From Telmatocola sphagniphila (lineage in GTDB: Bacteria; Planctomycetota; Planctomycetia; Gemmatales; Gemmataceae), in contig NZ_CP074694.1 of assembly GCF_018398935.1 (NCBI RefSeq), forward strand, positions 3,480,001 to 3,512,000: a stretch of 32,000 bases of DNA. The letters are read 5' to 3'. The translations under genes were made by a program, and so were the position numbers. Below the pieces are notes generated by a model. It had not been told where the DNA came from. It searched no databases and worked only from the letters and a program-made list of their open reading frames with translations. Positions 1 through 32,000 of this stretch are shown here, piece by piece (positions within the stretch are counted from its first letter, which is position 1; each line of letters opens with the position of its first letter).

Positions 1-3
1 AGG

Positions 4-363
4 TCAAATTGGCTGAATCATGTTCCCTTTGCGGATCAACTCAAGAGTCCGGAATAATTCTCCATCCCCCGAACCTTCCGTCACATTGGCTTTCAAGCCC
101 CGATGATCCGGGCCCAGATGTTTCCAAACTCCCTCCGCATGCGTTACCGGTTTAAAGAACACCTTGGAACTGGCTTCCGGTGTGATCCCCAGAGTTTCAG
201 GAGTTTGTCGATCCAAATGCGGGATAAACCCTTGTTGGGAAACCGTATGTCCCGCCGAAAAACTTTCCGTTTCCTTAAAAACTACGATCACGGGGCAAGT
301 GTGGGAGTGCCCTTGCTCATCGATATATTTTCCTTCGATCACTTCATAACCGGTAATTTCCAT
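4..363 (-). CDS. hypothetical protein (119 aa), family not recognised
   Basis: Complete ORF with an ATG at 361-363. It lies 56 nt downstream of the same-strand aldo/keto reductase gene, so co-transcription is possible. I can name no diagnostic motif. Confidence 0.45.
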   Translation of the reverse strand: MEITGYEVIEGKYIDEQGHSHTCPVIVVFKETESFSAGHTVSQQGFIPHLDRQTPETLGITPEASSKVFFKPVTHAEGVWKHLGPDHRGLKANVTEGSGDGELFRTLELIRKGNMIQPI

Positions 364-419
364 AATCCGCCACCCCGCAGCATTTATAAATGCTAATCCC
401 TTACATATTGATTAAATTT

Positions 420-1496
420 TTAATCCGGATTCGGCTCAGGCTCACCCATCCAGAGAGGGTTTTTGGCCGTACCATCGAATTGAGTCGACGTTTTGAATCG
501 TTCGAACTTTCCCTGGACGGCGGCATCGCGGGTTTTGTTCAAAAGAGCCGTTATCTGATCCGTAGTGAGTGGTTTGAAGTTCTTTACGGCCTCCAGATCC
601 TGCTTGAGAACTTCGAGGCTATCGATGCCGCGAATGACAACCGACGTCGGAAGCGTTAGAGCGAATTGCAGACATTCCACAGCAGTGACCGTTTTGCTTT
701 TCAGGATGGCCCCGCTGCCCATCGATTTCATTCCGAGTACGCCAATTTTTTCGCGAACCAGAGTGGGAATGACATTGCGGCTAAAACTGCGAAAATGAGC
801 ATCCATAACATTGATAGGCATTTGAACGGTGTCGAAGTGAAAGCTATGTTCAGCCGCCATTTCCAACATTCGCTGATGAACGAGGGGATCCTTATGACCT
901 GTGAAGCCGATAAATCGCAATTTGCCAGCCTTTTTGGCTTCCAGCATCGCTTCCTGAGATCCGCCCGGTGCAAATATGCGATCCGGATCTTCCATTCGAA
1001 GCACTTCGTGATGTTGAATCAGATCGATATGATCGGTCTGAAGTCGCTTCAAAGATTCTTCAATTTGTTTCGCAGCCTCTTTCTTCGTTCGTCCATCTAT
1101 CTTGGTCATCAAAAAGACTTTATTACGATAACCGTCCTGTAAGGCTTTTCCCATGCGTACTTCACTGAGCCCATCATGATAGTCCCAGCAGTTGTCCAGA
1201 AAGGTGACCCCAGCATCGATCGCCGAGCGGATGATCTTGATGCTGAGGGATTCTTCTTTCTGTAATCCAATGTGATGGCCACCGATGCCAAGTATGGAAA
1301 CCTCTTCTCCGGTACTGCCGAGCTTGCGATAACGCATCTCTCCTCGCAGTACATCGGGTACGGTCGGCGGAAAGTCGGTACCACTGATTTTGGGATCGAC
1401 CTCTTTTCCCGGCTGTTGAGCCTTCACCAGGGAATCGGTCATCATGGCGGAACCCGCGGCCGTGGAGACGGCAGTGATAAATTCTCGTCGTTGCAT
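420..1496 (-). CDS. aldo/keto reductase with twin-arginine-type signal peptide
   Basis: 358-aa ORF with an ATG start. The N-terminus MQRREFITAVSTAAGSAMM resembles a Tat signal. AKR-like core segments are present: ILGIGGHHIG, FLDNCWDYHDG, HIDLIQHHE and FIGFTGH. Confidence 0.85.
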   Translation of the reverse strand: MQRREFITAVSTAAGSAMMTDSLVKAQQPGKEVDPKISGTDFPPTVPDVLRGEMRYRKLGSTGEEVSILGIGGHHIGLQKEESLSIKIIRSAIDAGVTFLDNCWDYHDGLSEVRMGKALQDGYRNKVFLMTKIDGRTKKEAAKQIEESLKRLQTDHIDLIQHHEVLRMEDPDRIFAPGGSQEAMLEAKKAGKLRFIGFTGHKDPLVHQRMLEMAAEHSFHFDTVQMPINVMDAHFRSFSRNVIPTLVREKIGVLGMKSMGSGAILKSKTVTAVECLQFALTLPTSVVIRGIDSLEVLKQDLEAVKNFKPLTTDQITALLNKTRDAAVQGKFERFKTSTQFDGTAKNPLWMGEPEPNPD

Positions 1497-1526
1497 GCTG
1501 CATCAACCTCAGGAGGATTTCTCGTA

Positions 1527-1826
1527 CTATTTTTTCGGCGATTTTTTTTCGGACGCCGATCCGTCCAGTTCCTGCCATTGAGCTTCCGTGATCTCTACGC
1601 CGAAGTGACGCGCGGCCTTCTTGATATTGGCGAATGCCTGCGCTCGTTCCTGGTCGGAAACATCTTTGACTTGATTGAAACGGGCCAAAGCATTACGGAC
1701 ATGCGAAGCATCGGTCAACGGTTCTTTTCGCTTGGCGGGAAATGCGTAGACGCTATCGGGAAGATCGCTCTGTTTGGTGAGCGTGCCATGCTTTACATGC
1801 GGTTTCCAAGTAGCACGAGTGGCCAT
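1527..1826 (-). CDS. DUF6582-like small protein
   Basis: The motif SVYAFPAKRKEPLTDASHVRNALARFNQV matches the conserved core I associate with DUF6582. I start the gene at ATG 1824-1826, preceded by AGGGGA. The ORF-track start at 1862 is a TTG that overlaps the upstream stop codon. Confidence 0.6.
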   Translation of the reverse strand: MATRATWKPHVKHGTLTKQSDLPDSVYAFPAKRKEPLTDASHVRNALARFNQVKDVSDQERAQAFANIKKAARHFGVEITEAQWQELDGSASEKKSPKK

Positions 1827-1858
1827 GTCGGGTCCCCTAAAGTTTAAACTGTTTCCGC

Positions 1859-2380
1859 TCAATCTCGAGTGCCAATCTTTCGTAACTGCTTTAAATGATC
1901 CTTCAGCACGGGTAAGGTTCTCTCGGCAAATTCCTTTAATTTTACATTTTGCGAGTCTTTAATGACCTGGTTGTACTTTTCTATATCCTGCTCGTGAGTT
2001 TTGATCATTCGTTGCACAAACTCTTTATCGAATTTATCGCGAGCAAGCGACTTATACTGGTCGTATTCTTGCTGCTGTTCGGAAGATAATTTCTCAATGA
2101 GTGGGAACTTTTCAGATCCGGCCAGTGTTTTAAGATCTTCACAAATTTTGCTATGTTCCGTGGAGAATTGTTCGCCGATTTTCTTAACTTCGGAATGACT
2201 CCCCATCATCATGGCCAATTTCCCCAGCTCGAGATCCTGTTTGGATTCCGCAAAGGCAGACTTCACGAAGTCGGCATCATCAAATGCCTTTTTTTCTTCC
2301 TTGGATTTCTGCGGCAGCTCAGCGGTCGTGATGGAAAGTATAAAGAGTAAAGCCATACAAATAAGTTCAAAGATTTTCAT
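1859..2380 (-). CDS. DUF4142 domain-containing exported protein
   Basis: Two DUF4142-like half-repeats are present: FVKSAFAESKQDLELGKLA...HSK and FDKEFVQRMIKTHEQDIEKY...LKEFAERTLPVLKDHL. I start at the internal ATG 2378-2380, which gives the signal peptide MKIFELICMALLFILSITTA. Confidence 0.75.
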   Translation of the reverse strand: MKIFELICMALLFILSITTAELPQKSKEEKKAFDDADFVKSAFAESKQDLELGKLAMMMGSHSEVKKIGEQFSTEHSKICEDLKTLAGSEKFPLIEKLSSEQQQEYDQYKSLARDKFDKEFVQRMIKTHEQDIEKYNQVIKDSQNVKLKEFAERTLPVLKDHLKQLRKIGTRD

Positions 2381-2493
2381 ATCGCCCCCGGAATAACGCT
2401 TAATATAAATTAGCGATAATTGATTCCGCACTTTTAATACCAGAATTCATTTTTTCCTGATTATTCGCCAAATTGGATTCGCTGGACTGAAAT

Positions 2494-2524
2494 AAAAAAA
2501 CGCAACCCGAGTTTTGGGTTGCGT
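2494..2524 (-). terminator. rho-independent terminator of the low-complexity protein gene
   Basis: Perfect 9-bp stem (ACGCAACCC / GGGTTGCGT) with a 7-nt loop. On the minus strand it is followed by a run of 7 T (A-run 2494-2500 on the plus strand). It sits 23 nt downstream of the stop at 2547. Confidence 0.7.
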
Positions 2525-2546
2525 TTCATTTAATGTCTTCTGGGTG

Positions 2547-3353
2547 TTACCGTCGGAAACCGCGGCCTCCCCAACCACCGCGACCGCCCCAGCCGCCACC
2601 CCAGCCACCGCGGCCCCAACCACCGCCATAATAACCTACACTGATACCGCCCCCGTAATATCCAGGATAGCTGCTATAAGAGTAGCTGGGGTAGGAGTAA
2701 TAGGTGGTAGAAGGATAGTACGTGGGATCACTATAAACTACCGACGGGGAGTAAGTTGGCGTTGAGTAATACGTTGTCGGAGTACCGGAGTAGGTCGTCG
2801 ATGGCGTATAGTAGCTCGTTGTCGATTGCGGATAGGCTCCTTGGTAGATGACCTGACCGTTTCCACTCATCGGCGGAAGGTTGGTCGGTTGAATGTTCTG
2901 ACTGTTCGTGTTCTGATTGTTCGAGTTCGTTTCGCTCGTGTTATTCGAGCTCGAGTTCTGGTTCGAATTTTGATTCGAGTTCGGATTGGTTTTGTTGTTT
3001 GGATTGTTCGAACTGTTATTGTTGTTGCTCTGCGGTCGATTCGGGTTGTTGGGCTGGTTCGGGTTGGTATTTTGTGGACCATTAGGCATCGGTTGAGCCG
3101 GGCCATTTCGATAAATTGGACCTCCATAACCGGGATTTCCGTACACCGGACCGCCGTTGACGGGTCCACCATACCCCGGATTTCCGTAGACAGGACCACG
3201 GTATACCGGTTCGCCTCCGCCGCAGCAGCTCGATACTACCGGCGCGGGTTCGTAATAGGCCGCGCTGGAACGTGGCGGGCACTTGGCATTTCCCGTACCT
3301 GTGAAAGCGAGCACTGAACCGACCGCCGCCATACTTAAAAGCTTCCTACGCAT
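2547..3353 (-). CDS. secreted low-complexity protein (Gly/Tyr/Pro repeats, Asn/Ser/Gln tract, Ser/Thr/Tyr tract, C-terminal GGW/RGG repeats)
   Basis: The start is moved to ATG 3351-3353, preceded by AGGAGA. This gives the signal peptide MRRKLLSMAAVGSVLAFTGTGNA. The composition is modular: an exact duplicated GPVYGNPGYGGP, a long N/S/Q/P tract, a YYSTPTYSPS-type tract and a terminal GGGWGRGGWGGGWGGRGGWGGRGFRR. The gene has its own terminator. Confidence 0.7.
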   Translation of the reverse strand: MRRKLLSMAAVGSVLAFTGTGNAKCPPRSSAAYYEPAPVVSSCCGGGEPVYRGPVYGNPGYGGPVNGGPVYGNPGYGGPIYRNGPAQPMPNGPQNTNPNQPNNPNRPQSNNNNSSNNPNNKTNPNSNQNSNQNSSSNNTSETNSNNQNTNSQNIQPTNLPPMSGNGQVIYQGAYPQSTTSYYTPSTTYSGTPTTYYSTPTYSPSVVYSDPTYYPSTTYYSYPSYSYSSYPGYYGGGISVGYYGGGWGRGGWGGGWGGRGGWGGRGFRR

Positions 3354-3522
3354 AGTGTTTCTCCTGTTGAAATAGAATGAAATGCGTACAACGCATGTGA
3401 CGAAAATATGGGCAAGGTTCATGCCAAAAGGGCGAAGGAAAATTCACGACTTGCAGCGAGGTTTGCAATCTTCTGTTTCTTGAAATTTAGCTTAGTAGAG
3501 ACATACCCCAAACGAATTCCGA

Positions 3523-5409
3523 CTAACTTAACCCGACGTTATAGGCTGGCGCTTCTCGAGAACTTGGGTGTAAAGGCCGGGAATTTTCCGGATTCGGTTG
3601 GGCTAGTTCTGTAAAAATTCCGCCATGTTCGATCAGGGACTGATAATTCCCCTGCTCCACAATTCTTCCGGAATCGAAAACAAATATTCGGTCGGTATCC
3701 TGCAAAGAGGAAAGCCGGTGCGCGATCATAATTACCGTTCGGTCGGAACGGGCCTGCTCAATGGCCTGCTGTACAATCCGTTCGCTGATCGTATCCAGAG
3801 CGCTTGTAGCTTCATCGAGAATCAGAATCGGCGGATCCTTTAAAAAAATGCGCGCCAAAGCGATGCGTTGACGCTGACCTCCGGAGATGTTGCTTCCCCG
3901 TTCGGCGATCTTGGTGGAATAGCCTTCGGGCATCGCAACAATCTCGTCGTGAATGCAGGCGCGAATAGCGGCCTCTCGGATACTGGCTTCATCGCAATCG
4001 TCCGAACAGCCGTACCGAATGTTCTCTTCGATGGAACCGCTGAAAATAAAAGGAGATTGGCCTACATAGCCGATCAATTCGCTGATGGAGGAACGGGAGA
4101 CTTGATCGAGGGGAATACCGCGCAGCCGGACCCTACCGCCATTGGGATGGATAACGCGCATCAGAACCTTGATGAGCGTCGATTTGCCGCAGCCTGAACG
4201 ACCTACTACCCCGACGGTTTCGCCGTTCATGATCTTCATTTCCACACCGGTCAAAACGCTAACATCCTTGCCGCAACTGGTTTTATAAGCGACATGGAGT
4301 TCCTCAATCTCAATAACCGGACCGGTATCATCGTGAGGAACAACGCATTCGTTCGCAATCATATAGGAGCGATCGAGGGGTTGCTCCATCATGCTGATCA
4401 GGTCACCCACTCGTAAGGCCGCTTCGTGACCTTCGTCCAGGATGCGATGCACCTCCGCAACAGGAGTCATCACACTCATGAACAAAGCCGAGAATGTGAG
4501 GATATCTCCAAAACTATTCTGGCCACTCACGGCAAGATAAACCGCTACAGATAGAACCAACAGGTGAAAAAAGCCTTCAGTCAACGCCTTTCCCGCGCCG
4601 AATAAGGCCATGGCCACATGATGTTTCAAGGCATCCGAACGCTGCTGCTCTGTTAAAGCATCGACCTTGGCCACCTCCTGCTGATGGGTATCGGCAACGC
4701 GAACGTAATCGAGCCCACCAAGCAATTCAACCACGGTGCCATCGACCAATTCGTTACTTCGAATCAACTTCAAGCGGATGTCTTTCTGGGAAACCAACTG
4801 CCAGGCCGTGAGCGAAACGGAGACGGGTACCACTGCGGCCATAACCAACCCCATCCAGGGGGCCTTGTAAAACACGGCCACCAAAGCCATAAGCCCGGTG
4901 AGCAGCGCGGGGAAAAAATCGAGAAAGGCGGCCCGCAAAAATCTCATGTAGCCGCCGACATTTCGGGAGATTCGGCCATTGAGACTACCGATTTTTTCAT
5001 GGGTTAGAGTGCTCAAATCGGCTTTAAGAAGCTGGGCGATCACCTGAACACTCAAGTTTTTTTCAATTCGCGTACAGGTACTCTCCACCACATAACGGCG
5101 AATGACATTTATCACTTCGCGCGTCAGCACCAGCAGAGCCACTATGCCGAGGTAGAATCCGGCGATTCGAAAAAGGACGTACCCTCCGGCATGAGTGTGC
5201 ACACCCTGGCTGAGATCGTCGACGAGTTTCCCCAGAAAAACGGGGACACCAACCGAAGTTAAGCCGGTGATGAACATCAGGAGAGCGGCGGCTCCAAACA
5301 TCCATTTTTGTTTGAAGGGAACCCGACTCCAGACTTGCCCGCTTCGCACCAGAATCAGTCGCAGTTCGGACCAAAAATGTGATCGAACGTCAGATGAATT
5401 CGTTTCCAT
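3523..5409 (-). CDS. ABC transporter, fused permease/ATP-binding exporter type
   Basis: 628 aa. The N-terminal half is a multi-TM domain. The C-terminal NBD carries Walker A GRSGCGKST, ABC signature ISGGQRQRIALAR, Walker B ILILDEATSALD and H-loop IAHRLS. Confidence 0.9.
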   Translation of the reverse strand: METNSSDVRSHFWSELRLILVRSGQVWSRVPFKQKWMFGAAALLMFITGLTSVGVPVFLGKLVDDLSQGVHTHAGGYVLFRIAGFYLGIVALLVLTREVINVIRRYVVESTCTRIEKNLSVQVIAQLLKADLSTLTHEKIGSLNGRISRNVGGYMRFLRAAFLDFFPALLTGLMALVAVFYKAPWMGLVMAAVVPVSVSLTAWQLVSQKDIRLKLIRSNELVDGTVVELLGGLDYVRVADTHQQEVAKVDALTEQQRSDALKHHVAMALFGAGKALTEGFFHLLVLSVAVYLAVSGQNSFGDILTFSALFMSVMTPVAEVHRILDEGHEAALRVGDLISMMEQPLDRSYMIANECVVPHDDTGPVIEIEELHVAYKTSCGKDVSVLTGVEMKIMNGETVGVVGRSGCGKSTLIKVLMRVIHPNGGRVRLRGIPLDQVSRSSISELIGYVGQSPFIFSGSIEENIRYGCSDDCDEASIREAAIRACIHDEIVAMPEGYSTKIAERGSNISGGQRQRIALARIFLKDPPILILDEATSALDTISERIVQQAIEQARSDRTVIMIAHRLSSLQDTDRIFVFDSGRIVEQGNYQSLIEHGGIFTELAQPNPENSRPLHPSSREAPAYNVGLS

Positions 5410-5860
5410 TCTCTAACTGGTGCCTCTCCCTCGCCATCGCATTTGCCAACGAGGACAATTGCCGACTGGATATGAAATTGCTCAAGTAAGAAAAAACTCG
5501 TAAATACCAGGACCAAGACTTCGGGAGATTAATCGTTGAAAAGCAGTTTTTGTACCGTGAAGGGATTTTGCCCAGAAACTTCCAATTTCAGAATTTCAGT
5601 TTTTAAGCATCCTTTAAAAAAGCCGCAAGGGAAGGTCATCGGGTTCTTCACTTGCCCTGCCGCGGAGAGCCGCGAAACAGTTTATCGAGCAGCACGATGC
5701 GCAACTTATTCAGACGCGCACAATCCTGCGCACTGAATTTGCGAGCTACATCTCTTCACGTCGAGTTTCGAATTTATTTTTCCGCTTTTAGACGGACAAT
5801 AACTGCAATGCGGATGAGAGTTTCGGGAAATTTGCATCTTCTGGGGAGAGCGGATCGGGC

Positions 5861-5877
5861 TGGAACACTTCTTGCTT
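5861..5877 (+). promoter_or_regulatory. sigma-54-like -24/-12 element (weak candidate)
   Basis: TGGAACACTTCTTGCTT against the consensus TGGCACG-N4-TTGCW. The GG and TTGC are correctly spaced. It lies 257 nt upstream of the next plus-strand start at 6134. Confidence 0.2.
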
Positions 5878-6133
5878 AATATTTCTCAAAACATCTGATC
5901 GAAAATCTCGATACTCGGGCCAGGAATCACCAATCACTATCTGAATGTCTACCGAATCAGTGATTTCAAAAGAGGCGGAGAGCCACATAGCAGTGATTTG
6001 TCTTTACAAAAGATGAATCGCGAGGCGTTCACAGAAAAGGAATTTCATCTCAAATGAAACTTGGGTTGTATTGCGAATCGGAAGAATGAATTCACACAAC
6101 TGGATCGACTCCTGAGGAACAAGGGAATATTTC

Positions 6134-6883
6134 ATGTCGGCGATACTGCGAACCACAGATCGAAGGCTTTTCGATTTGGAATCGGAACTCCGCGAAACGC
6201 ACAAGGATGGGGTTAAAAATCTCCGCCTGACTGCCGAAAGTGGAGAAATCGGCATCGAAGGGGAAGCCCGCAGTTATTACGACAAGCAGCTGCTCTTAGA
6301 GCATCTGCGTTCCTACACCGATCAGCGGATTTCCGGCGCACGGCTGATCGTTCGAACCAATATGTATCTGAATGAGCATCTATCGAAAATGAAACCTTAC
6401 TCCGAAGCCGAGAGCAAACCCCAACCTTTATTTGTTTCTCCGATCAAATATCGTGTGCTGGTCGCCTCCAGCGATCACAACTGGCTGGGCAAGTGCGTTC
6501 GTCAGTTAGAAAAAGTCGGATGTAAAGTTTCCGCCGCACGTACAGGAATCGAATGTCTGGAAGAAATCCGCAAAGATATTCCCGACATTCTTGTGGTTCA
6601 TGATCGGCTGAATTGGGGTGGAGCGACCGGTGTGCTCGCCGCGGCTGCGGACAAAGGATACTTCAACCGCTTGCGGGCTCTCTACTGCGGCATACCGGAG
6701 ACCAGTTTAGACGAGGTCACTGAAATGCCTCATTTACCTGCGGAAATTTACCTGACCCGTTGCGAGGGCATTGAACAGATCTCGGAATTCGTGCAGTTCG
6801 TATCCATTGGTTATTTCGATGGGGCGACTTGCCCCCACGAAATTTCCCGTGTCGAGCATGCCTTCTTTTATCCTCCTCAATAA
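6134..6883 (+). CDS. hypothetical protein with BON-like N-terminal segment and degenerate receiver-like domain
   Basis: 249-aa ORF with an ATG start. LRLTAESGEIGIEGEARSYYDKQLLLEHL resembles a BON domain pattern. The central segment YRVLVASSDHNW...PDILVVHDRLNWGG follows the response-regulator beta1/beta3 pattern. The acidic pair is replaced by SS, and His sits at the usual phospho-Asp position. Confidence 0.6.
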   Translation: MSAILRTTDRRLFDLESELRETHKDGVKNLRLTAESGEIGIEGEARSYYDKQLLLEHLRSYTDQRISGARLIVRTNMYLNEHLSKMKPYSEAESKPQPLFVSPIKYRVLVASSDHNWLGKCVRQLEKVGCKVSAARTGIECLEEIRKDIPDILVVHDRLNWGGATGVLAAAADKGYFNRLRALYCGIPETSLDEVTEMPHLPAEIYLTRCEGIEQISEFVQFVSIGYFDGATCPHEISRVEHAFFYPPQ

Positions 6884-6965
6884 ATTCCACGGCTAAACGC
6901 CTTTGGGTTTGTTTTCGGGAAGTTGCCGATCTTCTTTTTCTCAACACTCAATGGAGTTTTCTTCC

Positions 6966-8078
6966 ATGGCCGATACTAAATCGAAAATCCGCTATGCCGT
7001 CGTGGGTAGCGGCTGGTTTGCTCAAATTGCGGTTCTCCCTTCGTTTGCGAATGCCCAAAATGCAGAACTGGCCGCGATCGTTTCAGGCGATCCGGTTAAA
7101 CGCAGTGAACTCGGACAAAAATATCAAGTGCCGGCCTGCGATTACGACGGCTTCGATGAACTGCTCGAAACCGGGAAGATCGATGCGGTGTACATCGCAT
7201 TGCCCAATTCCATGCATCGCGATTATACCGTAGCCGCCGCCAAGCACGGGGTGCATATCCTCTGCGAGAAACCGCTCGCACCCACCGCAGCGGAATGCCA
7301 GGATATGATCGAAGCCTGCCAAGAGCATAACGTTAAGTTGATGACCGCTTACCGGCTGCATTTCGAACCGGGAAACCTGGCCGCCATCGAAGCCGTGCAG
7401 AATGGAAAAATCGGTGAAGCGCGATTATTCCATTCGGTTTTCACTCAGCAGGTGGCTGAGGGAAACATTCGATTGAATGCGGATTTGGGCAGTGGTCCGC
7501 TTTCCGATCTGGGGATTTATTGCATAAACGCCGCGCGTTATCTATTCCGCGACGAACCGATTGAAGTGACCGCGATGCACGCCAGCAATGGGGAAACTCG
7601 ATTCAGTGAAGTTCCGGAGATGGTCACGGCCTCCATGCGTTTTCCTAAGGAACGACTGGCCGTGTTCACTTGCGGCTTTGGTGAAGGACAAGTTTCAGAA
7701 TATCGGGTCGTGGGTACGACCGGCGATCTAAGGATGGAACCGGCCTATTCCTTTCAGGACGATCTGATGATGTATCTGACCGCCGGTGGTAAAACGACGG
7801 AAACGAAGTATCGGGTATCGAATCAGGTCGGTGCGGAAATCGTTTACTTCGCGGATTGCATTCAGAACAATCGAACCGTCGAGCCTTGCGGACATGAAGG
7901 TCTGGCGGATATTCAAATTATTGAGGCGATTCAGAAATCGGCTCGCATGGGTGGGAAGCCGGTTCCCCTCGATTCGTTTGTGACCAAGACGCGACCCACC
8001 CCGCAACAGCAGATGACACTTCCCAAGACCAAGAAACCCACGCTGGTAAATGCGGCTTCACCTTCGGGGGAGAAGTAG
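6966..8078 (+). CDS. Gfo/Idh/MocA family oxidoreductase
   Basis: N-terminal Rossmann motif IRYAVVGSGWFAQ and the conserved CEKPLA segment. The length and C-terminal alpha/beta domain are typical of the family. The start is chosen at ATG 6966 (GGAG 9 nt upstream); alternatives are 6951 and 6903. Confidence 0.88.
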   Translation: MADTKSKIRYAVVGSGWFAQIAVLPSFANAQNAELAAIVSGDPVKRSELGQKYQVPACDYDGFDELLETGKIDAVYIALPNSMHRDYTVAAAKHGVHILCEKPLAPTAAECQDMIEACQEHNVKLMTAYRLHFEPGNLAAIEAVQNGKIGEARLFHSVFTQQVAEGNIRLNADLGSGPLSDLGIYCINAARYLFRDEPIEVTAMHASNGETRFSEVPEMVTASMRFPKERLAVFTCGFGEGQVSEYRVVGTTGDLRMEPAYSFQDDLMMYLTAGGKTTETKYRVSNQVGAEIVYFADCIQNNRTVEPCGHEGLADIQIIEAIQKSARMGGKPVPLDSFVTKTRPTPQQQMTLPKTKKPTLVNAASPSGEK

Positions 8079-8148
8079 GTTTTCTTGGAGATTCCAACTT
8101 ACCCGGACCTCAAAAGGAGGTTCGGGGCTTTCACATCCCGAAGCCGAT

Positions 8149-8186
8149 GGGATTACAATTTTCCTGAAGTTTGTAATATCCCTTTT
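8149..8186 (+). terminator. candidate terminator between convergent genes
   Basis: Hairpin GGGATTACAA...TTGTAATATCCC (7 perfect bp plus a GGG/CCC extension with a 2-nt bulge), followed by TTTT. It lies 71 nt after the oxidoreductase stop. Confidence 0.45.
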
Positions 8187-8198
8187 CAGTCTGACCGC

Positions 8199-10805
8199 TC
8201 AGGCATGGCTGGCAATCCGGCTCAGTAGTTTCCGCAACGCTTCCATCGAAACCGGTTTGGTGAAGTGATAATTGAAACCCGCGGCATCCGCTCGCTTTTT
8301 GTCATCCTCCTGTCCCCAACCGGTCAAAGCTATCAGATTGATGCTTTTCCCCCAGGGATAAGTCCGGATGCGCTTGGCCGCTTCGTAGCCGTTCAATCGG
8401 GGCATGCCGATATCCATGAAGATCACTTCGGGCTGATACTCCTCCGCCACTTCCACGGCCATGGCCCCATCGTGCGCTTCTCGTATTTCATAACCCATTA
8501 TCGAAAGCATCATTGACAAACTCTGCACCGAATCCAGGTTGTCATCGGCAACTAAAATCCGAATGCCCTTGCCATCGACTTCCTCCCCGAGTGCGCAGGT
8601 AGTATCGTTTGCTTTCACAGGCTCCGCATCCTCCAGAACTGGTAATCGCACGAGAAACTGGCTGCCATGACCCGGGCCATCACTATGCGCTTCGACGCTT
8701 CCATTATGCATTTCAACCAGCCCCTTCACCAGGGAGAGTCCGATTCCTAAACCGCCCTGAGTTCGTTCGAGGGCGGAATCGACTTGGGAAAATATTTCGA
8801 AAAGTCGATTCAGATGCTCCGGCCGAATTCCTATTCCGGTATCGGAAATCGATATCGCCACTTCAGCGCCTTCCCGCCGGGCGGTAATCCGAATTTCTCC
8901 GCCGCGATCCGTATATTTGGCGGCATTCACCAACAGATTCCCAAAGACCTGAGCGAGCCGAGTGAAATCGCCCTGGATATAGATCGGCTTTTTGGGCAGT
9001 TCGACAATCAGCGCGTGACCGGCGGCTTCGATGGCCGGTCGGCTGGATTCGATGGCACTCGTGAGAATCACTTCGAGGGTAACACGCTCTTTCTGAAGGG
9101 TAATCTTGCCGCGCGTGATCCGCGAGACATCCAGGAGATCGTCCACGAGTCGGGTGAGATGGGCCCCCTGCCTTTCGATGATCTCGCGAGCATTCTGCAG
9201 ATCGGGATTGGATTCGCCTTTCAGCTTAAGATATTGGGCGGCATTGCGAATGGGAGCCAGGGGATTGCGCAGTTCGTGTCCTAGAATGGCGAGAAATTCA
9301 TCCTTTCTACGGTCGGTTTCCTGAAGTTGCTTCAACAATCGGAGTCGTTCGTAGCTGATGGTCACGTAGTGGGTGACGGTGCTGAGAAATTCCAATTCGT
9401 CCGCCTCGAACCAATCCCGCGAACGACTGGCGAATGATAAAGTCCCCAACAATTTTCCGCCGACGATCAGCGGGTTGCAGGCATAGGCGCGCAGACCCAG
9501 CCCTTTGATCAACTGCGTCTTGGAATCCTCGCTCTGTTGAATGAAATTGGCCACCATGGAACGCCGGTGCAGAGCAACGTTGCCACAAATGGCTTGCCCA
9601 AAATTCAATCGTGTCAGTCGAGGCAAATCTTCCGGTGGAATTCCGAGGCAGGAATTGAGCCGCAATTCGCTTCCGCTTTCCGTGACCAGAAAATTGATGT
9701 AGCAATCGAGTCCGAAGTGCGGAGCGATATTCGCAAAAAGTTTCTGCATCATGCTGCCTGGATCTTCCGTAGTCAGCAAAATGGCCGCGGCTTCCCAAAG
9801 TAGTCTCTGGCGATCGGCTGCTTTTTTGGTTTCATCGATATCCGTGCAAGTCCCAAACCATCGGATGATTCTGCCGCTTTCGTCGCGAACCGGGACAGCT
9901 CGACCCAAATGCCAGCGATAGCCGGCATTTAAAGAATTGAATAAGCGAAATTCGATTTCATAAACGTTTCCGGTCTTGAGGGAGTCGTACCAGCGCGCCA
10001 GGCAATTCCCGATATCGTCCGGATGCACTACCGGTCGCCAGACGTCAGAGCCGATGCCCTCGGAAAGAAACCCGGTAAATTCCTGCCAGCGTTTATTGAA
10101 ATAATCGAGATAGCCATCCGCGCGAGCCATCCAGACGATTTGCGGCAGGGCATCGGCCAGCTGCCGGAAGCGAGATTCGCTCTGCCGAGCGGCGGTTTCG
10201 GATTGAACGGCTTTACGCGCTTTCTCCTCGGCCAGCGTTCGCGCGGCTTCTTCGAGTTCCAGTCTTCGGACTGTGTCTTCCTGAATTTTGCGTTCCGTCA
10301 GATCGGTGACTACTAAACCTAAGGCGATACTACCGGATAACGGAAGCACATTTAAAGCCAAGTGGACGGGAATCGAAGCCCCCTCCTTGGGATGCAGCAA
10401 AAATTCCCGTTGAATCTGAGTGCTTTGAGCTTCATGCAGCACTCTATGCCATTCGGATCGATCGAAGGGCGCTATGAATTGCTCGAAGGAACTTCCCCGG
10501 ACCTTCTCCTGTGAAACATTGATCATGCTCGCAAAAGAGTGATTGCAATAGAGGATTGTCCCATCCAGACTTAAACTGGCGGCTCCCTGCCCAGGTTGCA
10601 TAGCTTCGATCAGGACCCGATAAAACTGATCGGCTCCTTCCAGCGTATAAACTCGATGTCCGTTTGGGCCGGCGACTACTAAGGCATCGACCTCCCCACT
10701 GCGAATGGCCTCGAGCGTCGCTTCCGTTTCGATCAAACGAAGTTTGAGTTCTTCGTTTTCCGTCCGAAGCTGCTCAATGTCTGGGTAGTCAGGCATGGCC
10801 CGCAT
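8199..10805 (-). CDS. hybrid sensor histidine kinase (coiled coil-PAS-PAS-GAF-HisKA-HATPase-receiver), last gene of the kai operon
   Basis: 868 aa. Motifs: H-box FLAILGHELRNPLAP, N-box LLVNAAKYT, G1 DTGIGI and G2 GGLGIGLSLV. The C-terminal receiver is canonical (VADDN, FMDIGMP, ALTGW, FTKP). The N-terminal region has PAS-like and GAF-like segments. The start (ATG 10805 or 10796) overlaps the stop of the upstream kaiB. Confidence 0.9.
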   Translation of the reverse strand: MRAMPDYPDIEQLRTENEELKLRLIETEATLEAIRSGEVDALVVAGPNGHRVYTLEGADQFYRVLIEAMQPGQGAASLSLDGTILYCNHSFASMINVSQEKVRGSSFEQFIAPFDRSEWHRVLHEAQSTQIQREFLLHPKEGASIPVHLALNVLPLSGSIALGLVVTDLTERKIQEDTVRRLELEEAARTLAEEKARKAVQSETAARQSESRFRQLADALPQIVWMARADGYLDYFNKRWQEFTGFLSEGIGSDVWRPVVHPDDIGNCLARWYDSLKTGNVYEIEFRLFNSLNAGYRWHLGRAVPVRDESGRIIRWFGTCTDIDETKKAADRQRLLWEAAAILLTTEDPGSMMQKLFANIAPHFGLDCYINFLVTESGSELRLNSCLGIPPEDLPRLTRLNFGQAICGNVALHRRSMVANFIQQSEDSKTQLIKGLGLRAYACNPLIVGGKLLGTLSFASRSRDWFEADELEFLSTVTHYVTISYERLRLLKQLQETDRRKDEFLAILGHELRNPLAPIRNAAQYLKLKGESNPDLQNAREIIERQGAHLTRLVDDLLDVSRITRGKITLQKERVTLEVILTSAIESSRPAIEAAGHALIVELPKKPIYIQGDFTRLAQVFGNLLVNAAKYTDRGGEIRITARREGAEVAISISDTGIGIRPEHLNRLFEIFSQVDSALERTQGGLGIGLSLVKGLVEMHNGSVEAHSDGPGHGSQFLVRLPVLEDAEPVKANDTTCALGEEVDGKGIRILVADDNLDSVQSLSMMLSIMGYEIREAHDGAMAVEVAEEYQPEVIFMDIGMPRLNGYEAAKRIRTYPWGKSINLIALTGWGQEDDKKRADAAGFNYHFTKPVSMEALRKLLSRIASHA

Positions 10806-11148
10806 CCTTTTCGGTACCCGCGGGTTTGCGAACGATATTCAGGCCGCGCAATACTTCTTCTGTTTCGAGAAGGTCGCCTACCAGTCGTCGAATCGGGAGC
10901 GGCAGTACTTTGATGAGCGTGGGAGTAACGATGATCTGCTGTTCCTTTGCCAGATGCGGTTGCTGATGGATATCAATTATTTCGAGTTCGTAGCAGTCTT
11001 TCAAATATTCTTCGCAGACTTTTTGAATGCGTTCCAGGACTTCCTGGGTTCGCGCGGTCACTCCGGCCACGTAGAGACGCAAAAAGTACTTTTCCGCTCC
11101 GATCCTGTTCGCTGCCTCGGGGAGGGATTCCCACCGGTCGTTTTCCAT
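10789..11148 (-). CDS. kaiB: circadian clock protein KaiB homolog (second copy, 119 aa)
   Basis: LRLYVAGVTARTQ...TPTLIKVLPLPIRRLVGDL matches the KaiB core. It has N- and C-terminal extensions relative to ~100-aa KaiB. There is a 9-nt gap after the first kaiB. Confidence 0.88.
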   Translation of the reverse strand: MENDRWESLPEAANRIGAEKYFLRLYVAGVTARTQEVLERIQKVCEEYLKDCYELEIIDIHQQPHLAKEQQIIVTPTLIKVLPLPIRRLVGDLLETEEVLRGLNIVRKPAGTEKDAGHA

Positions 11149-11157
11149 GGCATTCTC

Positions 11158-11481
11158 TTATTTCCTGCGCGGACGTAGTTGCAGCCCAACCAGAAGGCTT
11201 TCAGTATCGGATAAATCGCCAATGATTTTTCGCAATGGCTCGGGCAATTTACGGACGAGTGTCGGGATCGCCACGATCTGATCTCCTGCCGCGAGTTGCG
11301 GATTGACCAGAAGATCGATCACTTCGATCTTGTAGCGACCGGCCAGATGTTCTTCGCAGACTTTTTTCAAGTTAGAGAAAGCCGTTAAGGATTTTGGAGT
11401 ATGACCCGCCACATATAAGCGCAGCTCCCAGACATTCGGGTCTATTAGGGCTTGTACTCGTTCGATGGATTGCTCGCCCAT
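11158..11481 (-). CDS. kaiB: circadian clock protein KaiB homolog (first copy, 107 aa)
   Basis: [12 protein letters not shown]...[21 protein letters not shown] closely follows the cyanobacterial KaiB core (LYVAGNTPNS...TPTLAKVLPLPVRRIIGDLSD). A strong AGGAGG RBS precedes it. There is an 18-nt gap after kaiC. Confidence 0.92.
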
Positions 11482-11499
11482 GGCCGAGTTCCTCCTTTT

Positions 11500-12960
11500 T
11501 CATCGTGCTGAGGAAATTACGGGGTCACTTCCACCCAGTAATATCCCTTTATCGCTCAGGCTAAATTGCCGTATATGCTTGGAATGGGGCATTCCGCGCG
11601 ATTTCAAAACAAATAACGATCCGCTTCGCGCACCCTCTTTCTCCTGATCGCGCAGTAAAACCCAGGTATCGATAATCGAAGAAATTCCGAAATCGGTCGC
11701 CTCCGGGGTGAAACCATTCCGAATGAGGTTCGTGAACAGGCTGGTGATTCCACGACTTTTCAAAAAATCTACCAGTCGAACCAGCATGCCTTCCGTTTCC
11801 GGGCCCGTTCCCGCCGCGATAAAGTTACTGATTGGATCGATGACCACGATCTTGGGTGCAATATCACTGACAGCCCGGTTAATCAGCGCCAGATGCATCT
11901 CCAGCCCGTACATGCTCGGCCGATGGGACAGGATTTTCAGCAATCCCTGGCCGACACACTTTTCCAGGTCGAGTCCTATGGAACGCATATTTCGGATTAA
12001 CTGTCCCGGAGATTCTTCGAACGAGAAATAGATACATTTCTCCCCGCGCTGGCAGGCGGCGGCAGCAAAATGCGCAGCCAAACTGGTTTTACCGGTTCCG
12101 GCCGTGCCCGAAATCAAGACGCTGGTTCCCCGCAGATAACCTTTCCCTCCGAGCATCTGGTCCAGTGCGGTAACACCCGTTGAAACCCGATCTGTAAATG
12201 CCGGATGATTCATTCCGGCCGAGGTAATCGGTACGACCCAAAGCCCATCGGAATCTATGAGGAAAGGAAATTCATTGGTACCATGAGCCGAGCCGCGATA
12301 TTTGACGATCCGCATCCGGCGCGTGGAAACCTGTTCGGTGACCCGATGGTCGATCATGATTACACAATCCGAGACATATTCTTCAAATCCAAAGCGCGTT
12401 AAAGTACCTTCCCCGCGCTCGGCGGTAATTACCGCGGTTACTCCCTTTTCTTTCAACCAGCGGAAAAGTCGGCGAATCTCCGCTCGCAAGATTTGCATGT
12501 CGGAGAAACCGCTGAACAGAACCTCCAGAGTATCCAGTACTACTCGCTTGGCACCGATGGAATTAATGGCATGGGCGATGCGTACAAATATCCCTTCCAG
12601 ATCGTATTCTCCGGTCTCGCTGATCTCACTTCGTTCCAGATAAACGTAGTCGACCAGGAGTTTTTTTTCGGCGATCAAGCGCTCCAGATCAAACCCCAGG
12701 GAACGAACATTGGCAGCCAGATCGGCGGCCGTCTCCTCGAAGGCCATCATCAGTCCGGGTTCGTTAAACTGAGTGGCCCCCCGCACGAGAAATTCGATGC
12801 TCAGCAGAGTTTTTCCGCAGCCCGGGCCGCCGCAAATCAACGTTGGGCGAGCTAGAGGAAATCCTCCCGAAGTCACTTCGTCCAAGCCTTTGATTCCAGT
12901 CGGGCATTTCGGAAGAGTCTGCATGGCGTGATTCCTGGTGGTTTCAATCGACTGACTCAC
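11500..12960 (-). CDS. kaiC: circadian clock protein KaiC homolog (double RecA-like ATPase)
   Basis: 486 aa. CI has Walker A GGPGCGKT and catalytic EE (MMAFEETAAD). CII has Walker A GTAGTGKT and FSFEESPGQ. The phospho-loop TDFGISSIIDT aligns with cyanobacterial TDSHISTITDT. The GTG start at 12960 is preceded by GGGAGA; an alternative ATG lies at 12924. Confidence 0.95.
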   Translation of the reverse strand: MSQSIETTRNHAMQTLPKCPTGIKGLDEVTSGGFPLARPTLICGGPGCGKTLLSIEFLVRGATQFNEPGLMMAFEETAADLAANVRSLGFDLERLIAEKKLLVDYVYLERSEISETGEYDLEGIFVRIAHAINSIGAKRVVLDTLEVLFSGFSDMQILRAEIRRLFRWLKEKGVTAVITAERGEGTLTRFGFEEYVSDCVIMIDHRVTEQVSTRRMRIVKYRGSAHGTNEFPFLIDSDGLWVVPITSAGMNHPAFTDRVSTGVTALDQMLGGKGYLRGTSVLISGTAGTGKTSLAAHFAAAACQRGEKCIYFSFEESPGQLIRNMRSIGLDLEKCVGQGLLKILSHRPSMYGLEMHLALINRAVSDIAPKIVVIDPISNFIAAGTGPETEGMLVRLVDFLKSRGITSLFTNLIRNGFTPEATDFGISSIIDTWVLLRDQEKEGARSGSLFVLKSRGMPHSKHIRQFSLSDKGILLGGSDPVISSAR

Positions 12961-13153
12961 TTGATCGATTCTCCCAGCGGACGATTTTTATTAAAAAAGT
13001 AAGACCTGGATTTCTCAGCACACTGTTATCTTGATTGATTCACAGGAATGAGTCTGTCGGCTTTTAAACTTACTAACGATTTACTGTCATTCTGGGCCGA
13101 TTTCAGAGCTAGAGTTTTTAATCCGATCCCGAGAATATTTCGTAGGGAACTGT

Positions 13154-13202
13154 AAAAGCAAAGAGCGTCCGGTTTTTACGCCGAGGCCGCTCTTTGCTTT
13201 TT
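13154..13202. terminator. bidirectional-looking rho-independent terminator separating the membrane-protein gene from the kai operon
   Basis: 10-bp perfect stem GCAAAGAGCG / CGCTCTTTGC (13158-13167 / 13188-13197). It is flanked by AAAA on the left and TTTTT on the right. It lies 11 nt downstream of the minus-strand stop at 13213. Confidence 0.65.
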
Positions 13203-13212
13203 AGACCGTTAT

Positions 13213-13911
13213 CTAGGGAACCGAGGAATACTCTAAACGTCGGTTAGTTTCTCGGGTTGTCAGAGGGACAATTCGGAAAGTTGGTCCCAGACCAACCAAT
13301 GAACCAACGGCTGTAGCAAGCAGAGTGATCCAGGTGCCGGCGAAGGCAAACCAGGAAATCCGAGTCGCGGCATCCCAGGCCGCTTTTTCCGCACGTTCTT
13401 GAGCCTGGGGATCGTTTACAAAATCATTGAGTTGCTTCTTCCAGCTATCTACCATCTCGGGGGAAACCCCATTTTGGCGAGCTACCGCTTCCCAATTTTG
13501 GTTCGTACTCACACTGGAGATCCCGGGTGCCATGGCCGACATGGTGTTCAATCCCGTCTTGACTCCAATTGCCCCGAAGATGAGAAGTAAAAAGCAGACC
13601 ACGGACCACATAACTACCCCGTGGAGAATGGCTTCCACTTTATTTTCCCGGGTGATAAACAGACTTGTAACGAGGCCTCCCACGAATAGTGCACTGGCAC
13701 TGATCAGTAGCGTCCAAACTATCGCCCCGATTTGGAGACTCTTGGGATTCACTTTTTCGCTTATCGATAATCCGACGGCCGCACCCAGGATAGCCAGTAG
13801 AGAGTAAAAACCGATGGCGATCAAAGCGCCGCCCAGTATCGCTCCCCAGTTAATCCGCGTGCCGACGGAGTTGAATTCTTTATTGGCACTCATATAGAGT
13901 TCGTCGCTCAT
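13213..13911 (-). CDS. hypothetical multi-pass membrane protein
   Basis: The start is moved to ATG 13909-13911, preceded by AGGAGA. Several hydrophobic Gly/Ala-rich helices are present (WGAILGGALIAIGFYSLLAILGAAVGL, IVWTLLISASALFVGGLV, VMWSVVCFLLLIFGAIGV, WFAFAGTWITLLATAVGSLVGL). I recognise no named family. Confidence 0.7.
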   Translation of the reverse strand: MSDELYMSANKEFNSVGTRINWGAILGGALIAIGFYSLLAILGAAVGLSISEKVNPKSLQIGAIVWTLLISASALFVGGLVTSLFITRENKVEAILHGVVMWSVVCFLLLIFGAIGVKTGLNTMSAMAPGISSVSTNQNWEAVARQNGVSPEMVDSWKKQLNDFVNDPQAQERAEKAAWDAATRISWFAFAGTWITLLATAVGSLVGLGPTFRIVPLTTRETNRRLEYSSVP

Positions 13912-13998
13912 AACACTATCTCCTGTAAATATGTGAAACCCATTTCGGAGGATACCGTTCAATCAGTATCTCTTACCGTAGGGGGTAAATTTCCCGCG

Positions 13999-14118
13999 TT
14001 ATCGGTTGCAGCCGCCGAACAAAAACGCCAGGATGATAAAGGGCAACGGCAGCCCCAGTAGCATGGATGCCAAACCCCACCGCAAATTTCCGGCTCGTCG
14101 AATCGTATTGCGCAACAT
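13999..14118 (-). CDS. candidate small membrane protein (39 aa), not in the ORF track
   Basis: My translation is MLRNTIRRAGNLRWGLASMLLGLPLPFIILAFLFGGCNR. The ATG at 14116-14118 is preceded by AAGGAG at good spacing. It has a basic N-terminus followed by one hydrophobic helix. It lies 87 nt upstream of the same-strand membrane-protein gene. Confidence 0.4.
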   Translation of the reverse strand: MLRNTIRRAGNLRWGLASMLLGLPLPFIILAFLFGGCNR

Positions 14119-14252
14119 GGTCAACTCCTTATTTCTAGGTGAGTCAATTTCGCTCACCTTTGGGAATGAATCCATTTCAGACAGATGAAGTCAGACTTAA
14201 GCAAAAAGTGTTCCAACTATTTTTGCGGCAACCCGAGTTGAAACGAAAATGA

Positions 14253-14286
14253 CTTTGCGATTGGGTATGAAATCCCAATCGCAAAG
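14253..14286. other. perfect 13-bp stem-loop in a long intergenic region
   Basis: CTTTGCGATTGGG (14253-14265), loop TATGAAAT, CCCAATCGCAAAG (14274-14286). There is no clear U-tract on the plus strand and a partially T-rich tail on the minus strand. Confidence 0.5.
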
Positions 14287-14837
14287 TGAACGAAAAGCTA
14301 TATAGGGAACCGCCGGAAGAAACACTCGGCGGATTAAGTGGGAGGGTATATGAACACTGATCGAGAATGGGTTATTCTTGAATCAGATTATTTTTTCCTG
14401 CGGGGAAACTGCTGGAGATTCTTTGCTCGACAAGAGGGGATCTTGTCAGGCTCAATTCGAAGAACCTTGTTCGCGAGCCGATAGTTTGAAAAAATGAAAC
14501 TCGGATCCGCATAAAATAGAGGACATCAGGAAGGTCATGCGAGTTCGCTCCAAGAGAACTTTATTAAAAATCCAGTCGTGTTTACCTCGCAATGGCTGTG
14601 CCAGACTCAAAATTGTTTCAATCAATTTCATCCACAGGGCGGAATCTCGGCTAATGACCTGAGAAGGTGCGAGGAGTATGAGTCCTCGCAGGGCCTTAAG
14701 AGTGGGTTCCCCGAAAATTTCCGTCCGGCGCTGGACGATGCCGCACTCAAGTTTGAGAAGTTACTTGCGCGATGGTACGGCGGAGATCATTTAGGAGCGA
14801 GTAGGAAATTTTCCTGATTCGAGTCGCATCATAAAAC

Positions 14838-14854
14838 CGGCACGAATTATGCAT
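14838..14854 (+). promoter_or_regulatory. sigma-54-like -24/-12 promoter upstream of the pseudo-receiver histidine kinase
   Basis: CGGCACGAATTATGCAT against TGGCACG-N4-TTGCW. GGCACG is exact and the GG-to-GC spacing is correct; the -12 element is ATGCA. It ends 67 nt before ATG 14921, leaving room for a TSS and the AGGAG RBS at 14906-14910. Confidence 0.35.
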
Positions 14855-14920
14855 TTTGCCTTTTGAATTTCTGGAGAGTTCCGATTTGTAAGCTGTGAAA
14901 ATTCCAGGAGTTACATCATC

Positions 14921-16141
14921 ATGCAGAATCCCAAGGAAGACCCGAAGCCCGCAATTCGGATATTACTAATCGATTTGAATCTCGAAACGGAAGCCTTAAT
15001 CCAAAGCTATATCAGAAAAATCGAACATGCTCGCTTCCATCTCGATTCGACGACCGACCTCGGATGCGCTGCGGAATCGATACGGGAAAATCGACACGAT
15101 ATCTACCTACTTCATTTTTCCCCCGCCGGGACCAAACATCTGGATTTTTTGAAGGCCGTTCGAAAGGAGGGTTCCAAGAATCTCATCCTGACCCTTCTGG
15201 ATACCGCCGACGAGAAAGCCGAACGGCTCTTAATGGAGGCCGGAGCGAATGATATTCTCGTCCAGGACCAGTTCGATTCGTCCGATTTGGATCGCACCAT
15301 CCGCTATGCTTTACTTCAGAGGAAATCCGAAGCACAGCTGGAACGCCTGATCCAAGAAAGGACGCTCGAGCTGGCATTTGCCAATCAGACATTGCTGCTA
15401 GCGGATAAGCGGAAAAACGAATTTCTGGCTAGTCTGGCTCATGAACTTCGAAATCCCCTCACGCCCATCCAAAATGCGCTGGAAGTTATCCAAAATTCCA
15501 GCCAGCAACCTGGCCAAGTGGAGAAAGCGCGAGGAATCATCGAACGCCAATTGCAGGATCTGATTCGCTTAATCGACGACTTTCTCGTCATCTCCCGAAT
15601 CACTCGAAATAAGCTAACACTTCAATCGGAACAACTCGATTTGGCCGATGTTCTAAATCACTCGCTGGAAACTAATCAGCCTCTGATCGATAAAGCGCAT
15701 TTGAAAATCGAAAAGAATTTCCAGGAAGGAGATTGTTTCGTGTACGGAGATCGCATGCGATTGGAGCAGATTTTTGGCAACCTGCTCAACAACGCCATCA
15801 AGTTCAATCGACCTCATGGTAAGATCACTCTATCGGTTAAAGCAGAGAAGAAGCAGTACGTTACGCGAATTGCCGACACGGGAATCGGAATACCTCGACT
15901 GGAGTTGCAGGCTCTGTTAGCGTCTACCCGAAGCGAAGCCTTTAAACCCAACCATACTTCCAACGGCCTCGGTTTGGGCCTCACTCTCGTCAAAAAACTC
16001 GTTGAGATGCACGGCGGCTCCGTATCAATTCAAAGCGCGGGCAAAGACCAGGGCACCGAGGCCATCGTCCGACTCCCCAAATGGACGCGATGCGAAGAAT
16101 CTTCGGCCTCCTCGAAGTCGGCGACCAAAGGCGCCCTGTAA
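14921..16141 (+). CDS. histidine kinase with N-terminal pseudo-receiver domain
   Basis: 406 aa. H-box FLASLAHELRNPLTP, N-box LLNNAIKFN, G1 DTGIGI and G2 NGLGLGLTLV. The N-terminal ~130 aa follow the receiver fold pattern but lack the key residues. IDLN replaces DD, LLHFSP replaces the phospho-Asp, LTLLD replaces the conserved Thr, and LVQDQ replaces the conserved Lys. Confidence 0.85.
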   Translation: MQNPKEDPKPAIRILLIDLNLETEALIQSYIRKIEHARFHLDSTTDLGCAAESIRENRHDIYLLHFSPAGTKHLDFLKAVRKEGSKNLILTLLDTADEKAERLLMEAGANDILVQDQFDSSDLDRTIRYALLQRKSEAQLERLIQERTLELAFANQTLLLADKRKNEFLASLAHELRNPLTPIQNALEVIQNSSQQPGQVEKARGIIERQLQDLIRLIDDFLVISRITRNKLTLQSEQLDLADVLNHSLETNQPLIDKAHLKIEKNFQEGDCFVYGDRMRLEQIFGNLLNNAIKFNRPHGKITLSVKAEKKQYVTRIADTGIGIPRLELQALLASTRSEAFKPNHTSNGLGLGLTLVKKLVEMHGGSVSIQSAGKDQGTEAIVRLPKWTRCEESSASSKSATKGAL

Positions 16142-16257
16142 GCACCGGAAAGATTTTGTCCTCGATTACGCATTTCAGTGCTCAATTCGGACAGCTTTTG
16201 CACAAAAAACGCTATTTACTTGGATTATCTAAGGCCTTTTTGGGCAATTTACCGCAT

Positions 16258-16274
16258 TGGCATGGGAAATGCTT
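16258..16274 (+). promoter_or_regulatory. sigma-54-like -24/-12 promoter
   Basis: TGGCATGGGAAATGCTT against TGGCACG-N4-TTGCW. GG and GC are correctly spaced, with two mismatches. It ends 27 nt before ATG 16302, with AGGAGG at 16293-16298. Confidence 0.4.
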
Positions 16275-16301
16275 TATTAACAGAAACGATTTAGGAGGAA
16301 T

Positions 16302-16520
16302 ATGGATATGATCTTGTCACCGCGAATTTCACAGAGCATTGCACACGAAGAGAGCCTATGTTCCGTGGAAGAATTTGTCATTGATGATCGGGAGCAACTG
16401 AGCCCAGCCGAGCTGGTGCAGCAAAAACTTCAGACGCTTTTGCCCAGCCGTTTAATACCGGTCAGTGCCTTACATATGGAACGAGTTGTGAATCGATTCA
16501 ACGGAAGATCCCGAAATTAA
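16302..16520 (+). CDS. hypothetical small protein (72 aa)
   Basis: The ORF is preceded by AGGAGG and by the sigma-54-like element. A second in-frame ATG lies at 16308. No family recognised. Confidence 0.4.
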   Translation: MDMILSPRISQSIAHEESLCSVEEFVIDDREQLSPAELVQQKLQTLLPSRLIPVSALHMERVVNRFNGRSRN

Positions 16521-16675
16521 GCCTCAGGTTGCGCGCCACGGATGGCCTATACATTTTTCTATTTTGCAAATCTCCACTCTTTCATATTTTTCGCAATAGT
16601 CCACTAATCACTTTTCCGCGGCATCCTTCTTGCGAGACTTCTAGCGACGGAATTACTCAACTAGGAGGCAGAAAA

Positions 16676-17581
16676 ATGCGATCGATATATATTTCAGGCT
16701 TAGCGGTATTAGCACTTACAGCTAACGCAACCGCTCAACGTGCCCCCGCTGGAGGTACCCCTCAGGCGCCCTCGGGTGGTAACACGACTCCCCAGACCCC
16801 TCAAGGAGGCAATAATCCGACCGCACCCGCGGGAGGCCAGAACCAACCGCAAAACCCAGGCACTAACCCGGGGACAGGAAACCAACAGAATCCCACTCAA
16901 AACCCCAATCAAAACCCGAAGCAAAATACCAATCCGCTACCGAACAATCAGAACTTTAATGCGCAACGGCCGTACAACTATCCGTTCTCGATTTACGGTA
17001 TGAACGGCGTTTCGAAGTCTTTGAACCTCACCCAGGCACAAATGGACCGGCTGAACTCGCTCACCCAGAACACTCAAAATCGATTCAACCGCGATTTCTC
17101 CGGACTGAGCAATTTGAATGAGACCGAGCGAGCCAACCGAATGAATGAACTCAATCGCCAATATCAATCCGCCTGGATGAGTGGCGCTCGAGATATTTTT
17201 AATCAGAATCAATTCAATCGCTATCAGCAATTACACTATCAATACGGAGGCTTCAATACCTTGAATGACCCGGATATTCAGACGAAACTTAATCTGACTG
17301 CGCAACAGAAAAACAATCTTTCGAACTCCATCGATTGGAGTCGCCAGCAATTGCAGGAGATTCAACGCGTGGGCCAAAGCAATCCGGATCGTGGAAATGT
17401 TATGTATAGGGAATATCAGTCACAGTATCAAAATCGATTGAATCAGTTTTTAACCCCCGAACAACAAAAAGTCTGGCAACAACTTGTTGGAGAAAGTTAT
17501 AACTTCCAACCGACTTTCAACAATACTAATCCCAATACGTCCCCGAATAACTCTAACAACTCTAATACGCCACCCAGGTAA
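16676..17581 (+). CDS. secreted Asn/Gln/Pro-rich protein with three LTXXQ-type motifs (CpxP/Spy-like helical repeats)
   Basis: The start is moved to ATG 16676, with AGGAGG at 16664-16669. This gives the signal peptide MRSIYISGLAVLALTANATA. The mature protein begins with a Pro/Gln/Asn/Gly tract. The helical region contains LNLTQAQMDRLNSL, LNLTAQQKNNLSNS and FLTPEQQKVWQQL. Confidence 0.75.
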   Translation: MRSIYISGLAVLALTANATAQRAPAGGTPQAPSGGNTTPQTPQGGNNPTAPAGGQNQPQNPGTNPGTGNQQNPTQNPNQNPKQNTNPLPNNQNFNAQRPYNYPFSIYGMNGVSKSLNLTQAQMDRLNSLTQNTQNRFNRDFSGLSNLNETERANRMNELNRQYQSAWMSGARDIFNQNQFNRYQQLHYQYGGFNTLNDPDIQTKLNLTAQQKNNLSNSIDWSRQQLQEIQRVGQSNPDRGNVMYREYQSQYQNRLNQFLTPEQQKVWQQLVGESYNFQPTFNNTNPNTSPNNSNNSNTPPR

Positions 17582-17598
17582 CTAATTATCAACATCTT

Positions 17599-17630
17599 GT
17601 CCGGACATTACAACTGTCCGGACTTTCTCA
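17599..17630 (+). terminator. candidate rho-independent terminator
   Basis: Two copies of the self-complementary octamer GTCCGGAC (17599-17606 and 17616-17623) can form an 8-bp stem with a 9-nt loop. A T-rich tail TTTCTCATCCATTTCTC follows. It lies 18 nt after the stop. Confidence 0.55.
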
Positions 17631-17718
17631 TCCATTTCTCGATACATACACCCATTCTCGGCATATTAGTTGCGATGCATTTTCCAATTGAGAAACTCAT
17701 TGGTTCAGGAGCCGAGTC

Positions 17719-18387
17719 GTGTACTCTCTATTACTAATTTCGCTGTTCAGTTTCGCTCAACAGGATGTTCAAATTTCCAAAACAGAAAAATATTATTTTG
17801 CGGTAATGTCCTGGGAATCGCAACCGTATGATCCGCTGAAAACCCATACCTTCGCTACGGTGATCCACATGAAGGACGGCAAGGCGGAACAGACGACGCT
17901 TTCCTGGTTTCCGGCTACCGAAGTAGTCCGACCCGTGCAAATACTTCCGGAAAAAGGAACTAATCTCAGTCTGGAAAAGTCCCTGGAATTTGCAACGCAA
18001 AACAAACTTCGAGTCAGTCTGTGGGGACCCTTCGAAGTCAGCGAAAAGTTCTATGACTCTTTCAAATTACATGTCGGTAAGTTTGATCGGGGAGAAGTCG
18101 CTTACCGCCCCTGCAGTGGAATTTCCGTGAATAAAGATTCCGTATTCGATTGCGCTCATGCGGTCGAGAATTTTTATCGAAAGGATCAATCTTTCATTGG
18201 ACCGATGGGTTTTGGAGACGAAGTTTCCGCAAGAATCGCAACGGAATTATCTGGCGAGTATCTCGACGGAAAGAAACCTCATCCGGAAGTGCTGGAAAAG
18301 CTCGGACTGGACAAATACCCGTTTACCAAAAAGGATTTAATCCTTCCGACGGCCGTCGGGGAAGATATTAAAAAGCCCCGCCCCTGA
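17719..18387 (+). CDS. hypothetical exported protein (222 aa)
   Basis: GTG start with AGGAG 7 nt upstream. The N-terminus YSLLLISLFSFAQQ is hydrophobic and signal-like. No family recognised. Confidence 0.6.
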   Translation: MYSLLLISLFSFAQQDVQISKTEKYYFAVMSWESQPYDPLKTHTFATVIHMKDGKAEQTTLSWFPATEVVRPVQILPEKGTNLSLEKSLEFATQNKLRVSLWGPFEVSEKFYDSFKLHVGKFDRGEVAYRPCSGISVNKDSVFDCAHAVENFYRKDQSFIGPMGFGDEVSARIATELSGEYLDGKKPHPEVLEKLGLDKYPFTKKDLILPTAVGEDIKKPRP

Positions 18388-18399
18388 GAAGCGCATAGA

Positions 18400-18427
18400 A
18401 GAGGCCTCGGCAAACGCCGAGGCCTCT
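18400..18427. terminator. GC-rich perfect hairpin between convergent genes
   Basis: AGAGGCCTCGGC / GCCGAGGCCTCT forms a 12-bp perfect stem with the 4-nt loop AAAC. It lies between the stops at 18387 (+) and 18449 (-). There is no U-tract on either side. Confidence 0.55.
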
Positions 18428-18448
18428 GTGCCAATGATTCATCAGAAA

Positions 18449-19789
18449 TTAAACCAACTCTCGAATCACCTGACTTTCGACAATATGCGTTGGCCGACCG
18501 GTGGGATCGAGCACCATGGTGCTATCCGGATCGATACCGATGGCCTTGTAAATTGTCGCGAATACTTCGCTATGCGTGACGGGACGATCTTTAGCGTTTT
18601 CACCGAGGCGATCCGTGGAACCGACTACTTGTCCGGTCCGTAAAGCCCCTCCCGCGAGAATAGCACTACAAACCTGCGGCCAGTGGTCGCGTCCCGCTTC
18701 CTTATTGATGCGCGGCGTTCTGCCCATTTCTCCCCAGGCAATCACTACCACATCATTCAGCATGCCACGCTGCTTCAAATCATCGGTCAGGGCCGACAGA
18801 GCTTGATCCAGCTTTCGACCATGATCTCGGACCAGGTCGAAGTTCTTGCTATGACTATCCCAGCGACCAAAAGACAGGGTCACGCAGCGGACGCCTGCTT
18901 CCACGAGTCGTCGGGCCAGCAGAACCTGGTCGTTCACCGTAGGGGCGCCATCGTATTGGAACTGGTAAGGTTTTCCGTCCCCGTATCGCTTGCGCGAGGA
19001 TTCGGGTTCCTTGCTGAGATCCAGCGCATCCAATAGCTTGCTCGAGGTCAGCACATTCAGCGCTCTTTCGCTGGCGGCGTCCATCCCCCGGATGTTTCCA
19101 CTGGCATCGATTTCGCGACGAAGATTGTCAAACGAAGTTAACAGTTCCTTGCGATCACCCAAGGATTGCTGATTGATCGTCGACAGTTTCATGTTCGCCA
19201 GGTCGGGCCCTTCCGGCTTGAAAGCGGCATACGGTGCCCCTAGGAAACCGGGACCGCCGCAATCCGACCAGGGAAGGTGAGCCGTCTTCGCGGCCAAACC
19301 GACGAAAGGAGGCACGCTCGGATCTCCCGGGCCTAGCACTTTGGACAATAAGGATCCCATGCTCGGCCATCCGCCGATATTGGCGTTTGCTCGAGGAGGT
19401 TTGCCCGTGGTGCACTGAATGGCGTCGTGTCCCCCGGTCGAACCGACGATCGAGCGAATAATCGCATAATCGTTCATTCGCTTGGCAATTTCGGGAAAAC
19501 ACTCGCCGATCTGGATGCCATTCACGGCCGTACTGATCGGTTTGAATTCTCCGCGAATCTCGCTGGGAGCTTCTGGCTTTAAATCGAACGTGTCCTGATG
19601 GGGTGGACCGCCGCCCAGGAAAATATTGATTACGGCTTTGGGTGAAGTCTGCTTTTGGCTGGCCTCAGCACGGAAAATATCCGCCAAGGTCAGATTTGTA
19701 GCACCAAAGGCAAACGCACCAATTTTCAGGAAGGATCTACGATTAACGCCATCGCAATATTTCTGCGGAGAACCGAATAGCGTAAGCAT
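18449..19789 (-). CDS. DUF1501 domain-containing protein (sulfatase-like fold) with Tat-type signal
   Basis: 446 aa. The N-terminus CDGVNRRSFLKIGAFAFGATNL is the typical DUF1501 twin-arginine leader. The C-terminal conserved GRTPRIN...GRDHW motif is present. The RBS is AAGGGGA. Confidence 0.9.
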   Translation of the reverse strand: MLTLFGSPQKYCDGVNRRSFLKIGAFAFGATNLTLADIFRAEASQKQTSPKAVINIFLGGGPPHQDTFDLKPEAPSEIRGEFKPISTAVNGIQIGECFPEIAKRMNDYAIIRSIVGSTGGHDAIQCTTGKPPRANANIGGWPSMGSLLSKVLGPGDPSVPPFVGLAAKTAHLPWSDCGGPGFLGAPYAAFKPEGPDLANMKLSTINQQSLGDRKELLTSFDNLRREIDASGNIRGMDAASERALNVLTSSKLLDALDLSKEPESSRKRYGDGKPYQFQYDGAPTVNDQVLLARRLVEAGVRCVTLSFGRWDSHSKNFDLVRDHGRKLDQALSALTDDLKQRGMLNDVVVIAWGEMGRTPRINKEAGRDHWPQVCSAILAGGALRTGQVVGSTDRLGENAKDRPVTHSEVFATIYKAIGIDPDSTMVLDPTGRPTHIVESQVIRELV

Positions 19790-19930
19790 ATTATCCCCTT
19801 GTAGAGTAAAGGGACGGTGGGAATTAACTTATGTATTTATAACTAACCGAACGAAATCGATCAAGGAGAATCCCGGGCAGGCGATCTTTTTACCGGGATC
19901 ATGGCTAATTGTCGGCGAGCTACTATCCAA

Positions 19931-21802
19931 TTATACACTGGCGGGCGCTATCAGCTCATTAATCCGGCGTAGAAATCCTGTGAGATCCTTCAGTTTCGAC
20001 CCCTCTGCCAGCACGGCCTGATCGTACAGCAACCGGATCGTATCCTCCACTTTAGGATCGCTTGGATTGGCCGCGTAGACATTCTGCAGTTTTTTCACCA
20101 CAGCATGATTGGGGTTCAACTCAAATATCCGCTTGGTGTTCAGTTCCCCATCCCCAATCCTACCCATTCGCTGCAGCAGCCTTTCGCGATTGGCAGTCAG
20201 CGCTCCGGCATCGGCAACGAGACAGGAGGCCGATTCGGAGAGGCGATTGGACAGACGCACATCCGAAATCTCGGCGACCTTTTCCTTGATCGTCTTGAAC
20301 AGATCCTGGAAAGCGGCGGCGTCGGGTGCCGGTTCGTCGAGGTCTGGTAGAGTTCCCTGATCGACCGCCACCATTTTCTTACCTTTGAACTCGGTCAAAT
20401 AGGTGATCATGTACTCGTCCATGTTGTTCGTCATCAACAGGACGTCGTAGCCTTTCTTTTTGAAGGCTTCGAGGAGAGGAGATTGAGCAAGAAACTCTCG
20501 AGTTTCACCGACCAGATAGTAAATGTCCTTCTGCGATTCCGGCATCTTGGAGACATAATCGCTCAGGGAAGTCAATTCGCCCGCCGGGGTATTCAAACTT
20601 TCGATCAAGAGCAGATCAGCCAGTTTTTCCTTGTTCGTCCAATCGTTGGCAATCCCCTCCTTGAGGAAGTCGCCGAACTGCTTGAAGAAGGGAATGTATT
20701 TATCCTTCTGGGTATTCTTCATACCCTCCAGTTCTTCGAGGATATGACGCACCAACCCCTTCTGCATCTTGTCCAGCACGGCGTTCTGCTGCAGCATTTC
20801 TCGAGAGATGTTCAAGGGCAAGTCGCCCGAATCGACGATTCCACGCACAAACCGCAGATAAGGAGGCAGCAACCCTTCGCACGAATCCATGATCAGGACG
20901 CGTTGAATGTAAAGTTGAACGCCTTTGGGTTCTTCCCATTGATAGGTCAAAGGCCGCTTGGCGGGAATGAACAACAGCACCTTGTATTGAAGGTTGCCTT
21001 CCACGTTGTAGTGGAGCACGCTCAGCGGTTTTTCGAAATCGCCGCTGATATTCTGGTAGAAGCTGTTGTATTCCTCTTCTTGAACTTCGTTTTTCGACTT
21101 CAACCAGAGTGCCGTGCGCGAATTTAGAGTCTCCTCTACCGGGCCCTTGTTTTCTTCCTGCTCGGCGAACAAAACGACTGGGAATTCGACGAAATCCGAG
21201 AATTTCTTCACCAGAGCGCTGATGCGATAAGGTTCGAGATACTCCAGGGCATCTTCCTTCAGATACAGAATGACGTCCGTACCCCGCTTGTCGCGAATCG
21301 TCGGTTCCACACTGAAGGTGCCCTGGCCGTCCGATTCCCAGCGTACCGCGTCTTTTTCTCCGGCCGCCCGGCTGAGAACGACCACTTTATCGGCAACCAT
21401 GAACGAAGAATAGAAACCGACGCCGAACTGGCCGATGAGATCCGGCTTGCTGGAGGCATTCTGAGATTTCAGCGCTTCGATGAAGCCCCGGGTCCCCGAT
21501 TTAGCGATAGTTCCGAGGTGTTCGACAATCGTTTCCCGGTTCATACCGACGCCGTTGTCGGAAATCGTCAGCGTTTTGGCGGCTTTATCGGGTGTAATCG
21601 TGATTTTCCAGTCCCGGTCGCCTTCCAGGAGGTCTTCCTTGCTCAGAGAATCGAAGCGGAGCTTGTTGATGGCATCGCTGGCGTTCGAGATCAATTCCCG
21701 GATGAAGATTTCCCGGTTGGAATAGAGCGAATGTGTAATCAGATGAAGCAGTTGTTTTAATTCTGTCTTGAATTCCATGCTGGATTTGGCTTCTGCAGTC
21801 AT
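19931..21802 (-). CDS. htpG: molecular chaperone HtpG (Hsp90)
   Basis: N-terminal GHKL motif LLHLITHSLYSNREIFIRELISNASDA, then GQFGVGFYS. The middle and C-terminal domains are of typical length. The start is chosen at ATG 21800-21802 (MTAEAK...); the ORF extends to 21874. Confidence 0.93.
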   Translation of the reverse strand: MTAEAKSSMEFKTELKQLLHLITHSLYSNREIFIRELISNASDAINKLRFDSLSKEDLLEGDRDWKITITPDKAAKTLTISDNGVGMNRETIVEHLGTIAKSGTRGFIEALKSQNASSKPDLIGQFGVGFYSSFMVADKVVVLSRAAGEKDAVRWESDGQGTFSVEPTIRDKRGTDVILYLKEDALEYLEPYRISALVKKFSDFVEFPVVLFAEQEENKGPVEETLNSRTALWLKSKNEVQEEEYNSFYQNISGDFEKPLSVLHYNVEGNLQYKVLLFIPAKRPLTYQWEEPKGVQLYIQRVLIMDSCEGLLPPYLRFVRGIVDSGDLPLNISREMLQQNAVLDKMQKGLVRHILEELEGMKNTQKDKYIPFFKQFGDFLKEGIANDWTNKEKLADLLLIESLNTPAGELTSLSDYVSKMPESQKDIYYLVGETREFLAQSPLLEAFKKKGYDVLLMTNNMDEYMITYLTEFKGKKMVAVDQGTLPDLDEPAPDAAAFQDLFKTIKEKVAEISDVRLSNRLSESASCLVADAGALTANRERLLQRMGRIGDGELNTKRIFELNPNHAVVKKLQNVYAANPSDPKVEDTIRLLYDQAVLAEGSKLKDLTGFLRRINELIAPASV

Positions 21803-21946
21803 CGGTACGCGATCTCCCATCCAAAAAGGGTCGGAATACTTGTAACTCGTGTCAGGAACAACAAAACTATTCAATTCTCGTGCCGGGACTGGACGATGCC
21901 CTACGGAATACCCTAAAAAAATAGTAACTTAAAGCGAGAGGTAGCC

Positions 21947-22099
21947 ATGCAAGTCGATATTAATGAAGTGACTGATCCCGATTTCAAGCCCGTTTCAACC
22001 TCCACTGCCCTTTTACTGTGGTTTTTCGTCTGTGTCGGGCTGCCGTTCATGATTTTGTCTGCATTCTGGGCCAACGGCTTCCTCGGATTCAAACTGTAA
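21947..22099 (+). CDS. candidate small membrane protein (50 aa), not in the ORF track
   Basis: My translation is MQVDINEVTDPDFKPVSTSTALLLWFFVCVGLPFMILSAFWANGFLGFKL. GAGAGG lies 5 nt upstream of the ATG. It has one clear hydrophobic helix. It lies in the divergent htpG/hydrolase intergenic region. Confidence 0.35.
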   Translation: MQVDINEVTDPDFKPVSTSTALLLWFFVCVGLPFMILSAFWANGFLGFKL

Positions 22100-22220
22100 T
22101 TCGGCGTTGTTATAGACTTCGGGTCGCTCCGTACGGGTCCGTTTAAACCGGTGCGACCTGAAAACAATTTTAAAATTTTCGCTCCCCCTGAAATTATTCA
22201 CTCCGTCATCGCGGCAACTT

Positions 22221-22235
22221 CTGCCAACTTGGCAG
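22221..22235. promoter_or_regulatory. perfect 7-1-7 palindrome, operator-like
   Basis: CTGCCAA-C-TTGGCAG, located 56 nt upstream of the hydrolase start codon. Confidence 0.3.
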
Positions 22236-22290
22236 TCTTGAACTGTCACTTTTCTGTTGCGTGGGAGTGGTTTTACTTTAAGATGGAGCG

Positions 22291-23052
22291 ATGAACTCCC
22301 TCCTTTTTCTCGTTAGCGGCTTAACACTCTTTATGACCTCCGATAATTCGCTGCTGGAGAAGCTGCGCTACGATAGCACCGCGCACAAAACGCTTCCCTA
22401 CAGATTCCTGAAACCGGCCCAGATCGAACAGGGCAAGAAGTACCCCCTGGTGATTTTTCTGCACGGGGCTGGGGAGCGCGGCACGGATAACGAAGCTCAG
22501 TTGAAACATGGGATTTCCAACTTTACCAGCAAGGAGAACCGGGAGAAACATCCTTGTTTCCTGATTGCCCCGCAGTGCCCGGAGGCTCGAAAATGGGTGG
22601 AAGTGGACTGGTCGGCCCGTACGCATCTGATGCCAGCGGAGCCGTCCGAACCGATGGGGGCTCTGTTGGAATTGATCGAAAAGACCATGAAGGATTATCC
22701 GATCGATCCCGAGCGCGTCTACGTCACCGGATTATCCATGGGCGGCTACGGCACCTGGGATCTGATGGCCCGACGACCGAAATTGATCGCGGCGGCGATA
22801 CCGGTCTGCGGCGGAGCCGATGAGCATACTGCCGAGAAAATCCAACATATTCCCGTCTGGGTATTTCATGGGGATCAGGATACGGCGGTAGCTCCCCAAA
22901 GATCCCGAAATATGGTGGCGGCTTTGAAAAAGGCCGGTGGATCTCCAAAGTATACGGAGTATAAAGGGGTCGGCCACGATTCCTGGACCGCCACTTACAA
23001 TAACGCCGACGTGATGCAATGGCTTTTCGCCCAGAAGAACTCCCCCAAATAA
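22291..23052 (+). CDS. alpha/beta hydrolase (phospholipase/carboxylesterase-type esterase), probably exported
   Basis: 253 aa. Nucleophile elbow GLSMGGYG, with HGDQD and GVGHDSW as acid/His candidates. The oxyanion region is LVIFLHGAGERG. The N-terminus is hydrophobic. Confidence 0.85.
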   Translation: MNSLLFLVSGLTLFMTSDNSLLEKLRYDSTAHKTLPYRFLKPAQIEQGKKYPLVIFLHGAGERGTDNEAQLKHGISNFTSKENREKHPCFLIAPQCPEARKWVEVDWSARTHLMPAEPSEPMGALLELIEKTMKDYPIDPERVYVTGLSMGGYGTWDLMARRPKLIAAAIPVCGGADEHTAEKIQHIPVWVFHGDQDTAVAPQRSRNMVAALKKAGGSPKYTEYKGVGHDSWTATYNNADVMQWLFAQKNSPK

Positions 23053-23060
23053 ACCACCCT

Positions 23061-24539
23061 ATGCTGGCAGAACTGAAGCTGCTTATCACTGCGGGTAATC
23101 CGATCATTACCATCGATACGCGTGAGGAGGAGCGGGCCGCCCAGATCGTCCGTAAAGTCGCCGAGGAGCTTTGCTTTCCCCTTTTCGAATGGGCGATCAC
23201 CCGCGGCCTGCAACGCACCATCCCCACTGTCACGGAAACCGGAATCAAGCCCGGCAAAGCGCCGCCCGCCCTCGAATACATTCTCGACAATAAAGGGAAT
23301 CGAGAGATTTATCTCTTTTACGAGTTGGCCGCCCACACCCGCGATCCCATCGTCGCGCGGCAGTTGCAGGAGATTTATAACCGATCGACCACGACGCTGA
23401 TTCTTATCAATCGAGAATCCCTGCCCGAGACGATCAATCGAATGACTGTGCCGGTCACCTTGAAGCTGCCAGACGCCGGGGAGGTCGAGTTCTTAGTCAA
23501 AGAAACCTATCGTTCGCTGAAAGAAACCAGCTATGTGGAGATCTCTTCCTCGCTGACCAAGCGGGAAATGGAGCAATTGGTGCAGTCTCTTCGAGGACTG
23601 ACCACTCTGGAGATCAATCGCATAATCCGGGCCTCCATTCTCGAAGACTACGCACTTTCCAGCGAAGATCTGCCACGAGTTGTAGAGATGAAGCGAAACC
23701 TGCTGAAATCGGCGGGTTGCCTGGAATCGATCGGCGTGAATTTTGCCCCCGAAGATATCGGCGGTTTAGCGTCTCTCAAAAAGTGGTTGAGCCGGCGGCG
23801 TGGCGGGATGTCTTCGAAAGCCAGAGCTTTCGGGCTCGATCCGCCGCGCGGCATCCTGCTGCTAGGTGTTCAAGGCTGCGGTAAAAGTCTCTGCGCGAAG
23901 ATCGTCGCCGCCGACTGGGGCATGCCGCTGCTCCGCATGGATCCGGGGGTTTTGTATCAGAAATTTATCGGGGAATCGGAGAATCGGTTGCGGGAAGCCC
24001 TGGCCCAGGCCGAATCGATGGCTCCGGTAATTCTCTGGATCGACGAAATCGAGAAAGCTTTCGCCTCCTCTTCCAGCAGTTCTGCAGATGGCGGTCTATC
24101 GCAGCGGATGTTCGGCACGCTGTTGACCTGGATGCAGGATCACCGCAGCCCCATCTTCATGGTAGCCACGGCGAACAACATCTCCGCTCTGCCGCCGGAA
24201 TTGATGCGCAAAGGCCGTTTTGATGAGATTTTCTTCGTCGATCTCCCAAACGATGCTGTCCGGCGGGACATCTGGAAAATTCACCTGCAGCGCCGCCAAC
24301 GCGACCCGAAATCGTTTAATCTCGAAAGACTGGCCGCGAAAAGCGAAGGCTTCAGTGGAGCCGAAATCGAACAGGCAGTTATCAGCGGCATGTTCGTGGC
24401 GTTCGCCGAGCGTTGCGAACTCTCCGATGACTTACTGATCAAGGAAATTGAGACGACCCGGCCCTTGTACAAGATGATGAGCGGAAAAATCAACAAGCTC
24501 CGCCGCTGGGCGAAAAACCGCTGCGTCTCGGCAGAATGA
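23061..24539 (+). CDS. AAA+ family ATPase with a ~240-aa N-terminal non-canonical domain
   Basis: Walker A GVQGCGKS, Walker [10 protein letters not shown] and a second region of homology [20 protein letters not shown]. The C-terminal helical lid carries GFSGAEIEQ. The start is chosen at ATG 23061, 8 nt after the hydrolase stop; an alternative ATG lies at 23019. Confidence 0.88.
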
Positions 24540-24706
24540 CTCCCGTTTGATCTTTCGATCGTATTCCTTTCGAATGAACCAGTTCTTCCAGTTGTAGTGC
24601 TCAAATCGACTGCATAAACCTGTCGGATTTCGCGGATTCCAATTGCTAAAACGACACAGATTACACAGAATAGGCAGTTCTCGCGGACTTTAGAGTTTGA
24701 CTAACT

Positions 24707-24733
24707 GAAAAACGCGGAATTTCCGCTCTTTTT
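24707..24733. terminator. weak hairpin flanked by A5 and T5
   Basis: AAAAACGCGGAATTTCCGCTCTTTTT. Only a 4-6-bp stem is possible. It lies ~170 nt after the ATPase stop. Confidence 0.25.
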
Positions 24734-24906
24734 CACTAAGGCGAAACTTATTTTCAGTCCCGAATCAGCCGCTTTGAGATCCGGCAGAAGTTATTTGCGG
24801 CTGCAATAAATGGAATAGTAATTCTGGCGAATGAATCGGTAAACGCAGTACAATCGTCAAAATCGATATCTATTGCGCTACTGCGATTCTAGTGAGATCT
24901 GCATCT

Positions 24907-27900
24907 ATGAAGCCATCCTCCGTTTTTCGCAAATTCATGATCGTCGTGGCGAGCATGGTTTGCGTCGGCTATCTGGTGTTCCGCGCGGCCTACACCTTCA
25001 ATCATTCCACCAATTATGCCACCTTCGCGTCCCTGTTCCTCTACATTGGGGAACTGTTCGGCATCATTAACTTGCTGCTTTACTTCCTGCAGGTTTGGGA
25101 AGTGAAAGAACCGGCGGCCATGCCGGTGATCGAAGGGCGAACCGTCGATGTGTTCGTTCCGACATACAACGAGGATCCGCAACTTCTGCGAGCGACCCTC
25201 GAAGCCTGCGTTCGCATGGATTACCCGCACCGCACCTTCGTCCTCGACGACGGACGTAGGCCGGAAGTAGCGGCCCTCGCCCACGAACTCGGTGTGAATT
25301 ACATCACCCGGCCCGATAATCGCCACGCCAAAGCCGGGAACCTGAATAACGCTTTCGAGCAGACCGACGGTGAATTCGTCATCATCCTCGATGCCGACCA
25401 CGTTCCGGAACCTCACTTCATTACCCGACTGATTGGATACTTCGCCGACGAGCGAGTCGGTTTTGTCCAGACGCCGCACGCTTTTTACAACTTCGATTCG
25501 TTCCAGGCTCAGTTGAATCACAAATCGCGCAAGTACTGGGAAGAAGGCGATTTGTTCTACCGGGTGATCCAGCCTGGTCGTAATCACTGGAATGCCCCGA
25601 TTTTCGCCGGTTCGGCGGCCATGTTCCGTCGGAGTTCGCTCAAGGATATTGGCTATATCGCCGTTGAAACGATCACCGAAGACCTGCACACCGGGATGCG
25701 TATGCACGCTCGGGGCTGGAAAGGAATCGCCATCACGGAACGACTGGTGGCCGGTCAGGCCGCTCCCGATATCACCACCTTCCATGCTCAACGCCTGCGT
25801 TGGGGTGAAGGTAACCTGTCGATCATGGCCTACGATCAACCGCTGACGATGCGCGGCCTGTCCATGCCGCAGCGGCTATGCTACTTCGGCTCGATGATTC
25901 ACTGGGCGAGTGGTGTTTTCAAGCTCGCGATTTATATGACGCCGATTTTGATGCTCTTTACGGGCGTCCCGCCGGTGCGTGAATTCTCCTGGGAATTGGC
26001 CGTCGTTACCGTCGTTTACCTACTCGTTTCGCTGATGGCTTTGAAGATCGTCAGCAACGGCTACGGCTCGATCATCAATTCCGAACTGTTCTCGATGGTG
26101 AACTTCTGGACGCAGATCAAGGCGACTTTCCGGGCGATTTTCCGTCGCCGCTTCCAGCGATTCGTGGTGACGCCGAAGCGAGCCTCGGCCGGGCCTCGAA
26201 CCGTCTGGCCTTACATTCGACCGCAGACTTACATCATCATCGCGGGTGTGCTCGCCTTGTTCTGGGGTTGGTCCCGACCGGCTCTGGGAATTTCCAATGA
26301 CTATTACAAGTCCATGGTGCCGACGTTCTGGGTGCTGTTGCACATTTATTTTGCCTACCTGGTGACGCGCCGCGCCTTCTGGCCGGCGGATAAACGCTAT
26401 GCTACCCGGCACGTTGTTCACCTTCCGGTGGAGTACGATTCGCTCGCGCATGGCGAAACTCGCTTTGGTGTGTCGGTCGATCTGAACGATTCGGGTATGT
26501 CTCTCATCGCCTACGAAAAACTGCCCACGGATCGGGAAATCCGCCTGATGCTACGCGGAGCGAGCGAAGTGTTAAAGTTGAAGGGGGAAATTCGCTCGGT
26601 CAACGAACTGGCCCGCGGGCGCGTTATTGATGGCTATCGTTATGGCATCGCTTTCAAGAACCTGACCACACCTCAGATCGATGCAATCAATCGAATTTGT
26701 CTCCAATATGCTGTGCCGCGCATGTACGCCGAGTACGACAAGGGGAACCGCAACACCCGCTGGAATCGCTTCGTCAACTGGCGCGATCGGGGTATGGCTC
26801 AGCGTCGCGGCAGCAATCGGTACCCGTATCACCTGCCACTGATCGTCAACCCCGGTACCAGCGAAGAGACGGCCTGTTACTCTTCAACCGAAGATATCAG
26901 CCGGGACGCTACCGCCACCTTCGTGGATGTGAACATCCCCGCCAATACAGTTGTCGGTTTCATGATGCCGACCCCACTGGGCGATGTTCGCGGCTTGGGA
27001 CGCGTGGTTCGATCCTCGCCGCAATTCTTTGGCGGCCGAACCTACTATCGCTGCATCATGGAGTTTCAGGATTTTGAAGGCCAGGGACGAACCACTCTGC
27101 AATCGCTGGTAAATCCGGTCGAAACCGCCCATTTGAACGCCGTCCTGAAGCCGGATAAAAAGCCGATCATTCCCCGCATGGGCATTCCGATTCTGATCAT
27201 CAGTCTGATTGCCATTCCGCTGATCATCGCTCAATTGGGTGTGTTCCGCGTAGTGCATCGCGACGACTTCAAGCTGCGGGAATTAATCCAGACCAAGCCG
27301 GATGACATCACCAGCATTCAGCAGCAGGAACTGGATCGTATTTACAACGACACCAAGAAAGATCCCTATCCGACGACGGATCGATTGGTTTTAATGCTGG
27401 AAGCACTTTCCAAGGTGGGACGACAGCGCGATCCCGAAGCGGCCAACATGGTCCGCGAGCTCGCCTCTCGCGACGAGAAGAATCTGGAATTGCGCAGCTC
27501 GGTGGTCGGAGCTATGGACCAGTTGCGTCTGCAGCAGGATGCCGAAGTGGAATATCAGAAACTTCAGGAACTGGAAAAACGGGGCGGTTTCAAAAATCGA
27601 CCCGATCTGGTCAAGAAGTTCCATCTCGCCGGCGCCCGTGTGGCGTTCAAGAGCGGCAATTTCGCGTTGGCCGCGGAGCGATTCAAGGAAATCGCTGCCG
27701 GGGAACCGAATGATCTCGCTTTACGCCGAGAATGTGCCGGGGTGATGATCGAAGCCCGGCGCTACAAGGAAGCCGCCGACTTGCTCTTCGACACTCCCAA
27801 TCTGGACGTGGAAGGCCGTCAGTTCCTGGTGGCCGCGCTAACGCTGGATAAGCAGTACGAAAAAGCCGAGGAAGAGGCCAAGAAACTGCTCGAACTCGCG

Positions 27901-30900
27901 CCGAACGATCCGAAGCACCAGGCGATCCTCGCGGAAGTTTACAGCGCTCGCAATTATCATCAGCAATCTCGAGTGATACTCGAAAAACTGCTGGCTCAGA
28001 ACCCTAACGACACCAATATCCTGCTGAAATTGGCTCAAATCGATCTTTCGAGTCAACAGTGGGAAGATGCTCTGCTGCGTCTGCAATCGCTTATCGAAAA
28101 TAATGAAACTTCAGCGCCCGTCGTCGAAGCCTGGGTCGATGCCGCTTCCAGCTATCCGAAGACACTCACCGAGAAGCAGAAGCAAACCGCCCTCATGATT
28201 TTCGATCGCGAGAGCAAGCAACCTTCGCCCAAGCCGGTGTTTCTGGCTCGACTCAGCTGGGTGCTACAACATCAACTGAATGAAATCGGTAAGTCGCGCA
28301 CCATGCTGGAACATGCCCTTCGGATGGCCCCTTCCGATCAGACGGTGAAGGACCAGTTGGCCGGGGTGCTGATTAAAGCCGGCGAGTGGGAAGAAGCCAT
28401 CAAGATCATGGGAGGCAGCAGTAATCTGGCCGCCCGCAAACTGATGGTGGGCGTCCTGATCAAGAAGGGGGAACTCGACAAAGCGGAGATGGAAGCCCGT
28501 TCGATTCTCGATCAGAATCGGGACGATATCGAAATCGAAAAACTGGTGGCCGACATTCACAGTTGGAAGAAGGAATTCGATAAAGCCCTGACTATGTACG
28601 AAAAGATGCGTGCGGCCAATCCGTCCGATCGCTCCATTCAGGCTCGAATCGCGGAAATCACGCTCTGGAAGGGCACAGATTATCCGGGAGCGCTGGCCAA
28701 GTACACGAAACTGCTGGAGGACGAATTCGACTTCCAGTTCAACCGCAAACAACCCACCCAACAGATTTGGGACGGTTTCATCGATGCGGCCTCCGGAGCC
28801 GCCAGCCTGGATGCCGCACAAACACGCATGGCACTGAAAGTCGCCAGCGCCAAGCTGAAGCTCGAAAAACCGGATCCCATCATGCTATCCCGCATGGCTT
28901 GGGTGCTGTTACGGTCAGTCGATTCGGGGGAGGCGCGGCAAGAAGCCGATAAGCTTCTGACCAAAGCTGTGGAAATGAAGCCGACCGATCCCGCAGTGAA
29001 AAGAGAGCTGGCAGGCGTGCTAGCCAAGGCCGAGAAATACGAAGAGGCCGTCAAGATGATGGAAGGCGTGCCCTATGGGGATTCCGATCGGATTACCCTC
29101 GCTTTCCTTTATTCCGGTTTCAAGAACTTCGACAAGGCCGAGGAGCAGATCAACGCCCTGCTTGCCAAGCAGCCAACTGATAAGAAGCTGCTGAAGATGA
29201 AGGCCGACCTGATGAGCTGGAAGGGAACACCCGCCGAGCAGGATAAAGCTCTCGCCGCCTTCGAACAACTCGTTAAGGATTTCCCCGACGATCCCGAATT
29301 CCCGGTTCGACAGGCCGAAATCGTTCTGTGGAAGAAGGAGTACGAAACGGCGCTCGGGAAGTTTCAAACCTTGCTCAACCAGTATCCGGACAACCCGAAT
29401 ATCTGGGCAGGTTTCGCAACCGCCGCGGCCAATATCAACCGCGAACTACCGGTAGATACGATCGCACTGGCCAAGCGCATTCTGGATCGCGCTTTAGTGA
29501 CGGAACTTAAAAATCCGCTGCTCTATGCTCGAATGGCCATGCTTTCCACGAAATTGAAGGACGCAGCCAAAACCGAGATTTTCGTCAACCGAGCCGTTCA
29601 GAACAAGCCGACCGATTCCGTGGAACGGAAAGAACTGGCCGGCTTGCTGATGGGAATCAACCGATCCCGTGAAGCCGTGAAGATGTACGAAGGGCTGAAA
29701 CTCAATATTGAAGACCGCAAGAACTACATTTACGCTGCCGCTTCGGCCGAGGATCTCAATACTTCGGCGAAGCAGGCCCGTTTGCTGGTTCAGGATGCCC
29801 CGAAAGATCGCGTGGCCCAACGCATTCTGGCCGATGTGCTGAGTTGGAAGGGCGATTTCCAGGAATCGCTGACAATTTACGAACGCCTCCTGCGAAGTTC
29901 CAAGGACGATAACACGCTGAAGATTGACGTTGCCAACGTCAATCTCTGGATGAACGCCTATCCCGAAGCCATGAAGAGATACCAGAATCTGCTTGGGGAG
30001 AAATTCGAACAGGCTTCGCTCTGGGAAGGCTTCATTGATGCCGCTTCCAGCGCCTCGCTTTCGGTTACACTTACCGAGGAGCAAAAACGGCTCGCCCTGC
30101 AGATTTACGATCAATGGTCGCGAATCGAAATTACCGATGCCTCTCGTTTGTCTCGTCTGGGTTGGGTGATGTATAAGGTGGGTGACCTGTCGAAAGCCTC
30201 GGCCACCATGGATCGCGCTTTGCGATTGAATCCGCCCGAACCGTCGGTCCGCAAAGAACTGGCGGGAGTGCTGGCGGCCCTGAAACGCAACACAGAAGCT
30301 CTGGCACTCGTGAAGGATCTGCCCAACCTGAACTTTGCCGAACGCAATACGCTGGCCACCTTGCTGAGTGCCAATAAACGCTTCGACGAAGCCGAGGCAG
30401 AATTGCGGACACTCGTCAAAGCCAAGCCGAACGATCCGGAACTGCGTCGCCAGTTGGCCGATGTATTGCTCTGGAACGGCCGCTATCAGGATGCCGAGGC
30501 GATGTACGCCAATCTTCTGCGGAATATGCCGGCCAACACCGACGTCAAACTGGTTGAGGACGTGCAACTGAAGTTGGCCCAGACCTCCTTGTGGGGCGGC
30601 AACGGACCTATCGCGGCAGAACGCTTCCAGGCTCTGATGAAGAAAGATGCCAACAATCCGGAATACATCGCCGGGTACATCGATTCGCTCTCGACGCTTA
30701 AGGATATTAGCGCTGATCAGGAAAAGGCGATTCGGACCATCAACGCCAAGATTCAAACGCTCAAGACCAGCGAGACCGATCCGCAACGCATCGCAGACGT
30801 TCAGAAACGGCTCCTGAGCAATATGGGCCGGATCATGGCGAAGTTGAGTCTGAAGTCACGCGACGGAGCTTTCGATAAAGCTCGTAGCCGACAGCTCTAC

Positions 30901-31053
30901 ATGCAGGCCATTGCCATGGATCCGCAATCCCGGGCTCTCTGGCAACGTTATGCCCAATCGTTGTTCGACATGCGGGAATTCGGCGAGGCCGATCAGATCC
31001 TGACGTCGATCATCGCCGGGGATGTTCCCACCCTGCCCAAAAACGGAAATTGA
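24907..31053 (+). CDS. BcsA-like family-2 glycosyltransferase fused to tandem PilZ domains, an extra TM helix and a ~1,250-aa TPR-like region
   Basis: One uninterrupted ORF, with an ATG at 24907 or a GTG at 24892. BcsA signature set: VFVPTYNED, VLDDG, HAKAGNLN, ILDADH, QTPHAFYN, ITEDLHTGMRMHARGW, QRLRWGEG and the gating-loop-like FVVTPK. There are 2 + ~6 TM helices. PilZ 1 has RYATR plus DLNDSGMSL. PilZ-like 2 has RGSNR plus EDISRDA. A TM helix IPILIISLIAIPLIIAQLGVF follows, then helical TPR-like repeats run to the C-terminus. Confidence 0.9.
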   Translation: MKPSSVFRKFMIVVASMVCVGYLVFRAAYTFNHSTNYATFASLFLYIGELFGIINLLLYFLQVWEVKEPAAMPVIEGRTVDVFVPTYNEDPQLLRATLEACVRMDYPHRTFVLDDGRRPEVAALAHELGVNYITRPDNRHAKAGNLNNAFEQTDGEFVIILDADHVPEPHFITRLIGYFADERVGFVQTPHAFYNFDSFQAQLNHKSRKYWEEGDLFYRVIQPGRNHWNAPIFAGSAAMFRRSSLKDIGYIAVETITEDLHTGMRMHARGWKGIAITERLVAGQAAPDITTFHAQRLRWGEGNLSIMAYDQPLTMRGLSMPQRLCYFGSMIHWASGVFKLAIYMTPILMLFTGVPPVREFSWELAVVTVVYLLVSLMALKIVSNGYGSIINSELFSMVNFWTQIKATFRAIFRRRFQRFVVTPKRASAGPRTVWPYIRPQTYIIIAGVLALFWGWSRPALGISNDYYKSMVPTFWVLLHIYFAYLVTRRAFWPADKRYATRHVVHLPVEYDSLAHGETRFGVSVDLNDSGMSLIAYEKLPTDREIRLMLRGASEVLKLKGEIRSVNELARGRVIDGYRYGIAFKNLTTPQIDAINRICLQYAVPRMYAEYDKGNRNTRWNRFVNWRDRGMAQRRGSNRYPYHLPLIVNPGTSEETACYSSTEDISRDATATFVDVNIPANTVVGFMMPTPLGDVRGLGRVVRSSPQFFGGRTYYRCIMEFQDFEGQGRTTLQSLVNPVETAHLNAVLKPDKKPIIPRMGIPILIISLIAIPLIIAQLGVFRVVHRDDFKLRELIQTKPDDITSIQQQELDRIYNDTKKDPYPTTDRLVLMLEALSKVGRQRDPEAANMVRELASRDEKNLELRSSVVGAMDQLRLQQDAEVEYQKLQELEKRGGFKNRPDLVKKFHLAGARVAFKSGNFALAAERFKEIAAGEPNDLALRRECAGVMIEARRYKEAADLLFDTPNLDVEGRQFLVAALTLDKQYEKAEEEAKKLLELAPNDPKHQAILAEVYSARNYHQQSRVILEKLLAQNPNDTNILLKLAQIDLSSQQWEDALLRLQSLIENNETSAPVVEAWVDAASSYPKTLTEKQKQTALMIFDRESKQPSPKPVFLARLSWVLQHQLNEIGKSRTMLEHALRMAPSDQTVKDQLAGVLIKAGEWEEAIKIMGGSSNLAARKLMVGVLIKKGELDKAEMEARSILDQNRDDIEIEKLVADIHSWKKEFDKALTMYEKMRAANPSDRSIQARIAEITLWKGTDYPGALAKYTKLLEDEFDFQFNRKQPTQQIWDGFIDAASGAASLDAAQTRMALKVASAKLKLEKPDPIMLSRMAWVLLRSVDSGEARQEADKLLTKAVEMKPTDPAVKRELAGVLAKAEKYEEAVKMMEGVPYGDSDRITLAFLYSGFKNFDKAEEQINALLAKQPTDKKLLKMKADLMSWKGTPAEQDKALAAFEQLVKDFPDDPEFPVRQAEIVLWKKEYETALGKFQTLLNQYPDNPNIWAGFATAAANINRELPVDTIALAKRILDRALVTELKNPLLYARMAMLSTKLKDAAKTEIFVNRAVQNKPTDSVERKELAGLLMGINRSREAVKMYEGLKLNIEDRKNYIYAAASAEDLNTSAKQARLLVQDAPKDRVAQRILADVLSWKGDFQESLTIYERLLRSSKDDNTLKIDVANVNLWMNAYPEAMKRYQNLLGEKFEQASLWEGFIDAASSASLSVTLTEEQKRLALQIYDQWSRIEITDASRLSRLGWVMYKVGDLSKASATMDRALRLNPPEPSVRKELAGVLAALKRNTEALALVKDLPNLNFAERNTLATLLSANKRFDEAEAELRTLVKAKPNDPELRRQLADVLLWNGRYQDAEAMYANLLRNMPANTDVKLVEDVQLKLAQTSLWGGNGPIAAERFQALMKKDANNPEYIAGYIDSLSTLKDISADQEKAIRTINAKIQTLKTSETDPQRIADVQKRLLSNMGRIMAKLSLKSRDGAFDKARSRQLYMQAIAMDPQSRALWQRYAQSLFDMREFGEADQILTSIIAGDVPTLPKNGN
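28132..31053 (+). repeat. tandem ~206-215-aa protein-level super-repeat (five modules) inside the TPR-like region
   Basis: The anchor motif W-x-G-F-(I/A)-D/T-A-A recurs at codons starting 28132, 28768, 29404 and 30022, with a degenerate copy at 30667. The spacings are 636, 636, 618 and 645 nt. Each module also repeats (L/M)SR(L/M)xWV(L/M), (K/R)ELAGVL and two A(D/E)(I/V)xxWK-type helices. Confidence 0.7.
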
Positions 31054-31065
31054 TCCTTAAGCAAT

Positions 31066-31115
31066 AATTCCTTGTCGGGCTTTCAGAGTTCTCGAGATCC
31101 GAAGACTCTGAAAGC
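31066..31115 (+). terminator. rho-independent terminator of the giant synthase gene
   Basis: 13-bp perfect stem GGGCTTTCAGAGT (31066-31078) / ACTCTGAAAGCCC (31093-31105), followed by TTCTTTTTT. It lies 13 nt after the stop. Confidence 0.85.
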
Positions 31116-31187
31116 CCTTCTTTTTTAGCCGGAGCGCTCACTTCGAACTAATCTTATAAGTGTGAATTCCTTCCTCTGAGATCGGCG

Positions 31188-32000
31188 ATGACTACCTTTG
31201 CTCCCCTGCCCTTCGACCCGATTTTCAAACCCGCTCTCTGGGGCGGCCGAAAATTGAAACCGTTCTTCGGACTTCCCGCCACCGAGGAGGCTATCGGCGA
31301 GGCTTGGATTCTGTCCGATCAGGGGGATAACGCCAGCGTGGTGACTGACGGCCCCTGGCAGGGAAAAACGCTACGGGAACTCCTCGAAAGCCATCCGCAC
31401 GAATTGATCGGCTCCTCCAAACTGCCTGGCGGCCGTTTTCCGATTCTGCTGAAATTGATCGATGCAGCGGACAAGCTTTCCGTGCAGGTGCATCCCACCG
31501 ATGATTTATCGACTCGATTCCCTGCTCCCGACGGCAAGCCGCATCCGGGATTAGGTAAAACGGAAGCCTGGGTGATTCTGGAAGCCGCCAAGGACAGCGA
31601 GATCTACGCCGGTGTCAAGCCAGGTACAACAGCCGAGAGTATTCGCGACGATCTTAAAAAGGGTTCGATCACTAATTGGCTGCATGAATTCCATCCCAAG
31701 AGGGGTGACTGCCTGTTTCTGGAAGCGGGAACGGTACACGCCATCGGCAAGAAGATCTTTTTGTTCGAGATTCAGCAAACCAGCGATATTACTTATCGGT
31801 TGTTCGATTGGAATCGCGTGGATGCCAAGACGGGCAAGCCGCGCGATTTACATATCGAGCCGAGTCTGGCTTGCATCGATTATGCCCGAGGGCCGGTCGC
31901 ACCTGTGGTTCCCAAACTGGAACTCGAGCAGGAAGGGACCTGCGAGCGATTGGTCAGCTGCCGGTATTTCGAGCTCTGGCGCTGGTCGATGCAGCAGGAA
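31188..32000 (+). CDS. manA: type I mannose-6-phosphate isomerase (partial, runs off the window end)
   Basis: It is absent from the ORF track because it has no stop within the window. My translation MTTFAPLPFDPIFKPALWGGRKL...LSVQVHPTDD...GKTEAWVILEA...EAGTVHAIG... carries the zinc-ligand motifs of the Bacillus-type class I PMI family. It is in frame to position 32000. Confidence 0.85.
   Translation, partial: MTTFAPLPFDPIFKPALWGGRKLKPFFGLPATEEAIGEAWILSDQGDNASVVTDGPWQGKTLRELLESHPHELIGSSKLPGGRFPILLKLIDAADKLSVQVHPTDDLSTRFPAPDGKPHPGLGKTEAWVILEAAKDSEIYAGVKPGTTAESIRDDLKKGSITNWLHEFHPKRGDCLFLEAGTVHAIGKKIFLFEIQQTSDITYRLFDWNRVDAKTGKPRDLHIEPSLACIDYARGPVAPVVPKLELEQEGTCERLVSCRYFELWRWSMQQE

Follow-up and report, generated by a model that had tools for sequence, protein, structure and literature searches.

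What a set of clock-protein genes without kaiA, and with two kaiB genes instead of one, might do in a planctomycete is the question raised by a locus of Telmatocola sphagniphila. Here, we analysed a 32,000-nt stretch of its chromosome (the window), in which a kaiA-less operon consists of kaiC, a pair of dissimilar kaiB genes and a sensor-kinase gene. The same four-gene cassette is widespread among bacteria and archaea, this locus being one copy. Searchable papers yielded no description of the second KaiB and the conserved kinase N-terminus, the two features on which we focus.

Organisation of the locus

The features of the locus are as follows, the kinase domain coordinates being converted from Pfam hits in the numbering of an 868-aa ORF:

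8199..10796, minus strand: hybrid histidine kinase, 865 aa from ATG 10796 (other candidate start ATG 10805)
8223..10103, minus strand: kinase region with the sensor and output domains, variable (Pfam)
8223-8558, minus strand: receiver (Pfam)
8637-8972, minus strand: HATPase_c (Pfam)
9108-9305, minus strand: HisKA (Pfam)
9360-9755, minus strand: GAF (Pfam)
9849-10103, minus strand: second PAS (Pfam)
10242..10796, minus strand: kinase N-terminal module (residues 1-185), helix RLxExExTLxAIRSGEVDALVV followed by a PAS domain
10789..11148, minus strand: kaiB-b, 119 aa, GDLLE, class-b KaiB
11158..11481, minus strand: kaiB-a, 107 aa, GDLSD, class-a KaiB
11500..12960, minus strand: kaiC, 486 aa from GTG 12960 (alternative ATG 12924, giving 474 aa)
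12961..13153, minus strand: 5′ untranslated stretch of the operon with its presumed promoter (sequence inspection)
13154..13201, minus strand: intrinsic-terminator-like hairpin (folding energy versus shuffles)

The ORF coordinates agree with those of a first-pass annotation, which had placed four same-strand genes at 8199-12960 with gaps of 18 nt (kaiC/kaiB-a) and 9 nt (kaiB-a/kaiB-b), and had seen the second kaiB stop overlap the kinase start. Indeed, the kaiB-b stop codon TGA occupies 10791-10789, within ATGCCTGA, and the overlap amounts to 8 nt with ATG 10796 or 17 nt with ATG 10805. An AAGGA Shine–Dalgarno sequence is located 8 nt 5′ of ATG 10796, and independent gene calls in other assemblies give a kinase of 865 aa, matching this start. 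A strong AAGGAGG Shine–Dalgarno precedes kaiB-a, while GGGAG precedes the kaiC GTG 12960.

The strong upstream terminator noted earlier at 13154-13202 is real (13201-13154; ΔG = −27.3 kcal/mol, z = −3.88, with 1/200 shuffles folding equally well). It is the terminator of the preceding membrane-protein gene (13962..13213), the stop codon of which ends at 13213, and shields the operon from read-through. No sigma-70-type consensus was found on the minus strand of 12961..13153, and no convincing terminator 3′ of the kinase (folding z = −0.3). A DUF1501 protein is encoded near the cassette, in line with a non-cyanobacterial origin.

A KaiA domain was absent from all 22 window ORFs scanned, in keeping with the first-pass reading that the window has no kaiA-like gene. 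The nearest named KaiC homologs (Frigoriglobus, Gemmata, Pirellulales, Lignipirellula and Schlesneria) all belong to Planctomycetota, which bears out the description of the locus as a kaiA-less kaiC-kaiB-kaiB-hybrid kinase operon in a non-cyanobacterial genome. The four-gene cassette is also present in cultured Frigoriglobus, Schlesneria and Lignipirellula.

A KaiC2-type protein without the coiled-coil tail

The Pfam KaiC model matched two stretches of the kaiC product (E = 2.8e-108), which scored 670.8 bits against NF006799 (cutoff 408) and 330 bits, under the cutoff of 546, against the cyanobacterial equivalog TIGR02655. Its best PDB matches were R. sphaeroides KaiC structures (8DB3, 8DBA and 8FWI, ~588 bits), with cyanobacterial KaiC at ~315 bits. 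The phospho-site is a Ser-Ser pair at residues 427-428 (GISSIID), and the same pair was present in 65/65 cassette KaiCs in the alignment from which motifs and tail length were read; a Thr-Ser pair is typical of the KaiC1 and KaiC3 subgroups. Walker A and the catalytic EE were found in both halves of nearly all these proteins (EE in 62/65 for each half). As to the clade, a point raised by the first-pass annotation, both the PDB scores and the Ser-Ser site indicate a KaiC2-type double-domain protein nearest to that of Rhodobacter sphaeroides, with predicted ATPase and autokinase activities.

Just 13 residues extend beyond the last CII motif, and this KaiC is thus naturally devoid of the coiled-coil tail typical of the KaiC2 clade, a feature absent from the first-pass annotation. 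Published biochemistry covers R. sphaeroides KaiC (KaiC-RS), its tail-less construct and KaiB-RS, and showed that fast autodephosphorylation depends on the tail, as does the stability of the hexamer upon KaiB binding (PMC10076222). Because the tail of KaiC-RS is functional and the window KaiC has none, the R. sphaeroides reset mechanism is not transferable unchanged. Moreover, since the window KaiC ends where the engineered tail-less construct ends, it presumably assembles as a single hexamer rather than a dodecamer. Tailed KaiC2 proteins in the alignment of 65 KaiCs are likewise accompanied by two KaiBs, so that tail loss is not what the second KaiB makes up for.

Two classes of KaiB

Both KaiBs are clear Pfam KaiB members (93.1 bits for KaiB-a and 94.5 bits for KaiB-b; cutoff 27), and both score under the NCBIfam KaiB equivalog cutoffs. 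KaiB-a, with KaiB-RS as its best PDB match (8FWJ_M, 110 bits), falls into the same class as R. sphaeroides KaiB, and its best 120 homologs are 74-88% identical to it. KaiB-b carries a ~20-residue N-terminal extension and the signatures IDIxQQP and PTLIK. The first-pass annotation had thus rightly recognized two distinct paralogs; its view of KaiB-b as simply the less canonical one did not hold, given equal Pfam scores and a different class.

Within one locus, KaiB-a and KaiB-b share 39-52% identity, compared to 55-90% among KaiB-a proteins of different loci, and the nearest neighbour was of its own class for 159/159 KaiB sequences. In the fetched loci, 79/84 kaiB-b genes have a kaiB-a directly upstream, and 66/71 are preceded by kaiC plus kaiB-a. 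Two-KaiB loci span Archaea, Desulfobacterota, Acidobacteriota, Bacteroidota, Chloroflexota, Planctomycetota, Verrucomicrobiota and Gammaproteobacteria, the hosts including methanogens, Methanoperedens and syntrophs. G89 is kept in both classes and D91 in ~80% of each, and dozens of positions are conserved inside each class. By sequence, the two KaiBs are therefore old, separable and non-redundant classes in a fixed order, a then b, across phyla. A local duplication as the origin of the tandem was rejected, the pair being ancient and widespread across phyla in that order.

The earlier proposal that one KaiB serves KaiC and the other the kinase found no support in co-variation. In the mirror-tree test, KaiB-b followed KaiC with r = 0.70 and KaiB-a with r = 0.49, and the kinase N-terminal module was tracked by neither KaiB better than by the other. 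AF2 models of KaiB-a and KaiB-b were of low confidence and indistinguishable from each other.

The helix-PAS module of the effector

The kinase comprises the Pfam domains PAS, PAS, GAF, HisKA, HATPase_c and Response_reg, with intact motifs (H-box GHELRNPL, the N, G1 and G2 boxes, and receiver residues DD/D/T/K). Its N-terminal module aligned N-terminus to N-terminus with 42/44 kinases downstream of kaiB-b (31-71% identity), while the alignment coverage profile showed the middle region to be common to few related kinases. This helix-PAS module of ~180 residues was detected in the effector after kaiB-b in 77/85 cassette loci, with HMM scores of 140-247 bits as opposed to 25-67 bits for other PAS proteins of those loci. 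Reciprocally, a metagenome scan with the module alone retrieved a kaiB directly upstream in 62/71 loci, 59 of these 62 being class b. The effector gene always adjoins kaiB-b, mostly with gaps of −3 to +25 nt, and a KaiB–kinase fusion was seen in none of the fetched loci.

The module, represented by 421 clusters at E <= 1e-30, is nearly always N-terminal, and is fused to HisKA, HisKA_2 or HisKA_3 kinases, GGDEF-EAL proteins or σ54 AAA+ activators, or stands alone. These swappable outputs point to a probable output role. Because operons with one kaiB, a lone class-a KaiB included, can carry the module as well, it does not depend on KaiB-b. By these patterns, the helix-PAS module is the conserved fourth cassette component and the presumed Kai-coupling domain. 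The kinase had earlier been proposed as the dedicated input/output kinase of the operon; the recurrence of the module upholds a dedicated partner, of which the first ~180 residues are the conserved part and the entire PAS-PAS-GAF-HK-REC architecture is variable.

Discussion

The cassette most resembles the kaiC-kaiB-PAS/HK operon of R. sphaeroides and Rhodopseudomonas palustris, a KaiC2-KaiB2 hourglass timer (Pitsawong 2023, Ma 2016). Common to both are a Ser-Ser KaiC2 (588 bits to KaiC-RS), the lack of kaiA, a KaiB of the KaiB-RS class and the gene order, which ends with a histidine kinase that contains PAS. However, the window has a second, other-class KaiB between kaiB-a and the kinase and, unlike in R. 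sphaeroides, its KaiC has no coiled-coil tail. With cyanobacterial KaiABC (SasA, CikA, KidA), the cassette shares a double-domain KaiC with an autokinase site, KaiB family proteins with the fold-switch glycine G89 and a histidine kinase output; in KidA, fold-switched KaiB is bound by N-terminal PAS domains, which sets a precedent (PMC9478674). It differs in having no KaiA, a Ser-Ser instead of a Ser-Thr site, a KaiC under the TIGR02655 cutoff, KaiBs under the equivalog cutoffs, and a kinase that starts with PAS rather than with the fused KaiB-like domain of SasA. Like KaiA3-KaiB3-KaiC3 of Synechocystis, also found in some non-cyanobacteria (Köbler 2024), it is a non-canonical Kai system, but kaiC comes first, the window kai genes are not preceded by a receiver-plus-KaiA-like gene, and KaiC is of the KaiC2 type. 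The kaiC and Nt_HK pairs of the Ramlibacter group (De Luca 2011) similarly place a dedicated histidine kinase after kaiC, its family-specific N-terminal domain being proposed to dock on KaiC. Yet these pairs have no kaiB and a KaiB/SasA-like kinase N-terminus, whereas the window has two free KaiBs and a helix-PAS N-terminus.

We consider it rather probable that the cassette works independently of KaiA, as a KaiC2 phospho-timer or energy sensor whose read-out passes through a docking PAS module. From homology with R. sphaeroides KaiBC we infer the underlying biochemistry; the contact of a KaiB with the module and the physiological signal are inferred as well. Lacking an inhibitory A-loop or tail, KaiC would need no KaiA to autophosphorylate at its Ser-Ser pair, with the cellular ATP:ADP ratio setting its phosphorylation and ATPase state. 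Once ATP is hydrolysed, the KaiBs, both acting as non-redundant KaiC partners, would bind the CI ring and drive the system back to the unphosphorylated state, resulting in an hourglass-like timer or energy sensor, not a free-running clock. The helix-PAS module may dock on the KaiB–KaiC complex, whereby the state of KaiC would gate the kinase and its phosphorelay via the receiver domain. The mirror-tree result and the indistinguishable AF2 models of the KaiBs count against this explanation, as do the missing coiled-coil tail of the window KaiC and the presence of the module in single-kaiB operons.

Possibly, though with less likelihood, the same molecular module serves stress or energy-state signalling without day–night timing. 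Stress-response phenotypes have been published, such a role has been proposed for Legionella KaiBC and Pseudomonas KaiC-like proteins, and the Legionella homologs have been linked to stress response, not timing, which counts against the timer reading. Consistent with a stress or energy role, the host is a non-phototrophic planctomycete, identical KaiB-b sequences occur on other metagenome and sequencing-run contigs, and for methanogen, Methanoperedens and syntroph hosts light cycles are no obvious cue. Nevertheless, the closest characterized homologs, R. sphaeroides and R. palustris KaiBC, are hourglass timers (PMC10076222, PMC4794148), and sequence data cannot tell timing from stress. It is far less probable that KaiB-b acts as a positive element in place of KaiA, opposing KaiB-a on KaiC and creating, by delayed feedback, a self-sustained KaiA-free oscillation. 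While the conservation of two distinct KaiBs per one KaiC across phyla would fit, and resetting of a tail-less KaiC2 needs some factor, KaiB-b has no likeness to KaiA or KaiA3, its KaiC-binding-type core sequence is the same as that of KaiB-a, and tailed KaiC2s have two KaiBs as well. We give hardly any credence to a redundant or decaying second kaiB, or to an anti-phage defence system: the PADLOC matches to defence proteins were of a generic P-loop and HATPase kind (mad8 2.4e-12, ~85 residues), with no defence-family architecture, and both notions are disfavoured by intact ORFs of both KaiB classes in 79/84 loci of many phyla, by their class-wise conserved positions and by the native base composition of the cassette.

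An alternative that we regard as unlikely is that KaiB-b corresponds, as a separate protein, to the SasA N-domain, namely an early CI-ring binder carrying or activating the co-translated kinase, later displaced by the slower, fold-switching KaiB-a, which would end a timed kinase window. SasA and KaiB compete in this way in cyanobacteria, kaiB-b invariably neighbours the effector, and its co-variation with KaiC is as expected for a direct CI binder. [quoted passage not shown] Single-sequence searches showed the same asymmetry, with KaiB-b of the window matching the NF006800 N-terminal region at E = 1.8e-9 and 6X61_B at 3.5e-6. On the other hand, the effectors carry a PAS N-terminus that SasA does not have, KaiB and kinase are never fused in the fetched loci, the module can accompany a single class-a KaiB, and the AF2 prediction for KaiB-b was not a locked thioredoxin-like fold. 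If this scenario were true, SasA could descend from a kaiB-b-like gene fused to the adjoining kinase gene.

The kai operon and its surroundings

The ORF listing and our reading of the sequence place kaiC, two kaiB genes and a hybrid kinase gene one after another on the minus strand, with a second histidine kinase gene lying upstream in the divergent orientation.

Features of the kai locus (window coordinates)
12960..11500, minus strand: kaiC, 486 aa from a GTG start (474 aa from the alternative ATG at 12924)
11481..11158, minus strand: kaiB-a, 107 aa
11148..10789, minus strand: kaiB-b, 119 aa
10796 (ATG)..8199, minus strand: kinase
14921-16141, plus strand: second histidine kinase (406 aa), divergent from kaiC and located some 2 kb upstream

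The gaps between kaiC and kaiB-a and between kaiB-a and kaiB-b measure 18 and 9 nt, respectively. The kaiB-b stop codon lies within ATGCCTGA, and an AAGGA Shine–Dalgarno motif is found 8 nt 5′ of the kinase ATG at 10796, the start (865 aa) picked by independent gene callers in other assemblies encoding an identical KaiB-b. The strong hairpin at 13201-13154 (ΔG = −27.3 kcal/mol, z = −3.9) is the terminator of the upstream membrane-protein gene. The four-gene arrangement noted in the first-pass annotation, with these gaps and this hairpin, was thus borne out by the ORF listing, sequence reading and folding. No clear terminator was seen 3′ of the kinase gene, and scanning the minus strand 5′ of kaiC for promoters revealed no σ70-type site. 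The base composition of the four cassette genes is close to that of the neighbouring genes.

The cyanobacterial KaiABC oscillator includes KaiA, whereas the KaiA Pfam domain is absent from the 22 window ORFs scanned, in agreement with the initial impression that the window has no kaiA-like gene. Likewise, no gene combining a receiver with a KaiA-like part (KaiA3 type) adjoins kaiC.

The second kinase has an N-terminal receiver-like domain devoid of the phospho-acceptor Asp, that is, a pseudo-receiver, and its DHp/CA core is 43% identical to that of the operon kinase. Its pseudo-receiver led us to consider it as a CikA-like partner, a candidate that was set aside because it does not adjoin the cassette in related loci. 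Roughly 960 bp (13963-14920) with no ORF above 79 aa, a lower GC content (about 0.46) and no Rfam match separate this gene from the divergently transcribed membrane-protein gene. Five sizeable ORFs, 13213-13962 (minus), 16529-17581 (plus), 17719-18387 (plus), 6134-6883 (plus) and 2547-3422 (minus), have no Pfam match, and the three of them scanned against NCBIfam had no match there either; one of the five is the multi-pass membrane protein directly upstream of kaiC. A DUF1501 protein is encoded near the cassette, and 24892-31053 (plus) encodes a 2053-aa protein in which a family-2 glycosyltransferase/cellulose-synthase-like domain and a c-di-GMP-binding PilZ domain are combined with a very long TPR array. 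Readings of the region as a defence system or an RNA family were dropped, since PADLOC gave no real defence-system match and Rfam no family match in the window.

KaiC is of the KaiC2 type but lacks the tail

The window KaiC matches Pfam PF06745 twice and NF006799 at 670.8 bits (cutoff 408), and each of its halves carries a Walker A motif and a catalytic Glu-Glu pair (GPGCGKT with AFEE, and GTAGTGKT with SFEE). It aligns with the Rhodobacter sphaeroides KaiC (KaiC-RS) structures 8DB3, 8DBA and 8FWI at about 588 bits, as opposed to about 315 bits for cyanobacterial KaiC structures, and its GISSIID stretch is aligned with the KaiC-RS phospho-sites S413/S414. A Ser-Ser phosphorylation pair is found in the KaiC2 subgroup, while KaiC1 and KaiC3 have a Ser-Thr pair (PMC10076222); among related cassettes, all 65 full-length KaiCs have Ser-Ser.

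Proteins of the KaiC2 clade typically carry about 50 extra C-terminal residues, the tail, which form a coiled coil joining two hexamers (Pitsawong et al., PMC10076222). The window protein is a KaiC2-type KaiC lacking this tail: only 13 residues follow SDKGI, its last CII motif, leaving no room for the coiled-coil extension, and its alignment to KaiC-RS stops at about residue 461 of 568. The stretch after SDKGI spans 96–115 residues in 56 of the 65 cassette KaiCs, and seven are tail-less, namely those of the window, Gemmata (two contigs), Frigoriglobus, Schlesneria, Lignipirellula and one Vicinamibacterales MAG. As expected for the non-cyanobacterial host assumed from the outset, the nearest named KaiC homologs (64–74% identity) all belong to Planctomycetota (Frigoriglobus tundricola, Gemmata sp., Pirellulales, Lignipirellula cremea, Schlesneria paludicola and Thermoguttaceae). 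Together with the nearby DUF1501 protein, these homologs mark the genome as that of a planctomycete and not of a cyanobacterium. Because most of the closest homologs are 471–512 aa long, tail-less KaiC is common among these planctomycete-type proteins. The Vicinamibacterales (Acidobacteriota) protein, a tail-less KaiC2 of 489 aa (locus L082, 5306-6775), comes from outside Planctomycetota, and tail loss may therefore have been repeated or moved between phyla.

Truncated KaiC-RS (residues 1–490) exchanges nucleotides and autophosphorylates at normal rates, yet it shows little autodephosphorylation, and its hexamer disintegrates upon binding of the R. sphaeroides KaiB, KaiB-RS (PMC10076222). In that species, fast dephosphorylation and survival of the hexamer upon KaiB binding thus depend on the tail, and the coil-dependent dephosphorylation described there cannot apply unchanged to the tail-less KaiC2 of the window.

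Two classes of KaiB in a fixed order

Both KaiB proteins of the window exceed the cutoff of the KaiB Pfam family (PF07689, cutoff 27), KaiB-a with 93.1 bits and KaiB-b with 94.5 bits, and both fall below the cutoffs of the cyanobacterial KaiB equivalog models NF006798 (97.7 and 83.3 bits, cutoff 110) and TIGR02654 (93.8 and 80.2 bits, cutoff 145.3). The top PDB match of KaiB-a is KaiB-RS (8FWJ_M, 110 bits); KaiB-b reaches about 79 bits with KaiB-RS and, equally, with cyanobacterial KaiB. In the first six related loci, identity is 55–90% among first KaiBs and 43–99% among second KaiBs, compared with 39–52% for the pair within a locus.

Searching species-representative genomes with an alignment of KaiB-b brought up at least 588 relatives, with 80 loci listed, the window's own genome and its closest relatives lying outside these 80. 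The listed hosts comprise archaea (Methanoperedens, Bathyarchaeota, Methanomicrobiales and Methanotrichaceae) and bacteria of Desulfobacterota/Syntrophales, Acidobacteriota, Bacteroidota, Chloroflexota, Planctomycetota, Verrucomicrobiota and Gammaproteobacteria. When class HMMs were run on every ORF of the retrieved loci, KaiB-a was found directly upstream of KaiB-b in 79 of the 84 cases with enough upstream sequence, and kaiC plus kaiB-a preceded KaiB-b in 66 of 71. For the window, the class-a HMM scores KaiB-a and KaiB-b at 187 and 126, and the class-b HMM at 101 and 163. For each of the 159 KaiB sequences, the nearest neighbour is of the same class, and no cut yields a mixed cluster; purity was judged by these nearest-neighbour and multi-cut tests, the UPGMA two-cluster cut being dominated by a single outlier (L085). 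Class a includes KaiB-RS, and cyanobacterial KaiBs are about equidistant from the two classes. KaiB-a and KaiB-b are therefore two old classes rather than the products of a recent duplication.

KaiB-a evolves slowly, its top 120 homologs being 74–88% identical, and KaiB-b evolves faster, with homolog identity declining from 72% to about 50%. The columns that tell the classes apart are concentrated where β2 ends and in the loop after it (IDLLxNP in class a, IDIYQQP in class b), with further such positions at 8, 25, 42, 66 and 67, and an N-terminal extension with an F-E-x-A motif characterizes class b. Of the residues linked to fold switching in metamorphic KaiB (T. elongatus numbering), G89 is kept in both classes and in both window proteins, D91 is replaced by Q in KaiB-a and N in KaiB-b, and K58 by Q in both. 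AF2 models built from class-specific alignments have low confidence (pLDDT about 61 for both) and are indistinguishable, with the same ground-state-like order of elements.

The arrangement of the cassettes varies in places. Locus L002 (1747-9959) has two divergent cassettes on one 24-kb contig with frameshifted gene calls, and L026 (6669-11668) has two tandem cassettes. Three consecutive kaiB genes occur as a-b-b in L079 (6251-7336) and as a-a-b in L084 (6267-7318), and the order a-b-a is seen in several metagenome loci.

A helix-PAS module at the start of the effector

The operon kinase comprises, in order, PAS, PAS, GAF, HisKA, HATPase_c and receiver domains (Pfam/NCBIfam). Its motifs are intact (GHELRNPL, NLLVNAAKYT, DTGIGI and GGLGIGL; DD...FMDIGMP...T...K in the receiver), and its H-box His, N, G1 and G2 boxes and receiver phospho-acceptor Asp identify it as a hybrid histidine kinase of the HisKA family. 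In BLAST comparisons with 44 kinases encoded just downstream of kaiB-b, residues ~8–180 align N-terminus to N-terminus with 42 of them (31–71% identity); the catalytic core is also shared, and the second PAS and GAF domains rarely are.

An HMM of this N-terminal module, a helix followed by a PAS domain, scores 140–247 bits in 77 of 85 cassette loci, mostly at the N-terminus of the protein encoded immediately 3′ of kaiB-b, and in half of the eight remaining loci the sequence ends too early. Other PAS proteins of the same loci score 25–67 bits; the window kinase scores 225 bits (residues 9–186). The window thus carries the four-part cassette of KaiC2, KaiB-a, KaiB-b and helix-PAS effector, in which a class-a KaiB directly precedes a class-b KaiB and a protein starting with the module comes next.

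In a reciprocal metagenome scan, with a 6-sequence alignment of the module as the sole query, 80 loci were returned. A kaiB gene lies directly upstream of the module in 62 of the 71 loci with at least 350 nt of upstream sequence, and it belongs to class b in 59 of these 62. An exhaustive module search yielded 421 clusters at E <= 1e-30 and 5,127 at E <= 1e-10, and in almost all of the top 150 matches the module occupies the extreme N-terminus. What follows it is variable: besides kinases like that of the window, the module is fused to HisKA_2 or HisKA_3 kinases, GGDEF-EAL proteins or σ54-activator AAA+ domains. Such a pattern, an N-terminal domain that is conserved while the outputs attached to it are exchanged, is what marks an input or docking domain. 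In Bacteroidales cassettes, the gene after kaiB-b encodes an output-free module protein of about 240 aa (L054, 4773-5498; L062, 7325-8047), which suggests that the module is able to act as a separate adaptor. According to the KidA study (PMC9478674), N-terminal PAS domains can bind fold-switched KaiB, and PAS genes often adjoin kai homologs outside cyanobacteria.

Some loci combine kaiC and the module with one class-a kaiB or one weakly b-like kaiB (L145, 156-2792; L169, 1221-7469; L149, 1-2854; L170, 2816-6182). These single-kaiB variants may represent the state before duplication or that after the loss of one copy. As they also carry the module, it is tied to Kai cassettes generally, with the a/b pair apparently a division of labour that arose later.

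Possible division of labour between the two KaiBs

The first-pass annotation was correct in its observation of a kaiA-less four-gene arrangement and largely right in its reading; its further suggestion, that one KaiB serves KaiC and the other the effector, found no support in a mirror-tree test of 49 complete cassettes. With KaiC, the correlation was 0.70 for KaiB-b and 0.49 for KaiB-a (bootstrap CI of the difference excluding zero), and with the module it was 0.51 and 0.46 (CI spanning zero), values to be read with the lower variance of KaiB-a in mind, which may depress its correlations. Because the mirror-tree result did not support a simple split and the AF2 models are indistinguishable, we commit only to the following: both KaiBs are predicted partners of KaiC, their roles are probably non-redundant, and the helix-PAS module is predicted to read out the complex.

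SasA-type kinases have a KaiB-like domain fused to HisKA-HATPase, whereas in the window the KaiB-like part is a separate gene: no KaiB-like thioredoxin-fold domain is fused to the kinase N-terminus, which carries the helix-PAS module instead, and the kinase matches the SasA-type model NF006800 at 123.7 bits (cutoff 342) in its catalytic core only. In single-sequence searches of the PDB, the SasA N-terminal domain was reached by KaiB-b and not by KaiB-a. NF006800 matches 20 of 20 class-b members as opposed to 8 of 20 in class a, and the class-b profile, built from a more diverse alignment, scores 31 and 27.5 bits with SasA structures, compared with 14.5 bits for the class-a profile. These observations invite a broader reading which, taken as a whole, we consider unlikely. 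Here, KaiB-b would represent an unstudied KaiB class acting as a free-standing SasA-like adaptor and forming, together with the docking module, a general output system that couples the state of KaiC2 to kinases, c-di-GMP enzymes or σ54 activators in bacteria and archaea. The two KaiBs would compete for the CI ring and thereby open a timed output window with no need for KaiA. Cyanobacterial SasA would have arisen by fusion of a kaiB-b and module-effector gene pair, and the planctomycete system would use a tail-less, single-hexamer KaiC2 that has to be reset in a manner different from R. sphaeroides.

Discussion

The cyanobacterial clock is presumed to have evolved from KaiBC systems lacking KaiA. 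To our knowledge, the only such system dissected mechanistically is that of R. sphaeroides, which has one KaiB. In R. palustris and R. sphaeroides, kaiC-kaiB is followed by a PAS histidine kinase gene, and the published operons have one kaiB; the same order is kept in the window, but with two kaiB genes of different classes. Kinases or GGDEF/EAL proteins are known to adjoin kaiBC in non-cyanobacteria (De Luca 2011; Schmelling 2017), and the AF-cluster paper mentions bacteria with as many as four KaiB copies, one of them studied. Public annotations already label the genes described here as KaiC and "KaiB family protein". A full-text literature search, including kaiB together with Planctomycetes, returned no description of the conserved kaiB pair or of the module, an earlier mention being possible. 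The locus is a KaiC2-KaiB signalling system, of a variant with two KaiB classes in fixed order and a dedicated helix-PAS effector module, which appears to be unstudied; its planctomycete version additionally has a naturally tail-less KaiC2.

Many KaiC2 systems, a large share of the total and often archaeal, possess a second KaiB of a different class adjoining an effector that is defined by the conserved helix-PAS module and has interchangeable outputs. How Kai systems outside cyanobacteria connect to the rest of the cell thereby receives a concrete answer that can be tested; the module becomes a candidate docking domain, and a specific hypothesis for the origin of SasA emerges. Three cultured strains, Schlesneria paludicola, Frigoriglobus tundricola and Lignipirellula cremea, possess the cassette as well, which makes it accessible to biochemistry and genetics and the open questions directly testable. 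The naturally tail-less KaiC2 of planctomycetes is a natural experiment on how the KaiC hexamer is reset.

What the first reader, a model, noticed from the sequence alone, without database searches (positions are those of the whole stretch)
24907..31053. Single-polypeptide BcsA-like synthase fused to two PilZ domains, an extra TM helix and a BcsC/PelB-style TPR scaffold
**Seen in sequence.**
- One ~6.1-kb ORF contains the full cellulose-synthase (BcsA) motif set: DDG, DAD, TED, QRLRW, HAKAGN and the FxVTxK gating loop. An RxxxR PilZ domain follows.
- It then continues through a second PilZ-like domain, one more hydrophobic helix (27166-27255) and ~1,250 aa of TPR-like helical repeats.
- No bcsB, bcsZ, bcsC or porin-like gene lies in the flanks. 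Upstream is an AAA ATPase; downstream are a terminator and manA.

**Established knowledge.**
- In synthase-dependent exopolysaccharide systems (Bcs, Pel, alginate, PNAG), the TPR scaffold is a separate periplasmic or outer-membrane protein (BcsC, PelB, AlgK, PgaA).
- BcsA needs the C-terminal TM anchor of BcsB.

**Inference.**
- The extra TM helix would put the TPR array in the periplasm, covalently coupling the c-di-GMP-gated synthase to its export scaffold.
- That helix could substitute for the BcsB anchor.
- There is no C-terminal beta-barrel, which is notable for a lineage with an unusual envelope.
Basis: partly seen in the sequence, partly recalled or inferred. Interest (0 to 1): 0.75.

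Follow-up and report, generated by a model that had tools for sequence, protein, structure and literature searches.

The report
Planctomycete cellulose synthase fused to TPR scaffold
One 2,048-residue gene joins a c-di-GMP-gated cellulose-synthase-like enzyme to two PilZ sensor domains, an extra membrane helix and a long periplasmic TPR solenoid; this uncharacterised design is conserved in Planctomycetota, and related genomes often add a cellulase and a probable outer-membrane partner.

Summary

**What it contains**
- A BcsA-type GT2 core and membrane channel: PDB E 5e-79; AF2 pLDDT 89; Foldseek top hits are BcsA.
- Two PilZ domains. The second is real: profile-profile probability 97%, with a conserved RxxxR.
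- A seventh TM helix (residues 757-783).
- About 1,250 aa of all-helical TPR solenoid with no beta-barrel. It is built from a ~205-aa super-repeat.

**Not an artefact.** More than 110 full-length homologues share the layout. Every named source is Planctomycetota, apart from three MAG contigs with other labels. The family is narrow: 65 clusters among 1.84 billion representatives.

**Interpretation partly supported**
- A periplasmic TPR follows from BcsA topology plus the positive-inside rule. This is inferred, not shown.
- TM7 replacing the BcsB anchor is untested.
- The "self-contained, barrel-less" reading needs correcting. Relatives often place two genes next to the synthase. One is a GH5 endo-beta-1,4-glucanase. 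The other is a separate ~1,300-1,450-aa TPR protein whose unannotated C-terminal domain looks like an outer-membrane barrel (unverified).
- Neither partner lies in this 32-kb window, and no bcsB was found in any locus.
- TPR module number ranges from about 1.5 to 11 across the family.

**Verdict:** new variant of a known kind; interest about 0.55.

The parts
24907..31053 (+). Whole gene: fused synthase / tandem PilZ / TM7 / TPR solenoid, 2,048 aa plus stop
   Evidence: Single ORF. More than 110 full-length homologues share the architecture.
24919..25092 (+). Two N-terminal TM helices (residues 5-62), equivalent to BcsA TM3-TM4
   Evidence: Hydropathy. AF2 helices 5-30 and 36-62. The alignment starts at residue 66 of R. 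sphaeroides BcsA and residue 197 of E. coli BcsA.
25129..25836 (+). Cytoplasmic GT2 catalytic domain (residues 75-310) with DDG, HAKAGN, DAD, TED and QRLRW
   Evidence: Pfam PF00535 E 6e-27, PF13641, PF03552. Motif residues invariant in 45 sequences.
25864..26376 (+). Interface helices and four TM helices (residues 320-490), equivalent to BcsA TM5-8. Includes the gating loop FVVTPK (residues 419-424, nt 26161-26178).
   Evidence: AF2 helices 320-352, 362-382, 389-416, 434-459 and 467-490. The only segment with pLDDT below 50 is 424-430. F419, V421, T422 and K424 are invariant.
26392..26751 (+). PilZ domain 1 (residues 496-615): R497xxxR501 and D525-L-N-x-x-G530
   Evidence: Pfam PilZ E 2e-11. 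R497, R501 and G530 are invariant. AF2 shows a strand barrel plus helix 588-615.
26800..27147 (+). PilZ domain 2 (residues 632-747): R634xxxR638 and D663-x-S-x-x-A
   Evidence: Pfam PilZ 20.6 bits, below the 22.5 cut-off but covering the whole profile. hhalign against PilZ1: 97.1%, E 7e-11. R634 is invariant; R638, T661, E662 and D663 are at least 90% conserved. AF2 pLDDT above 90.
27175..27255 (+). Extra (seventh) TM helix, residues 757-783, predicted to run from cytoplasm to periplasm
   Evidence: Kyte-Doolittle 2.68. Present at about 760-810 in 119 of 120 homologues. AF2 helix 759-783. Flanking charge +1.9 before and -0.4 after.
27352..27396 (+). Highly conserved periplasmic juxtamembrane motif T816...P822..D825-R-L-V-L-L830; function unknown
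   Evidence: Column conservation 0.94-0.99, higher than anywhere else in the ectodomain.
27304..31050 (+). Periplasmic TPR solenoid (residues 800-2048), all alpha-helical, with no beta-barrel
   Evidence: Pfam TPR_19 E 4e-62. AF2 gives 67 helices and 0 strands over residues 785-1984, pLDDT 87. Foldseek hits are long TPR solenoids.
27634..28104 (+). Partial first ~205-aa TPR super-repeat module (residues 910-1066)
   Evidence: Module HMM E 3e-30.
28129..30660 (+). Four full ~205-aa TPR super-repeat modules (residues 1075-1287, 1288-1499, 1500-1705, 1706-1918)
   Evidence: Pairwise identity 26-37%. Module HMM E 2e-59 to 2e-68.
30673..31005 (+). C-terminal half-module (residues 1923-2033). The same half-module ends the protein in each relative examined.
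   Evidence: Module HMM positions 3-95. The same terminal half-module is seen in L018, L019, L024 and L015.
31077..31126 (+). Intrinsic-terminator-like hairpin followed by a U-run
   Evidence: -29.8 kcal/mol, z -3.3; sequence read.
24540..24906 (+). 367-bp upstream intergenic region. The gene appears to be monocistronic.
   Evidence: Sequence. No Rfam family in the window. No sigma-70-like site on the + strand.

Best explanation
The gene encodes an inner-membrane, c-di-GMP-activated, processive BcsA-type beta-glucan (most likely cellulose) synthase from a planctomycete related to Gemmataceae.

**Proposed mechanism**
- The cytoplasmic GT2 domain polymerises UDP-glucose.
- The chain is pushed through a channel formed by six TM helices equivalent to BcsA TM3-8.
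- The FxVTxK gating loop is released when c-di-GMP binds the PilZ region, as in BcsA. Here that region is a tandem of two PilZ domains, each keeping an RxxxR motif.
- After the second PilZ, a seventh TM helix carries the chain back across the membrane.
- About 1,250 residues (roughly 33 TPR-like hairpins in ~205-aa modules) therefore sit in the periplasm, covalently tethered at the channel exit.
- This solenoid acts as the periplasmic scaffold or guide of a synthase-dependent secretion system.
- In relatives it works with a GH5 endo-beta-1,4-glucanase (BcsZ/CcsZ-like) and a second, separately encoded TPR protein. The C-terminal domain of that protein is a candidate outer-membrane pore.
- No BcsB is involved.

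**Shown:** the domains, the motifs, the BcsA fold, conservation of the fusion, the modular repeat, and the gene linkage in relatives.

**Inferred:** the topology, the product, c-di-GMP binding, the scaffold function, and the partner being a pore.
For: **BcsA identity**
- All catalytic and gating motifs are present and invariant.
- phmmer against PDB: E. coli BcsA E 5e-79, R. sphaeroides BcsA E 5e-71.
- NCBIfam CelA is the top hit, E 3e-116.
- AF2 model pLDDT 89.4, pTM 0.85.
- Foldseek top 8 hits are all BcsA; E 1.4e-35, TM 0.63 normalised to the query and up to 0.72 normalised to the target.

**Tandem PilZ:**

**TM7 and topology:**

**TPR solenoid:**. Super-repeat.

**Conservation**
- More than 110 full-length homologues of 2,000-3,300 aa.
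- 22 genome loci, including Zavarzinella, Gemmataceae MAGs, Blastopirellula marina, Rubripirellula and Pirellulaceae; Tuwongella came.
- 65 clusters at 50% identity match the PilZ2-TM7 region, always at about residues 620-940 of proteins of 1,157-3,733 aa.
- All names seen are Planctomycetota.

**Product clue**
- A GH5 gene (PF00150, E 1e-34 to 1e-39) abuts or neighbours the synthase in five genome loci, eight metagenome loci and L064.
- Its closest solved relatives are endo-1,4-beta-glucanases, E 1e-54.

**Partner**
- A separate TPR protein with a conserved C-terminal domain lies next to the synthase in six genome loci.
- It also does so in 13 of 37 loci found by searching with that domain, always convergent.
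Against: - CelA TIGR03030 scores 389 bits against an equivalog cut-off of 699, and PRK11498 scores 324 against 992. NCBI's rules would not name this protein BcsA.
- PilZ1 has N in place of the canonical S (D-L-N-x-x-G).
- PilZ2 has A in place of the final G and falls below Pfam's gathering score.
- BcsA is reported to need the BcsB tail for activity (Omadjela 2013, cited in PMC8892547). No bcsB is seen here or in any related locus.
- Neither the GH5 gene nor the partner lies in this window. Neither lies within 10 kb in Tuwongella or Zavarzinella. The three-gene system is therefore not shown for this genome.
- Topology rests on prediction only.
- The review PMC8892547 notes that no specific interaction between a TPR-rich periplasmic protein and its cognate exopolysaccharide has been reported for any system. 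The "guide" role is an assumption carried over from the field.
Confidence: 0.72

Rival explanations
1. The machinery is the same but the product differs. The enzyme would make another polymer (mixed-linkage or beta-1,3 glucan, cyclic glucan or another hexosan) and not cellulose.
For: - The protein scores below the curated equivalog cut-offs for CelA/BcsA.
- BcsA-like "orphan" proteins in pseudomonads have been proposed to make other glucans (PMC10237404, listed).
- A manA-like gene lies immediately downstream in this window.
- GH5 is a broad family.
Against: - The closest sequence and structure matches are bona fide cellulose synthases.
- The linked GH5 enzymes in relatives are closest to endo-1,4-beta-glucanases, E 1e-54.
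- The manA linkage was not seen in the four loci whose called genes were inspected.
Confidence: 0.18
2. The TPR solenoid is not an export conduit. It would be a docking or positioning platform that recruits partner proteins or peptidoglycan or fixes the synthase at particular envelope sites. Alternatively, the polymer stays in the periplasm or wall layer and is not secreted.
For: - There is no barrel in this polypeptide, and no porin or partner in the window.
- No direct TPR-polysaccharide binding has been reported for any system (PMC8892547).
- The best NCBIfam similarities are to diverse scaffold TPR proteins: PrsT, MamA, FlcA and Tgl.
- A conserved terminal half-module and a conserved juxtamembrane motif look like protein-docking elements.
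Against: - Recurrent linkage to a second TPR protein with a barrel-like C-terminal domain and to a periplasmic-type glucanase matches the component list of synthase-dependent secretion systems.
- The two roles are not mutually exclusive.
Confidence: 0.25
3. TM7 is not membrane-spanning, or the region is cleaved or misassigned, so the TPR array is cytoplasmic. It would then act as an intracellular regulatory or oligomerisation domain.
For: - Topology was only predicted.
- BcsA has a membrane-associated amphipathic helix after its PilZ domain (own knowledge; not checked here).
- TM7 is the least conserved TM helix.
Against: - The 25-residue segment is uniformly hydrophobic. It has the highest hydropathy in the protein (2.68) and a low helical hydrophobic moment (0.10). 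It is therefore not amphipathic.
- It is conserved in position in 119 of 120 homologues.
- The charge bias fits an in-to-out orientation.
- Linked partners carry signal-peptide-like N-termini.
Confidence: 0.05
4. The long ORF is an assembly or annotation artefact that joins separate genes.
For: AT skew changes sign near position 27000.
Against: - The same continuous architecture occurs in more than 110 independent assemblies, including complete or large-scaffold isolate genomes of Tuwongella immobilis, Zavarzinella formosa and Blastopirellula marina.
- The one apparently split copy examined in detail (L064) is a frameshift within PilZ2 in a long-read assembly. Three shorter ORFs in other MAG loci (L009, L011, L012) were not inspected.
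Confidence: 0.01

Closest known systems
BcsA, catalytic subunit of bacterial cellulose synthase (R. sphaeroides 4HG6/4P00; E. coli 7LBY/9B8V)
   Same: - GT2 fold with the D,D,D,QxxRW, HAKAGN and FxVTxK motifs.
- TM channel helices equivalent to TM3-8.
- A C-terminal PilZ domain with RxxxR.
- Best sequence and structure matches.
   Different: - Lacks the TM1-2 equivalents and the E. coli N-terminal extension.
- Has a second PilZ domain, a seventh TM helix and about 1,250 aa of periplasmic TPRs.
- No bcsB is nearby in any locus examined.
- Scores below NCBIfam equivalog cut-offs.
BcsK (porin-less TPR scaffold of type III Bcs systems) and PelE (inner-membrane co-polymerase with TPRs), as described in PMC8892547
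   Same: A TPR scaffold without a beta-barrel, acting with an inner-membrane synthase. PelE is membrane-anchored and counted as a co-polymerase.
   Different: - Here the scaffold is covalently fused to the synthase and is several times longer.
- It is built from a family-specific ~205-aa super-repeat.
- Sequence homology to BcsK or PelE was not tested because no model or sequence was available in the tools.
BcsC / PgaA / PelB (periplasmic TPRs plus an outer-membrane beta-barrel)
   Same: - TPR solenoid of an exopolysaccharide system, with weak model hits to the PgaA and BcsC TPR regions.
- The separately encoded partner in relatives has the same overall layout: export signal, TPRs, then a ~300-aa C-terminal non-TPR domain.
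   Different: [quoted passage not shown]
- The partner's C-terminal domain matches no Pfam family or PDB sequence, so it is not a recognisable BCSC_C domain.
BcsAB (AcsAB) and BcsZC fusions (PMC7112194)
   Same: A precedent for fusing the synthase, or other Bcs components, into one polypeptide.
   Different: Those fusions join BcsA to BcsB, or BcsZ to BcsC. A BcsA-TPR fusion is not mentioned in that survey, which also does not mention Planctomycetes.
CcsABZ of Clostridia (GH5 CcsZ) and cyanobacterial Tll0007/HlyD/TolC systems
   Same: Non-canonical cellulose systems that swap accessory parts. CcsZ is a GH5 enzyme and not a GH8 BcsZ (PMC8892547).
   Different: Different accessory proteins, and neither has a TPR fused to the synthase.

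Membership tests
BcsA (UDP-forming cellulose synthase catalytic subunit) | GT2 domain with the DDG, DxD, TED and QxxRW motifs | tested here: met
   D114-D115-G116, D162-A-D164, T257-E-D259 and Q295-R-L-R-W299 are present and invariant. PF00535 E 6e-27.
BcsA (UDP-forming cellulose synthase catalytic subunit) | HAKAGN and the FxVTxK gating loop | tested here: met
   Residues 140-145 and 419-424. K142-N145, F419, V421, T422 and K424 are invariant. The loop is the only low-pLDDT segment.
BcsA (UDP-forming cellulose synthase catalytic subunit) | BcsA three-dimensional fold, including the TM channel | tested here: met
   AF2 pLDDT 89.4. Foldseek hits to 9b8v_E (E 1.4e-35) and 4p00_A (target-normalised TM 0.72). 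The TM1-2 equivalents are absent.
BcsA (UDP-forming cellulose synthase catalytic subunit) | C-terminal PilZ domain with RxxxR and [D/N]xSxxG | tested here: met
   PF07238 E 2e-11. R497xxxR501 is invariant. The second motif is the variant D-L-N-x-x-G, with S replaced by N.
BcsA (UDP-forming cellulose synthase catalytic subunit) | Score above the curated equivalog cut-off (TIGR03030 / PRK11498) | tested here: not met
   389 bits against 699, and 324 against 992.
BcsA (UDP-forming cellulose synthase catalytic subunit) | Partner BcsB encoded alongside as the co-catalytic tail-anchored subunit | tested here: not met
   No BcsB-like gene in the window. None in the called genes of the five loci inspected, and no bcsB-like gene family recurred beside the synthase across about 25 related loci. 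Whole genomes could not be searched.
BcsA (UDP-forming cellulose synthase catalytic subunit) | Product is beta-1,4-glucan, and activity is stimulated by c-di-GMP | not testable with these tools
   Indirect support only: a linked GH5 endo-1,4-beta-glucanase in relatives.
BcsC-type exporter (TPR plus outer-membrane beta-barrel) | C-terminal 16-stranded beta-barrel (BCSC_C) | tested here: not met
   No strands in the AF2 model of residues 785-1984. The last 64 residues match the helical half-module. No BCSC_C hit.
BcsC-type exporter (TPR plus outer-membrane beta-barrel) | Score above the NF008520 cut-off | tested here: not met
   28.5-32.9 bits against 858.
BcsK / PelE-like porin-less or inner-membrane-anchored TPR scaffold | TPR-rich periplasmic module without a porin, associated with the synthase | tested here: met
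   An architectural match only, using the definition in PMC8892547.
BcsK / PelE-like porin-less or inner-membrane-anchored TPR scaffold | Sequence homology to BcsK or PelE | not tested
   No BcsK or PelE model appeared among the listed best 25 NCBIfam or Pfam hits. No reference sequence was available for a direct comparison.
Tandem PilZ c-di-GMP receptor | Second domain has the PilZ fold and an RxxxR motif | tested here: met
   hhalign 97.1%, E 7e-11, with motifs in register. R634 is invariant and R638 at least 90% conserved. AF2 beta-barrel plus helix, pLDDT above 90. Pfam alone is sub-threshold: 20.6 against 22.5.
Tandem PilZ c-di-GMP receptor | Binds c-di-GMP | not testable with these tools
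   Needs ITC, DRaCALA or a similar assay on residues 490-750.

The most novel reading that the evidence does not exclude
Planctomycetes would run a BcsB-independent cellulose secretion system.
- The synthase carries its own inner-membrane-anchored TPR solenoid, which is length-adjustable (about 1.5 to 11 modules of ~205 aa).
- The solenoid spans the unusually wide and variable planctomycetal periplasm.
- It docks, through its conserved terminal half-module, onto a second TPR protein that ends in a previously undescribed family of outer-membrane beta-barrel.
- TM7 plus the conserved juxtamembrane motif would take over the co-catalytic role of the BcsB tail.
- The tandem PilZ would give a two-site c-di-GMP switch.
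Probability: 0.3. Interest if true: 0.75.

Novelty: new variant of a known kind. Interest (0 to 1): 0.55.

Why it matters
- **BcsB dependence.** Reported BcsA-BcsB complexes need the BcsB tail for polymerisation (PMC8892547). A conserved BcsA family with no BcsB nearby and a built-in extra TM helix plus periplasmic scaffold is a natural test of what that tail actually contributes.
- **Role of the TPR scaffold.** The fusion fixes the synthase-to-scaffold ratio at 1:1. It also places the start of the TPR solenoid at the channel exit. The long-assumed but unproven "TPR guide" role therefore becomes directly testable in a single polypeptide.
- **Envelope geometry.** Variation from about 1.5 to 11 modules between Pirellulales-type and Gemmataceae-type proteins suggests the scaffold length is tuned to the envelope. 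This bears on how Planctomycetes move polymers across their enlarged periplasm.
- **A possible new exporter family.** The linked partner's unannotated C-terminal domain may be a new outer-membrane exporter family.
- **Ecology.** A planctomycetal cellulose-like matrix polymer under c-di-GMP control has not been described in the literature I could search.

Tried and rejected
**Searches that found nothing**
- Rfam scan of the whole window, for example for a c-di-GMP riboswitch upstream: no hits.
- Sigma-70 promoter scan: nothing on the + strand upstream.
- phmmer of the TPR region against PDB: only generic TPR hits.
- Six of seven literature searches for this fusion, or for planctomycetal cellulose, found nothing relevant; one search surfaced only general PilZ and Bcs reviews. 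Romling & Galperin 2015 and Morgan 2013 are not held.
- Exact look-up of the window protein in the assembly collection: not on record. The source genome is also not among the GTDB representatives; the best match is 71-75% identity. The rest of the genome could therefore not be searched for bcsB, GH5 or the partner.

**Neighbours considered and dropped**
- The AAA ATPase upstream and manA downstream: not seen beside the synthase in the four loci whose called genes were inspected, and the AAA ATPase did not recur in the neighbour clustering. Both rejected as system components.
- DUF1501 recurs near the synthase in three loci. It is an abundant planctomycete family and was treated as coincidence.

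**Partner C-terminal domain**
- Classification by Pfam, by PDB profile search and by homologue names gave nothing.
- Only composition, period-2 hydrophobicity and the C-terminal Phe pattern support a barrel.

**Other**
- The apparent natural split of the synthase in L064 was rejected. It is a frameshift.
- Self-BLAST of the TPR region did not reveal the repeats. Motif spacing and an HMM did.

Full report

Yes. A single ORF runs from 24892 (GTG) / 24907 (ATG) to the stop at 31053 on the + strand. The ATG at 24907 matches the N-terminus of the homologues.

- DDG (114-116), HAKAGN (140-145), DAD (162-164), TED (257-259), QRLRW (295-299)
- FVVTPK (419-424)
- PilZ R497xxxR501

These residues are invariant, or at least 90% conserved, in a 45-sequence alignment.

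Pfam gives Glycos_transf_2 (E 6e-27), Cellulose_synt, PilZ (E 2e-11, two stretches) and many TPR families (TPR_19 E 4e-62). NCBIfam ranks CelA/BcsA first (E 3e-116), but below the curated equivalog cut-off: 389 bits against 699.

The flanks are as described:
- AAA ATPase at 23019-24539.
- A 367-bp intergenic region.
- A strong hairpin plus U-run at 31077-31126, -29.8 kcal/mol, z -3.3.
- A class I mannose-6-phosphate isomerase-like gene from 31188.

Nothing resembling bcsB, bcsZ, bcsC or a porin is recognisable in the 32 kb.

**2. Anatomy**

*N-terminal 840 residues*
- Residues 7-481 align to E. coli BcsA 197-680 (E 5e-79). Residues 8-539 align to R. sphaeroides BcsA 66-621 (E 5e-71).
- The protein therefore has the equivalents of BcsA TM3-TM8 but not TM1-2.
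- An AlphaFold2 model of residues 1-840, built on 45 homologues, is confident: pLDDT 89.4, pTM 0.85. Its only disordered stretch is 424-430, directly after the gating-loop motif.
- Foldseek against the PDB returns eight BcsA structures first (E 1.4e-35 to 9e-29; TM 0.55-0.63 normalised to the query, up to 0.72 normalised to the target), then plant CesA.

*PilZ pair*
- PilZ1 (496-615) is canonical, except that the second motif reads D-L-N-x-x-G.
- A second domain (632-747) scores only 20.6 bits on its own against Pfam's 22.5.
- Family profiles of the two regions align at 97.1% probability, E 7e-11, over 105 columns. RxxxR and DxSxx[G/A] fall in register.
- R634 is invariant. R638, T661, E662 and D663 are at least 90% conserved.
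- The model shows a second beta-barrel plus helix at pLDDT above 90.
- The tandem PilZ is therefore real, and both copies keep the arginine motif.

- It is the most hydrophobic segment of the protein: Kyte-Doolittle 2.68, helical hydrophobic moment only 0.10.
- It is found at the same place in 119 of 120 homologues at the threshold used.

*Ectodomain (about 800-2048)*
- It is entirely helical: 67 helices and no strands in the model of residues 785-1984, pLDDT 87.
- It resembles very long TPR solenoids such as TTC21B, Ski3, Ctr9 and OGT.
- It is a tandem array of a ~205-aa super-repeat of about six hairpins.
- The array consists of one partial module, four full modules (1075, 1288, 1500, 1706; 26-37% pairwise identity) and a terminal half-module (1923-2033).

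**3. Topology (inferred)**

The GT and PilZ domains use cytoplasmic UDP-sugar and c-di-GMP, so they must be cytoplasmic, as in the BcsA structures. Exactly one TM helix separates PilZ2 from the TPRs, which places the TPRs in the periplasm.

Across 116 family members the 17 residues before TM7 carry a net charge of +1.9, and the 17 after it -0.4. The N-terminus carries +2.2. This is consistent with the positive-inside rule. No experiment or dedicated topology predictor was available.

**4. Not an artefact; a conserved but narrow family**

- A search of 5.8 billion clusters returned more than 110 full-length proteins of 2,000-3,300 aa. They share 38-47% overall identity (48-68% over the first 840 residues) and the same domain order.
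- Named sources in that search are Gemmataceae: Tuwongella immobilis, Zavarzinella formosa and MAGs.
- A scan of GTDB species representatives found 22 loci. These also include Pirellulales: Blastopirellula marina DSM 3645 (1,187 aa), Rubripirellula (1,172 aa) and a Pirellulaceae MAG (2,332 aa).
- Three contigs in that scan are labelled Bacteroidales or Alcaligenaceae. They are MAG contigs and probably mis-binned; this was not checked.
- An exhaustive HMMER search with the family-specific part (PilZ2-TM7-linker, residues 620-900) found only 65 clusters with E at or below 1e-3 among 1.84 billion 50%-identity representatives.
- In the full-length hits the match lies at about residues 620-940 of proteins of 1,157-3,733 aa.
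- Every name attached to the more distant clusters is Planctomycetota or Planctomycetia; other members come from unnamed Tara and GOS marine samples.
- The source genome of the window is not in either collection.

**5. Length variation is modular**

An HMM of the ~205-aa module counts:
- 5 modules in proteins of about 2,040-2,200 aa (the window protein belongs here)
- 7 at about 2,415 aa
- 8 at about 2,650 aa
- 9 at about 2,845 aa
- 10 at about 3,025-3,070 aa
- 11 at about 3,175-3,285 aa

Some bins are broader than this. For example, the 6-module class spans 2,043-3,122 aa, presumably because divergent modules go undetected.

The short Pirellulales proteins have only about 1.5-2 modules. In each relative checked, the protein ends in the same half-module (HMM positions about 1-97). 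A short periplasmic motif just after TM7 (T816, P822, D825-R-L-V-L-L830) is 94-99% conserved.

Both ends of the solenoid are thus conserved while the middle expands and contracts. That pattern is what one expects of a spacer with defined docking ends (inference).

From my own recollection of TPR superhelix geometry (about 1 nm per repeat, from the OGT TPR domain), 33 hairpins would reach roughly 30 nm.

**6. Partners**

*Synthase-seeded loci*
- The gene stands alone in the window. No GH5 gene or partner protein lies within 10 kb in Tuwongella and Zavarzinella, and no GH5 gene in MAG L003.
- I clustered all ORFs from about 25 loci. Apart from ORFs lying within the synthase gene itself and synteny among a few closely related Gemmataceae loci, the recurrent neighbours shared across diverse lineages are a GH5 enzyme and a second TPR protein. 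DUF1501 also recurs, in three loci (see section 11).
- The first is a GH5 enzyme (PF00150, E 1e-34 to 1e-39). It abuts or overlaps the synthase start in Rubripirellula L018 and Pirellulaceae L020 and lies upstream in Gemmataceae L017. It is divergent in B. marina L019 and convergent in L004. Its closest solved relatives are endo-1,4-beta-glucanases (4lx4, E 1e-54).
- The second is a separate TPR protein of about 1,300-1,450 aa, found in L003, L004, L009, L018 (cut by the contig end), L019 (two adjacent or overlapping ORFs) and L020.
- This protein has a signal-peptide-like or anchor N-terminus, a Pro-rich linker, TPRs, and a conserved ~300-aa non-TPR C-terminal domain.
- Motifs in that domain are GDENEY, GFLENV..N.ES..QDIY, YSDxN and G[TA]IHPYFAP. 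The chain ends in ...Y..[VI]R[FL]P.

*Partner-seeded loci*
- Searching metagenome contigs with this C-terminal domain gave 37 loci.
- Thirteen contain the synthase N-terminus in the flank, always on the opposite strand with the 3' ends facing.
- Eight also carry a GH5 gene; seven of them overlap the thirteen, and there the GH5 lies at the synthase 5' end.
- Most loci without the synthase have too little flank or are distant (~30% identity) relatives.
- A 5.96-Mb contig shows the same arrangement: partner, then convergent synthase, then GH5. There the synthase is broken by a frameshift and is not naturally split.

*Is the partner's C-terminal domain a barrel?*
- It has no Pfam match even at E 10, no PDB sequence match, and only unannotated homologues.
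- Its composition (G 9.7%, Y 7.8%, F 7.6%, N 7.2%, A 5.8%) contrasts with the TPR part (A 14%, L 11.5%).
- About 14-16 conserved segments show period-2 hydrophobic alternation: 27% of windows against 6% in a TPR control.
- The terminal alternating strand has a near-terminal Phe.
- All of this fits an outer-membrane beta-barrel, which would make the partner BcsC/PgaA/PelB-like in layout.
- I could not verify it.
- Neither partner gene is in the window, and the rest of this genome could not be examined.

**7. How it most likely works**

*Shown*
- A BcsA-fold synthase with intact catalytic, gating and PilZ motifs.
- A second PilZ domain, an extra TM helix and a modular TPR solenoid.
- Conservation of the fusion.
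- Linkage in relatives to a GH5 endoglucanase-like enzyme and a TPR/C-terminal-domain protein.

*Inferred*
- c-di-GMP binding to the PilZ region releases the gating loop.
- UDP-glucose is polymerised, and the beta-1,4-glucan is extruded through the TM3-8-type channel.
- The chain emerges next to the tethered solenoid, which scaffolds its passage and/or recruits the hydrolase and the outer-membrane partner.

*Comparison with known scaffolds*
- The review PMC8892547 supplies the background used here.
- The BcsB tail (TM anchor plus amphipathic helix) is indispensable for BcsA activity and sits in a groove formed by TM1-3.
- BcsK is a TPR scaffold without a porin.
- PelE is an inner-membrane co-polymerase that contributes TPRs.
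- E. coli BcsC has 19 TPRs.
- No direct TPR-polysaccharide interaction has been reported for any system.
- By that yardstick, the closest functional analogy for the C-terminal two-thirds of this protein is a BcsK/PelE-like scaffold fused to the synthase. BcsC or PelB is a poorer fit.

*Does TM7 replace the BcsB anchor?*
- The idea is attractive, because TM1-2 are missing and no bcsB is seen.
- TM7 is, however, the least conserved TM helix (0.47 against 0.52-0.81). Only L772 and F780 stand out.
- A plain anchor is at least as likely. This remains open.

**8. Rivals**

- A different polymer: sub-threshold CelA score and the manA neighbour, against the GH5 endoglucanase linkage and the closest matches being true cellulose synthases. 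About 0.18.
- The TPR as a docking or positioning platform, or a non-secreted polymer. About 0.25, and not exclusive of the main model.
- A cytoplasmic TPR. About 0.05.
- An assembly artefact. About 0.01, refuted by conservation.

**9. Comparison with the known, and novelty**

- The catalytic part passes the motif and fold tests for BcsA. It fails the curated equivalog score and the BcsB-partner criterion, so I call it BcsA-like and not BcsA.
- It fails both tests for BcsC (no barrel; 28-33 bits against 858).
- Known fusions in this field are BcsAB and BcsZC (PMC7112194).
- I found no paper describing a BcsA-PilZ-PilZ-TM-TPR protein or cellulose synthesis in Planctomycetes. The library lacks most subscription journals, so this is weak negative evidence.
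- Public annotation calls these proteins "glycosyltransferase", "tetratricopeptide repeat protein" or "cellulose synthase (UDP-forming)".
- Verdict: a new variant of a known kind (synthase-dependent exopolysaccharide secretion). It is conserved within one phylum and uncharacterised.

**10. Score**

Interest 0.55. A specialist would find several features noteworthy and experimentally useful:
- the absence of BcsB
- the covalent synthase-scaffold coupling
- the tandem PilZ
- the 1.5-to-11-module range
- the possibly new outer-membrane domain

The parts list is nevertheless that of a familiar system. The key functional claims are inferred. This particular window shows only the synthase.

**11. 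Seen in passing**

- A KaiC homologue flanked by histidine kinases (8199-16141).
- Two low-complexity N/Q/P/G-rich proteins with signal-like N-termini (2547-3422 on the - strand; 16529-17581 on the + strand).
- A DUF1501 gene (18449-19789). This family also neighbours the synthase in Zavarzinella and L012.
- Long antisense ORFs inside the TPR-coding region, up to 430 aa. They are probably spurious.
- An AT-skew sign change near position 27000 that coincides with the start of the K/E/A-rich TPR coding region.
- One genome (OY970367.1) that carries both a long copy (2,145 aa, L013) and a short copy (1,233 aa, P0126) of the family.

Noticed in passing
L003:16261-20523 (-), L004:24481-28725 (-), L020:4777-8718 (+), L019:13534-17206 (-), L018:6762-7916 (-), L009:16722-19868 (-): A separately encoded TPR protein of about 1,300-1,450 aa lies next to the synthase. 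Its conserved ~300-aa C-terminal domain has no Pfam or PDB match. That domain is rich in G, Y, F and N, shows about 14-16 period-2 hydrophobic segments and has a near-terminal Phe. It is a candidate new outer-membrane beta-barrel exporter domain; the fold is unverified.
   Followed up: partly
L018:2020-3225, L020:8878-9996, L017:3546-4667, L019:8320-9408 (-), L004:19346-20377 (-), L064:15835-16950 (-): A GH5 enzyme (closest solved relatives are endo-1,4-beta-glucanases) is the recurrent hydrolase neighbour of the synthase in relatives. It plays the BcsZ/CcsZ-like position. It is absent from the 32-kb window.
   Followed up: yes
window 27352-27396 (residues 816-830): The periplasmic motif T816...P822..DRLVLL830, just after TM7, is 94-99% conserved across the family. 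That is far more than the surrounding ectodomain or TM7 itself. Its function is unknown.
   Followed up: partly
window 8199-16141: A KaiC homologue (11500-12960, - strand; PF06745 E 3e-108) is flanked by a PAS/GAF hybrid histidine kinase (8199-10805, - strand) and another histidine kinase (14921-16141, + strand). This may be a KaiC-based signalling module in a planctomycete.
   Followed up: no
window 2547-3422 (-) and 16529-17581 (+): Two ORFs encode low-complexity N/Q/P/G/S/Y-rich proteins with signal-peptide-like N-termini and no Pfam match.
   Followed up: no
window 23019-24539 (+): A CDC48/PAN-like AAA ATPase with a ~270-aa N-terminal region that has no Pfam hit lies 367 bp upstream on the same strand. 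It is not seen near the synthase in the related loci examined.
   Followed up: partly
window 18449-19789 (-); L005:16796-18265; L012:1871-3154: A DUF1501 gene lies within about 6 kb of the synthase in the window and next to it in Zavarzinella and one MAG. This is probably coincidence, because the family is very abundant in Planctomycetes.
   Followed up: no
window 27000-31000: AT skew switches from about -0.1 to between +0.1 and +0.18 exactly over the TPR-coding part. Long antisense ORFs (for example 29494-30786, - strand, 430 aa) occur there. Both are probably by-products of the A-rich K/E/A/N codon usage of the repeats.
   Followed up: no
L013 (OY970367.1) and protein P0126: One 6.49-Mb planctomycete chromosome carries both a long (2,145 aa) and a short (1,233 aa) member of the synthase family, so paralogues with different TPR lengths can coexist.
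   Followed up: no
L064:11429-15792 (-); also L009, L011, L012: In long-read or MAG assemblies the synthase is sometimes called as two or more genes. In L064 this is a frameshift inside PilZ2, because another frame reads straight through TM7. Such split calls are assembly errors or pseudogenes and not natural unfused versions.
   Followed up: partly
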